Part shown: in pieces, positions 1 to 64,000 of the stretch
Layout of the letters: every line of letters begins with the position of its first letter
Position numbering within the stretch: the first letter of the stretch is position 1
Assembly (NCBI GenBank): GCA_965235115.1
Contig: OZ249436.1
Location: forward strand, 33,046,001-33,110,000
Source of the DNA: Laetmonice hystrix
Lineage: Eukaryota
Direction: 5' to 3'
Length of the DNA: 64,000 nt
Notes under the pieces: model-generated
The model's input: the letters and a program-made list of their open reading frames with translations, nothing else
What the model was told of the DNA's origin: nothing
The model's database searches: none
Translations under genes and position numbers: made by a program

Positions 1-85
1 ATGAATCCTATATTGGCTGTTTAAACCATACCTGAATCCCATGAATCCTATATTGGCTGTTTAAACCATACCTGAATCCCATGAA
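1..85. repeat. 40-bp tandem repeat (2 exact copies plus a partial; may continue left of the window)
   Basis: atgaatcctatattggctgtttaaaccatacctgaatccc at 1-40 and 41-80, followed by atgaa. Confidence 0.9.
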
Positions 86-310
86 AGAGATGATTAGTAT
101 AGACACTGCTTGATATTTGGGAAGAATGCACTTAAGGTCCCTCCGGCAAGCATTCCTCTTCCCCCTCAAAACCCTTTTAACTCGGTTTATAGTTCAAATA
201 CACGTACTTCATCTCTGCAGAGAAGTGAGCCACCCCTATACACACATTACAATCGCATTTCTGTATATCCCAGCTATAACAGTTTCCCGAGGGAAAAAAT
301 CTGTCCTTAA

Positions 311-1204
311 AAGAAAAGTCCACCGCCAGCGTGTACAGGCCAGGCACACAGGCCGTGATGTTCTAAGCAATTAAAAAAAATTTGAACACAATTGGTGCTT
401 AAATAGTTAAGATATAAGCACTTTAGTGCCGGAGCCTGCTTAGAACCTACTCCGCTGCTGGTGACTGCCATAGCGTCTGCTCCTTGGGCTAATCTCACAT
501 TGCGCATGCTCCGACCACTGCTCTCCAGTTTGGGAGGAACGAAAAACTGACGCACCGGCCTGTTGCGTTGAGCGATTCGAAAGGCAGCGTTAACGTTGAC
601 AGCTTATAAGCAAAATTTGTTAGAACATAGACGAAAACCATCGATCATAGTGATAAGGAGTGGCTAGGAATTAAGCCTACCGATGTCAGGGGATATATCA
701 GGGTGGACACGGATCTGGACAATCTCCAGCCGTGGGTTTCGGCCGCCTGAATTCAATTCGTCCCGCTCGGAGATGCGATGTTGACGGAGGTCCACTGCCA
801 CTGGGCCGGGGGGCCGGGCCCTGACTCCGACCCGTCACCACGGGCGGGTGGTGGCAGTGTCAGACTCCTGTGATCAGTTCAGCACAGACCTGTTGCGTTT
901 AGTTGTGACTGTGACTGCGGGACTGACCCCCATTGAGTTGCCGACCCGCCTCGGCTGCCTTTACTTTAGTCTAGTCTAGCCTAGCCCCGGCATGCAATAG
1001 ATTAGCCCCGGAACGTCACTTCCGGCCAGCCCAATAGCAACAAATGGCTGCGCCGCTGAAGCCAGTGATTTTGACAGGGTTGTCATGTTCAACTTATGAC
1101 TTCTTGGAATAGGGGGACATTTATTTCCAACCACTACTCTGAAAGGTGAGTGTATATAGAGGCCTTGCAGCTGTCCAAATGTGATTTTTGACTGGACTTC
1201 TCCT
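311..1204. mobile_element. Degenerate non-autonomous Kolobok-like DNA element (TTAA-flanked)
   Basis: TTAA at 307-310 and 1205-1208. Imperfect 11-bp terminal inverted repeats: aagaaaagtcc (311-321) vs reverse complement aggagaagtcc of 1194-1204, 9/11 match. TTAA flanks with RR...YY ends are Kolobok hallmarks. Confidence 0.4.
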
Positions 1205-1810
1205 TTAAAATAAAAAACCTTATAATCGAGCACGCAACACGACTCCCACGAGTATACGTTTAGATGAAGACCTTTGCGTTAAGAGTGACGAATTTAAAAA
1301 GTAATAAAAGTGGACGAGAAAGAAGTGAGTACGATCCTTTCTGTACAACTTCATTACATGCCGCCAGTAGTGGAGCTCTAAGAAGATAATATATCCAGAT
1401 TTCTGGGTTAATGCACAATAGAGAGGCCCCTCTGTTCTTGACAAAGTCTGGTGGCTTTAATCATCTCCAACAAACGGACTGAGAGAGGAGGAGACACACG
1501 AATCTACCTCAAGTTTTCTACATATTGCTCTAGTTTCTTCAGCTTTTAGCTATTCTCCTTGCTGCACAGCTATTCAATTACTCACAGTAAAAACTCAGTC
1601 TGTACTAGAAATATGTATTCATCGGTACATTTCAGGAATAACTTGTAAAGTTTGAACTTTGTCTAATATACCTGAATATAACATTTCTGTGGAGTTTTTA
1701 TTGCTATCGTTTCAAGTGAAGTTCTGCAGCAACTCCTAAAAAACAGGCCATGAACTCCACTTAGTCTGTCCCTTAAGTTGACGTGAATAGTTTCTAACAC
1801 ACATACTTAC

Positions 1811-1832
1811 CCTGACGCCAGGGTAATCATGT
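1811..1832 (-). other. Candidate 22-nt micro-exon of a gene running left out of the window
   Basis: Minus strand reads ttttgttttcttttacccag|ACATGATTACCCTGGCGTCAGG|gtaagtatg, a strong polypyrimidine acceptor and a consensus donor. Contains an ATG (1830-1828; MITLASG). Confidence 0.45.
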
Positions 1833-2003
1833 CTGGGTAAAAGAAAACAAAAGTTCGTATTACGGCGAAAACATCGAGAAGCACGCTGCGATGGGCCCTT
1901 CTGGTACATCTGGAACCGTTATTTCAAACGGTTGTGAGAAACTCTCGAGGATTTATTTCAAACAGAAAGGTTTCTCCGAGTAAGATTTCTCATCGTTTGT
2001 TAA

Positions 2004-3814
2004 AGGAACACTCTTCTCCTGCTTATTGAGTTATCAGATGTTAACTTGATAGTACTAGAGCCCGTCTATACCATATTCATATTTTTAGGCTGCCCTTGTA
2101 ATTAATGATTATTAATCAAAAACGGGACTTAGTAGTTGATAGTCTTTTCGCCATCTTGCAAAAAGGACACATGCTGACGCCTTGCGGAAATCTACAGAAC
2201 TATAGCTGCCACCTGGCAAAATGCTGGTCGTGACGTCACGAAGGGACAACAACTTTGGTAGGCCTAGGCCTACAGCGTAGACTGAAGGCGTAGACTATCT
2301 AAACTTACCGCGAGTTTGGCCCACAACAAGGAGTATTCCAGGACTTTGTGCGGCAGTGGGGTTGTAACAACCGAAACTGGATTAAGAGTTTGGATCAACA
2401 TCAAAGACAAAGGAGCTTTCATGCTTTCCCTTCTAAAATAAAACCTGTCAGTGTAGGCTGTATAATTCTGAAGAGGTGGGTGCACAACAATAGGGGCCTA
2501 CATGCGTCGAGGTAGGCCTAAGGCTAAGCTAAGGCTAAGCTAAAGTAAAGTGGATTTGTTCCAACAGCGATCCACCCGCATAGTGTGAATGTCTCGATTT
2601 TTTTCTGTGACTAACTAAACTTGTCAGTCTTAAACTTCTACCTAACTGATTAGGCCTAGACTCCGTTTCTGCTGTGACTAGAGTCGAGAGTGCAGTCTAG
2701 TGACTAGTCTAGGCCCCGTAGATCTAATCTCATTCTAGTATTTCTACTGTCCAGTCACCAGTGCAGTGACAGTGATTAGTAAATTGGCTGAAGGAGGGGG
2801 CAAACGGCCCAATATACCACCAATTTACACTTTGAAAATTCTGAGGGGTGGGGGAGTATTTACCAAAGACCGGTTTTCCAAGACAACCCGTGGGCGTGAC
2901 CGGCCTGTAGCAGGCCTACTGTAGCAAGTCGCCCCCGCCGCCAACTCAGTCGCCAAGCTGCACGCCGGGCTCAGGCACTGAGTGAGCCGAGGACAGACAC
3001 CCATACCATACTAAGGCCATTGGGGGGGGGGGGGTGATCCAGGATTTTGCATAAAAAAATAATTTTGCAAGGGGGGGCTTGATCTAGCTAGGTGCGCCGT
3101 AGTCTGACATAGACACACTGCAAAATGATAACCCTCAGCCTGGACTGGCTGGAGTCAGCCGGGGGGGGGGGGGGGGCTTAGCCTTAGGCAGGGCCTACTA
3201 CTAGTAGCCTACTGCTACTGCTGCCCCCCCCCCCCCTCAGAAATTTCTAGATACGGCCCTACATACGTGTAGGGCCTACCTCCATAGCTTATATTATCTT
3301 TGAAACCGGCTAGGGCATAATTATTTTCGACAGGTCTACTTCCTTAGGCTAATGCTATGGGTATGGCTATGTCTATGGATGATGGATGTAGCCGGGGGAG
3401 GGGGCGGGGGTTCCGAGGGTTCTGACGAACCCCTCTCACTTTTGTGGGCCACTATTAAAATAAATACACTATAGAACTAGATATCATTGCCGAAACTTAT
3501 TTAACAGGTCCCTATTTAAACTATCAGGTCGCTACATGAGCAGACCGCCTACTTGTCAACACTTGTTTAACGAGGGCCGAGGCATATCCAGGGCTGAGTG
3601 AGTCCCTTCGTGACGTAGTCAAAGATGTAGCCAAGTAATTGCTATTATTGCCGCAAGAGGGCGCGCGGTGCGCCAATGGCGGCGACTATGAATCTGCATT
3701 AAAGTTCTTTTTGACAATATAATATAAACTGTTTGATGATAAAAAAATAACATGGGTTGTAGAATTATGCCTTCTTCAATTTTAAATATGATTTAGCTCG
3801 AGAAAAGCATTCCT
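2004..3814 (+). mobile_element. Kolobok-like non-autonomous DNA transposon carrying a THAP-domain relic
   Basis: TTAA at 2000-2003 and 3815-3818. Imperfect 15-bp TIR (aggaacactcttctc vs aggaatgcttttctc, 12/15). Perfect 15-bp subterminal inverted repeat acgtcacgaagggac (2233-2247 / 3602-3616). THAP-like coding relic inside. Confidence 0.6.
2347..2511 (+). pseudogene. Frameshifted N-terminal THAP zinc-finger relic (transposon-derived)
   Basis: Removing one G at 2359-2361 gives CAAVGCNNRNWIKSLDQHQRQRSFHAFPSKIKPVSVGCIILKRWVHNNR. This has the THAP C-x4-C start, the FHxFP motif and the conserved W, followed by a donor-like AG|gtaggc. Confidence 0.6.
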
Positions 3815-5516
3815 TTAAGGGCCATGGACAACATTGTGTTAAAGGAAACCAATTACATCTTATGTTAGAAAAATGTCAACAATTTCCGATATAGCTACCT
3901 GCATGTTTGCAAATTCATCTCAGACCAGATTCCAATCATGTTTGCTATAATATCGCCTTGTAACCTGTCGTATACATGAAAAACGGTGTTGATACATCGG
4001 GGCCAAGCTTGGTTTCGACACATAATGAGGTAGATCGTTGTAATATGCTATATTTATGTGCAGACAGGACAGGTTATCTTTGGAAAATTTGATGTTAATC
4101 GATCATTTTAATCCATGTAGCAGCCATCTATATTTTTTAAGTAGGCCTACAAAGGGCATTACAATAATATTCATGGTTGTGTGGCAGAGTTAATGCATCC
4201 ACCATGTGGAAATGAGTTTTGTTTCCCATTTATGGCCCGCAGTGCATTGCAGAATTATGGGCGCATATCCGATGAGCTGTCCGGAAAAATGGCAAAAGCT
4301 TGCCCACACATAATGGCAGTGTGGTTCTAAATCCTGTTGTTGACGATTAATGTTCATTAAATAATTAAAGTTATATGACACATGGTCTGCTTTTGGAGTA
4401 TGTAGAAAATATTTCATCATCCAAGTTTATCGCACCAATAACCATCACCATTAATGCCCCCATAAATTATTGGGGGGTTCGTCTCCGTCTTTCTATCGTC
4501 ATTTTATCATCATATGCCTGATGAGATGACAACAAGCTACAACTAACAACAAAAAGAAATCCATGTCGAAAAGGCTGCAAAGGTTTCCATGGATGGATAG
4601 TTTATATCGAACCGAAAGACAACATGTAGAGCCTGTACAGGGATTCACTTTAACAGTATCGATGTTCAAATGGTCCTCAGCAGCCATCAACAAACTGCAA
4701 CGGGCTGTCGACCGCCACCTATAGTGTTGAAGTGCCAAAACCGAAGGAGCCAAGTATAAAGGAGCCGCAACTGTTGATCAACGAGCCCTAGTTTATAATT
4801 GATTCATTAAGGAAATGTTTTCTGTTCGGTCAGTTGTACATGTCCGTCATCCAAAACTAACCCCAGCATTTGATGGGCCCTCTAGGTCGAGAGTCTGATC
4901 TGTATAAAATTATAGACGTACGTTTCTCCCGCTCATATTCCACTTCCTTTCTGTTTTCATGGACGCGAAGGAACCTAGAAAGAGCCAATCAGAAGCAGCG
5001 TCGGTGTTCCGAGCCGGGTGCTCGAACCTCTCGAGACGGCATCGCCCTCTTGCGTTTTGGGGGCACACTACGTAGATCTAAACCTAGGTCGGCGGTGATA
5101 CAGAGGTGACACGGCGATTAATCAAAAAAGGACAGTTACTACGTAAATTGTATTATAGCTCTAGAAGCAGATAGAAGAACATCATTATTTTAATTTTAAT
5201 TCTGATGTGATACCGTCCTGGTTTCTCTCAGTTACGCCAAATCTGAAGGGAAGGATCAAAGGGATCTGTAGAAAGAAATGAGCTTCATGTAACTGGTAGG
5301 CCTACTACATGCAGCTGTTCAATGGCGTATCCAGCCCCCCCCCCCCCCCCCCGGTTCAATTTGTTAAAATAAAACCTTTTGTGTGCCAAAATACCCTTAG
5401 TGCCACAATGGTCAACTTAGACGATAACCACCACGCCACCCCTTCTCCATTTAAACTGAATCCCGTCCCACCCAACCCCATGCGACCCCTCTAGCTGCAA
5501 AAGCCTGGATCCGTGT

Positions 5517-6446
5517 GTGAGGGGTTGTTCCAGCCAGATACGTCCGAACGGCTAGTTATGTCCGATAGGAGATATATCCGCAAATATCAGCTAGATGTGT
5601 CCGGTACCGGCCATATCTAGCTGATATTTGCGGACATATCTGGATTACTGGACACATTTAGCTGACATTTGTGGACATATCCGCGGATTATCTTCTAGAT
5701 TGCGCCTATATAAAACTGACCACCAGATGGCAGCATCCATCACAGATACCACTAATACCTGCAATGTGGATATTGACGCTTGGTGTCGCCTTCGTCTATA
5801 GGACGTTGGCATGAGTCGTGATTTTCAAACCAAATGTTCAGGACAAAGTGCATTTTAAAAGTATGTTAAATGTTTACCTACAACGTGCACTACCTTATGA
5901 TTTGTGATTTCGCTGAGATATAATTTAATATCGTGACCAAACCCTGTGCTGTGTTTGTCACACCTGTTCTGTGGTACCCGACCAACAGGGTGTGTATATA
6001 AAGCAATTCGTAACGCTGTAGGAAAGGCGAGACTCGGGTCTCCACGTTCGGTCGTAGTCTGGAAACAGACGCTGTGGACAACTCTTCCAAAGGTGTCTAT
6101 AAATAGAACCCGTACCCCGTCAATCTGCGGCGAGGTTCCAAACCAGTTGACTCTCAATGGCTATGGCCAGATACGAACGTTAGGACTTGGACCTTGAAGA
6201 GTCAGACCAATCCCTAACTATTTACTTGTTCGATGTTAAACGATGTTAACTTACCAAATGTTCCACTTTTTTTCTTCTAGTTTCAGGGATGTATTTTCCA
6301 AGGCTGAGCGAGACCGCCAGTTTACAACTAGCTGATATTTCCGGACATATCAATTTCTTCGGACACATCTAGCTCCTGTTTGCGGACATACCTCCTGTCG
6401 GACATAACTAGCCGTTCGGACATATCTAGCCTGAACAAATCCTCAC
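5517..6446. mobile_element. Foldback/MITE-like element with long imperfect inverted arms
   Basis: 5517-~5640 is an imperfect reverse complement of ~6325-6446 (e.g. gtccgaacggctagttatgtccgataggaga vs cctcctgtcggacataactagccgttcggac). TGT lies on both outer flanks (possible 3-bp TSD). Confidence 0.7.
5718..5735 (+). promoter_or_regulatory. CTCF consensus motif
   Basis: gaccaccagatggcagca matches the core bilaterian CTCF motif CCACCAG(A/G)TGGCAG. Confidence 0.5.
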
Positions 6447-7195
6447 TGTAGTGTTTGCTCCAGTCTTAGGCTGATCAATACATCTAGGGAGCCCTCACTG
6501 TAGTGTTTCCTCGACTATGACACCACTCAATACATGTAGGGATCCTTCACTGTACTGTTTGCTCCAGCCGAAGGGCAGTCAATACATATATAGGGAGCCC
6601 TCTAGCCCAAGGGCAGTCAATTATGTAGGGAGCCCTCACTGTAGTGTTTGCTCCAGTCTAAGGTCCAATACATGTAGGGAGACCCCACTGTAGTGTTTGC
6701 TCCAGCCAAAGGGATGTCAATACATGTAGGGAGCCCTCACTGTAGTGTTTGTTCCAATCTAAGGCCAGCCAATACATGTAGAGAGACCTCACTGTAGGCC
6801 TAGTGTTTGCTAGAGAATAAGGCCATCCAGTACATGTAGGGAACCCTCACTTTAGTGTTTGCTCCAGCCCAAGGGGATTCAATACATGTAAGGACCCCTC
6901 ACTTTAGTGTTTGCTCGAGTATAAGGCCAGTCACTACATGTGGGGAGCCCTCACTGTAGTGTGTGCTCGAGTATAAGGCCAGAAAGTACATGTTGGGAGC
7001 CCTCACTCTAGTGTTTGCTGGAATGTAAGGCCAGCTAATACATGTAGGGAGCCCTCACTGTAGTGTTTGCTCGAGCATAAGGCCAGTCAGTACATACTGG
7101 GAGCCCTCACTGTAGTGTTTGCTCGAGTATAAGGCCAGACAGTACATGTTGGGAGCCCTCAATCTAGTGTTTGCTCGAGTATAAGACCAGTCAGT
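6441..7195. repeat. Diverged ~52-bp minisatellite, about 14 copies
   Basis: Recurring cctcactgtagtgtttgctc(c/g)ag...aatacatgtagggagc units; starts at 6441, 6493, ~6545 and onward. Confidence 0.9.
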
Positions 7196-7202
7196 CCAGT
7201 CC

Positions 7203-7303
7203 TGTTCCGGCTAGATACGTCCGAACGGCTATAGTTATGTCCGATAGGAGATATGTCCATAAACATCAGCTAGATTTGTCCGGTACCGGACACATCTAGC
7301 TGA
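7203..7303 (+). mobile_element. Third (solo) copy of the foldback-element arm
   Basis: tgttccggctagatacgtccgaacggctatagttatgtccgataggag...tcagctagatttgtccggtaccggacacatctagctga matches 5527-5625 in the same orientation. Confidence 0.75.
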
Positions 7304-7908
7304 CGGCCGGTCTGCACAGTGCTGACTCATAGCGGGCATTTGATGAACTTCCTGGACTCGGTGGTGAAGGTCGCTTGAGATTGAGTCTGGGACACCCAAT
7401 GAGGTACCGGTACTCGAACAGAGAGAGGGGCAAACAAGATCAGATTGGAGGGTGTTTAATTAAACTGCTAAAACGAGAACGTGTTCAGTCATGAAACTTA
7501 TTGTTGGCAAGTGGGGTGGGGGTGGAGGGTTACCAAAGGAAAGTCTATCGATGGTACAACAATTATTTCTCTCACTTTTTTTTTGTATAATGTCCACTCA
7601 TTCAAAATTAATATACCATGATTAATATACTAAGTGAGCTGGTGAATATAACTAAAACATTTGAAGTGAAATTACAACTATTGGACTGTATTGGTGTGGA
7701 TCAAGGAGAATTCGTTAATAACATCGGAGTGGGGCATGGTTGATAGACGGTTATCAAATCTATTAGTTATTTTTCTTTTATTATTCAGCTGAAAAATGAA
7801 TAGAAATAATTGATTTCTAGAATGTAATATATAAAACGCTCCAGGTTTATGCCTGTATGCATTAACGTTTTTATAAATGGAGTCGGCCTCCATATAGATC
7901 TTCTTTAA

Positions 7909-8754
7909 AGGCAGTGGAAAAGTTCAAACTATCAATATAAGGGTGTTCAGCATGAACAAGCTTGTTCCTACCTACAATCCTGTGATGGTCTGATCTTTAA
8001 TAAAGGAATAATCAACTGAAATGTAGCTAGACACTCTCTCCCTGGCTTCGTCTCCTTGTCTGTCTTACTTGTCCACGAATTGTTATGTGGCCGCCAGGCG
8101 GACCGAACCACGCAGATTCCCGGCCAGAGTGCTGCTATTCACGTCCCGAAGCGATTCCAGTTTTACCAGAAACATGCCCATGACGTCACCGCTAAACCAA
8201 TTCGAAGCAAGATGGCGACAGATTCATCGACGATTTCAGAGAGGGTTGCAAACGATAGCCCCACACAAACTATGTATTTGTTAACATACCCCAATACGGG
8301 TGTGAAGAGAGAGAAAAAGCTTAAGGTGTCTGCTGTCACCTTTAGATTAAGTAGTGTAATGAGTCAGTCGGGGTGAGTGAGTGTCGGATGAAGCCAGTGA
8401 AGAATTGCAACGGGGTAATGCTTGGCTAGTGATAAAAGTCTAACAGAAACAGGGTCTAGGGGCCGTTTCACAGTAACTAGATCGCCGAGATCGGAGACGC
8501 AGGTAATTTTCCACCTTTTTGTTTGTGTTTTAGCAGACTTGAAAAACTTCACGTAAAACTAAAACCAAGATTGGCTGGTGTTTGTGACGCCGTGTCATAG
8601 CTCCCCCTGTCTCGCGTGAAAATAGCGCGTGACCCACGCGGTATTTTAAAAAAGTCGCATTAGACAGTGTTCCACTTATCGGTGCGACCTTAGACACTTC
8701 ACATGGTGTTACTGGTGTTCAAAGGTACGTTAGTGAGGAACTTTTCCACTGCCT
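7909..8754. mobile_element. Non-autonomous Kolobok-type DNA transposon (846 bp)
   Basis: Perfect 17-bp TIR aggcagtggaaaagttc (7909-7925 / 8738-8754) flanked by TTAA (7905-7908, 8755-8758). No transposase ORF. Confidence 0.85.
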
Positions 8755-8892
8755 TTAACAAGACACTGCTCGCCCTCATTAGGCCTATAAAGGAGAAACT
8801 ACTCGAAAAATGAGTTTTCAACTAGAGTGAATCTTTTGAAAAAGGAATTACCAGAAATAATAATCTACTAATTTTGTCACACTATCTTGTGT

Positions 8893-11110
8893 TAGTGTGT
8901 TCTCTGGCACATCTCGTGTCAATGTGTTCTCTGGCACAACTCGCGTCAATGTTCTCTGGCACAACTCGTGTCAATGTGTTCTCTGGCACAACTCGTGTCA
9001 ATGTGTTCCCTGGCACATCTCGTGTCAATGTGTTCTCTGGCACAACTCGTGTCAATGTGTTCTCTGGCACATCTCGTGTCAATGTTCTCTGGCACAACTC
9101 GTGTCAATGTGTTCTCTGGCACATCTCGTGTCAATGTGTTCTCTGGCACAACTCGTGTCAATGTGTTCTCTGGCACAACTCGTGTCAATGTGTTCTCTGG
9201 CACAACTCGTGTCAATGTTCTCTGGTACAACTCGTGTCAATGTGTTCTCTGGCACAACTCGTGTCAATGTGTTCTCTGGCACAACTCGTGTCAATGTGTT
9301 CTCTGGCACAACTCGTGTCAATGTGTTCTCTGGCACAACTCGTGTCAATGTGTTCTCTGGCACAACTCGTGTCAATGTGTTCTCTGGCACAACTCGTGTC
9401 AATGTGTTCTCTGGCACAACTCGTGTCAATGTGTTCTCTGGCACAACTCGTGTCAATGTGTTCTCTGGCACAACTCGTGTCAATGTGTTCTCTGGCACAA
9501 CTCGTGTCAATGTGTTCCCTGGCACATCTCGTGTCAATGTTCTCTGGCACATCTCGTGTCAATGTTCTCTGGCACGACTCGTGTCAATGTGTTCCCTGGC
9601 ACATCTCGTGTCAATGTTCTCTGGCACAACTCGTGTCAATGTTCTCTGGCACATCTCGTGTCAATGTTCTCTGGCACAACTCGTGTCAATGTGTTCTCTG
9701 GCACAACTCGTGTCAATGTGTTCTCTGGCACAACTCGTGTCAATGTGTTCTCTGGCACGACTCGTGTCAATGTGTTCTCTGGCACAACTCGTGTCAATGT
9801 TCTCTGGCACAACTCGTGTCAATATGTTCTCTGGCACATCTCGTGTCAATGTGTTCTCTGGCACGACTCGTGTCAATGTTCTCTGGCACAACTCGCGTCA
9901 ATGTTCTCTGGCACAACTCGTGTCAATATGTTCTCTGGCACAACTCGTGTCAATGTTCTCTGGCACAACTCGTGTCAATATGTTCTCTGGCACATCTCGC
10001 GTCAATATGTTCTCTGGCACATCTCGTGTCAATGTGTTCTCTGGCACAACTCGTGTCAATGTGTTCTCTGGCACGACTCGTGTCAATGTGTTCTCTGGCA
10101 CATCTCGTGTCAATGTGTTCTCTGGCACAACTCGTGTCAATGTGTTCCCTGGCACGACTCGTGTCAATGTTCTCTGGCACAACTCGTGTCAATGTGTTCT
10201 CTGGCACATCTCGTGTCAATGTGTTCTCTGGCACAACTCGTGTCAATGTTCTCTGGCACATCTCGTGTCAATGTGTTCCCTGGCACGACTCGTGTCAATG
10301 TTCTCTGGCACAACTCGTGTCAATGTGTTCTCTGGCACATCTCGTGTCAATGTGTTCTCTGGCACAACTCGTGTCAATGTTCTCTGGCACATCTTGTGTC
10401 AATGTGTTCTCTGGCACGACTCGTGTCAATGTGTTCCCTGGCACATCTCGTGTCAATGTGTTCTCTGGCACGACTCGTGTCAATGTGTTCCCTGGCACAA
10501 CTCGTGTCAATGTGTTCTCTGGCACAACTCGTGTCAATGTTCTCTGGCACAACTCGTGTCAATGTGTTCTCTGGCACGACTCGTGTCAATGTGTTCCCTG
10601 GCACAACTCGTGTCAATGTGTTCTCTGGCACAACTCGTGTCAATGTGTTCTCTGGCACAACTCGTGTCAATGTGTTCTCTGGCACATCTCGTGTCAATGT
10701 GTTCTCTGGCACGACTCGTGTCAATGTGTTCCCTGGCACATCTCGTGTCAATGTGTTCTCTGGCACAACTCGTGTCAATGTTCTCTGGCACAACTCGTGT
10801 CAATGTGTTCTCTGGCACATCTTGTGTCAATGTGTTCTCTGGCACAACTCGTGTCAATGTGTTCTCTGGCACAACTCGTGTCAATGTGTTCTCTGGCACG
10901 ACTCGTGTCAATGTGTTCCCTGGCACATCTCGTGTCAATGTGTTCTCTGGCACAACTCGTGTCAATGTTCTCTGGCACAACTCGTGTCAATGTGTTCTCT
11001 GGCACAACTCGTGTCAATGTGTTCTCTGGCACAACTCGTGTCAATGTTCTCTGGCACAACTCGCGTCAATGTTCTCTGGCACAATTCGTGTCAATGTGTT
11101 CTCTGGCACA
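8893..11110. repeat. 27/25-bp minisatellite, ~2.2 kb, roughly 80-85 copies
   Basis: Unit gtgtcaat(gt)gttc(t/c)ctggcac(a/g)(a/t)ctc. The long ORFs in the track are translations of this unit. Confidence 0.97.
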
Positions 11111-11448
11111 TTGTTAGCGTTGTACATCCGTAGCCCTGTAATGAGACCCGCCACAATGTCCACCAACTGCCAGCTCCTTTTTGTTACGCAAGAAATGTGG
11201 TAGCATAGCAGCTTGGTCGACGCATCCATAATACATTACACGTATTGATGACGAGTCAACACCATATACATAGATTAATGATCGTCGAAGAGTCTCCACC
11301 GACGATATGGACTGGTTGAACCACATAATAGTTATTATGATAACAAAATGGGCGGGTCTGTTGGGCAAGTTTTTATTCAAATCGAGACAAAGGCAACCCA
11401 TGTCTGGGCCTTAAGATTCGTGATTTTTGTGATCTGAAAACCGCGGGA

Positions 11449-11632
11449 CCAGGGCCCGGTTTTTAGTTCGTCATTTTACCAATCTTAAGACTGGAAATTT
11501 AAGACTGAATTGTGTTATGGCCTCTCATTGGCTGACTTCATTTGAAGGACCAATCAGAAGCTCCGAAACAATAGTTCAATCTAAAGATTTGAATCTTAAG
11601 ACTCGGCTTGCAAACTAAAAACCAGGGCCTGG
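11449..11632. mobile_element. ~180-bp MITE (PIF/Harbinger-like termini)
   Basis: ccagggcccggtttttagtt (11449-11468) vs aactaaaaaccagggcctgg (11613-11632): 18/20 inverted match. Confidence 0.65.
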
Positions 11633-13016
11633 GGTCTGCTTCCTCCATGTGTCTCTGATTATGCTCTCGTAAAAGTGCAGATTTCAGTTTCATTGAAAAC
11701 CAAATAGATCTACAGATTAGTAAACTATGTGCGTTAATGATCTTGAAAACATGCGTGGAAATGTACTCAGCTTATGGTACGAATTTTTCTATCGTGAATG
11801 CGTTTCGTTGATCAAAAGGGAATAGCCATTGACGATGTGATGCAACACTGGTCCTGCCCGCGTTGCAAGACAGTAATAGATCTATAACACTATGAGGGCA
11901 GAATGATAATAACACGGTTGTATAGATATCCTTCTCTCTGACTGACTTGGGTTTCCCCATCAGGTGAGGGACGATCGATGACCATGCGGGTTTCGCTATG
12001 GTGGGTACCTGACAAGTTCACTCAGCCGTCGGGACAGAAGGAGCCAAGCTCATTAATCTCCAAGGATGGTTCTGCCAATATCTGGAGTCCGCCATGGTTG
12101 CAGAGCCAAGGTCACGGAAGCAACATTTCTTAAAGGTCATTTTAATAGCCTCGTCCATAGATGTTTATCGACAGCAAATGGAAAATAGCGCTTTATTTAG
12201 CGCCAGCAACCTTCTCAGGCAGTGTTTTCCTCCATATTGTTAGCAAAGCTCTTCTGAAGGGTTTTGGATAAAACATAATTTGAAAAAGCTATTGGCTACG
12301 TCAGTGGACTTATAGGGGTTTAAGTGAAAATGAAAAAGTGCATTTTGTGATGGTTAAAACTTCAGAGGAGTTATTGGGAAACAGTTTTTAAGTGCCGTGC
12401 TGAAGTTAATGCATTGTATAAAACGGTTCTAAGTGTAAATGATCAGCTTAGCTTAGAAAGACTGAACAATAAAAAATGCGTTTCACAAAAGATTTCACTT
12501 ACAACCTTTCCCAATGAGGTAGCGAATTGCGATAGAATTACTCCGTTACATGCAACTGTATTTAAGGGCCACTGTGTAGTACGACGAATTAGTCCTACAC
12601 TGTGGAGAAGGCATGGTGGTGTAAGGCACAACATTATAGCCTTCAAATCGGATCTCATTGGGTCGACACTTCCCGTGTCAAGCCCCTGAGTGACTTTGGT
12701 TGGTTCGACCCAGCATGATAAACATTATAAACTACTCTGCCTAATACATAAAGTTCTGCTTAGGTGACTGACCCCTCTCCAGATATAATAGGTCGCATGC
12801 GCATGTCGAATTATTCCAAGAAGCTTATCTTACACATACTACCGGTCTCAGTAAGAGGCAGCATGAGCCCACTGCGGTGCCTTGCACTGCGGCAAAGTCG
12901 TAGATCCCCTGATTATTACTGGCGGTTCTGAAGGTCGGCAAGAGTCATGCAGTGGCCTCTGGGAGGCCAGCGGTGTCCCAACAATACCAACCGAGTTGGT
13001 CCTGTTGTTATCGATA

Positions 13017-14339
13017 ATGAGTAGGATGTGGAGAGAGGGGGTTCCCCCAAGGGAGCGACCAGTAGATGGACCCGACAGAGAAACAGCGTGGACCGCTACC
13101 GGGGTTCTTCCGACAGTGAAAGGGCGAGGGGTCCTTCCCACCTCCGCTCAGAGAGGGCACAGACACACAGCCTCCCAGCACATCGACGATATACCCAACA
13201 GTGTCTCAATGCAAGGAGCTGATCATCCACTGGGAGAAGAAGACCAGAACAGCGGTAATAACATTGACATTACCAACGGAGATACCCAGAGTGTTGCTAC
13301 CACCGACGGACAAAGTGAAATCACAGATAACACCTTGGACGACAGGTTACCTCTCCATGTGACGTTCACAAAGACCACTGGACGGCTCGAGGTTCAGAAC
13401 AGCGCCAAGTCAGTACGATTTGGTTTGCCATCCTACGAAAACTCAAGGGACCATGGGTCGGTGCTGTCCGCGTTTGAACACTCTGGAAAGAGCAACGGAG
13501 TTCTCAGTACTCCAGTTGTCAATGGCTTCTACCTCAAGTCTTCGCAAGACTCGAGATCACAGAGTTGTTTCGGAGGGACCGCGTCCAGTGACCACGGACC
13601 GATGTCCAACCTGAGTATTTTTGGTTCTTCCTCTTCCGTCCAAGGTTCCCCAGTTTCAACCCCATCAGCAATGCGAAGTCGTGGAACTTTATCAAACTCT
13701 CGCCAAGTTCCAGGACGTTACTTCCCCCCGTTAATGTGGGCAGACGAACAGAAATCCAACCGAAAAAACTCACAGACTTTACGGGCATTTTCATGTTTGT
13801 CCTCGGCATCTTTTCCGCCGTCCTTGACTCCAGCAAGTCATAAGAAACCCTCACAATCCTGCCAGGGCCCAGCGCCAAACATTTCGTCACTGTCCTCAAA
13901 CATATGGCACAACAAGGCTCAACGCATCTGCTCCAGTACGAGCCGAAACAAGAGGAAAACAGCGTTAAAACCCAAAGCGTTCTCCCTGGAATCCCCTGGG
14001 ATCGCTCACCACGACCACACAGAGGCCTCTAGTAAGGGGCGCCTCATCACTAGAGAGACCACTTACAACCGAGTCCGGCGCTCCTTCTGGGACACTTACG
14101 ATTCCAACCCTGAAAAGTTCACCATCAGTTTCAGGGACGAAAGTCCAGGTTACGACCCGACTAGCTTCGTCCGCAGTGACTATTACACGCTGAGACGTTC
14201 AGCCGAACTTCCCGTGTTTTTCAATAGGACGTCCCTACGTGGAAGAGCGGCTCCTACCTTCCAGGGCTCTTTAGAAGGGACCACAAAGAGACTTCATGCT
14301 AAATATAAGGACCAGCAGGAGCTGTCATTGACAACGTGA
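13017..14339 (+). CDS. Intronless orphan ORF, Ser/Thr-rich and probably disordered (440 aa from ATG 13017; frame open from 12867)
   Basis: Over 1.4 kb of non-repetitive open frame. The track's start at 12882 is TTG; the first in-frame ATG is at 13017 (MSRMWREG). No recognisable domain. Confidence 0.7.
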   Translation: MSRMWREGVPPRERPVDGPDRETAWTATGVLPTVKGRGVLPTSAQRGHRHTASQHIDDIPNSVSMQGADHPLGEEDQNSGNNIDITNGDTQSVATTDGQSEITDNTLDDRLPLHVTFTKTTGRLEVQNSAKSVRFGLPSYENSRDHGSVLSAFEHSGKSNGVLSTPVVNGFYLKSSQDSRSQSCFGGTASSDHGPMSNLSIFGSSSSVQGSPVSTPSAMRSRGTLSNSRQVPGRYFPPLMWADEQKSNRKNSQTLRAFSCLSSASFPPSLTPASHKKPSQSCQGPAPNISSLSSNIWHNKAQRICSSTSRNKRKTALKPKAFSLESPGIAHHDHTEASSKGRLITRETTYNRVRRSFWDTYDSNPEKFTISFRDESPGYDPTSFVRSDYYTLRRSAELPVFFNRTSLRGRAAPTFQGSLEGTTKRLHAKYKDQQELSLTT

Positions 14340-15772
14340 CCTGTCGTGGAGAGACTGGAGCAGAGAAGGAACGGATGTTTTAAATTAGAAAGAATAGGTT
14401 GAATGCTCTTTTGTTTTAATGCCTGAAATTGTGAAAGCAACCCTTCGCCTCCCTTAGATCCGAGTACACAGAGTAAAATTACGAATTCCCAAACATAGCT
14501 CAATTGACTTTTCCTGGATGTAGCGCTATTTTATTGTGTGTAACGGAATCCCGCTGGCCTATCATTGTTACTGTTAGGCACGTGACAGGCCTTCTAATGC
14601 ACATCACACCAAGTGTGTACCTATTTGAACAAACCTTATGTGCATGATGTCTTTGGCATATTTTTAACAGTATACACCTAATCCATTTTGTCAGTTCTAT
14701 TACTTGCTATCATTTAAAGATTGTTTACCTCCAGTCAAAATGGTATAGTCTTAAGTGTAATCCGTGCAAGTATAGATTTAGATCGACAAATGCCTTACAA
14801 TACCAAGCAATGGAACAGTCGGACACACAGGTTATCGTCGTACCATCTACACGACTGCCTTTTATCGGATTTCATGGCCACTCACAGCAATATCGACTCC
14901 TGCACCCAGACGTTGGAATCCACATATAGAGTGCTAAGTACATTGTATAGCAGAAAGCAATCGTCAGGGCACATTATATATATAAACGGTCCATTAAACA
15001 GGTAACGGATATCGGTGGCATTTGCTGGCTAGAATTAGAAGTATATCGGTTTGACGCAGTGGGAGGTCTCAGAGTGCGTGCAAGAGTGTTACCCTGTACG
15101 GTAAGTCTGGAGATTGGCGCCTGATCCACACCCTCCCCCCGGCTTGGCGCCCTTCGTTATGTAGGCCGAACCTTTAAATGACTAATAGCCTCCCGCATAA
15201 GACATTACATTTCATTTCGTTTGGTTCCGGCAGTGCGTGTCTGAAGGTTTGGGTGTGACGGGATCTATAGAGGTGACCTGCTAAACGTTTCCAGTGTGCA
15301 AGTGTAAAGTCATAGACCTATCGGGTCATAAACACCTTATTGTATACGGATTAGTTAGTATTAAATTGCAGTTGGGTATTATGGTTAACTAAACAGGACA
15401 TTAAGCTCATAGCACAAAGCCGAATGTATTACACTCTGGCCTACAAGCAAAATAAAACTCAACCAAAATAAAACTATTGAAGTATTTGGGTGGTCAGACA
15501 TAGGGATCAGTATTAACAGTGAGTCAGATCATGAGCAAAGATTTTAGGAGAAATTGTTTCTATATAGATAGAGGCAAAAAGAACCCCATTAGCGAATAAA
15601 TGCAAGACTTGCCATGTTCCAGCACCCAAACACAGTATGAATTCCTCACTTTAATGTATGAATGTCGGAAATAGCCAAAATATGTTGGTGGGTACAGTGT
15701 TGGGGGAACTGCTAAGCCAAACTTAAGTTTCTAAGGAAATTTATGTTTTATGGTCGGGTTTTTTTTCTCAAA

Positions 15773-15845
15773 AAATTGCCCTCTGCCCTGGTGGAACATT
15801 GATGTATAAAATTGCCCTCTGCCCTGGTGGGACATTGATGTATAA
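15773..15845. repeat. 36-bp direct tandem duplication
   Basis: aaattgccctctgccctggtgg(a/g)acattgatgtata occurs twice. Confidence 0.8.
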
Positions 15846-18323
15846 TGGGTTTGTTTCTGCCTACCACTGTTGACTCATCAGTTCCATACTGCTCACAGCC
15901 TCATGCATGAAGTAAGTTGTTGTACTCGGTTGACATTTTAATATCGGGTCTGTACAGCGTTTTCTTATACCAAACTTTCGAAAGTGAAGTGCCAAGCTAT
16001 AGAGGTGGTGGCTTGCCAAATAAGAACTCCAACCTGTGCCTGGGATTTCCCACCTTGTTACGCCACCAATCAATACAACCACTACATTGATGGTCTCACA
16101 CGTAATACATAAACATACATAGAATTTATCTGCATGAAGATAACATATGGGGCATGGATATCCGGTACTCTCAGATATGTCTTTTCTATAACTGATATAG
16201 TTTTCCTTTTCTTTTTCACTTTATTCTTTGTTTTATGTGGGGGGGAGGGTGCGTGTTTAAATTATCATGATATTCTTAATTATTTTTTTAGCCGCCTGAA
16301 TGCATGAATAATGTTGATGCCGGGTCAGATGTTGTTCTTAGTGTCCTATTACTGGGCGAATGCTGATGGGCGTTGTTACGATTTCCATTCCATAAAGCGA
16401 CAGAAGCGAACGTCTGACAGACCTATATCATATGTATAGGATATCGGTATACTAGATGCAAACACGCCATTGAACAAGACTCATATAATTAATATTCCAC
16501 GGTTCTCGAAGGTTCAAGAATTCCGCATATTAAGTTTTACCTTGTCTGCATGCAGTACTATACTCTGTACACGATGCCAACTGTCGTACAGTGTGTACAG
16601 ATTTGTCAACGTAAAGCCCTAAATCACTCATTCATTGCATCGACCTAGCTATTACTGTTCAACTTGTCTAAAAGTACCTTTTCTAAAGTTGTTACCGCTC
16701 ACAGGGATGACTTTAAGAAGACCCAAATAAATGCATTATACGAGTCATACCTACGCATTTAATATTAATTTTTTTTAAATAATATGTTGAATCTTTAACC
16801 TTCTATCCACAACGCTCTCGACTCGGGTAATACCTCTAGCGGCGGGAGAACACCGATAGATTTGAACCTTTCGAATTAACTCTTAAAATCAATGTTCTAT
16901 GTTTGAGCGGATGCATATTTCATGGTAGTGACACCCCACCTTAGGCTTATGAAACACGCAGTGGGGAGAAAGAATGGTAAGTCCTGTGTAATTGCATGGT
17001 ATTGATTTTGTTGACTCTATGTGGCTTTTTTTAAACGTCAAACATAACCGTATTGTTTGATGTTATACAACGTATTATTATTATTATTCGAACTATAAAC
17101 AATGTAATCATAACAATGTCAGTAAATCACTTCCAATAAATTATCATGGTAGCTTTCCTAAAGGGAAGATAAAACACGATTAAGCTTAGAAAGTATTGAT
17201 AAATACTTCTACATCTTATAATGATGACCATCTGGTTGTTGGCCAACATAATTGTCGGATATAAGATACATGTATTCTTCTTATACGCCTAAATTAGGTA
17301 CAAATATCATCGGGGGTTTTTTTACAAAAAAAAAACGGATAAAAGACGATGGTCTTTTTCAATTCAATGGAACATATCCTATTTTAGGCGTAAATTCCGC
17401 AAGGAAATATACCCAAAATGAAGTAATTAGTAGCAGCAGAGTTAAGCAGAGATATCATACAAATATGTTTTAAGAATGCCGATTTTAGATTTCTTTTAGA
17501 GTTGCTTTCAACTTAAATCGTGATATCTCCAAATAAAATTGGACACTACACAATAACTTGGTGGTTTTTTGTATTTATTTAGTTACAATATTTGTTTTAT
17601 TTGAAATAATGAAGAACACGCATATATTTGTGAATTTAGACGAACCGAATATTTGGATACCTTTCTCATTTTTGAATTGTAAGAAGTTCTGCCTAAATTA
17701 AAACAGCCCCCCCCCCCCCGGGTAATTCTCCAGTTCCTTGATATTTCTAAAATGTATAACCCTTAATACGGGATTTGAATAAATTGTTTAATACTCACAA
17801 GTAAACTATAAAGAAAGGAAGTCTAGATGTTCTTTTACTACATAACAGCAGGCATGTATTGCATCCTTACGTATAGACAGACGTTAGTAGCTTGAAAAAA
17901 GATCGTAGAGCATGTCTGTAATACTGCTCGGAACCTATTTTATATCCTTTGTGATATGTTCTGTATCAAGTATCAGTACCAATATCATTGCATCATGGTG
18001 TCGCCTTTGCAGGATGCTGTACTGGTAGGAGTATACGCACGATACAATGCAGCTCGATATTTGTAGGCAAGCAATCAGCCGTCATGTGAAGCGGGACAAT
18101 CCTGAAGTTGTTAATCATCCATGCACGCCATTGTACTTCACAAAGCATGGCTCTCCACCTTATCCAATGCCTGAGTACCGATATAACTGATACCCAATGG
18201 TTTGGGGGTGGGGCGTTATCCGACCCACCTGCGGAAAGTCTACGTCTACAAAACATCGATTCATGTCTAATATACGTAGAATCACAGACGAGAACACAGT
18301 AGCATAGACAATTATATGTACCT

Positions 18324-19097
18324 CTATGAGTCTTCCGATTCAACGCTTCGACTTTTACTCTTCATCTTTACCGGCTTCTCCCGGAGCCTTACTTGAGAGC
18401 TGGACACGTGTAAGTTCTTTTTAACGTTATCTCCGCTAGCTTCGGTTGTGCCTTGTTCTTCACCTTGGTTAGTCTCACATCTCCTTGCCGAATCAGCCAT
18501 GACCGATGACGATAAACTCCTGTCTAACGACGCCGACTTTCTGAGTGGATTGCTGTGAGGAGGCGTCCTTTGCCTATGAGCTGTTTTAGGGCGAGACGTT
18601 GGGCTGACTCCTTCCACCGACATGCCAAGTGGCGGTGACGTTCGACCACTACGATGACACGATGTCGTCTGCCGATCAGATTGACGCTTAATGACGTCCG
18701 CCTTCACTCTGGACCTCGCGCGGATGGTGTACAGAGGTTTCGTCTGATTCGTGATTGAAGCGTCTTTGTGCTGGCGTCGGCCGACCCTGAATTCAAAGGT
18801 CAGACTCTCGAGCGCCTGCGGCTGCTGCCGAACCAAGTCGTCTGCCCATTTTGAGGCGGCGCGGTTCGCGTTCGGGTCACGCTTCCGCTCTTCCAGCGCC
18901 ATCTCCAAAAGTTTCATTTCGAGCATGCGCCGTTTGTCGGAGTCAGTTTCCTTCAGAATCCGTCGGATTCTGCCCCTGGCTGTTTCAATCTTCGCAGTAG
19001 TTTCCTCTTCAGCAGCATCATCCTCTCCAGAATCGTGAAAACTAGGGTCATCTTTGGTTATTTCCGCGTCGCCAGGAGAGATTTTCTGGTCTGCCAT
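18324..19097 (-). CDS. Intronless orphan ORF, 257 aa, with an N-terminal acidic/coiled-coil-like segment and a basic Ser-rich tail
   Basis: ATG in gatATGG context. Charged helical segment ETARGRIRRILKETDSDKRRMLEMKLLEMALEERKR. Non-repetitive. No recognisable domain. Confidence 0.65.
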   Translation of the reverse strand: MADQKISPGDAEITKDDPSFHDSGEDDAAEEETTAKIETARGRIRRILKETDSDKRRMLEMKLLEMALEERKRDPNANRAASKWADDLVRQQPQALESLTFEFRVGRRQHKDASITNQTKPLYTIRARSRVKADVIKRQSDRQTTSCHRSGRTSPPLGMSVEGVSPTSRPKTAHRQRTPPHSNPLRKSASLDRSLSSSVMADSARRCETNQGEEQGTTEASGDNVKKNLHVSSSQVRLREKPVKMKSKSRSVESEDS

Positions 19098-20627
19098 ATC
19101 AGCCCCTTAGATCGTACAATTGCAGGCCTTGTCCTCACGAATTCTGGATCGGGGATGCACCGCGTACCCTATCGTTATTGAAATTCAATGCGAACAATCG
19201 TCCCTAGTCATACCCCCCAAAAAAAACCTCCAGAGAGGATTTTAAACTTCAATAATCGTCGAGTCCTGGCCATGGTCTGAAATACCAACATTGCCTAAAA
19301 CCTGGCATCAAAGGACGTGACACATTTATAATTCAAAAGACCGCAGGTGAATAAGAATGGAAGCACATCGATTTCTTGGATAGGTGACTTGTGTTATACT
19401 GAAAGGGGACCTGCCCTTACTGCCACATAAAGAGAATTGTTATTCATAAATACTTAATATTTTCTCAACATGAGGTAACTATCACAAAAAACTGATGCAC
19501 TGCATTACAAAAACTGAAGTAACGTAGAGGAGCACTGCACGATACTACTCGCCATGTATAAATGTACAGTTCAACATGAATTTCCGTTGTAGTTTAGCCT
19601 AAGAAGACAGCAGTCTGGGCAATGCTTCCTTATACATAATATTCTCGAGAGGGGAAGCAAAAAAAAGTTGCACGTATGCGGTAACATTTCTTTGATCTCT
19701 GTTCCCATTTCACACTATCATCATTTATTGAGGGACAACATGAATCCAGAATGCACAGACACACACGTAGATTCATAAATGTTTACCGGCCTCTTAATGA
19801 CTGCCGTGAGACTTGCTACATTGAGATCGATATCCTGGCGAAAAGTCTGGCCTACTGATCTGCCAAATCGATTCGACTCTGGAGCCTTTCTGCCTTTGGA
19901 GAATACCCTGCATGCCTTGCTTTGTACAGATTGTTGACTTGCACTTCGTCGACCACCGCTGGCGTCCAAAAATTACTTGACGCAAAATCAGATATTTCTA
20001 CCCTCCCTTGCCCGTAACAGATCGTTGTAGGGGCAGGACGTAGCCCCACAGTGTGATGAAAACTTAACAACACCTTCACCATATATTCCTCAAGTCTAAC
20101 TTAACACACGGTAGCAATTTCGGGTATACATGTATAGGCCTATATTATGTGAAAAAGAATAAAATAAGAAACGGACAACAACGAATGTAGACCCCACGGA
20201 ACTAACCGTATCATTATAATATCTGTTGTATACCCCATGGAGTAGAATGTATCATTATTGTACATTCGCGTAGAAAGGGTTGTACGGCTGACTTGTTCAA
20301 TTCTGTTGAAAATCTATTCAAGCAAGAGGGTAGGTCACTGTCGGCCAAATCAATTTACATGGCAGGCTGAGCCCATTTTCATGAGAGAACCCAAATTGAA
20401 CAGAAATGTGTGACCTTTTCTGCATAATTTATAAATCTCCACATGAGCCCTTACAGACACCAAACGATGTCCTGACACGAGCTGGTGCGTTATTGCATGT
20501 CTCTGACAATACTTGAAACTGCTCTGTTGATTGATGGTTGGTATTACCATGAGGTTACCCTAAACTACGGAATAACTGTAAGGAAATTCCTGTTCAGTGT
20601 ACTCTTAAATATTAAATCAGCAGTTTG

Positions 20628-23600
20628 TTATTGATATTGCTGCAGTGCATCCGGCGCGTACTGCATGCCGAACGTCCTTCCGTCAATGGCGTTCATTGGT
20701 ACATGAACACGTTCACTGTTCACGCCCGACATGGCATGGCTAAACATGTTCACCGAAAGGTGGCGCCCCAGGACCGACTTGCCTCCCATGGACTTGGCGA
20801 ACGTCATGCAGATTGGCATCGTCAGTAACGGCACGGAGGGAGTGCGCAAAAACTGACCCTCGTAGTCGTCTCGGCAAAACGTCCCGTCCATTTCTGGTTT
20901 GGCATCAGGCATGAAGGGCAACGGCTCAACACCTATAAATTGGATATAAATTGGAATAATACAAACCCCAACCGGCAGTACAAAATTTCAAGCCTGTATA
21001 GCCCACACCAACAAAATGATTCTTAACAACTCATCTACGTTTTAGATGTATTTTCAACCAAACAAAAGTATAATACTGTTAGGTACAATCCGGCTTCACT
21101 TACTGTTAGGGACATTCTCTGGCAGCAGGGTTTCGTACGGTTTTTCGAGCGCCGCGTTGCGTCTATGTATCATCTTTGAGATAAAGGCCAACTGCTTTCG
21201 GAATTCATCGTGTGCCTGCTTGGCCTCGCGTTCCACGAAGTATGTCTCCGAACTGTGGCCAAGTGCGCTCTGGATTTTAATTTAGAACACTTTATTTGAT
21301 AAAATTGTAGTTATTGTAAAATATGCGAGGGTTATCCAACGGGGACAGGGACAGTCATAAAAGGGCACTATGCTGAGGGAGCCTTACCTGGTCCGCTTTC
21401 CTTATGGACATTATGTAAGCAATGGAGTTTTTGTATAAAGCCGGATTCTGGTCTGGTAGCGTTTGAACTGTCAGCTTCTTCTGCCCTAATCCCTTCGTGT
21501 TCGGCGGCGGCTTTTTCATCATTGCAGGAACCGAGGCGTCGTGTCCATACATGTCTATGGCCTGGCTGTGAGTGGCTGCATGCCGACAGGTGGTCGTGTA
21601 GAGTATCTTACTCACCAAGGCAGAGATTTCATTCCTGGTGCACAGACTCGCAGGAAGATCAATGTCAGCATGTTCACGGAAACCATTGTTCCGTATATCT
21701 TTGATCCACGCTTGGATCTCACAGTCGTTAACGACGTCCTCGTCTGATGGATAGAAATAGTTGATGAGTTTACCACAGTAGCGACAGATAACGTTCCACA
21801 GTCGGAGGCCGTCGTCGCGATAATAATAGTTGGTCAGTTTGTCGCCGACATGGACGCCACGTTTCCTGATGTCGGCGGTGAAGTCGAGGTCGTCCATTTT
21901 GAAGCGACTGTACAGTTTTCTGACGACCTGTTTGAAACCGTCACTGCCGAGAGAGGTCCACCGGTCGAGCGCGCCGCCCTTATTGAGCACGTGTGTCCTG
22001 ATCAGCCTGTTACCTGACAGTATGTACCTGTTTGGATAAGAACAATGACGACTTGGGCTTAGCGGGCTAAGGTCTACCACCACCCCGCCCCACCCCCTTC
22101 AGCCTTACAGATAGGGGCCTATAGGTGCCACCAATTTCTTCAGAGGGATATGGAAAAAATAATAGTTATCCCACCAACTTTTTCTCCTCACTTCTGTTTT
22201 ATAACAAAGAGGCACACGATAGAAAATAACATTGCCTCTATTCACCTGTTAAAATCTTACAATGAAACTTTTTTCGAGTTTTAACCCTTACTCCTAAGTA
22301 AGTGTTAATAAGTATACTAAGTTTTTTTACCGGAAGTGTGGTTTCAATAGTTTGTACACCGGATGCGACGAAGACAGTTGTCGCAAAGTTGCAACAACGA
22401 ACGGTTCGACCACCAGGTGGCAGTAAAACATGTGACTTGCCAGCTGTAGGAGGAAGTCGGCATGTCGTACCCAGAGTTTGGCCAGCAACCAATCATCCGC
22501 TGAATCTGACGAGGAACACTGTCAGTCAGCAGTCATGTTTTTATACAAATGTTAATATTGTCCCGAATATGTGTTTTTGATTGATCGAGCCATGGAATAA
22601 TATATTTTTGCGATGCAAAGGTTTAAGTTGCGTACTCGATTTCTCCTTTTTAAGCAGCGAGAAACGTAAAAGATCTATTTATGGCTTTCAAACTGCTTGT
22701 GCCATATGTAATATTTCACTGTATTTTAACAAAATAACTTGGTTACCTGTCGGCAAGAACAGAGGATTATCGTCTGCTGGGTGCTGTTTAAGCTGGATGG
22801 CCAGAGGTACAAGTTGTCCGGCGCTGTTCAAGTAGAGCAGTACCAGTGGCGCCGCGTGGTGCCGAGACTTGCTGTCTTTGGATGACGTCACCAACTGGTG
22901 CTCCAGGTCTTTGTAATCAGCCAGAAAGACGCGACCTACCTGGGGAATAAGAGATATGCATGTGAGAAAAAAAATCATGTTTGCCCATATTTACTACCAT
23001 TCACACCTTCAGACTACATAGTGTTTACGCAGGTTTGGCTCTTACTTTTCTTACTCACTTTTTCACTGTAACTTACCCGAAGTTCCTCACTAAAACTTAG
23101 TTCTCTCTCCATGAGTGGGTCCATGATATCGTCGTTGACTGGCAGATTCTCAGGGACGGTGCATAATCTCTTGATGACCAGCGGATTCGGTCCCTGTGTA
23201 AAGAGTCGACCAAATTCAGTATCGTCCATGCAGGCCCGACACATGTCCCCTTTTGGGCCGTCCGGGATTTTTGCCGACGCCTTTTTAATGAAGTATAAAA
23301 CGTTCCTGAGTTTGGACCACTTCCTCCGCGCTCTCCCCGTCAAGGACGTGTGACGTGGGACGAGGCCTGGAAGGATTGCTTTTCTGCTCGGCATGTTCTG
23401 GAAGGCTGTGGAGGCCCGCCGACCGTCCGGAGTGGTGGTCGGCTGGTGGTCCACGTACTGGTCACCTCCGTGGTGGAGGTGGTGGTGGTGATGGTGGTGG
23501 TGCGCCTGACACAGCGCCGCGTGGTGGTGGCTGTGGTTTCGCGGTTTCCCGGCCTGGGTGATTTCTGTCATGGTCATGTCGAGGTCCCACGGCAGGTAGG

Positions 23601-26600
23601 CGTACTTGTCGGCCAGCAAACGGTCGTCTGCCGGGAGGTCTTTGACCGAGGCTGCTAGGATGGCGCTCGGTAGGCCCTTTACCTGACAGAGTCAGTCGGG
23701 GCAAAATGATAGGAATACAAACAACGGAGTATTTTTAACATCACAAAGAATGGCCTTTCAAACTATGCTAGTCTGCTTTACGAAATAGACATCGCGATTC
23801 AGAAGGAAACTTATTTAGTAGGCCTACTGAGAATCCGTACCTTTCTCCAAAGATAAGCTTGTTGTCTGTTTCTTATTTCCAGGGCTCGTTCTTGACGCAG
23901 GACCTCATGAACTTCATGGTTGGGTAGGAGAACTAAAGAAAGAACAAAAATTCCATGGCGAATCATTCAAGACTATCATCTACACGGGGCATTGTGCGAG
24001 GAAGGCATATTGAAGAAAATAATTAACCATCGTGTACACGCAAGATAATTGCATCTCAGTGGAAGTTTATGAAGAGTGCTGCATATATCATCTTAATTCA
24101 AAAACCTGAAATTCAAAAGATTTTTCACAGTATCGTGAATGTCGCCTGTTTTGGTTAAGATATCAATCTGATACACTGACCGTTACCGGGACGGAGGGTA
24201 ACCTTGGAGAGTACCACCCTGTAGCAGGGGAAAAAACGAATATTGGCGGAGTCTATATCGGCGACACTGACGTAACCCAGCATCCAATCAGATGTCACTT
24301 GTCGGTGTCTCACACCAATCGTCACTGCTAAAATGGTGCCGACTGGTTCCACCCTTATCCGATAGAGGGCCCTGCCCTGGGTTTCCTTCCCGTCCAGCTT
24401 CATGTCAAGACGCTGTGGTGATGTTCGGCCCAGTGTTCCTGGCATTGATAAGAAACAGTATTAGCCTATACAATGCGTAATTATTACGTAATTTCTAAAG
24501 GAAGGAACTGCCAGGAGCCTATATTTTCAAACACATTATCCTGATCGTATAGACTTACAGTACAATATTTCTTGAATTTGTAGGCCTACATTCCCATATC
24601 TAAAAAAAACACAAATAAGGAAATATATGATTCTGAAGGGACGACTTTTTTTTATTATCTCCGATCAGTTTTGATGAACGGAGAATAGAAGTTGGGACTG
24701 CCACCTGTCAATGTGATGAATACGTCGACCCTTGGCTTTCCTTGCGTGCCGTGGCCAGTAGACAACGTTACCAAATAGGGCACCCTATCTCTGTGACTCA
24801 TCACGTCTGTGCTGTCGGCGTTGATTTGATTCATGTTCTTCAGTTCCATGGTGGTGTACATGGTAGAACAGGCTCTGTGGAAGCTCTTGCAATCCCACAC
24901 GGACACAGCTCGTTCTATGACGAGACATGGAGGTCGGTTAACGATGTTGAAGGCAGTTCTGTTTGTCGCCATAGGTGGCAGTGGTGTCGTGAATATCAGG
25001 TTCATCAGATGTAGCCATGGGGAGTTCTCTTCGTTCCATATCTATACTTGTAGAAGAATAGGAAATGTCAGGTAAAAATGATCGAGGCGGGTGTAGACAG
25101 TATAATAATGTATAAGCATAGGGCCACTAGACTCGATCCTTCCATTGTTATATTTTGCCTAATATCAATGTAGCCATTAAGATATACCTCATAATTTAGT
25201 AACATCAATCAAAGTTGAAATCACAAATAACCTCATAGGGAGGCTTAAAACAGCTGGGGCATCTTACCATCTGTGGACTCCACAAATCTAGATCTTCATC
25301 CGTGTTCAGATTATATACCTGAATCTGAAGAGCATATTGCACCGGCCGATCCTCTAGCCTTTTAGCGAATTCTTTCCTCAAATAATCCTCAGACTTATTG
25401 TTCCTTTTGTCCCGGTGGTATTCCCATGGAGTGTACTGTTGGTCCGCATCTAAAAGTCCCGATTCCATGCCTTGGTTATTTCCTGGGACCAGGCGAAACT
25501 TGGCCATGCGTGGTTTCTCGTCGACTGGTATGAATTTATAAGGAAGCTGGGAGTGGTACCGAAGTGTAGCGTACGAGTGAGGAGCTCGGCGTATGGCGTC
25601 TACCAACGCGAAGAAACTAGAAAGTGAGGGTAGAAACCCACCGACCGTCAGAAAGCGTGTTCTTACACAGACAATACAGACGGGAGAGGCCAGTTAACAA
25701 CTATGGAGGGAATACTTCTAGAAAAAGATGTTCCCCCATCCATCCTTTCGTATTGAGGCAGGTACAGCGTCTATCATATGGAATGCATACATCAATGCCT
25801 CACAACCCAATACCCCCTGGCTCCCCCATGCTGTCATGTACCATCCCCTTGCAAATTCTTGGGGGGGGGGGTGATAAGGTTGGGTCATGGTGAATTCACA
25901 GTAAAGTTGAGGTATATTAAAACCGATTCGTGGCCAAAAGGGAAGGTCGCCGCCTTTTATGAACGTTTATGGATTTTTATGCCGTAAACTCATGTTAGGA
26001 GACACATTTTGGAAGACGTTCACGAGGGGACTTACAAGTGCGGGTCCTTGTTGCAAAGGGCCATCATGCCATCAGGAGTTCGAGCGGCCATGACCTCCGA
26101 GAAGGTTTGACAGTTTCGGGCCAGGGCGACACGCCCAGTGAAGAGAAGGAGGTCAAACGGTCCATCCTCATTCTGATCGGCGAACTTGAGGGCAGCCTGA
26201 CGAGGGCACGAGGCGGCGTCATCCTCACATCGAATGGCGCAGTGTCTGCCGAAACGGGGGGAATTAAACCGAGCTTGAGGTCAAACTTGCTGTCAAAGGC
26301 GCATGAGATACATGAGATATTCCGACGTTGTTTATGAAATAAGGCTAAGAAGCCTACAATGCATATCAAATGCGCGTGTTTTTATTTGATCATATTATGT
26401 TTGTTTGCGTCATTGATTGGTCGGTTCAAGGCATGGTCAGGGGGCGAGAAAAGATGCTAAAACCCCATAACCTTATCGCTTATTTGGTTACTTAATGGTA
26501 AGTTGTCGATTTGTACCGATTGGTGGATGGCTTTTTTGTAGTTTGCTCGTTTGTTACCTTACCCCCCAAGGAGAGGGTTTCTAAGATTCTGTGGAACTGG

Positions 26601-27309
26601 TAAGCAAAGATGGCTTTTTCGAATAGTTAATCCTCGAATTTTTGAATGTTTAAACATTTTTTATTTAAAGACATTGAGAGCTTATTCTACTTTGCCTAAA
26701 TAAATACTGACCGTAATCTGACCCTGAAGCGTTTCCCGGGCACAAAGAATTTGGTTTCTGGCACTCTGGAGTCAGGATTGACGACAGCATACCCGACGGC
26801 ACCAATAGCATTGTAATGTTGAGTACCAGCCGGTGACGTGACCGCCTTCTTTACCTTGGACGTCTGGTAGGACAGGCGCGTTTTACTGCCAAGTCCAGGT
26901 TTATGCTTCTACAGACGGCAATTAAAGGAAATAAATATATTAACTTTTCAGTAATTGCGGTAATGCGAGGTGTATTTTTTATTTATTTTTATTTATTTAT
27001 TAAGTTATATTGTTTTATCATATTTAGGCTGTTGTTCAAAACAATAATGCTCCCCCCGTAGAGATATATTTTTGGTTTACTTGAGTTTAGACCAGTTCTG
27101 AATTTCATAATTCGTAGTTTTGTTACGATGAATTACATAATGTTTCCTTTGGCGCCGAATCCTTTAATTGTCTAGGGTTAAAACGTTACCTTGTTTTGTT
27201 TCTCCAATTGTTTCTTGTATTTCTCACGGCCCATCTGACGTCGACAGATTGCGTATGACATGTTCTCCCATACCACCGTGTCTTGCGCACACAGTGTCTC
27301 GGATTCCAT
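20628..27309 (-). CDS. Catalase-related allene oxide synthase-like / PLAT / lipoxygenase fusion protein (AOS-LOX), about 1215 aa, divergent
   Basis: 13 phase-compatible GT-AG coding exons: 27190-27309, 26712-26908, 26036-26245, 25268-25616, 24705-25041, 24181-24438, 23841-23932, 23077-23682, 22747-22939, 22331-22505, 21388-22027, 21104-21269, 20628-20932 (total 3648 nt). AOS-like motifs: RVRLRH, LKFAD..DGPFDL, DAIRRAPHSY, YHSQ, DYLRKEF, TAFNI. PLAT domain. LOX motifs: DDTEFG..GPNP, PLAIQL, WLLAKLWVR, SHMFYCHL, HPVYKLLKPH, YYYRDDG, RHAATH, RRN..L..PY..L.P..VPNS. The last exon is the least certain. Confidence 0.92.
22408..22425 (+). promoter_or_regulatory. CTCF consensus motif overlapping an AOS-LOX coding exon
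   Basis: gaccaccaggtggcagta; on the minus strand these are the codons for Y-C-H-L-V-V. Confidence 0.3.
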
Positions 27310-27467
27310 TCTACAATTCATCCCAATTTTAATGTTTTAATTTGTAAGTCTTACCTTATCGGCATTATCAGTAATGTAGTGAACCATCATCCCACAAATA
27401 AGAATCGATTATCTTTAAGATATGAAAAAACACTTCCGCATCCCCTTATAATTCTGACTGCAGACTT

Positions 27468-28625
27468 GTTCTTGTAGGCCTGTAGATCTACTGACACGCT
27501 CACCTGGCTTCTGGTGTTGTGATGTGACACAACCATAAACTATCGCTGGTAGCATATCCACTATCCAGAAGACAACAGTGTCTTGTAGGCCTGTAGATCG
27601 ACTGACACGCTCACCTTGCGTCTTGTATTGTGATGTGACACAACCATAAACTATCGCTGGTAGCATATCCAGAAGACAACAGTGTCTTGTAGGCCTGTAG
27701 ATCTACTGACACGCTCACCTTGCGTCTTGTATTGTGATGTGACACAACCATAAACTATCGCTGGTAGCATATCCAGAAGACAACAGTGTCTTGTAGGCCT
27801 GTAGATCTACTAACACGCTCACCTGGCTTCTGGTGTTGTGATGTGACACAACCATAAACTATCGCTGGTAGCATATCCAGAAGACAACAGTGTCTTGTAG
27901 GCCTGTAGATCTACTGACACGCTCACCTTGCGTCTTGTATTGTGATGTGACACAACCATAAACTATCGCTGGTAGCATATCCACTATCCAGAAGATAACA
28001 GTGTCTTGTAGGCCTGTAGATCTACTGACACGCTCACCTTGCGTCTTGTATTGTGATGTGACACAACCATAAACTATCGCTGGTAGCATATCCAGAAGAC
28101 AACAGTGTCTTGTAGGCCTGTAGATCTACTAACACGCTCACCTGGCTTCTGGTGTTGTGATGTGACACAACCATAAACTATCGCTGGTAGCATATCCAGA
28201 AGACAACAGTGTCTTGTAGGCCTGTAGATCTACTGACACGCTCACCTTGCGTCTTGTATTGTGATGTGACACAACCATAAACTATCTCATGGTAGAATAT
28301 CCAGAAGACAACAGTGTCTTGTAGGCCTGTAGATCTACTGACACGCTCACCTTGCGTCTTGTATTGTGATGTGACACAACCATAAACTATCGCTGGTAGC
28401 ATATCCAGAAGACAACAGTGTCTTGTAGGCCTGTAGATCTACTGACACGCTCACCTTGCGTCTTGTATTGTGATGTGACACAACCATAAACTATCTCATG
28501 GTAGAATATCCAGAAGACAACAGTGTCTTGTAGGCCTGTAGATCTACTGACACGCTCACCTTGCGTCTTGTATTGTGATGTGACACAACCATAAACTATC
28601 GCTGGTAGCATATCCAGAAGACAAC
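27468..28625. repeat. 104-bp (104-111) tandem array, about 11 copies, just upstream of the first AOS-LOX coding exon
   Basis: Unit agaagacaacagtgtcttgtaggcctgtagatctactgacacgctcacc...gacacaaccataaactatcgctggtagcatatcc; starts at 27671, 27775, 27879 and onward. Confidence 0.95.
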
Positions 28626-31290
28626 CGTGCTGATGGTATGCATATTTCGACCGGAGTCAGACAGACGTCAACCAAACAAAAATTCCATGTCAATCTGAGA
28701 ACGGCTATAACAGTGTGCACTTAATTCGACATGTACAATAAAACTTGATTATACGTATATGAGAGGTATATATTTGTCGTGCCAGGTTGCCGCCATATAC
28801 GACTATTGCTGAGAAATAATCAGATATGAGATCAAGCATCAATCACTAATCTTCTTAATGCAGGCAATGTCAGGTCCGACGACCAGGCATTTTAAGGATA
28901 GACCTACCTGAGCTTCTATTTTCTGTTACAGATTGTTAAAGCGGGCATACCTTTCATTATGGCCGTATCTGGGACATAATTTCTCCACTGGCGAGTCATG
29001 ACTGCTCTCAACTTGGACAAAGAATGGATTTTAGTTGAGATACAGTGTAGTAAGTTAAATTGGGTTGTATACAGACCACGCAGAAACACTTTTTTTCTGT
29101 AGAATGGGGCCAAACATATACCGTATAATTCATTTCCAACTCGTTCCTCTATTCTTGCATATTTAAACGGTTAACTCTGAAGCATCACTCCTGATAAATA
29201 CAAGACGTTAGGTGGTTCAGTAATAGCAAGTCTGTGTTCCACCGGCTACAAGGCTGACCTGTCTGACAGGAGCCGGGGAGTGATGCCCCCGTGAGACCTC
29301 CAGTCCACTGATCCGCAGGGGATTGACGCCTAAGCGACGAAACTTTATCCTGATCCTTTTAAACCCTGCTGAAGTATGTAAAGTTGTAAACGTATCCTCT
29401 ACATAATGGCTGATCGCTGAAGCCATAAATAATATGCGGGGGCGGATCCAGACGCAATGTGTGCATGACCAGTTCAGACCAGCTAAGATTTTTATGCATT
29501 TTATCCACATTTTCTCCATGTCGGCCTAAAATTTTAATTAAAAAAGAAAACCTGGATGCCTGACTGGTTCACGTGAACTTTTTCATTTTCTTTTCATTTT
29601 TATGTGCTCGAAAGGCCAGGCCTTCTCCAAGTACTTGACTTTACATGTTTCTGGGTTACTTTACCATGGTACCGCTGCATATATATGTCGACACGTATAT
29701 ATGTGTGCAGTTGTAGTTAGTATTTAGACAAAGGCAAAGAACGTTATGACATTTACCTAATAGGAAGTATAGTAAAGTATATGTGAATTTCGTATACGAC
29801 CTATATGAGACAACTATGCTATTTTACAGGCTGGATTTTCTCTCTATAACTACTACATGTCAGGATCGCAAATAGAAGCATACCGTCCCTCGACTTCAAC
29901 TTCCTGGATTGTACCCAATGATTCCACCGTAGATCGCGCTTCCGCCAACCTCTTGGAGAAAGAGTTGTCCACCTCCAACAACACTTTACCATCCTTGATG
30001 CTCCACATGGTACTCGTTCCGATGGAACACGTGTCTTTGCACTCCTGTGATCTCAGGAGAGTGGCTCGGTAAGTTGTCCGAGAATACACCTAATTCTTCA
30101 CACCGGTCATGATCAAACATTTTGACCAGCACGCAAGTCCAGTCCAACAAACATGTATCCCTTTATCATTCATGACTTCTCCTTGATCGCATGTGATAGC
30201 TTCTCGCTTCATTTACACAGACTTCGCTCCGTACTGCCTACTACACAGACTCAGTGCCCAGTGTGACATGATCGCTGTTGTTTGCCAACCGGTGGTGCCT
30301 AATAGAGGTACGAACCTTTCCTTTGATCGTGTGATCGGCTAATGTCGCGGTAAGGTTTTAGGAGGCAGTCAAACCTGGATACGCCTCCCTTAACAAGTTA
30401 AGTAGGTATATGTGGGTGTGTAAGTATATCATCCAGTGGCGATATAGCTGCCAGAGAATGACCATATAAAAACGAGCTGAATAATCGGTGGTGAATGAAA
30501 TCATGGATAATAGTGGCCAACAGTTCTTGTTGTACGGCATGTCCTTGCCATTTGAATCATGTAAGAAGTGCGGATACATAGATTTCACACGTTATACTTT
30601 ATCTCACCAAGGCTGCCAATCTGCAACAAGCTCAACTAATGTTTACTTGCAACCTAAGTATTGGCCTCCTTAATCCTGACTTCTGTATCGAAAGATAACG
30701 GGAAAAGAAACGCAAAATCCTTTGGTTTATCAAGTGCAAAATATGTTATTATGACGTTAGACAAGTAGATCTATCAGTTTGGACACTCACAAAATATGGA
30801 AGATATCATTTTCTCTTAGATTGTGGTAGACTGTCTGGTTGACTGACCAAAATAGACATAGGCCTACTAGTAGTGCTTACAAGAGTTCTTCTACAATTAA
30901 TGCAATTGTCATAATCCTATTTGGGTGAGTTTATTAAATTTTCTCATCCGCTTTTAAAACAAAATCCATCGATTCGGTCGACAGCCATTTCTATAGTTGG
31001 TTTCATCTGTGCTTCTTTCTGTCTGTGGCTTCAGCCCATTTAAGATCGATAATAGACATTGAAGTACACGCAAACCTCTACCCTTTACCCTACAAAATAT
31101 ATTTCACAGCCAGGTCATGAATGTCTACATCACTATGGCTAACCTCCACCCCTTTACCTGCTACCCTGACTACCGATGTTATAGATTCCGATATGTTTGT
31201 ACTTGATGCTTCCATATACCGTGTCCCACACTGAACGGTCCACTCCCGGAAGCCCTGCGTCGACTTCAGACAGAGATGACATCTATGGCC

Positions 31291-32238
31291 AAGATTCGTC
31301 ACCATTGGAGATGTTGTTTTTCAGAGTTGATGGGTTCTCGCTGTGTGCAGACATGTAAAGATTCGTCACCATTGGAGATGTTGTTTGGAGTTGATGGGTT
31401 CTCGCTGTGTGCAGACATGTAAAGATTCGTCACCATTGATGGGTTCTCGCTGTGTGCAGACATGTAAAGATTCGTCACCATTGGAGATGTTGTTTGGAGT
31501 TGATGGGTTCTCGCTGTGTGCAGACATGTAAAGATTCGTCACCATTGGAGATGTTGTTTGGAGTTGATGGGTTCTCGCTGTGTGCAGACATGTAAAGATT
31601 CGTCACCATTGGAGATGTTGTTTGGAGTTGATGGGTTCTCGCTGTGTGCAGACATGTAAAGATTCGTCACCATTGGAGATGTTGTTTGGAGTTGATGGGT
31701 TCTCGCTGTGTGCAGACATGTAAAGATTCGTCACCATTGGAGATGTTGTTTGGAGTTGATGGGTTCTCGCTGTGTGCAGACATGTAAAGATTCGTCACCA
31801 TTGGAGATGTTGTTTTTCAGAGTTGATGGGTTCTCGCTGTGTGCAGACATGTAAAGATTCGTCACCATTGGAGATGTTGTTTGGAGTTGATGGGTTCTCG
31901 CTGTGTGCAGACATGTAAAGATTCGTCACCATTGGAGATGTTGTTTGGAGTTGATGGGTTCTCGCTGTGTGCAGACATGTAAAGATTCGTCACCATTGGA
32001 GATGTTGTTTGGAGTTGATGGGTTCTCGCTGTGTGCAGACATGTAAAGATTCGTCACCATTGGAGATGTTGTTTGGAGTTGATGGGTTCTCGCTGTGTGC
32101 AGACATGTAAAGATTCGTCACCATTGGAGATGTTGTTTGGAGTTGATGGGTTCTCGCTGTGTGCAGACATGTAAAGATTCGTCACCATTGGAGATGTTGT
32201 TTGGAGTTGATGGGTTCTCGCTGTGTGCAGACATGTAA
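31291..32238. repeat. 64-bp tandem array, about 15 copies, overlapping the 3' end of the 322-aa ORF
   Basis: Unit tggagatgttgtttggagttgatgggttctcgctgtgtgcagacatgtaaagattcgtcaccat; two 67-bp variants and one shortened copy. Confidence 0.97.
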
Positions 32239-33086
32239 GGAGTCCCGTCCACCGACCCCATGGTGGTCTGGGACGATTTAGATCGGAGTCGAGAGCGAGG
32301 CTGACCAGCAGACGGCGTCCGTTGCAACAGGATCTTGTAGGGTTTCCATTTTGGATGGTCCATATCTATTGGTGCATCCGAAAGACTATCCGATATCGAA
32401 TCGGTATTGAAATCGTCAAAGTTTTGTTTTTCTTTTACACTCTGGAGAAATGTGTCAAAATCTAATGTGCTCATCATGGGGTTCTCCTCTGGTTTCGGCG
32501 GCGCTCGACCTCTTTTTCTGAGGAGACCATTGGGTGGGGCGCTCCCAGGTGTGGTAATGGCAATCTCTCTGAGCGACTTCACAATTAATGATAATGGTGA
32601 TCTGTCTAGTGAATGTTTATGTTCGCGTACCGTCGGCATTCCTTCCAGAAGACTCGGTACGCGCTGACTATTTGCACGTGACGTAGTAACATATTCGGGT
32701 AGTCCCATTCGATCACTCGGGGTCAATCCCGTGTCTGTAACATCAAAATCATACCGTTCGGTTGCGTCTAGCACGTCTTTCCGAACGCTTCTCCTGACGT
32801 CATCAGTCAAGGCAGCGTCACCCAGAGCTCCGCGGTTATGTCTTGGGTTAGAACGTCTGAGAATGCTCAGTTCTCTGGGTAACTGTTCCTGGAAGTATAT
32901 CTCTCTGATCTTCTGCTGAATTCGATGTACTCTCCGACTGCACTTTCTCTCCAGGTCATCGACATGGGACTTGGTGGAGAGTGAGTGTGTCTGGTTTCGA
33001 CGATAAACTCGAAGGAATCGATCACTGTTGGACACGAGATCCACGGCTAAAACAGGCCGCCTCGACTTCCAACCGTATCCATCCAT
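32118..33086 (-). CDS. Intronless orphan ORF, 322 aa; N-terminal coiled-coil-like segment; C-terminus encoded inside the 64-bp array
   Basis: Non-repetitive open frame from 33086 to ~32238, then two repeat units. Segment DDLERKCSRRVHRIQQKIREIYFQEQL. Confidence 0.7.
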   Translation of the reverse strand: MDGYGWKSRRPVLAVDLVSNSDRFLRVYRRNQTHSLSTKSHVDDLERKCSRRVHRIQQKIREIYFQEQLPRELSILRRSNPRHNRGALGDAALTDDVRRSVRKDVLDATERYDFDVTDTGLTPSDRMGLPEYVTTSRANSQRVPSLLEGMPTVREHKHSLDRSPLSLIVKSLREIAITTPGSAPPNGLLRKRGRAPPKPEENPMMSTLDFDTFLQSVKEKQNFDDFNTDSISDSLSDAPIDMDHPKWKPYKILLQRTPSAGQPRSRLRSKSSQTTMGSVDGTPYMSAHSENPSTPNNISNGDESLHVCTQREPINSKQHLQW

Positions 33087-34226
33087 TTGTTCTTTTATCT
33101 TTTCTTTATCAAGCGGAGATGTTCAAGAGCACCCTGATAATGTGCCTGCCAGTTACCAGGTTCTGAATCCTCTTACAGTGTAATCTCCACCTGGGTGTCA
33201 AGTAAAGGCTCTCTATACTTTATGTGTATCACAAGCCCTTCGTCGACTCATGCGGATAATTATACCAAACATAACGTAATTAACCCCACGGTATACGTCA
33301 TACGTGGCAGATCGTTACCCGGGTGAGAACCACCCCATCCTCAGTGGTTGTTCACACTGGGTCCATGGGTTTACTGCACGGTCTGAGCCCCACAGTGTAA
33401 CTCCGTCATCATGAAGGAGGGTATGGTAACAGTTTAGTCCTGTCTTCACGCTCGATCTACGGTCAGGGGAGGGGTGAACAACTGGGCCCGGGGGTGAGGC
33501 CTATCAGAGCACAAATTAATTACAAATGATGGATGCAGTAGATGAAATATCTGGGGGTGTACACCACGCATGTGTGCACGGATTAAATTCTATTTTATTA
33601 CTGGTTTACTATTTTCTGTTCCCGATGAAACAACGTCGTACCTTTGAAGTACCTCACCCCCCCCCCCCCGACACACACACACGGCCGGAGTTCAACTCCA
33701 GTAGAGGACTATACAACTTTTTTTCTTTCCGGACATTCTCAAAGTAAGTGGTGCCTGATGCCCGTGCATCTAAAGAAATCACACGCCCCAGTCCCACACC
33801 AATGCTGACCAAGGTTATAGACCGCCCGTGATCAAACAACCGGATGGTCCATCAGAATTGGCACTCGTCGCCCTGATTCTAAACTGTGAAATTGTTCCTG
33901 CTCCCTCCGATAAAACTGTCAAGCTCACCTCCTGCCGCAATGTTTTCCTTCTGTCGGTGTTGAGGGTTGTTTCCACAGTAACATGCCACGGGGTTAGTAT
34001 ATTACAAGTGGTGTAGTTAAGTGCAAGCATTCATTAATATGCGACCACGACACAGTGAATCGTCCATACAGGGGTATTGATGCAATTGTTCATGGCTCGT
34101 ATACACGCTTAGGTTTTCACATAGCTAATATCTTGAAAACCAGAGCCAGACCTCTATCTACGAAAGATGCATTTTACCTTTTAACACACTGGACAATATA
34201 GAAACAGATAGCGGCATCTATACACC

Positions 34227-37061
34227 ATGGATGTAAACCCGAGGGATTCGCCGTTGCTCCCATCCATCTATCTAAAGTCTACCAGGATACCTGGACTTGT
34301 GGAGGGACCTTCTCCGACGCTGGATGTCAGTCAAAATGCAGCGATCCAAGCCCAACAGTCCGAGAGAACTATAAACCATCTCAAGGCCATCGCGGCTCTT
34401 TCTCCGGATTACAAACAAGCAAGACTGCCAAACAGATATGGTAAGATGCATACAGAAATACGGGCCTCAAGGTTTCAGAACAGGACTATTCTCAACACCT
34501 CAGGACTAATATTTCCACTTGCAAAACCGCTGATCACGAGTAAACAGGATCCCATTAACATGATCGGCGAGGCAAACAAGATGGGATCTGTCACCCCCGA
34601 CTCTGGTTCTAATTCAACTCCGTCGTACTCGTGTGACAAGGAAGACCTTTACCATCCTGTTCTATCCGCCACCAAACGGTTGGTTGACAAGTGGCAGATT
34701 AACATCAACTGTATCCAACCAGATGGCCGGCCAGTTCCTTCGGTCAGCCTTCCCGATTTACATTCCGGAAAGGCCGCGTCTTTGGTGAGTAACCTGATGC
34801 GGAGCCCATCCCCAGTCAGACGTTCAACAGGTAGAGCTTCTCTTGGCAAGCAATCCAGTACAAAGACGACAAGGATTGATCCTCTCTCCGAAAAATTCAC
34901 AGTTACCGCAGCTCCTTTGCAGACGGTCGTCAACGAAGAATCCCCTTCGGTTTCAGTCAGTTTCCAATTAAGAAAGGAATACGGAAAGAACCTGGAACGT
35001 AATTGGTATCAACAGAAACAGTTGCAGGAACAACGAGCCCACGAGGTGGAAAGGTACGCCAAACTTGTAGATTCCTACCACCTTGATAAAACTACCGACG
35101 AGTTCTATCAAGCCTTCTATACCTCTGGGTCGGACACTGACAGCGAGTCTCACACTCCGGCTGTGGGCGCCGTGTTTGTGTCAGAAAAACAAACAATAGT
35201 TTGCCGTGACGGTTCTCAGGGTGGTTCAGAAACAGAAGATAATCCTTATGAAGAAGGTCAGGCGCTAAGTGACGATGATGGGGATGCACCTTATTATAAT
35301 GTTCCGCTCATTCGTTTTGCATCGATGGATGTCCTTGTTAGTGACAGCGAGGATGAAAGCGGCTCGGACATTGAAACCATCCTGAAGGACAACCAGATTT
35401 TTGAACGTAAAATAAAACACAAAGCGAGACGAAAGCGTCAGCGAGAGGAGGCAAAGTATCAGGTTTTATTCCGAGATGACGTGTCAACAAATGGCATGGA
35501 CCTTTCTGACAGTGAGATCATGTCGGACACGATGCTGCGAGCCATTCGCCTGAAACTTGCCAAGTCCTCCGGCGACAATAAGGAATACAAGGAGACCTCC
35601 ACGCTGGCAGAGTTAAAAGATGAGGTCATGAACCTTCTGAAACGGTTCAAATTGTCAAATCAGAAGAAAGGAAAAAAGAAAAAAAGAAAGCAAAAGGTAG
35701 ATAACAAGGGATATGGAAGGTACAAGAGCGAAAGTTTGTACAATCGCTTTCTCGCAGAGTATGGATTTCTTTTGGATGGTTACGAACCAGGAGGAAGTTC
35801 TGATTCTAGTTCTTCCAGTTCTGAAAGCGATGATACTAGCAATGACACTGACAACAATCTCAGAACCCCCAGTCAGGGATCCTCGGGAAATTCGCGATTT
35901 CCATACATGTCGAAAATGACATCAGTGAGATTCATGGACACAACATTGAACAGAGAAGGAAAGCGTGATGTATGTTCTCCAAACAAACGATATGCACACA
36001 ACAGATCGACAGGGTCGACGCCTGAGGAACCCAAGGACGAGGTGGCGGTCACAAAGAAGAAAAGGAAGTCTCGTATGAAGCGAGTGTTGAAGTCGCTTTT
36101 CGCGGACACTGAAGCCGTCACTGGGCTTCCAGCTCCGCCTCGTAAACGTGGTTATCTAAGACGCCGCATGAGTGACCCTGGGGTAAAACGTGGCAGATCT
36201 TTGCTGTTCCAACCATCTGAGTCGACAATCGAAGAGCACTCTCCTGTCAGAAAAGCCAGGCTGCGAAAGCTCAGACTCCGCCAAAAGGCGAGGAATAAAA
36301 AGATTTTACTCGGCATACCAACCGTAGAGACGTCATTCTCTAAGTTTGGAGCAAACGCCAAAATAACCCCCGCGGATATTCCCGCGGGAGATGTCCAGCC
36401 TGGTAATAGTGGTAGTAGTAGTAATAATCTAAAGGAATGTGGTGACGAATTTAATATCGACCGTTCGACACTACGTCGTACGAAGAGCGCGTGCTGGTTC
36501 AGGCCGGGTAAGGACCGCGCCCTCCACCCACGGGAACTCGTCAGGGACATCAACTTTCCGGCCAAAGAGGTCAAACTGCAGATCTTTGAACGTCGACTGC
36601 AGCGCACCAAACGGAGGAAGGAGCGCAACAGACAGCGACAGGAACGCCTCCTGGCGGAAGATCTGGCGCGTCAGGAGAGACGTCAGCGCGATTTGGCTAT
36701 AAGACTTGATCTTTTGAAGCAGAATCGCAACTATCGGAAAGAGAATGGAAAATCAAACGAGGAGTCTATTGATGAGAAAGCTGCAAAGTTGGCAGCGATT
36801 CTTAAGGAAAGCCGCGGCAAGGATCCTCCCACTATTGATTATTCGTATTTGTTAACAAGTCCATATGTTTCGTCATGTGTTTCGTGGCAGGAGAAATCCA
36901 AGCCGGCAGATGAGACACAAGAAGTTATGTGGTATGCAGATGGGGTTCCTACGCCGAGTGAAATGTTCATGGAAATGAAAAATTGTAAATATATTCGCTG
37001 GCATCATAAAGATCAATTTATCATCAATAGGCTCAACGAACTAGAACTTACTTCGATCTGA
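34227..37061 (+). CDS. Intronless orphan ORF, 944 aa, low-complexity acidic/basic protein with coiled-coil and NLS-like tracts
   Basis: 2.8-kb uninterrupted non-repetitive ORF; accATGG Kozak context; ATTAAA at 37206-37211; KKKKRK tracts; coiled coil RRLQRTKRRKERNRQRQERLLAEDLARQERRQRD. Confidence 0.88.
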   Translation: MDVNPRDSPLLPSIYLKSTRIPGLVEGPSPTLDVSQNAAIQAQQSERTINHLKAIAALSPDYKQARLPNRYGKMHTEIRASRFQNRTILNTSGLIFPLAKPLITSKQDPINMIGEANKMGSVTPDSGSNSTPSYSCDKEDLYHPVLSATKRLVDKWQININCIQPDGRPVPSVSLPDLHSGKAASLVSNLMRSPSPVRRSTGRASLGKQSSTKTTRIDPLSEKFTVTAAPLQTVVNEESPSVSVSFQLRKEYGKNLERNWYQQKQLQEQRAHEVERYAKLVDSYHLDKTTDEFYQAFYTSGSDTDSESHTPAVGAVFVSEKQTIVCRDGSQGGSETEDNPYEEGQALSDDDGDAPYYNVPLIRFASMDVLVSDSEDESGSDIETILKDNQIFERKIKHKARRKRQREEAKYQVLFRDDVSTNGMDLSDSEIMSDTMLRAIRLKLAKSSGDNKEYKETSTLAELKDEVMNLLKRFKLSNQKKGKKKKRKQKVDNKGYGRYKSESLYNRFLAEYGFLLDGYEPGGSSDSSSSSSESDDTSNDTDNNLRTPSQGSSGNSRFPYMSKMTSVRFMDTTLNREGKRDVCSPNKRYAHNRSTGSTPEEPKDEVAVTKKKRKSRMKRVLKSLFADTEAVTGLPAPPRKRGYLRRRMSDPGVKRGRSLLFQPSESTIEEHSPVRKARLRKLRLRQKARNKKILLGIPTVETSFSKFGANAKITPADIPAGDVQPGNSGSSSNNLKECGDEFNIDRSTLRRTKSACWFRPGKDRALHPRELVRDINFPAKEVKLQIFERRLQRTKRRKERNRQRQERLLAEDLARQERRQRDLAIRLDLLKQNRNYRKENGKSNEESIDEKAAKLAAILKESRGKDPPTIDYSYLLTSPYVSSCVSWQEKSKPADETQEVMWYADGVPTPSEMFMEMKNCKYIRWHHKDQFIINRLNELELTSI

Positions 37062-37769
37062 GCGTTCTCTGAGGGTTAAAACTAATGGTTTATTGTAATG
37101 ACAATATCCACCTTAGGCCTAACAGCTAGCCCTGGAGAATAATGTAGGTCCCCCCTATAGATCTATGTTTTGTTGTACATGACTCTTGTAATCTGATTGT
37201 ATAGAATTAAAGAGATGCATATTCAACCATATACTCGTCTGTAAACTTTAGTTTGCGCGCGGGACAAGAAACGACTATAACGATTATAACTCCATAGAAA
37301 ATAGTGAATTCCTGGGACAGAAACATAACAACTTCACTTCATAAAGGTTGCTAGCGCACTCACAAGTCAAAGACCTAAATGAACACATTTAAATACTGAA
37401 TACATTTATTTACACTGGCTCATCAGAACTGTAAACAGGATGAATCAACTGTTCCTGTTATATTCAATCCGCAGGTACAGTCTATAACAAAAGTTATACG
37501 ATCCCAAATCTGTGGACTTTGTCTCTTTTTTTCACGTAGTACCGCAAAGTTCCTCCTTTACCCATTCCACCAGACACAGTTATGTACGCCGACATGTTAA
37601 TGACCCCGTAATGAGAAACCTTCAAATTTCCACTCCTGAAATGGTCCTCCTCCTGATCAGGTGCCAGGTTACGAGCGACTCTTCCCCAAAACCACAAAAA
37701 CCAATCTTAGGAGCAACGTCTGGTGGTGAAGGTAATCAAATGAATGGATGCTCCTGTATGTCCTCGCTC

Positions 37770-38348
37770 TTGTTCATGTTGTTCAGGACACAATGATCGT
37801 CTGTTCATAGTGTTCAGGACACAATGATTGTCTGTTCATGGGGTTCAGGACACAATGATCGTCTGTTCATGGTGTTCAGGACACAATGATAGTCTGTTCA
37901 TGTTGTTCAGGACACAATGATCGTCTGTTCATGGTGTTCAGGACACAATGATCGTCTGTTCATGTTGTTCAGGACACAATGATCGTCTGTCCATGTTGTT
38001 CAGGACACAATGATCGTCTGTTCATGGTGTTCAAGACACAATGATCGTCTGTTCATGGTGTTCAGGACACAATGATCGTCTGTTCATGTTGTTCAGGACA
38101 CAATGATGGGGTGTTCAGGACACAATGATCGTCTGTTCATGTTGTTCAGGACACAATGATCGTCTGTCCATGTTGTTCAGGACACAATGATGGTCTGTTC
38201 ATGGTGTTCAGGACACAATGATGGTCTGTTTATGGTGTTCAGGACACAATGATCGTCTGTTCAGGGTGTTCAGGACACAATGATCATCTGTTCATGGTGT
38301 TCAGGACACAACGATGGTCTGTTCATGTTGTTCAGGACACAACGATGG
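37770..38348. repeat. 31-bp minisatellite, about 19 copies, in the probable GHITM 3' UTR
   Basis: Unit tcgtctgttcatg(g/t)tgttcaggacacaatga (e.g. starts at 37921 and 37952). Confidence 0.95.
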
Positions 38349-38388
38349 CCACTCCTTGTCTTTTAGGACATAACTGTCACTCGACGTT

Positions 38389-40840
38389 TTACCGCCGCCG
38401 GTTACCACCACCAGCCAGGATGGTCGCGATGCGGATAAAGATGTTGACTGTATCAAGGTAGATGCTGATAGAACTAGAAAACAAAGGAGAAGTTGGGATG
38501 ATTTATGTCTTTGACCAAAGAAAATCAAGATGTATTACGTTATACATGTACAGTATAGGCATCTTTATACATGTTTCATCATCCAGGGAGCATGGTAATG
38601 ATTGCTCTGTTAGTTTTATTATCAATTCTATGTTCACGTAGTGTTTGGAAGAAATAAAGCACGCTCCAACTGGTAAAATATACCTTGGTCTTATCAATAT
38701 GTACCTACTCTTTATACAAAACAACCATTGCTCAGGGGGGAAAAAACTTGCTTTAGATCTTCATTTGATATTCAACACTGAAGCATACATCAGTTGATAA
38801 TACAAGTTGGGCTGTGAATCACTGTATAATACACACTTGTTGACGGGGTCGTACGGTTGTGCTGCATAGACTGGATGAGTCTCGGCACGCTTGACGATCT
38901 TCTGGGTATCATAGAGGAGGAACATACTAAAGAGGACCAAACCTCCATACAAACTGATGGAGTAGAGGCCGGCACCTAGTGCTGTGGTTGGGGGCAGGAA
39001 GGCCGAACCTGGCGGAGATCAGGGATAAATATATACCGCTCGTAAATATATACTCGTCATTCTGGTTTATACTTAGCTTCTTATATGATAACAGGATGTG
39101 TAAACAAGTATAATATCTACTTTGAATTTACACATTTTCCATTGACAAAATTTTACCTATTTTATAGAGCCTGAGTCACTTACCAAGTGATGACACAAGG
39201 ACGACACCAAGCCCCATGGCGAGAGGTCCACCCATGTTTAAGAACTTCTCACTGGGTGCACACACAGCCAACGTTGACAGCCCTGTAACAGAGATCCCAA
39301 TAAATTATTAACCAAATAATATACAGGTACCATTACTTAAAATACACATCGATGATGACACAAACTCCCAGACCAAATGCTATAATGGCAGACCTACCAA
39401 CCACTGAATTTTAAAAACACACACCTCCATACTTTTTCCAAATAAATGGCAAGTTAATCTTACCCCCTACAACTCCGGCAGTGTAGCAAGCTGCCCTGAC
39501 CAGCAGGGGGCCTCCAAGGAGGGTGATGGGGGCCACTACAGCCCCAACCACACAACTATGTAACATCCACGCTAACTGTTTGGATCCAAATCCTGGCTGG
39601 TAGGGGATAGACCTGGCAACCATTCCTGTCCCGATCATGGCCACAATGGATGCAATGATCGACTTAAATTAAAAATACAATGAAATGGGACATCATCTTA
39701 GGACTTCAATACAATCTTTAGAGCATATCTACAAAGACCCTAAAATTTACATTTAAATCTGTAGTTCTGTACTCTTTGTGAAGTCAGTCTGCTCACTCAG
39801 ACCTTTGTGAAGTCTTTCCAAAATGGCCACTAGTTACACTAAACAAGCCTTTCGTTTGTCCTCTGCCAAAAACTGTACATTTCAAAATCCCCAGAATATA
39901 ATATATCAGATGGCAAATATTTCAAAGAATAGTATACCAACAACAAAATTCTTACCACCCATGAATTTTTCATCATTATGCTCATCATTCGTGGACTTCG
40001 AGAAATTGCTACAGCTGTTCCAGCGGTGAAGACTAGACTACTTCCAAAGTACAAATATGTATCTCTGATACGAGCTTTGACAACATCTGGCCATATCCTT
40101 TTAAAGAAAAATAATTGATGGTTAATTTAGATTACAACTGTGAACAATAATAAATACACTGTAAACATTACACTTTTCCTTGTAACATGTTTGTGTAACA
40201 TTCATTGTGTAAAGTGAAGACATGATTCTTACCCTGCTCGGTCAATGGCTCCAACCTCATTTGACATACCAAGTCCATAGTAACATAGTGCTCCGAGGCC
40301 AAGAACTGATGAACCTGCCACTAAACCTTTGCCTATTGTGAATGCTGAAAACGAAGAAACAAAAACCAGAATAAGTATGACTGTCACCTCCAAAAACTGT
40401 TCCTACATGGTTCTTCTTGAGTATGAGCTAAAATTGGATAGCACCTGTAGCTAATGGTCTCTACTGGTGGAGAACGTTTACAGTTCTAAGGCCAATTGGG
40501 AATAACCATTCTTTGGTATCAATGTGCCCAACAACATGATTATGTGTCCCTGTAACCAGTTAAATAACAAATTACTATTCTATGAAAGCCTTTACAATGT
40601 AATTTGTTTGTAAAACTTAGTTTAACATAAATCCACTCTCTGACCTGAATCTCCTGCTGGTGCACTAATCCTCTCACGTAAGGTGGGTGTTTTTACCCGT
40701 CTCAGTCCAGATGTGCGGCTTTGCGTGGCCATCTGTCTTGACAATACACATTGTACATTTCTCGGTGCAGAGACCACAGGTCGCGACAGCGCCGTCACAA
40801 AGGTGGTCAGTGGAATGGTGCTTAACCTTGCCGCCAACAT
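38389..40840 (-). CDS. GHITM: Growth hormone-inducible transmembrane protein (GHITM/MICS1/TMBIM5), 334 aa
   Basis: 7 phase-compatible coding exons: 40645-40840, 40233-40344, 39956-40097, 39464-39662, 39184-39282, 38837-39008, 38389-38473 (1005 nt). Motifs MLAARL, GLGALCYYGLGMSNEVGAI, APSEKFLNMG, YGGLVLFSMFLLYDTQK, YDPVN..SIYLDTVNIF..GGNRRR closely match GHITM. Confidence 0.96.
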
Positions 40841-40941
40841 TCTGAACTGGAAAGAATAAGGTAGTAATATACGGTAGGTAATTATATAATGTTTATCATG
40901 ATAGTTATAATGAGACACCTAGGGCGCTAAGGCTTAGGCTC

Positions 40942-41356
40942 CAGGGCCGTAGCTAGCGTGGTGGCAGGGGGGCAGCCGCCCCCTGGAAAACCTTGGATTT
41001 TTTTCCCAGATGCCAGGAAAATTCTCATTTGGCCCTGTAATTTCCATTTTTTGGGGGGAGGGCACCCAGACCCCCTGCTCATGCCTTCGAGCCTTCGGCG
41101 CTTTCATAGGGACACCACAGGGCTCAAAAAAGATCTACCAGTTTTAGCTTGCTCGAACTTGATCTTCGGGCAAGTAGTAACCAAGACATAGGAGCCGTCT
41201 ACTACACAAACCTTAAATTTTACTTGCCCAGGGACATAGTCATAGGTTTTTTTTTAAGCCCTGCACCACCTTTCCAAAATTCCTAAATCCACCCATGACT
41301 GCCCCCCCCCCCCACACACACACACACACACTCAGAAATTTCTAGCTACGGCCCTG
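40942..41356. mobile_element. 415-bp MITE with CAGGGCCGTAGCTAG termini and a 5-bp TSD, in GHITM intron 1
   Basis: Perfect 15-bp TIR (40942-40956 / 41342-41356); ggctc directly flanks both sides (40937-40941, 41357-41361). Confidence 0.85.
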
Positions 41357-41719
41357 GGCTCTGCCTCTGACTTTTTTCCACTTACGACTTAGTCAAGTAA
41401 GTGGGGTGGGGAGGGGGTGCAATAGCCCTAATTGCAATGCCTATATTGTTCTTTTCCTTTAACCCAGCCAGAGAGTAAGGGATAAATTCAATTCGTAAAC
41501 CATAGCAGAGGTAGGCCTGCTACTATTAAACTCAGTGCAGGCAAAAGGGAAATGACACAGGTCAGTCCATGACATTTGCGCCACACCCAGTGAAGTCACA
41601 CAAAACATTCATTATCGCCCGGTCATTGCCAAGTCTTCATTCTGGCAATTTCTGCCTCATGGAAATCAAGTGGTTCACTCGTGAGCCTCTTTATTATCAA
41701 AATCATCACGCAAACTTAC

Positions 41720-41895
41720 CTTGTCTCGTTTGTACTGATCCTCAAGACGAAATCGAAACTGCGCAGCTTAGAGTTAGACGGTTGTCGTCCGAGTGTCAAT
41801 GTGATATTCTAGAACCGGAAGTGATGAAAACGTGTTGTTATGAAAGATGACGCCACCTGGTGGAAGCGTCGATTGTGGTGCCCCCTAGCGGATCA
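41720..41895 (-). promoter_or_regulatory. Probable GHITM non-coding first exon and promoter (ETS/GABP motif, two CTCF-like motifs)
   Basis: Minus-strand donor gagacaag|gtaagt at 41720. ccggaagtg at 41815-41823. CTCF-like CCACCAGGTGGCG (41851-41863) and CCGCTAGGGGGCAC (41879-41892), both read on the minus strand. Confidence 0.6.
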
Positions 41896-44800
41896 TATCC
41901 GATATTTTACCTCGTTTTCCACTTTCCCGCGAGCGACACCGTGCCAGTCATCACGTGACTGCAGGAGTCAAGGGTGTATAGCCAGGGGGGGATTCCAGGT
42001 TGCCTGGAACCAACCCCCCCCCCCCTCCCCGGGAAAAAATATAAAAAATTGATAGATAATTAAGTAACTAAATAGATCTAAATGAGTGACTACTAATAGC
42101 CTATATGGTTGCCCCCCCCCCCCATGCAGTTGGACCCCCCCCTGATCTCTGTTCTAATAAGGCCTTATATTAATCTCCTCTCAAATATAACTTTAAAGGC
42201 GTTTGCCACATTTTAGGCCTATATTGGCTGAGTTCAGGGTCTATAGGCCTAGAGGCCTAAACTGAATTGAGCATATTTTCTGTCCAGTAGGCCTAGGCCT
42301 ATTTGGCTGGGGGCAGGTGCCCTTGTAAGGGGCTTTTCTTCTCTTTTTTTATTGGCGTTTGAGTACCACACATGGTCCGTTCACCCACCCCCCCCCCCCC
42401 CTCCTGGGCCTAGGGTATAGAATCTTCTACTAGTTATAAGTCAGTGAATGATCAGCAGGCTCGTATACGAAGAATCTTTCGGAGGGGTGGGTGGGTCGGG
42501 GACGTGTCTTTTGAAAATAGACCTTTGCGAGTGATGACACAACCGCCGTACGTGCAACGCCTGGGGGGGGGGGGGGCTCTTCCTTTAAATCATTAAAAAT
42601 GGCAATGGCAAAAAATGGGATGGTTAATTGATCTGCCGATAGATGGAGTTAGTAGTAATCCCCACCGGTGGTTGGTGCATTGACGGGCGCAGCAAAATGA
42701 CATCGCTTTAAAACTGTGGGCTTCCAACAGATACGTTTCCCATTGCTATGCAATGTTACGTTGAATTTAGTGGAAGAATTCTTTATTCTTCATGATGTTC
42801 CGTCTCTAATGCCGTAGCAATACGGATACTAAGACTGGTGGCGCCACATGTTGGAGAAATTGTCAGAACGGAAACCCAGGCCGATTTGGCTGAAATTGTC
42901 AGTATCTTTTTTGTGCCCCCCCCCCCCCCTCCTTCAAAGCCCCTTCACACGCCCAAGCAGGACTAGTCTATAGTGTATAAAAGAACAACTTCCTTCGCTT
43001 CTGTGAAAGCATCATAATAGAGCATTTATTTGTTGTATATACAGTATAAAAGAACAGAGTTCCATCGAAACCAACCTGCATCGAGAGGAACACGGAAATT
43101 CCAAGAGAGGCATGCTTGTAGTACTATTGTGGGAGCTCCATTGCATATGGCTTGTTATGCTCTACTTGCCAATGTACAGTTTGAGTGCCTGGAGCGCAGT
43201 TATATTATATTACAATATACATACCTTTGTACATCACAAGGTGCCAACGCATACCTACTAGTTTACACTACTACAAAGAGGCACAGTTTGATGAGGCCAC
43301 TATCTGACCTTGACCTTTTAATTGACCTGACCTGACCCATGACCTGAACAAAGAAAGCAATGGGACGGACTGGCCCTCTACGAAAACCACATCAATGGAC
43401 AATACCTTCAACTTATTCTTTTGGCATCCTAGCGGCTATTTTGGGTGAGACGGGGATAAAACGAAGCATCATTTCACAAATGAATCACTTTCCACATTCA
43501 AAGTCACGTTTCATTGTAAGCGAAAGGGAATAAACATTGGATGTTTTCTGCATGGTCTATACATTAAATTTCTACATACTATTCGAGGCTCTACACTTGA
43601 GGCATTGTCCATGAATGGTTCTCATTTTCCATTCTTTGTCGGTCAGGTTCATCTAGTAGACAATTCAATTGTCAATAACTAAGGCAGAACTGGGTGAGAG
43701 TATATGTACCACTCTGTACATTCTCTGGTAAACAAAAATATAAAAAGATCTATCTTTGCATAATTTAAGACTGCAGTGACCTGGTCAAATTTCTGGCCAC
43801 CCATACCTTTGTGAAATATAAAATACCATATATGGAGATGACGCTTTTAGCTGAGGGTTATAACCAAATATGGCGACAGTGTTATATACCCGTCAGAGTA
43901 GAGTTTCCTGACTTCGCCACATATTGTACATAGTCTCTGCTGAGCTCACCTTTCGATTTCAAGGTGCAGGCACAACCGGGTGAAACTCCATATCAATCAA
44001 CTGCAACATAGTTCTGAATGGATCCGATATAAACATTGAGATACAGTACACCAAGCTCTCCGTCGGTTTCCGTGAAGGATTTGTATGAAGAACATCACGG
44101 GTATAACTTAGTTATTTTATCTAATAGATCATTGTATAAATTTAAGATTTTTATTTCAATCATCTTCATTTATTTTAATGTGCTCTTAACAGATAAAGTA
44201 TGCTTCTTCGTGAAAAGCCATGTAAAATCAAATGTACTTCAAGTACAATCTATATAACCATATAACGGAAAAAGAAAATGTTTCTCAAACTTTTCTCACT
44301 ATGGATATACACCCTTTTAATTTTACCCCAAAATAAATATTCTACATCACCAATCAATGCTAAAAACCAGTATTTTCAATTCTTAGCTGATTATCTGTAA
44401 ACTCAGCCATCGAGGGAAACACAAGATATTAGGATGCACATGAAACCATTTCTTTTAAATCAGCAATTGTCAATTTTCATGGCAATCTGAAGTAAATACC
44501 AGACCTAAGTTTTGTTGTGCCTCATTATTTATAATTAAAGAGTATAACAGGTGACCTTATGGTAGAGATAAACATACCAACTGTGAAGTTATACTTGCTT
44601 CACTATAATAAGGATGATAATAATTACATTCTCTTGTCTTTCCTTTTTAAAAAAAGGCATAGCATATATATAGTTTTCTTGTTGTTTGCGTTGTGTTCCT
44701 CAGTATCGGCCTATCGTACACACAATGTTAATGAAGACATGCCCAAGGCTATCTGATCCATCATGTATTACCGATAGACAGCAATGATTCAATACACTAG

Positions 44801-46339
44801 TGAATAACATCTCTAGTACATGTAAGCCGGACAAAACAGCAGTCTGCAGTTACAAGTCTCACCAGCTGTGATTGGCCAACGAAACCTACCAATCACAAGA
44901 CAGAACAGTGACAACATGCATAATAATGATCCAAGCACCATGAGAACACCTAATTCAGTCTCGTATAGTTTCACAATGCCAGCATGGTGAGAGATGCATG
45001 AACAAGTAATGATTCCATAAGGTGCTAGTACACCATCGTACAAAGTATATCAAGGATCCAACATAGAAAAATGCTGCAATAGTTATTCCCACTCCACAAA
45101 CCTGGGTAGCGTTCAATTTTAGTTTCAGGTATCACAGGCGCGGGAGAAAACAGTTGCAGTTTCTCTGCACGCTGGCCACAGTGTGGGCCTGCTTCCGACG
45201 GCCGCAATGCCGCGGCGTCATCTACATTGTCTCGTGTAGGCTTCGCGTGCCTTTCCCACCTCCACTGCCTATACTAGAGTCTCCATATCAAAGACACTCA
45301 GCAAGCCTCACTGGCAATCTCGTTGCTTTGTACAGGATTTCCCCTTGCTCTTTCAGTGCCCTTGCATGGGGCGCTGTGGATCAGAATCTCAAAGAGTCTC
45401 TTCAACATCAGGCAGGCAGCGTGAATACTGACCCACAGGCGGTCTGGTGGTCACTTCCTGGGATTGGTTCTAGGTCACTTGGAGGTCATTCTATTATTGA
45501 TATATACTTGGACACCATGTACCACACAATACTTATGCTCACCTTATGGCAGAAAACGGTAAGTACGCACAACACTCTCATATATATAGATATCAAGATG
45601 TATATTATTATTATTATCATCATCATATTTAGGATCAACAGCTTCTATAATCTGGCTTCTTATAATATAGAAATGTCAATTGTTTTCAAAAAATTGAACA
45701 GTCAAGAACCATTATATAAGAAATTATCTCTACACAAAAAAGAGGCCCCCTGATCACATTTCCTTTGCATTCTTTTTGCGATCATTTCATTATCCTAATG
45801 TACATAATAAAACTTCATGGGTATTACTCCATTCACAATAAATAGTCTCCTTCCAACTTTTGTCATTGAACTGAGGTAAAAAACAGTTCTCACATGAAAC
45901 TACATGTACTTATGTAATGTTGACCTTTCTATATTTATATTCTCTCTCCTTTCGTTTTCCATTCACGTGACCATCAGACCTGTCCTGCAGAGGTCATTCA
46001 GTGCATGCCGCCAGGGCAATGTCGTCAGAAGTGCACTGACTGCGTTTTGGGAGGCATATAGCATCTGCGTTTTGCTGTGTATGCATTCAGTCACGAGTTT
46101 GTGGCCCCACCGACTGACCATCATCCACTCAACGTAACACTGGCGCTCCGCCGGCCAGCGCAGCGGCCGGCCAGCATACTTTTAGTCATTATCTGTGCAA
46201 TTCGTGGTTGGCGCCCTCTATCAAGTGTCTCTGTCACTATTTTTAGGATTTTGGCCAGTAGATGGCGCGTCAACCGGTGTTGTGGTGGCTGGCCGGGGGG
46301 GTTGGCGGCACTGCGCGTCAACAATGCCCGCGCACGACG

Positions 46340-49300
46340 CTACAACCAGGATCCCATCTCCTTCTCAATGATTCCGGCGGCGTCCATACGACCCATGACC
46401 CGGAGAGAGTTCATAAGATCTGTGATTGCCGATTCCTCTCTGTGCCGTGCCTCCCACAGGTCAAGGATGTGTTCGGTGGGGCTCGGCTTGGTGGCAAAGT
46501 AGTTAATATACCTGCAATAACAATATCAGGCAGCATCAGTTAGTATTCGTTTACAATAGGCCTAGATGGAACGCTAAACATTTGAAGAACTCAGTTCAAA
46601 CTCTCTTCTAGTAGGCTAATCCTTCTAGCGCTTTTTCCAGTTTAGTCTTACAGTGTGAAGAAATGTTTCTTTGAAAATGTTGTGGATCGAATATTGTTCA
46701 CTCACCTGTCAACGGACAGTCTTTGTGCTAACATCCTCCAATCATTGCCGCGCATGTTGGGAGGATCTAACAGAGCACACAGGTGTTGTTTGATGTGTAA
46801 TGGCAATCTGTCAAACACACAAAACGTTACAGTTAAACATTGTCTATGTGACACACTTCTCTTAAACTCATACCATGTAATATCATATCAAGTAGATCAA
46901 TGATTGACTAATAAAACCACGACTAAACAGGTTTGTATTTTAAACAAAACTGGACAGTTAATAGTGGCATGTAGTTTAGGTGAAAGATTGCGTATTGTAC
47001 CTGAACACATGTTGCGGTGGTTCTAAAGAAACTACAGAGTTACATGGGCCGGCTTGTGATGTGACTGTTGAATTACGCTGATACATCGGCTTTGACATTA
47101 CTGCAGGACTAGCCAGTTTCTGAAAACAGACAATTCGGGTAAAATCATATGCATGAGAAGGCAAGTAGCAGAAATATCAGAAGATGATCACTTGGCGGGT
47201 CGCGTCGCTCAAACGATCGATCGACCTGCCACCTGGAGGCAAAATCACGTAGCTGTACCGCCCCCTAGCGTTTATTTCGTGCAACATTCAGGAACATATT
47301 GGTTCTCTTGCACGAAGCCGAACATCACTTCTGTTATCTCTTCAGCCCTTTCCACAGTATTCTCGTTCAGTGACGTAGCCACCATAGGGCGTACCAGGCG
47401 TACGCCCCCCCCCCCCGTTTGGTTTTTTTTGCTTGCCAGCATTGTTGAAGACCTTTTTTTTTGCTTGTCAGATTTTCCTTACAAGATTTACGCCCCCCCT
47501 TTCATTCCTGGCTACGTCACTGTCGCTCCTCCATTTATCTCTTTCCGTAACTCCCTTTCTCCTTAAAAAAATCAAGATCATACTTTCTCTAAAACAAAAA
47601 CAAAACCGCTCAATAGGGGCGTATTATAGGCCTCATAGTTTTTGTTAAATTCCTCTCCTTTTGGCTGATAAGACAAACTGCTGAAACCTTCTATTTCCGG
47701 GCAGTAGAAAGTTCCAGCCCGATGACCCCGTGCCGGCCGTGGGTCGATTGGTCGGCTTGCTGGGACTCTGGCCCGGGGTGATGGGACACACCATCCTGTC
47801 CCCCAGCTGACGACTGGCCAGTCGGCTTGCTGGGACTCTGGCCCGGGGTGATGGGACACACCATCCTGTCCACCAGCTGACGACTGGCCAGTCGGCTTGC
47901 TGGGACTCTGGCCCGGGGTGATGGGACACACCATCCTGTCCACCAGCTGACGACTGGCCAGTCGGCTTGCTGGGACTCTGGCCCGGGGTGATGGGACACA
48001 CCATCCTGTCCACCAGCTGACGACTGGCCGGTCGGCTTGCTGGGACTCTGGCCCGGGGTGATGGGACACACCATCCTGTCCCCCAGCTGACGACTGGCCG
48101 GTCGTCTTGCTGGGACTCTGGCCCGGGGTGATGGGACACACCATCCTGTCCCCCAGCTGACGACTGGCCGGTCGGCTTGCTGGGACTCTGGCCCGGGGTG
48201 ATGGGACACACCATCCTGTCCCCCAGCTGACGACTGGCCGGTCGTCTTGCTGGGACTCTGGCCCGGGGTGATGGGACACACCATCATGTCCCCCAGCTGA
48301 CGACTGGCCGGTCGGCTTGCTGGGACTCTGGCCCGGGGTGATGGGACACACCATCCTGTCCACCAGCTGACGACTGGCCAGTCGGCTTGCTGGGACTCTG
48401 GCCCGGGGTGATGGGACACACCATCCTGTCCCCCAGCTGACGACTGGCCGGTCGTCTTGCTGGGACTCTGGCCCGGGGTGATGGGACACACCATCCTGTC
48501 CCCCAGCTGACGACTGGCCGGTCGGCTTGCTGGGACTCTGGCCCGGGGTGATGGGACACACCATCATGTCCACCAGCTGACGACTGGCCAGTCGGCTTGC
48601 TGGGACTCTGGCCCGGGGTGATGGGACACACCATCCAGTCCACCAGCTGACGACTGGCCAGTCGGCTTGCTGGGACTCTGGCCCGGGGTGATGGGACACA
48701 CCATCATGTCCACCAGCTGACGACTGGCCAGTCGGCTTGCTGGGACTCTGGCCCGGGGTGATGGGACACACCATCCTGTCCCCCAGCTGACGACTGGCCA
48801 GTCGGCTTGCTGGGACTCTGGCCCGGGGTGATGGGACACACCATCCTGTCCCCCAGCTGACGACCACAGCGGTTCTGTGATGGTATCAGCGTGAAGTCCC
48901 AGGATGACAGTAGGCCTAATTCAGGTGTCCCTGTGTGATGGACTGGTTGGGGACAGTGACAGCATGGACGGGGCGGCGGCTTTAATAGTGCACACCTGCC
49001 CACTAGGGTGACACTCGGTACAACCCCCGCCCCCACACCCCTAACCCTCATGAACACATACCGGCCGGTCGGGGTGCATACTTCCCCAGGCCTACTAACG
49101 TGGAACTGGCAAACAGTTGGAGCGCATCAAGACAGAGATGAATGGCTCGCCAGGCACACTGTGAGTCGTTGTTATAGTGGAGGTCTGCTCGCGAAGGTAA
49201 CATCTATGGTTATAGTCCCAGCATGACCTGACCTCCTCAATGATTTGTTGTACCTGAGGCACGTGTTTCACCCTGTGTATACATTACACTGTGAGTCGTT

Positions 49301-52300
49301 GTTATAGTGGAGGTCTGCTCGCGGAGGTAACATCTATGGTTATAGTCCCAGCATGACCTGCTCGCGGAGGTAACATCTATGGTTATGGTCCCAGCATGAC
49401 CTGACCTCCTCAATGATTTGTTGTACCTGAGGCACGTGTTTCACTATGTGTATACATTACACTGTGAGTGGTTGTTATAGTGGAGGTCTGCTCGCGGAGG
49501 TAACATCTATGGTTATAGTCCCAGCATGACCTGACCTCCTCAATGATTTGTTGTACCTGAGGCACGTGTTTCACTATGTGTATACATTACACTGTGAGTG
49601 GTTGTTATAGTGGAGGTCTGCTCGCGGAGGTAACATCTATGGTTATAGTCCCAGCATGACCTGACCTCCTCAATGATTTGTTGTACCTGAGGCACGTGTT
49701 TCACTATGTGTATACATTACACTGTGAGTCGTTGTTATAGTGGAGGTCTGCTCGCGGAGGTAACATCTATGGTTATAGTCCAAGCATGACCTGACCTCCT
49801 CAATGATTTGTTGTACCTGAGGCACGTGTTTCACCCTGTTTATACATTACAGGCGGTTTCAGTGCCACAGCGGCCTAATAGTGGCAATAACAACGAACAT
49901 CTTCGACATCATCTGTATTTTCCACATGTGCTCATAGGCCAATGCCCTTCATTGAGATAAATCGCTTTAAAAAGCCATTAAAAACTGAACGAGAATTGTA
50001 TGTCAACAAGAAATGTCAAACGTCACGGCTTTGAGTCAACTTTTATCTTTTAGCACAATATAATTTGATAGCCTCCATGGAGGTAATCGAGACCATTCGT
50101 TCCCTGATCCAGGTGGGGCCGAGCTACTATTTCATTACTGATAAGGACCACGCAACGACGATATATTTATAGGGTGTTAACAAATGTATCCCCGCCCTCC
50201 CTCAAGAAATATACATATTGCTCAGTACTTTCTTAGACCTGAACAGTCTTGAGATCAGATACAGGGGCCTCTATTCACATATAAATACCTGTCTCTACGT
50301 CTCTAAATACACACACTGTTTGAGAGGAGAAACTGTTCGCAGCTGACTGCCTACAGATAAGGGTTCTCAACGGGAGCGGTGTATCCTCAATATGTCAACT
50401 TTTACAGGAGTCACCTTCCTATAAATATTCAGGAGCGGACCTCAATGGCCGGTCACTATGGGAGACGTTCAATGTACCGGCGGTATAGGTCAGGACTGGA
50501 GGGTCAGCCTGACCGTCCTGCCCGCTGAAGGACTGCTCAGTGGACAATACAAGCAGACGATGGGTATCTTTACTTCAACTCAACCAAAGCCTCTCTCCTC
50601 CTAATCTACCCTCCCCAATCTTACCATTTATTTCACCGACACTTTAAACCTATATCTCCACCCATTTTACTACTGTTCTTCCTGACATGAAACGACTGAC
50701 AGGTTGCTGTGCTAGGCCGTAAATCAGACTGTAGATTCTAACCATGCACCTGCACAGTGATTGTACAGGTGAACCCCGAACAGTTACGTTTCAGGTGTAA
50801 TCTTTGGATTCTCAGGTATCGAGCCCAGACTACCACCGGGTGACCCGTTCATAACGATATCACCCACACAGTGCTGTGAATGGATGACCACCGGAGAATC
50901 CAGACTATAAGATCATTACTCAGTGCAGAACATTATCTCGGAACACGTGTGTTTCAAACTCTCAACAATAAGCCAGTAAACTGCCACCACACACAGTAAC
51001 TTACGGACTTATCGGAATAACCTTTGACCGTGCGCTGGAACAAGCTCGATCATTTCAACTCCCATCGAATCAAAGCTCTACAATAGAATCCTCCTCCCGA
51101 CATATTCCCCCACAGCGGCCCACCTGTTCTATACCTTATCACATGCACAGAGATCGCCAGTCTCTACTGGCCACCGCGTCATTCAGTAAATCACTGGCAT
51201 CCTTCACTGCCGATCATTATCACCGGCCGCCGGTGACAACCCCAGACTCGTCACTGTAACCCGATCCGCAAGGGTTGGGTGGGGTGGGGGGACTGACTAC
51301 CGGCGATTGGTAACTCTACGGGTTCCACCCCTTCATCATTTACCTATCACCATCCGTCCCCACCGAAACTCAGGACATACAGTCTATAGACATATAGTAT
51401 GTGTCGACATATATGCCGACATATGTAAGAGTTTTCAGCTTATACCAAGGAAGTTATCTTTGTCTGCGCCTGCTGCCCTGACTCCGTGGGTCTATAATGA
51501 TATATCGGTATGACATTAAGCTACGCTGGACAAATAAAATTGATTTATTTGCACCATTAAATCCAGTCAGAACACAGGTTGTTTGTTGGACATGGTCATT
51601 TACCCACAATAAGTGTATTATCAGCTAGGACCGCGTGTATCTCATGTAGCCTGCAGGAAAACATTTACATCTCAACCGGCCGTGGCCCTGTCTCAGTGAA
51701 CTCGATTGTCAGTGTGAAAACCTTTGCTAACCTCTAATTTACACACACTGTTCGAACTCTGGCAACCTGCCATACGATCGACGTGCAACATATGCCAACA
51801 CAAAAGAGTAATTATCATGGAAAAACCTTATAGTGTGACGTCCATATGTGAAGGCTATACCGTGTGAAAAAAATATACATGAAAAATAATTTAAAAAAGT
51901 ATCTTAGTCTTGCCGTGAATGACAATTATATGAATGCAGCTTACCTCTTTGAGATTAGCACTGATTGTGAGGACTTGTCTATTGGCAAGTAACGATTTTT
52001 GGAACACGTGGATGTTACAGCTCAGCCGTTGTTGACTCCGCTCAATGTGCTCCAAGGCAAACGAACAGTGCAAGCCGTTTTGTGTACCACTCCATATATG
52101 TCGGAAAGGAATTTCCTGCAAAACAAGAAGTCAATGTGCGAGGTTGAGTTAGGTTATCAGGATTGGCAGATAGGTGAATACTAAATATTCTACGTAATAA
52201 ATGCGTGAAGGTTCACTGTGACAGATAGGTGAATACCAAATATTCTATGTAATAAATGTGTGAAGGTTCACTCTGACAGATAGGTGAATACCAAATATTC

Positions 52301-55300
52301 TATACGTAATAAATGTGTGAAGGTTCACTCTGACAGATAGGTGAATACCAGATATTCTACGTAATACATGTGTTAAGGTTCACTGTGACAGATAGGTGAA
52401 TACCAGATATTCTACGTAATACATGTGTTAAGGTTCACTGTGACAGATAGGTGAATACCAAATATTCTACGTAATAAATGTGTGAAGGTTCACTGTGACA
52501 GATAGGTGAATACCAAATATTCTATACGTAATAAATGTGTTAAGGTTCACTGTGACAGATAGGTGAATACCAAATATTCTACGTAATAAATGTGTGACGG
52601 TTCACTGTGACAGATAGGTGAATACCAAATATTCTATACGTAATAAATGTGTTAAGGTTCACTGTGATTCACCGTTTATAAATTATTAGGTCATTGGTTG
52701 AAGGCGCCCTTTGTACAATAACAGAAACGACAATTTAACTCTTGTGAAGCAACTTTGAATATTATAACCGCAAATATCACGGGAAAAGATTCGTTAAAAC
52801 GTGTCCAACAGACGAAAGTGGTCAAAGATTTCGTCGTTTTGTTGGGTAGGTGATAAATCATAGATATACAAGTAGGACTGTATAGACCACGGAGTCCATT
52901 AAATACATCCTTATGGACCATTAAGTAGTGTAGATTATGTCCATCTGACAGAGGACTTGCCCAGTCGGATGTGTCAGTCTGTCAGCTGTCCCTCACAGGC
53001 CCTCCTCACCCGTACCCTCCACTGATCCACCATGTGCCCCAACTCTCCACCCCATGACAGCCCCACACCGGGTCCGGCCGCCCTGACAGCGAGGGGTCCA
53101 CGGCCGCCGCCATTTTTCATGATTATCCCCTATAAATTACTGCCTCCATGGTGTGTCAGTAGAGGGGGGTGGGGAGAAACAGGTATGCCACGACCGCCAC
53201 CCCACCCGCGCTCAGACATCACTCCACAGCTGTGAGCCCTGCCGACTGATGACTTCAGAAGTGGCCCTTGATACGGCCAGATTTCATCGGCCACGACGGC
53301 CAATAATTGGCCAAACGACCAGCAGGGGGCGCGATCGGGCAGTCAGGTTGGACACAGGTGTAGACACGGCGGGGGCACCCCTCCCACAACCTCACCCCCG
53401 CCCCCTAGCGACGGAGGTGGGAGGTGAGGTGCGGGGCGGGTCGGACTCTGGGGATGGCCGGTAGATGGCGTGTGAGGGAGGAACGCTGCCCGTCACATCA
53501 GTGGGCCCGCCTGGCGTGTCACCGGTCAGTCACACTTCATTTCGAGCCCCGCACACCTGGCCTGTGTCAATGTTTACAGTACGTTCTCAGCCGGACCCTT
53601 CACGGAGCTAATCTGTCATTATCACCTCAGAGTCTACAACTCGGTATACAACAATACCCGATACAAACTGACTACTCCCATTTCCTACTAAACCCCTACT
53701 GCTCATATAATAAATCAACCTCCTTGCTATTTGAAAATATGTGGGTCCCAATTGGTACACCTGGTACACGTTGAGGAGTTACATGGTGTGTTTCAGACGT
53801 GTTTGAATCCGGTGGGCTCTAGCACCAGGTTAGCTGGGGTGTAGTCCGTGTTGACGTCTCGGTTAGTGAGTGGGGGATGGGAAGAGACTGACCTGAACGA
53901 GTCAGTACTCAACCTTTTACTGTGTGTGTATCAGACGTGTTTGAATCCGGTGGGCTCTGGTACCAGGTTAGCTGGGGTGTAGTCCGTGTTGGACGTCTCG
54001 GTTAGTGAGTGGGGGATGGGAAGAGACTAACCTGAACGAGTCAGTACTCAACATTTTACTTAGTTATAAATCTGACATGGTGCTTCACCAACATCTCGAA
54101 AGGTTTTTCTGATCTGGACAAATTTCATCAAGTCTTAGAAAGCATATTTGTATATGATTGGTCTACTTTAGATAGCTATCAAAACAGTGTCTCTGGTTTA
54201 ACCATATTATTTTGAACTTAGTAGCTACAGAATAAATGTGCACCCCCCCCCCCCCTGCCGCCAATGATTCGCCCTCGGTCGGTATATCACAGATCACGGA
54301 GCAGTGTATAAAGCCAGTACTCCATTGACACCATTGCTGGTTTCTGTCCGCCGTGACATACAAAGTGGAAGTAGATTTGATTTATGCGTGCGTCTAGCCC
54401 TAGCAGACCCCTTGTTGTGTACGTAACCTCTGACCCTGCTGCCCTCCCTCATTATCCTTCCTCCTTCCATCAATCTTGTGTCTGACCACGGAGCAGTGTC
54501 ATGTGTTATTTTCTTTTTCTTGTCCTTCTTTTTCAATCCGTCAACAAGACAAAAGAAACGTGGCAATCACCAAGCTCGGCCCCAACTCTCCTTACTCAAC
54601 AGGTTTTATTCACTTTTTATTCTGAACTGCGAACAAAGATGTTAAATGCGGTCACAATAAATTTTACATTATTTCAACCAATTCTTTCCCACTACAAGCA
54701 ATGTGTACCAGCATTCACGGTACTGTCCGGGTACTTTACTACACAACTGGTGTCTTTAACTTAGTGGTCTAACATAATAAACAATACATCACATAACCCA
54801 ACAAAGTTAACCAGCACGTCCCTAACTTTCAACCACTGATTTATCTTCTACATGTTCTACTGACGGAGGGGCCATGAATTTCAGATTACCGAGCAGAGTG
54901 ACTGACCGCTCGCCTTCCTTTATCCTGGACTGAGTGAAACTAGTGCAGCCTACTGACAGGATTCCCGTCGAGTAGATGATCCAAGGGCAGGTGCCCGGAG
55001 GTTGGTCCCTGTACGATCAGAGGGTAGTGAGGGCAGCCTTCATCTGGATGCGGGCCCCCCAACCCCTGGCTGTCATTCTGAGGCCCCCTCCTGGTGTCAT
55101 TACACGCCACTATCTACATAATGACAGCTCCCTACAGGGCACCCTGCTCGCTATACCAACACCAGCCGCAGGGTGGTGGGGCGGGGGGGGGGTCGTCCCG
55201 AGGGGGTGGAAATCATAAATCCTACTCGACTCTAGCAATCTTTACAAATACATGGATTTTTAAAAAAAAAGATTGGATCTCCAACCCGTGCAATGTGAAA

Positions 55301-58300
55301 GTGTGAAAGGCTTCATATGAATACCTTCACATAGAAATAAAGGTCTGATGACATTAGAAATCCCTGCAGTCACATGATGTCATACTGGTGCAGGTCAACA
55401 GAGTGTCCTCTCCCTGTGACAGGCAGCACCCCACCACCACCACCACCACCATCCGGGACCTGTCACCTGTCTCCTTCAGGCCAACGTTCTGCTCTACATA
55501 ACATGACCACCTGAGAACCCCCCCCCCCCCCCTCCATCACTCACCCACCCATGGCCACAGAATCCCCGCGGGGCCCCGAAATTATCCCTCTCCCGCATAC
55601 ATACATAAACGCCCCCCAAAGTTGGCCTAGCTGATTGGAGAGCACCTCAGCAGTTTTATACTCCCCCTCCTCAATCAGTTCTGTTTATATATACCTACTG
55701 GGGAAGGCTGGCCCGGCCCGGCCCCCCTTACCCAACCGGCGGCCACGCTCACCTCGGGCCATATCCGTGCGCCAGCCATACTCTACCCGTGCCTCTTTGA
55801 TGAACTCTCTCAAATTGCTTGCTGTCAGTTTAGCAAAGCAAACTTATGCCGACCACCCTTCAGTGACGTGCCCCGACTCAGCCTGATGACCGTGTTACTA
55901 AACTACAGCTGCATCTCAAGAATTCACAAGCTGCATCTCAAGAATTCACAAACAATCGACTTTTCACTTGTTGGTTCAAAAATGCATGTAGGCCTAACAC
56001 CACAGAAATGTCTTCTTAGTTTTAGAATTCCATGTAACCAGAAAAAAACATATCCAAACAAATTTGAATCTAATGCACACAAAAAAAAACATCAATTAGC
56101 TTTGCCCCCCCCCCCCCGCAAGCTAAAGTCCTTCCAGCAAAGTACGAAATTCAATGTTTCTTGGACTAATTACTTCCCCAAAATTCTAAAATTCCATTTC
56201 CTGGAATTCAGCAAGAAAATAAGTACATGAAACTAGGGTTCAAGGGAGAATCTTGTTGCTCCAAGTTTCACATAGCAAGTAGTTGTGAGGAGTTGGGTTG
56301 GGGGTGAGGGGACCAACATCTTGCCAGAGCTTGACTCACCTGGTAATTAGCCTGCAGTTTGCTCCGCCAGCCAGGACCTAGCTCCTCAATGGTCAGGCAG
56401 AGGTTGCCTCCAGCAAACTGGAACAAGATCTGCTTCGGTTTGTCGAGTAACCGGCCGCCCAGCTTACGTTCCACCTGCATCACGCCCTGCAACGAGGAAA
56501 TCGTCCGTTAGCGATTACTCCTAACGACAAAACAACGAGTTCGAATACCCGCAGTTATAGGTAACAACACGCTTGGTCAAAGTCCCTCTCACGTCTAAAA
56601 ATCGTTTTAGGAGAACCTAACAACATATTCAATTCTTTATTCCAGGTATAACCATAACATTAAGTTCCATCTGAGTCACTCCAGTAAAGTAACGTGAATG
56701 AATGAATGAATGAATGAATGAATGAATAAATGAATGCTTATTGAACTCACATGTTAGTTCAATAGTGCTATATCAATAGTGCTATATCTGATATCACATG
56801 TAACAACCAATCAAGTAGTAGTGATACTTCAAGTTTACATTTCTAGTGTATGACCGAAAGATATTACAAACATTTCCACACCCGTTGGTTTAGAATCACG
56901 CCCCTCAGCTCGGCTCACAAACAAAGGAAGCCTCTTTAATTTACCGGACGGCAGAGACAGCGTGAGACGTTGTCAAGCGGCAGGCTGAAGTCGACGGACA
57001 TGAGTTGTCATCGCCAACAATTGAAACCACATGGAGGGATCTCCAAGAGTCATCCCTGACTATCATAATTGATGTCAGCCATTAGACCTACCGGCTCGTA
57101 ATTAAACTGCCAGACCTGAGCCTCCCTGCCCAAAAATCTTCCAACTAGAAAGATGGCTCCCCTCGATAACCGTGACCACAGACAAAGCAGTCAATTCGGC
57201 CCTGACTTGTGGCCCACTTTGGAGAGTTACCCTTGCATTAAGATAATGTCTCGGTGTCTCTGGGTACTCTACGTCAGAGTAAGTAGGGTGGCGGGTCGTA
57301 TATACACCAGCGTGGGAGTGGGACTACCATGGGGCAAGCATAAATCAAGCAGGAAAAATAGTTCGTTACTTTTCACTTTCACGGGAACCGAGTACATTTA
57401 AGAGAAAAACACACTAACTGTTTGGTTTTAAAAATAAAATATGTTGCTTGAAAACAAATGTGCTGTATGAAAAACAAAAGCTGTGAGGGGGTTTTGAAGG
57501 TCCATGAACTGCAGTTGGAGGCGTAGGTCTGCTGGGGACAATGAGAGCAGGCGAGTCAACTGAAGTGGTCTCACGAAGGTACCTTTTGAAAGGTATCATG
57601 TTTCACCATTGTTACCTGTGCGGGTAGAGGGGTGGGTTTACTCGACCGTCCGTGGTGCTTGCCGAATGTCATCCACCCACACAATGTAAGCCTGGACCCG
57701 GCGCCCGCCCGCCCGCCCGCTACGGACCCCCACCTCCCGGGTCACGGTCCCACCCACCCCCGCCACATGATGGCTGTATCAATGGCTGGACCCCCGTAAT
57801 CAATGAACACGGCGTGGTTCATAGACACATGCCTGGCCCCGATCATGTTCCCCACCCCCTCCCTCAATCTCTGGCTCTGGTGACGCCTGCCACTGGCAGT
57901 GACCGTTGACAAGGCCGACGACGTTGACAACGGACTCGGTGACGATCTCTCAGCGAGCGCCACATGTCTGTTGGTAATTAACGGCCGGGATGAAAACAGG
58001 GACTGGGACCTGACCTGACGGCAGCCTCGGTGAGCCAGGACCCTGGGTCCTCACTTCAACTAGGTGAAGGGTCCTCCGGGTAAAGGTGTCCTACAACTCT
58101 GGTGGAACAACTCAGAAAGCTTACCACGACTTTTAGTTTGTAGTAGTGCCGAATATTCAGCTGCGTATAGTCAAAATATAAAAGCAAATTCGGCGGAATA
58201 CAAATCCTGAACTTTTAAACCATTTGTAAACAAATAATATTTTAGATGTCATTAAAACTGACAAAATTCCAAAAGGCACATTGACGTGTCAATGCAATCA

Positions 58301-61300
58301 ATACCATTATAATTTTCTTTCTCATAGGATCTACTTCAGTGAAACACTTTTTTACCACTTTCATTAAAACGGTGAGGTTTGTCAAGCCTCTCTTGCCACC
58401 TCACTTGACCGATCACTATGAAATGATCCAGGGTCTGCTCTCACAATTACCACGTCCACGACACTGGACCCTCTAGAACTGACCTCCCCGGTCCAACGTG
58501 TACGTTCACGTCAGGCGGCTCAGGAATAGAGAGATAGAGACGCCGTGTCTGTCGGAAACTTTACTCCACTGTCAGCGACACTACCGCCTCACCCATGGAG
58601 ACACACAGCATGGGTCGGGTTCTCCCGTCAACAACATCAATATACGACGAACAGACCGAGGATCACAACATGATAATTCCCATCACTAAAAGTGTTCAGG
58701 AAACCTTTGTTATAGGTCCCGGGTTGGATTACCTATAGTGGACCAGGAGTGGTCTACATGAATAGATCATTTCCAATCTCAGGTTTCATATATACATTGT
58801 GTACATGCACACATGTACCTTTACTGGACGAAACATGACCCAACCATTATCGCACGGGTAAACATTACAAAAACTGACTCAGGGAATGGATTTACGAATT
58901 ATAAGTAATAATTGTATGACCTAGACTCCTGTTATTGTATACATCAACTACCGAGAGGTTAGTGCTCTCAATAATTACACCACCGAGTCAGGAAGTAGGC
59001 CTATCACCGGTTACTCGCACACAACTGCTCGCCAGGCCGCTTTAGTTCCCACCATTCACACCAGAGGTCACTGACGAGTTAGGAATTGGACAAAGCGGAA
59101 CCTCTCTGTTCACAGCTATCGCCACATGGCTTCAATGTGGTCAACAGACCATTGAGTTCACTAGGCAGCAAGGATCCCTTCATACTTTGAACCAGTGTCA
59201 CTAAAAATTTCCCGGGTATGTCCAAAATCCCAATGAAATCAGACGCTATAACAAAGGTACCAGCTGACTTACCTCAAGAGCGTTTTGGTTGTCCTCCACA
59301 AAGTACACCCTGATGTTGTAGTCAATGGAGGACGGGATGGTTGGAGCGAAGGCTGCCAGTCGTAGGATCTTGATGGCCTTGCCACCCATAGCCGGCTCGC
59401 CGATCAGTGTGAAGCGTGACAAGTAGTCGGTCATGATGTGACAATGGTTGAGGTCCATCTGGACATAGACAGGAGTATTAATCGTCTCGTGGCCCAGCGT
59501 GGCAATGGGCTGAAACCAAGCAGGGAGGAGACGAGGTCTCAGTTTTACTGGGCAAAGATTCTCGAGGGGTTTTAGTCTACGCTACTGTAGTTTTTGTACC
59601 ACCATGCCATCAGTACAGCAAATCTATATCTGTATTATAATTACATCCCGGTAATTTGCTTATGCACACATTACAGCAATATGTACTTAAAATTGGTGCA
59701 AGCAAGTTGGAAATTGTTATTTAAAAAGGGCCATGATTTATATGAGATGATAGCACCTCAAAAAAGTAGTAGCGTATTAGTTATGTAAGCCACAATGAAA
59801 GAAAAAATACAACATTCACTCATAATAATTACAAAATATTGCAATTATATCAAACTAGGTCATGCACAGGCTGCAGGTATTGACTAGTCAGGATGCGGGA
59901 TGAAATGTACGTCGTGTAACTATGTCAATAAAATAAAAACAATAGCAGTAGGATTCAGTGCCCCAGCAGATCCAAGGTCGCGGTTATATATCCCGCTTAC
60001 TGATTCCTACAATACAAGACAGTCCGAGCTGACCTCTAACAACTCACTGCTCAGTGCCCAGGCCAGACTAGGGCAAGCCAGGCCAGGCCAGGCCAGGCCA
60101 AGCCAAGCCCCCTGACGGAGGTCATCAGTATCTGTCTTCATCAATGCCGTTTACTCATCCATAGCGCCCGGCCCGGTTCCGATGACAATGTCAACCCGGT
60201 CGGGCCCACATGCAACAATTTATCTGCGTGATATTTCACCCAACCACGGGGTACATTCACCCCCCTCACCCCCCCCCCCCCCCCCTCCTAACACCGGGAG
60301 ACTCTACCGTTCACAATGAAACCGACACCTACACTTGCCACGCTTCCGACAGGTCAATACCTAACAACAACAATACACGGCCGTTTGTTATTCCGGACAC
60401 AAATTAGTTCCTATCCAATTCTTGTAATTTCTTTTCTTATATTTAATCGTTTTCACAACAATGGCTTGATTTTCGCACTGTGCTCGTTGGTATTTTCTGT
60501 TTATAATTTGGTGTTGCGACTCGGCAGTAAATCATGTCTGTTCACTTGACTTGATGTGGTCTGAGTGAGCGGTGTTTACTATAACCCCGAACTGTCCCCA
60601 GTCCGACCCACTCTGTGACCGACTCCCAAGCTGCCATGTACCCCTCCGGGTATGGTAACATATGGAAGCCCATATGGCAAGAGGTGCGATATAGACACAA
60701 TGCTAACACCTGCAGGGGAGCTATATATTAAACAAAAACACATTAACCTTTGATCTTTTCCATATATATAGAGAGTTTGACCTGGGAGGTGTTGTCAAGA
60801 CAACACCCATGCGCACCTCCCGCCCCATGAGTATACTCCTAGGTCATCGGATACTATCCACATGTCATATATAAAAGATCTTTTTAAAAGTTAAAATCTC
60901 ATTTTTCAAACTAACAAGCACTTCAACTGTTTTTATTCTCAAACCAACCGTTGTTGAAATCATTACCCGGTTTCACCCCTCAATGACTGCTTGATACAAG
61001 TTCACTGGTGCACCTAACACTCTTCAAGCCACAGATGTCTTGATTTTTTTTCATATACTTCATACTCCTACAGGAGAAAGCAATTTCTCCACGTTTCCGC
61101 CATTGATAACACATGTCCAGTACTTTTGGATACATAATGTGTGTAATTAACTCAAGTTCTGCTCATGCCCAGACAGCTGCGCAGCAGTAGCAACACAACC
61201 AGACAAACACTGATTGGACGAACAATTGGCCAATCTCTGTGGGGTGCGGACCTGCCCTTATTATTGAAACTTACGAATATGGCGTAATTAGCAACAATTA

Positions 61301-63680
61301 GCGTTCGTCTGGGTGAATGAAAAGGGGCAATGCAAAAGGTGAAAAAGATAATTATCATTTTGCTAGATCAGCCCCGAGGTGTCTGTTCGTATAATGGACA
61401 CTGGTTTGCTGTGGGACAGCAGGTGCCATGGCTGGTATTGGCCAGGAAAGGACAACCAACAACCAATGGAACGTTGAACCCCACCTGGGTCAGGCCTCTG
61501 GTTGTGACCCTGTCAGGCATTGGTTATGTCATGACATATGAACTGACAGCACTGATTACACCCCGTCACATCCTCTCTCTCACCTTCCTGCTCCCAGATG
61601 GCCCAGAACTCTCTGTCATTTCCTCATCAACTACTTAGCAGAATTTTCACCGTGTGACTGTTGCACAATGGCGCAGATGCTGTGAAATTTCCAGTCACGC
61701 CATGAAAACAGTTCTTGTTAATTTCCACTCCATGTGAAATTAACTCAAATTGACGCATTACTAGGTTGTGGCCTTTTCACCAGGAACACATCCAATGTCT
61801 TTCAAGCAGCACATTTCAAAGTTCCAAAACGTACTATTAAAGAGACAAAAGTTCCAGGATTGCATTATTTGGACTAAAATCTTGTTTAATCTAGCTGCGA
61901 GTTATGTCTTCCCTGAAAATACCAGGATCATTACCAACTGGAAAGATCACGTTTCATGGTGTCAAAGAGATCCAAGCCGAAATCCAGGGTTCGCGTCTAA
62001 TTATACCTAGACAAAAGGGCACTGCTAATAAACATTGCATGACATTCCCCATCACAGCAAATGCCTGTTTGTATAGTTTGAGTAAAAGTGGAGTCAAGGT
62101 CTTTGCCAGTTGTGTCCTTCATCTTGGTTAATAACAAAGCCAATCTGCCTGGTCTAGCCTCATTAGGGTCGGGGATCAAATGCTATTCACTAACGTACAA
62201 ATAAATGTGAAACTCTGCTTTGACCTTCCTTTAAGCGGTGCTGGGGATAGGAGGCATGCTTCCATCTAGTCTACCTTCCAGGCAGGTGAGGTCAGTGTCC
62301 ATGCAGAGGTCTGTGGCCACACAAGAGGACCGGTAAGCGACCGGGGGGGGGGCCTCCTGTGTTAGGCGGGGAGGGGGAGAGGTTGACCTACCTGCCAGAC
62401 GGGGGGCTCGTCGTAGGGCGAGTCGCTGCCGTAGACGGAGATGGCCCACTGTCCGTGCTTGACGCTGGCACAATGTTGGAAGGTGACGACCACCGGCTTC
62501 TTGAGCGCGACTGTAGGTGGCCCGACCAGGATCACCGGACCCAGGACGGTCTGCATCTCTGTAAACGGTATAATCAGTGGGTCAATGGGTGAGGATGGAG
62601 CTTGGAGCCGTTTCTGATACGTTTAACTATTCTATAGGGGGCAAACTACAGACGCCCTATACTGTGTCAAGTAGACCCTTTATCGATCAAACTTCTCAAA
62701 AAGAGAAGGATATCGTGTCCCGGTGTGATGATTTGCCTATAATCAAATCAACACCATTACCAAAATCTACACTACCATTGTTACAGGTGTTAATATGCTG
62801 TCTATTACTATATTCAATCAAACTAATTTATTTTACATCCGTTGTTCCCTTGACCTACAACTATAGGTACCCATATAATCATAGCACTTTCCACCATCCC
62901 TTTCCCCCCATCCATTTAGAAATATTTCTTTTTTTTTGCGTTTTCAATGGATATGAATCTACCGTAGAATTCGCCGGATGATTCAATTCAGAACAATTCA
63001 CAATACTTTGGTTTTGGTACGTTAATACTCTGACCCCCACTCCCTCCCTGGTGGACGCGCAGTTCAAAGTGTTGGTCGATTAGACAGGAGAACTGAAGAA
63101 ATAGCCTTTCATCTGTGAAATCTAGTCTGACAGTCAGAACACCCAGCCACCTTTACAGAGTCCCTTACACAAACTCCCCCATGCCCACGGGGGTCTGTTT
63201 CCCTCCCAGCACATCGTAAAATCCACACCTGTTCCTTTGCGCAAGCATTTGATGCTATCAATAATATATTCACCCAATCCCTTGTGTTCAGATGTTCCCA
63301 TTTTCTCACTTTGATGCTGAATGACGATTGTGATGAATAATACCATCACCACAATCAACACTACACCAACACATAACTTGCAAAAAAAAATAAAAAAAAC
63401 ATTCAATGAAATGTTCATTGAATAAAATTTCATAGACTGAAAGGATGGACGTCCAAGAGCGAATGGTCATTATGCAGATTTTACGATTTTTAAAAGGTCC
63501 CTCCCCCCCTTCTATCTTTTTCCCGCCACTTTCATATGCACTAGGGGACCTTTTGTCGTATACTGGTGCCGAACTTACCTGTAAGTTTTGGTCTATCCTT
63601 GTCGTCCCGGCAGACGGCCAGAAATATTTCCTCCGTCGTACCTTTCTTGATGGCACCTTCGGGAATAGTTACACTGACAC
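46340..63680 (-). CDS. UNC5: Netrin receptor UNC5, 3' portion (ZU5, UPA and death domains); 5' exons lie beyond the window
   Basis: 8 phase-compatible exons: 63579-63680, 62392-62558, 59273-59509, 56340-56486, 51945-52115, 47001-47119, 46706-46807, 46340-46511. Motifs: [11 protein letters not shown]; [23 protein letters not shown]; ETINTPVY; [10 protein letters not shown]; [20 protein letters not shown]; [49 protein letters not shown]. Confidence 0.94.
47368..47522. mobile_element. 155-bp MITE with CAGTGACGTAGCCA termini
   Basis: Perfect 14-bp TIR (47368-47381 / 47509-47522); flanks tcgtt / tcgct (4/5, possible 5-bp TSD). Confidence 0.8.
47752..48863. repeat. GC-rich 70-bp tandem array, about 16 copies, in a UNC5 intron
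   Basis: Unit gtcggcttgctgggactctggcccggggtgatgggacacaccatcctgtcc(a/c)ccagctgacgactggcc(a/g). Confidence 0.97.
49158..49850. repeat. 130-bp tandem array, 5 copies, one with an internal 43-bp duplication
   Basis: actgtgagt(c/g)gttgttatagtggaggtctgctcgcg... starts at 49158, 49288, 49461, 49591 and 49721. Confidence 0.93.
52165..52667. repeat. 55/57-bp tandem array, about 9 copies, ending ~50 nt from a UNC5 splice acceptor
   Basis: Unit gacagataggtgaataccaaatattctacgtaataaatgtgtgaaggttcactgt (e.g. 52220, 52275). Confidence 0.93.
53786..54061. repeat. 138-bp direct tandem duplication
   Basis: cagacgtgtttgaatccggtgggctct...gaacgagtcagtactcaac..ttttact begins at 53794 and again at 53932. Confidence 0.9.
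56695..56736. repeat. (TGAA)n microsatellite
   Basis: About 10 tandem tgaa units. Confidence 0.9.
60059..60112. repeat. (GGCCA)n-like pentamer microsatellite
   Basis: ...aagccaggccaggccaggccaggccaagccaagcc. Confidence 0.7.
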
Positions 63681-64000
63681 CTGGAACACACCAAGACAGT
63701 CTTCTATCAGTACTCCGTGATGAGGCATTCAATGAGAACATTGACATGAGGTACTGCATCCCGACTGTGATGAAGCATTTAATCACTTCATTTATATGAG
63801 GCACACACACAATACATCTGACCACTGTCACTGCACAGAAATATCTAATGGAATGCAGTCATAAAGCGAGCATACGTTAACTTTAACAACGTAAAACATA
63901 AGTGCCTATCATTTCAACCGTAGATTTATCTATCCGTTCTCAATCGTCCCACTTGGGAGGAGTATTCCACCTAATAAACAGCCTAACTGCCTGTAAATTT

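Follow-up and report, generated by a model that had tools for sequence, protein, structure and literature searches.

Our preferred reading, to which we assign a probability of about 0.5, is that the lipoxygenase (LOX) gene in the window, the 64,000-nucleotide stretch of Laetmonice hystrix DNA that was analysed, encodes a translated, family-specific and intrinsically disordered insertion of ~70 residues in the short loop behind helix alpha2, with a putative kinase-site module beside a charge-inverted Trp helix. The exon concerned was open throughout its 202 codons on translation and was in phase 0 at both ends, and homologous open frames were present in other animals. The features referred to below are as follows (window coordinates; aa numbering is that of the focal exon).

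23841-23932, minus strand: preceding exon, LLPNHEVHEVLRQERALEIRNRQQAYLWRK, with splice consensus; joined directly to the focal exon in open frames of relatives (P0042)
23077-23682, minus strand: focal LOX coding exon, open in frame and bordered by cag (acceptor, 23683-23685) and gtaagt (donor, 23076)
23554-23640, minus strand: helix alpha2 equivalent, DLPADD to TEITQ (aa 15-43), the N-terminal anchor of the insert, aligned by hhalign to 5-LOX ELPRN...YINRF
23335-23553, minus strand: family-specific insert (aa 44-116), predicted to be disordered and without counterpart in canonical LOX
23470-23538, minus strand: His-rich part, NHSHHH, then H8-L-HH, then GG, from the codon reading
23407-23421, minus strand: site A, RRAST (aa 88-92), a basophilic kinase consensus conserved in the five-taxon clade alignment
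23368-23388, minus strand: relic of site B, SRKAILP, with Ile replacing the Ser of the family-wide RxxSxP
23344-23358, minus strand: site C, PRHTS, with Ser113 nine residues ahead of the Trp
23266-23334, minus strand: basic amphipathic Trp helix (aa 117-139); AF2 helix at aa 113-135, Trp placed by hhalign on the Trp of 5-LOX SSW
23077-23265, minus strand: start of the LOX core, PDGPKGDMC to EELR, from phmmer against the PDB
22739-22939, minus strand: following LOX exon, VGRVFLADYK to LFLPTGNQ, with an ag acceptor at 22940-22941 and tblastn matches to P0035 and P0056

A lipoxygenase gene with its iron ligands in place

Comparison of the focal exon with LOX by hhalign gave a probability of 99.4, and a phmmer search of the PDB aligned aa 148-201 with residues 241-294 (tagged numbering) of human 5-lipoxygenase (ALOX5; PDB 3O8Y), a match covering the NHWQED...LEQEV core (E = 3.8e-5). 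The flanks of the insert aligned with alpha2 (ELPRN...INRF) and with the SSW...EKIF helix of the same enzyme. The LOX catalytic domain was recognised by PF00305 on the exons at 22330-22521 (E = 6e-17) and 21358-22098 (E = 2e-20), with a weak, sub-threshold match on the following exon at 22739-22939 (E = 0.001; 18.1 bits, the cut-off being 23.6). A PLAT, or beta-barrel, domain lay N-terminal of the catalytic domain (PF01477 on the exon at 24158-24460; E = 8.2e-5, above the cut-off), and Pfam gave no catalase match for the upstream exons of the window. As read from sequence alignment, the order of domains is catalase-related, PLAT and LOX. The same order is found in the AOS-8R-LOX of the coral Plexaura homomalla (PDB 3DY5 and 3FG1), to which weak PDB matches were obtained, and in the Logan protein P0056 (1,028 aa), which aligned along the window gene. 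P0056 differs from the window gene in having the ordinary spacing between alpha2 and the Trp helix and an acidic SFDSFEDF helix, and it is without insert, His tract or RRxS block.

The only named full-length relative was HELRODRAFT_66358 of Helobdella robusta (P0035), which aligned from the catalase-related part through the LOX domain at 28 to 58% identity and shared the KY....WEVD anchor and the KLPDGSPGDMC core. A protein homologue search with region 380-640 of P0035 yielded no further full-length family members, and nothing relevant on catalase-LOX fusions in molluscs or annelids was present in the literature searched.

The first-pass annotation had regarded the protein as a possible pseudoenzyme, a suggestion that found no support on the LOX side. 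In a tblastn alignment with P0056, all four side-chain iron-ligand positions (His, His, His and Asn/His) were His in the window gene, the paired motifs being S-H-MFYC-H with T-H-LTRG-H and R-H-AAT-H with F-H-AAV-N. Only the fifth ligand, the carboxylate of a C-terminal Ile, was questionable, as the frame reads ...LLPENVPNSK, with a stop at 21102, against ...PNS(I/V)x(I).

The insertion and its two halves

A low-complexity insert with four motifs in a single exon had been described in the first-pass annotation, and a script located each of the four as reported: NHSHHH (aa 49-54; 23521-23538), HHHHHHHHLHH (aa 61-71; 23470-23502), RRAS (aa 88-91) and RARRKWSKLRNVLYFIKK (aa 117-134; 23281-23334), the last lying within the basic Trp helix. 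The distance from the DLP motif to the conserved Trp was 107 aa here and a uniform 36 to 37 aa in seven ordinary LOXs, and hence an insert of ~70 aa is real. Measured from alpha2 to the Trp, the spacing was ~76 residues in the window protein versus ~6 in human 5-LOX. The canonical spacing was thus absent from the window gene, which also had an Asn at Trp+5 in place of the canonical, invariant Asp. Profile comparison with ordinary LOXs placed the start of the insert just past alpha2, the helix that serves as lid to the substrate portal. In 5-LOX, alpha2 comprises residues 176 to 195 and acts as a lid of the active site, and helix 2 with its adjoining loop is a flexible lid and gatekeeper (PMC11311652; PMC7436259).

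Residues 44 to 112 had AF2 pLDDT values of 42 to 50 and no secondary structure, with a helix following at aa 113-135; as the model was of the isolated exon and of low confidence throughout (mean pLDDT, 55.5), it was used only for these disorder and helix calls. A search of the ESM Atlas with the exon returned no usable match. The 95 codons around the insert (aa 31-125) had a GC content of 0.64 and a GC3 of 0.79, values above those of the exon's own flanks. All in-frame GT..AG pairs were listed as candidate boundaries of an internal intron and were rejected, there being no GTRAGT donor and no polypyrimidine acceptor in a region of exon-like composition. Three public runs from one sample were found, none on record as RNA, and these covered introns.

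An extra low-complexity surface insert has a precedent among animal LOXs. The epidermal enzymes 12R-LOX and eLOX3 carry a proline- and arginine-rich surface insert of 31 to 41 aa in the catalytic domain; in contrast to the present insert, theirs is Pro-rich and lies just after the beta-barrel. ALOXE3-like sequences in alignment A2 had no insert in the loop between alpha2 and the Trp helix.

A linker of 42 to 162 aa, with the frame open, was present in 13 of 13 distinct relatives that kept both anchors, and no such relative had lost it; on this comparison the insert is family-wide. A homologue search with alignment A1 was dominated by low-complexity words and gained only one new sequence. The two halves of the insert differed in their conservation. 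The His-rich half had at most 35% identity even to the closest relative, and a His tract was found in three of the five closest taxa, namely L. hystrix, L003 (His7-GG at the same place) and L001 (His5), with none in the other two. As judged from these taxa, the His tract is lineage-restricted. Its eight consecutive codons here comprised seven CAC and one CAT, and the His runs were nearly pure CAC or CAT and slippage-prone. Public contigs matched both flanks exactly and all broke at the His repeat (23463-23508), leaving the number of His codons without independent confirmation. Metal binding by the tract, as proposed in the first-pass annotation, is pure conjecture.

That the insert might be unconserved among relatives had been named beforehand as evidence against a regulatory role, and this was not what we found in the C-terminal half, where RRxS-type sites were enriched and partly conserved. 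In the nearest relative for which DNA was available, L003, a discrete exon of ~58 aa encoded the basic helix along with the serine motifs; it had consensus splice sites and was flanked by introns of 1.5 and 1.9 kb. The five closest taxa shared only 25 to 48% identity in the block that contains an invariant Arg and Ser113.

Serine sites and the Trp helix

At site A, the five-taxon clade alignment, in which the first two exons of a spliced construct represented L003, had an invariant first Arg, then Arg or Lys, with S/T following in five of five taxa. RxxSxP, at site B, was the commonest and best-conserved linker motif of the family, with relatives reading RRQASVP, RQVSAP, RRMSSTP, RRQNSAP and RTNSTP; R100 was nearly invariant in alignment A1, and the Ser has been lost in L. 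hystrix. At site C, Ser113 was invariant in the five-taxon alignment with an Arg at -2 or -3 (KRMSL in P0001; RRSS in the L003 species). The pattern R[RK]x1-2[ST] occurred in 11 of 13 linkers, compared to 3.6 expected from shuffles, and [RK][RK]x[ST] occurred 10 times compared to 3.3 (P ~ 0.002); these shuffle P values overstate independence, since the linkers are Arg/Ser rich, the sequences are related and the widest motif pattern was chosen post hoc.

The first-pass annotation had assigned a protein kinase A (PKA) site to this region. The PKA consensus R-R-x-S is indeed present as RRAS, and RKWS (aa 120-123) fits it as well, and basophilic motifs were conserved and enriched in relatives; the specific assignment to PKA is weakened by the Thr at +1 of RRAS, where PKA prefers a hydrophobic residue. 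Site C, RHTS-L, has a Leu at +1 and an Arg only at -3. Human 5-LOX is itself regulated by kinases, including PKA at Ser523, and its known phospho-sites lie elsewhere in the fold. Taken from the motifs and their conservation, phospho-regulation of the loop serines is plausible.

The Trp helix had a charge of approximately +8 and a muH of 0.46 in the window gene. The consensus of 18 sequences was AR.RW.K h +.A h.FI.K, and net charge ranged from +2 to +8 in this family versus -1 to -4 in canonical LOX (-1 in human 5-LOX). The first-pass annotation had placed a calmodulin (CaM)-binding-like helix within the insert. The alignments assigned that segment to the LOX Trp helix (5-LOX SSW-S-DFADFEKIF), and an ungapped reading kept the canonical hydrophobic spacing W1, L4, V7, F10 and I11. 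The "CaM helix" is therefore the canonical SWxxFxDF structural helix of LOX, turned basic and lying outside the insert. Because the hydrophobic spacing is that of the canonical helix, one face of it is probably buried in the fold, where CaM could not wrap around it. CaM motifs fall into the classes 1-8-14, 1-5-10 and 1-10. Counted from W122, position 5 was Arg and position 14 was Ala, so that 1-8-14 and 1-5-10 were not matched and only the 1-10 pair (W, F), the loosest class, fitted. The CaM genes of the L. hystrix genome were observed to be split into several exons.

Control by Ca2+/CaM through the basic Trp helix, together with PKA, as the first-pass annotation had it, is unlikely. The helix does resemble the smooth-muscle myosin light-chain kinase (MLCK) CaM peptide and MARCKS-type effector domains in being basic, amphipathic and Trp anchored with adjacent basophilic Ser sites, the string ARRKW.K is held in common with the MLCK peptide, hydrophobic residues at 1 and 10 suit the loose class and the basic character is kept family-wide. 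However, the helix is an element of the LOX fold with one face probably buried and is without 1-8-14, 1-5-10 or IQ motifs, its likeness to those peptides implies no homology, and the literature searched contained no LOX-CaM interaction; CaM binding was thus unsupported. The charge inversion could instead anchor the enzyme to acidic membranes by itself, with the loop as a spacer and no phospho-switch. This fits the consistency of the inversion in 18 sequences, the position of the helix beside alpha2, itself facing the substrate portal, and the action of animal LOXs at membranes via PLAT/Ca2+ membrane binding (PMC7436259), but it leaves the conserved serines directly upstream of the helix unexplained, and we consider it quite improbable.

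The most serious competitor, which we regard as possible though less probable than our preferred reading, is a tolerated expansion of a permissive surface loop, in which the low complexity is neutral and the Arg/Ser motifs reflect composition and shared ancestry and not regulation. The wide range of linker length and sequence, the repetitive His codons, the loss of the site B Ser in L. hystrix and the missing linker in the Helobdella model are all consistent with this explanation. Against it, the motifs exceeded composition-matched shuffles, one Arg and Ser113 were invariant in five taxa of low identity in the block, the motif block was kept as an exon of its own in L003 and no relative with both anchors had lost the linker. 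The Helobdella protein, the one annotated full-length relative, also weighs against our preferred reading: in its model the helix tail follows straight on the anchor, and both the linker and the universally conserved Trp are missing. Either the gene model is artefactual here or the enzyme may be able to dispense with both; an in-frame piece has probably been wrongly modelled out. That same skipped region, the lack of a run recorded as RNA and the breaks of the contigs at the His repeat could be taken to mean that the insert is absent from the mature protein, as a retained in-frame intron, an exitron or an assembly artefact. The exon-like composition, the lack of convincing internal splice sites, the open frame in all 13 relatives and the conservation of the C-terminal half as a separate exon in L003 make this highly improbable.

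Proposed mechanism and significance

Under the reading of a disordered insertion with a kinase-site module, the N-terminal half would be freely evolving low complexity, with codon slippage expanding the His run here and in two relatives; the run would most likely be a tolerated, lineage-specific extra, perhaps sensitive to metal or pH. The C-terminal half would be a region of short linear motifs, among them two or three candidate basophilic-kinase serine sites (RRxS; RxxSxP, lost here; and Rx(x)S-L-T), and would abut the Trp helix, the exposed face of which has changed from acidic to strongly basic in the insert-bearing family. Most likely, we infer, phosphorylation of serines beside this polybasic helix would alter how loop and helix dock, whether against the enzyme surface or against acidic membranes, and the altered docking would determine where the alpha2 lid sits and hence substrate access.

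A more far-reaching proposal, which we offer tentatively and think rather doubtful, is that these genes form a spiralian-specific clade of catalase-LOX fusions with a signalling module built in at the portal lid. Kinase-switched serines, possibly of the 14-3-3 type at RxxSxP, would control the polybasic helix, kinases or Ca2+ would gate oxylipin synthesis and, in the L. hystrix lineage, the His run would make the module responsive to metal or pH as well.

LOX enzymes are controlled largely via access to a buried active site, with alpha2 as a recognised gatekeeper. If the loop is a mere tolerated expansion, the value for annotation remains, as gene models like that of Helobdella probably cut the region out wrongly. 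A conserved disordered loop with candidate phospho-sites and a charge-inverted helix at the end of the lid would be a natural system for coupling the lid to signalling, and would give a first handle on the regulation of oxylipins in annelid-type animals, in which it is essentially unstudied. If the far-reaching proposal were true, oxylipin synthesis would be gated directly by kinases or Ca2+ through a mechanism unseen in any studied lipoxygenase.

The focal exon and its gene

The insert lies within a 202-codon exon of a multi-exon gene with Pfam matches on its other exons. Upstream exons (~25.2-26.3 kb) align with the catalase-related portion of P0035 (HELRODRAFT_66358 of the leech Helobdella robusta) and P0056 (a Logan protein of 1028 aa), both full-length relatives. 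The gene occurs once in the 627-Mb genome. A position check located all four motifs named in the first-pass annotation where it had placed them.

Features of the focal gene and insert
24158-24460, minus: PLAT, Pfam match
23683-23685, minus: acceptor cag of the focal exon, read from sequence
23077-23682, minus: focal exon, one open frame of 202 codons, phase 0 at 5' and 3' ends
23521-23538, minus: NHSHHH, position check
23470-23502, minus: H8-L-HH, position check
23407-23421, minus: RRAS(T), position check
23281-23334, minus: RARRKWSKLRNVLYFIKK, position check
starting at 23076, minus: donor gtaagt of the focal exon, read from sequence
22691-22990, minus: Lipoxygenase, weak Pfam match under the cut-off
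22330-22521, minus: Lipoxygenase, Pfam match
21358-22098, minus: Lipoxygenase, Pfam match

All four side-chain iron-ligand positions were occupied by His (S-H-MFYC-H and R-H-AAT-H, in the minus-strand exons at 22330-22521 and 21358-22098). With these ligands, a PLAT domain and a catalytic domain, the gene is, as judged from its sequence, a lipoxygenase (LOX) family member. Its LOX-side active site does not look degenerate, the C terminus apart, and the features checked on this side gave no support to the earlier proposal of a pseudoenzyme. The LOX frame was observed to stop after ...LLPENVPNSK, the usual end being ...PNS-I/V-x-I (window 21102-21281 and 20631-20987, minus strand). In the intron that follows the focal exon, 3/3 public contig sets have an extra TA after window 23014 relative to the window assembly. 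The surroundings contain long minisatellite arrays that are open in several frames (8885-11235, 27418-28656, 31302-32365 and 47581-49846), with units such as ...VPENTLTR..., ...CAREHIDTS... and ...TSPMVTNLYMSAHSENPS..., and two minus-strand neighbors which, from open frames only, resemble a GHITM/TMBIM5-type Bax-inhibitor membrane protein (~38764-40402) and an UNC5-like receptor with ZU5 and death-domain exons (46343-63858).

The stretch holding the insert had a GC content of 0.64 and a GC3 of 0.79, above the flanks of the focal exon. All in-frame GT..AG pairs within this stretch were listed, and none had a credible donor or polypyrimidine acceptor. Among 1.84 billion representative proteins there were 41 matches, mostly ~200-aa open frames on genomic contigs of other animals, and the linker was open, at 42 to 162 aa, in every one of the distinct relatives keeping both anchors. 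In locus L003, the closest relative with DNA (a 4.4-Mb ENA contig), the focal region is spread over three exons, bounded by consensus splice sites: one carrying alpha2 and a His7-GG tract, a discrete ~58-aa exon carrying the serine motifs together with the basic helix, and one carrying the GDMCR... core. Were it not translated, the conservation of so small an exon, flanked by 1.5- and 1.9-kb introns, would be hard to account for. A search of sequencing runs turned up none of RNA, and public contigs over the focal region span its introns too and break at the His repeat. Overall, the sequences argue for translation of the insert in L. hystrix. The L003 intron upstream of the motif/helix exon also contains (5941-6380), ~330 nt ahead of that exon, a decayed partial copy of the serine-motif block, which reads MGRRRSMPTRKASMVLRRSSTSSAM and then diverges, lacks the helix and lies in the open frame called P0025. 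This copy may represent a pseudo-exon or else an alternative exon.

Position of the insert on the lipoxygenase fold

A phmmer match to 5-LOX in the PDB covered residues 148-201 only of the focal exon. Profile-profile comparison of the subfamily alignment with seven canonical LOXs (probability, 99.4) aligned the N-terminal segment of the exon, DLPADD...TEITQ, with ELPRN...YINRF of 5-LOX, which is helix alpha2, and the Trp of RRKW with the Trp of 5-LOX QSSWSDFADFEKIF; the ~70 residues between them had no canonical-LOX counterpart. The DLP-to-Trp distance was 107 residues in the focal protein, compared with a uniform 36 to 37 in canonical LOXs (n = 7). In 5-LOX, alpha2 (residues 176-195) and the neighboring loop form a flexible active-site lid (PMC11311652), and helix 2 is regarded as the substrate-portal gatekeeper in plant and animal LOXs (PMC7436259). 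Together with the alignment, this places the insert in a short loop where the lid ends on its C-terminal side. The insert of the first-pass annotation is thus real and confined to one exon, at ~70 rather than ~80-90 aa, and the Trp helix lies outside it as a canonical LOX helix.

The helix consensus, AR.RW.K-h-(K/R).A-h.FI.K, was kept across 18 subfamily sequences. In an ungapped reading by eye, W1, L4, V7, F10 and I11 matched W1, F4, F7, I10 and F11 of 5-LOX, and this shared hydrophobic spacing indicates that the fold most likely packs against one face of the helix. Net charge from Trp-5 to Trp+13 was +2 to +8 (median, ~6) in the subfamily versus -1 to -4 in canonical LOXs, and Trp+5, an invariant Asp in the latter, is Asn in the focal protein. 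As read from these alignments, the novelty of the helix is the charge of its exposed face and not the element itself. The calmodulin-binding reading was not supported. The calmodulin motif fit was to the loose 1-10 class only (position 5, Arg; position 14, Ala), and the papers searched offered no precedent for a LOX that interacts with calmodulin. Calmodulin genes of L. hystrix are split into exons. Dozens of calmodulin or calmodulin-like exons, taken from loci L006, L008, L009, L011 and L015, were seen on one chromosome (contig C5, ~3.4-23.9 Mb), many of them near-identical to the canonical exon GNGTIDFPEFL...VNYE, which points to a large tandem expansion.

Predicted disorder and serine motifs

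An AF2 run on the isolated exon, with the subfamily alignment as input, was of low overall confidence and was used for disorder and helix calls only; residues 44-112 had a pLDDT of 42 to 50 and no secondary structure, and residues 113-135 formed one long helix. The five closest taxa were then aligned (the window, spliced L003, P0020 plus P0008, P0001 and P0005). Identity to the window was 40 to 60% in the flank before the insert (three taxa), 10 to 39% in the His-rich half, 25 to 48% in the motif block (residues 85-116) and 57 to 70% in the helix in three taxa, with 22% in P0005.

Three serine motifs were distinguished. Site A (RRAS) had an invariant first Arg followed by S/T in 5/5 taxa. Site B (RxxSxP) was the best-conserved linker motif subfamily-wide, with a nearly invariant R100 (RRQASVP, RQVSAP, RRMSSTP, RRQNSAP and RTNSTP in relatives); L. 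hystrix has RKAILP, with Ile at the Ser position. Site C, Ser113, lies 9 residues before the Trp and was invariant in 5/5 taxa, preceded at -2 or -3 by Arg (KRMSL, RRSS, HRDSL, ARTSM and RHTSL). Conservation in relatives was therefore borne out for the linker (13/13 with both anchors), the site A Arg and Ser113. In the 13 linkers, [RK][RK]x[ST] occurred 10 times against 3.3 expected from composition-preserving shuffles (P ~0.002) and R[RK]x1-2[ST] was present in 11/13 against 3.6 expected; these figures are indicative only, because the linkers share ancestry and the choice of the second pattern was post hoc.

His runs were found at equivalent positions in the window (H3, plus H8-L-HH then GG), L003 (H7 then GG) and P0001 (H5), and were absent from the corresponding place in alignments of P0020, P0005 and more distant relatives. 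Their codons form near-pure runs (window, CAC x7 plus CAT; L003, CAC x6 plus CAT; locus L001, CAT x5), a signature of slippage-prone triplet repeats. On this evidence the tract is lineage-restricted and not a family feature; metal binding by it is possible.

A candidate switch at the lid

The searchable literature yielded no description of the insert or of the bilaterian fusion family. Coral AOS-LOX shares the fusion architecture of the focal gene, but P0056, of AOS-LOX architecture, has ordinary spacing and an acidic helix, unlike the focal protein. A Pro-rich surface insert is known from epidermal 12R-LOX and eLOX3 but occupies a different position, and 5-LOX is kinase regulated at other sites. 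The parent family is known; what is new is a LOX in which a family-specific loop, predicted disordered and bearing motifs, adjoins a charge-inverted helix at the lid.

The main rival explanation is a tolerated loop expansion, as the linker is variable, the site B Ser is lost in L. hystrix and the Helobdella gene model has no linker region. However, this model, P0035, the sole named full-length relative, jumps at residues ~455-480 from the WEVDPKLIDFFRE anchor to FRFRLASKLPDG and also lacks the Trp conserved in all LOXs, so that its gap is probably an annotation artefact in which an in-frame piece was removed as an intron.

With its basophilic-kinase serines just ahead of a polybasic helix, where the alpha2 lid ends, the predicted disordered loop is suggestive of an electrostatic switch. 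If the serines were phosphorylated, the basic helix and loop would make weaker or different contacts with the enzyme surface or acidic membranes, and the altered contacts may change lid position and hence substrate access. The earlier observation of a motif-bearing insert was confirmed and its interpretation supported in part. The value of the finding lies mainly in the location of the loop at the lid and in concrete, testable sites.

Follow-up and report, generated by a model that had tools for sequence, protein, structure and literature searches.

Gene structure at the locus

The window, a stretch of 64,000 nucleotides of Laetmonice hystrix DNA, carries on its minus strand an intact fusion gene of the allene oxide synthase (AOS)-PLAT-lipoxygenase type, and the part considered here encodes the N-terminal catalase-related ('AOS') domain of that gene. 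The domain is assembled from five exons between 27321 and 24705, and all introns are of the GT-AG type. The features are listed below, with the evidence for each in brackets.

27190-27321, minus strand: coding exon 1 (E0), 44 aa of the AOS-like domain (open reading frame, splice sites, open spliced frame)
26712-26908, minus strand: exon 2 (E1), with the distal haem motif GTQH, canonically R-x-T/S-H (HMMER, MAFFT, profile, splice sites)
26036-26245, minus strand: exon 3 (E2), with Arg102-His103, DDAASC, DLLLFTG and ALARN (HMMER, MAFFT, canonical profile)
25268-25616, minus strand: exon 4 (E3), core of the catalase-related fold and its best-conserved part (E=2.5e-18 in phmmer against 1u5u)
24705-25041, minus strand: exon 5 (E4), the proximal helix and then the start of the PLAT domain (HMMER, MAFFT, profile, splice sites)
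21102-24454, minus strand: PLAT and lipoxygenase exons of the same gene, with approximate tblastn limits (tblastn, Pfam PF00305)

Exon 1 starts with an ATG at 27321, ends with the residues QNK before a gtaacg donor, bears the N-terminal W-x-N motif of the family (VWENMSY...) and matches in tblastx an upstream exon of L001, one of the relatives described below. The codon of Arg102 is split across the intron at exon 3, exon 4 carries the motifs RRAP-SY, YLR-E and LQIQ, and the proximal helix in exon 5 reads HRACSTMYTTME. The limits that a preliminary description had given for the domain, 26908 and 24705, coincide with real exon ends (AG acceptor at the former, GT donor at the latter), but coding exon 1 lies outside that range. 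Once spliced, the domain comprises 408 residues with zero stops, its frame continues into the PLAT and lipoxygenase exons, and a profile built from 63 canonical members of the family gives it 278.5 bits, aligned over model positions 35-323 of 347. Proteins of amphioxus, Helobdella and Montipora give collinear tblastn matches on one strand from 26908 to 21102, the lipoxygenase family PF00305 matches two exons, and the lipoxygenase iron-ligand motifs H-x4-H (SHMFYCH) and H-x3-H (RHAATH) are both present. A catalase-related domain followed by PLAT and lipoxygenase domains in one gene is the AOS-LOX fusion architecture.

None of the AOS exons matches a Pfam family, catalase PF00199 included; near-canonical relatives also reach only about 16 bits against the PF00199 gathering cut-off of 25. 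The Laetmonice protein itself was absent from the database searched, where the best full-length matches are 35-46% identical. Single-exon searches returned only one or two fragments, and a representative search with exon 4 gave 209 matches at E<=0.001. At the exon level the closest relatives are P0004 (62% identical) and also P0005/P0153.

Residues of the haem pocket

Residues are numbered after cAOS of Plexaura homomalla (PDB 1u5u; full fusion 3dy5), and three independent alignments were used, namely HMMER/phmmer to 1u5u, MAFFT L-INS-i and the 63-sequence canonical profile. The four main AOS exons match 1u5u with E-values of 0.15 (exon 2), 7.4e-6 (exon 3), 2.5e-18 (exon 4) and 7.9e-4 (exon 5), and all of them align gap-free at the catalytic sites; together with the profile score, these matches establish homology of the whole domain to the catalase-related AOS or mini-catalase family. 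A single-sequence HMM alignment, which shifted the distal motif by 1-2 residues in several amphioxus proteins and truncated the proximal region, was superseded by MAFFT and the profile.

The distal His67 (26816-26818, within GTQH at 26816-26827 on the minus strand) and the proximal haem ligand Tyr353 (24856-24858) are both kept, as the preliminary description had it, with the same result in all three alignments. The distal motif R-x-(T/S)-H, in which R occurs in 12/12, T in 11/12 and H in 12/12 of the canonical set, is otherwise altered: Thr66 is replaced by Gln (26819-26821) in MAFFT and the profile, and Arg64 by Gly (26825-26827) in MAFFT, while the profile leaves Laetmonice position 64 unaligned. 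This agrees with the change from RATH to GTQH proposed earlier. Asn137 of the (M)-N-T-G motif, present in 10 of the 12 canonical members, is Phe in DLLLFTG (26140-26142). Arg349, canonical in 12/12, is the phenolate partner of Tyr353 and lies four residues before it; this position is Cys (24868-24870). These two replacements had been read by eye, and ungapped phmmer to 1u5u, MAFFT and the profile all return them; the coordinates and residues given at that time for His, Tyr, Phe and Cys are correct on the minus strand. Multiple alignment had been set beforehand as the test, and it does not place Asn or Arg at the catalytic positions.

Further changes, absent from the preliminary description, lie around the site: Asp115 is Cys within the DDAASC motif, the canonical aromatic pair gives way to ALARN (Phe144→Ala, Trp145→Arg), and Arg360 is Asn, immediately preceded by a Lys, whereas Arg102-His103 are kept. 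The published haem-pocket set consists of R64, R102, R360, T66, H67, N137 and Y353 (PMC5617202), with R349 as a further pocket residue (PMC5793058), and of these only H67, R102 and Y353 survive, so that Arg102 is the sole survivor of the haem-coordinating arginines R64, R102 and R360. Contigs from the one DNA sample available cover 26563-27350, which includes the distal-His exon, and the His codon is free of variants in them.

A clade sharing the remodelled pocket

The remodelling is the state of a whole clade and is not peculiar to the Laetmonice gene. The clade unites this gene, a leech protein (Helobdella robusta HELRODRAFT_66358, XP_009019320.1, P0046) and seven other genomic or metagenomic relatives, the members being labelled L001, L009, L010, L012/L013, L014/L015 and P0233, and it is probably annelid. 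In the tree, Laetmonice with L009, L010, and L001 with Helobdella fall into a clade supported at 100/100 on a long stem of 0.9. Helobdella and the unannotated relatives share intron positions, Cys115 and the ALAR motif with the Laetmonice gene.

Arg64, Asn137 and Arg349 occur in no clade member, and in every member with data Arg64, Thr66, Asn137, Phe144/Trp145, Asp115 and Arg349 are replaced. Canonical members share 88 positions conserved at 75% or more; only 20 of these differ throughout the clade, R64, T66, N137, F144 and R349 being among the 20. The residues tabulated within the clade are H, H, H, R, E at position 67; F, F, F, L, R, Q at 137; C, W, C, C, W, M at 349; and Y, Y, Y, Y, H, F at 353. 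Unlike the Laetmonice gene, the Helobdella protein has Gln137, Met349 and Phe353, L012 has Leu137, Trp349 and His353, L014/15 has Glu67 and Arg137, and L001 has Arg67 where Laetmonice keeps His. Positions 64, 67, 137, 349 and 353 are conserved in 10-12 of 12 canonical members, while in the clade 67, 137, 349 and 353 rank at the 32nd-49th percentile of conservation (12th-49th with position 64 included), which makes these four catalytic positions no better conserved than the average residue. A P450-like thiolate ligand at Cys349 was considered and rejected, since close relatives carry Trp or Met there.

Other sites are held. Cys115, Ala144-Arg145 and Cys330 (canonically Ser330) vary hardly or not at all within the clade, and His67, Arg102-His103 and Tyr353 are all kept in both the Laetmonice gene and L010, that is, across the deepest split.

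The domain as a whole is constrained, because dN is about 0.3 (0.30-0.39 between the Laetmonice gene and L009 or L010), dS is saturated and the frame has no stops. Approximately 64% of residues match L009 despite the saturated synonymous sites, and several independent relatives share its intron positions and have open exons. The dN/dS comparison suggested earlier as a check on purifying selection thus yields dN far below dS, and saturation of dS makes the ratio itself numerically inestimable.

Interpretation

The favoured reading, at roughly even odds (about 0.5), is that the domain no longer performs the coral-type haem reaction and that its fold is kept for another role. The canonical haem pocket would have been rebuilt on the stem of the annelid-type clade, and coral-type haem chemistry, the conversion of a fatty-acid hydroperoxide to an allene oxide, would have been lost at the clade base, leaving a domain that is haem-free or binds haem poorly. 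Purifying selection may then have kept it to serve the lipoxygenase in a structural, regulatory or ligand-binding capacity, and the hydroperoxide made by the lipoxygenase would be released or dealt with in another way. Because positions 67, 137, 349 and 353 vary among the relatives, the canonical chemistry appears not to be maintained in the clade; the core sequence signature of the catalase-related fold is kept in the Laetmonice domain, and we infer from these comparisons a loss of haem catalysis and a non-catalytic role. The preliminary description had supposed haem or peroxide chemistry to be lost or redirected, and the clade comparison upholds it in so far as canonical chemistry is concerned, although loss and redirection are inseparable by sequence.

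The retention of His67, Arg102-His103 and Tyr353 in the Laetmonice gene and L010 argues against loss, because a Tyr-ligated haem with a distal His could still be accommodated. We consider it possible, if on the unlikely side, that the domain still works as a haem enzyme but through a re-engineered pocket (Tyr353 without an Arg partner, His67 accompanied by Gln, Phe137 as a hydrophobic residue, and Arg145 and Cys115 as new distal residues), and that it would turn the lipoxygenase product into something other than allene oxide by, for example, lyase, epoxy-alcohol or dehydratase chemistry. The near-invariance of Cys115, Ala144-Arg145 and Cys330 looks like selection on the remodelled site, indicating a new pocket constraint in place of simple decay, and the intact lipoxygenase His ligands mean that substrate could be supplied. 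In corals, small pocket changes switch cAOS to hydroperoxide lyase chemistry (PMC5617202), and the change of Asn137 alone weighs little because cAOS chemistry reportedly does not require that residue (Gao et al., 2008, as cited in PMC5617202). Against this reading, Arg349, which polarises the Tyr, has been lost together with two of the three arginines that bind the propionates. In sister lineages position 67 is Arg or Glu, position 353 is His or Phe, and 137 and 349 vary too, so a haem-dependent mechanism cannot be shared and conserved across the clade. A related and rather doubtful reading takes the clade-invariant changes Asp115→Cys, Phe144/Trp145→Ala/Arg and Ser330→Cys, with the His67 and Tyr353 retained in slower-evolving members such as the Laetmonice gene, as a pocket re-engineered to bind haem anew or to bind a different ligand; the haem mode would combine a Tyr ligand lacking its Arg partner with a peroxidase-like distal His/Arg pair. 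If this were so, the protein would be an annelid catalase-fold oxylipin enzyme or sensor with chemistry unlike that of corals.

Neutral damage in a decaying pseudogene could also produce such substitutions. A search for RNA runs containing the locus found none, the three runs recovered being from one DNA sample, and in the same genome the paralogue C29 has lost both lipoxygenase His ligands of H-x4-H. Set against this are the 408-residue frame open over five exons with consensus GT-AG sites, the residue identity to L009 at saturated synonymous sites, the gene structure shared by independent relatives, and the intact core fold motifs and lipoxygenase His ligands, and decay is accordingly very improbable. 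Least credible of all is an alignment artefact in which Asn and Arg would return to the catalytic positions after small indels. An Arg does stand two residues upstream of the Cys (HRACSTMY), and the single-sequence HMM alignment did misplace the distal motif of some amphioxus proteins; yet ungapped HMMER, MAFFT L-INS-i and the canonical profile agree on the assignment, and the motifs on either side, D-L-x-x-[N]-T-G and S-x-x-x-x-[R]-x-x-x-Y, keep register without gaps.

Comparison with known systems

The textbook example of a catalase fold put to use in oxylipin synthesis is the coral AOS-LOX fusion, whose bilaterian homologues are annotated as 'AOS-LOX-like' by similarity. An entire annelid-type clade is now seen to lack the majority of haem-site-defining residues, with its fold still under selection, and non-canonical pockets are also found in all three Laetmonice copies, in most amphioxus paralogues and in Lingula, so the label 'allene oxide synthase' is probably wrong for these proteins. 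Together they form a natural series for how a catalase-type haem pocket gets lost or repurposed, which also bears on the role of the domain towards the lipoxygenase fused to it. Biochemical characterisation of bilaterian AOS-LOX homologues was not found in the literature searched.

Ranked by HMMER score, the nearest full-length homologues that bear a name are the Branchiostoma and Lingula 'allene oxide synthase-lipoxygenase protein-like' sequences, which have the same fusion architecture and fall outside the Laetmonice clade in the tree. By MAFFT and the canonical profile, pockets are non-canonical in Lingula and in four out of five amphioxus paralogue groups, each group with its own pattern; an aromatic residue at 144 and, mostly, Arg64 are kept in these proteins. 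Bbel XP_019646486 is near-canonical (R-A-F-H, Asp137, Arg349, Tyr353). Tyr353 counts against loss in that four of the six clade members keep it, whereas it is replaced in four of the five amphioxus groups and in both of the further, likewise non-canonical, Laetmonice paralogues; outside the clade only the near-canonical amphioxus group and Lingula keep it.

Non-canonical haem-pocket variants of the AOS-LOX fusion are already on record from stony corals, where a subclade with altered T66, R349 or Y353 includes Acropora millepora c002903, A. digitifera XM_015912608.1 and Orbicella faveolata XP_020618715.1 (Lohelaid and Samel, 2018; PMC5793058). That subclade belongs to another phylum, is biochemically uncharacterised, is not among the sequences of the present tree and carries substitutions (T66→D/G, R349→Q, Y353→L) other than those in Laetmonice. 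With the P. homomalla AOS-lipoxygenase (1u5u/3dy5), the Laetmonice gene has in common the order of catalase-related, PLAT and lipoxygenase domains. The two catalase-related domains, only about 30-40% identical, both conserve His67, Arg102 and Tyr353, and they are set apart by Arg64→Gly, Thr66→Gln, Asp115→Cys, Asn137→Phe, Phe144/Trp145→Ala/Arg, Arg349→Cys and Arg360→Asn.

Gene structure and fusion architecture

Six-frame translation and ORF listing place four open exon-sized blocks on the minus strand of this eukaryotic DNA between 26908 and 24705, each of which matches the catalase-related domain (cAOS, whose residue numbers are used throughout) of the Plexaura homomalla allene oxide synthase (AOS)-lipoxygenase, PDB 1u5u/3dy5. 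By splice-site reading, the exon phases of these blocks fit together as a single frame; the spliced AOS product is stop-free over 408 residues and scores 278.5 bits (model positions 35-323 of 347) against a profile of 63 canonical members of the family.

Coding exons of the AOS part, in window positions
27321-27190, minus strand: first coding exon, with ATG start and VWENMSY... motif, matched by tblastx to an upstream exon of a relative
26908-26712, minus strand: AOS exon, splice sites AG...GT
26245-26036, minus strand: AOS exon, splice sites AG...GT
25616-25268, minus strand: AOS exon, splice sites AG...GT
25041-24705, minus strand: AOS exon, splice sites AG...GT

Downstream, collinear tblastn matches to amphioxus, leech and coral proteins cover PLAT and lipoxygenase (LOX) parts to about 21102, and Pfam PF00305 was found in two downstream exons; together with the AOS exons, these matches identify the gene as an AOS-PLAT-LOX fusion. 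A (GTG)n tract at 23470-23502, within the minus-strand ORF 23014-23619, encodes a poly-His run located in an insert of the gene's own lipoxygenase part. A 104-bp minisatellite (27470-28629; about 11 copies, 94% matches) lies ~150 bp upstream of the ATG (27321), in what is presumably the promoter or 5' region, and a 64-bp tandem array (31291-32238; about 12.5 copies, 98% matches) also lies upstream. Read-derived contigs of the sample, which span the first exon and the one with the distal His, carry a second haplotype, about 2% divergent here (26904; 27144-27293; 27179): it has a non-synonymous change from His to Arg at codon two of the 26908 exon and three extra bases in the first intron, and leaves the distal-His motif untouched. 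A search for expression data turned up no RNA run for the locus.

The haem pocket

Published pocket residues of cAOS comprise R64, R102, R360, T66, H67, N137 and Y353 (PMC5617202), with R349 as a further one (PMC5793058), and the window gene still has only H67, R102 and Y353. The preliminary description, aligned by eye, had proposed a remodelled pocket around a retained distal His and proximal Tyr, and its coordinates for these residues are exact. The ungapped HMMER alignment to 1u5u confirms His67 and Tyr353 as retained, Asn137 as Phe and Arg349 as Cys, while family alignments give Thr66 to Gln and Arg64 to Gly. Multiple alignment, suggested there as a check, returned the same assignment by MAFFT L-INS-i with 30 family members and by hmmalign to the canonical profile, which left position 64 as the sole pocket position unaligned for the window.

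In an unbiased scan of 88 positions at least 75% conserved among canonical members, 20 are altered in every member of the window's clade, including R64, T66, N137, F144, R349 and Asp115, the last replaced by Cys. Because only these 20 changed clade-wide, several pocket residues among them, and because the fold-core motifs RRAP-SY, YLR-E, LQ-Q, W..PW and D-x-S are intact, change is focused on the pocket rather than reflecting general decay.

Relatives and constraint

Queried with the best exon, an exhaustive HMMER search returned 209 proteins at E<=0.001. The nearest named full-length homologues come from Branchiostoma and Lingula, entered as 'AOS-LOX protein-like'; a leech, Helobdella robusta, and a nemertean, Tubulanus, have homologues too. 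Many fragments of exon size, from eukaryotic assemblies that carry no annotation, have the same intron positions as the window. Relatives were recovered as genomic loci (L001, L009, L010, L012/L013, L014/L015) and one fragment (P0233). The maximum-likelihood tree unites the window domain and L009, L010, and L001 with Helobdella in one clade (support 100/100), whose long stem measures 0.9 substitutions per site; sequences of amphioxus, Lingula, Tubulanus, cnidarians, protists and bacteria fall outside it. Since a leech is nested within it, this clade is probably annelid.

Residues of clade members at cAOS pocket positions
Position 64: never Arg
Position 66: Q, R, R, R, G
Position 67: H, H, H, R, E
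Position 137: F, F, F, L, R, Q
Position 349: C, W, C, C, W, M
Position 353: Y, Y, Y, Y, H, F

Conservation in the clade averages 0.65 over the domain's 360 scorable positions; on this scale the four classical catalytic positions rank at the 32nd-49th percentile, no better than the average residue, although the same four are conserved in 10-12 of 12 canonical members. Arg102, Cys115 and the Ala144-Arg145 pair of the 'ALAR' motif do not vary within the clade, and Cys330 (P-x-C-L) hardly does. The dN/dS comparison that the preliminary description had also proposed, taken qualitatively, agrees with its expectation of purifying selection: dN is 0.30-0.39 against L009 and L010 with synonymous sites saturated, so the domain as a whole is under constraint.

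Functional interpretation

With the fold preserved, replacement of the pocket falls on the clade's stem, and drift of the remaining catalytic residues came afterwards. Loss of cofactor-dependent catalysis in a domain that is kept for some other reason would be expected to leave such a pattern, and we therefore favour, with a probability of about one half, a domain that no longer performs coral-type haem chemistry. Its role would be that of a partner to the lipoxygenase, whether structural, regulatory or ligand-binding; the lipoxygenase's own His ligands are present. A pseudogene reading of the fusion gene is poorly supported; exons recovered from clade relatives keep an open frame inside aligned blocks. 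Also poorly supported is an alignment artefact as the source of the substitutions, as HMMER to 1u5u, MAFFT L-INS-i and canonical-profile hmmalign agree on the pocket residues, and no alignment method puts the Arg two residues upstream of Cys349 in register with Arg349.

The main rival to lost haem chemistry is a haem site re-engineered yet active, which we consider less likely given the drift at catalytic positions. It draws on the joint retention of His67, Arg102 and Tyr353 in the window and L010, spanning the clade's deepest split, and on clade-invariant new residues at canonical-conserved positions (Phe144, 12/12; Asp115, 10/12, the latter a probable counterpart of the Asp in the main channel of true catalases). 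It gains further support from Asn137 being reportedly dispensable for cAOS chemistry, according to a passage of PMC5617202 citing Gao 2008.

Comparison with other AOS-LOX pockets

The window's genome (627 Mb, 35 contigs; the window is C1:33.05-33.11 Mb) has two further AOS-LOX-like loci, and no canonical AOS domain was found in this genome.

Further AOS-LOX-like loci in the window's genome
Contig C10, about 28.08 Mb (G000:C10:28078000-28088000; L005-L008): second AOS-PLAT-LOX paralogue; no distal His, His137, Met349, His353
Contig C29, about 8.78 Mb (G000:C29:8775000-8789000; L019, L022, L023): third AOS-LOX-like locus; Arg or shifted His at 67, Val102, His137, Leu349, Cys353

The C10 pocket is more degenerate than that of the window gene, and its intron layout differs, with the exons equivalent to the two at window 26908-26036 fused. 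At the C29 locus, both lipoxygenase H-x4-H His ligands are replaced, by Tyr and Ala, making it a candidate double pseudoenzyme or pseudogene.

Branchiostoma has five AOS-LOX-like paralogue groups (P0012, P0014, P0017, P0027, P0034), each with its own set of replacements at His67, Arg102, Asn137, Arg349 and Tyr353 (MAFFT, canonical profile), and one of the five is near-canonical (R-A-F-H, Asp137, Arg349, Tyr353). Lingula (P0096) has Tyr instead of the distal His67, with Ser137 and Leu349. These Branchiostoma and Lingula entries are all annotated 'allene oxide synthase-lipoxygenase protein-like'. Canonical pockets occur in one Tubulanus protein (P0099) and in protist and bacterial members. P0199 (Acropora cluster) and P0200 (Montipora) are canonical at R64, T66, H67, R349 and Y353, with His at position 137. 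The searchable literature has no account of AOS-LOX pockets in annelids or other bilaterians; the one precedent in it for altered T66, R349 and Y353 is a stony-coral subclade, already described (PMC5793058).
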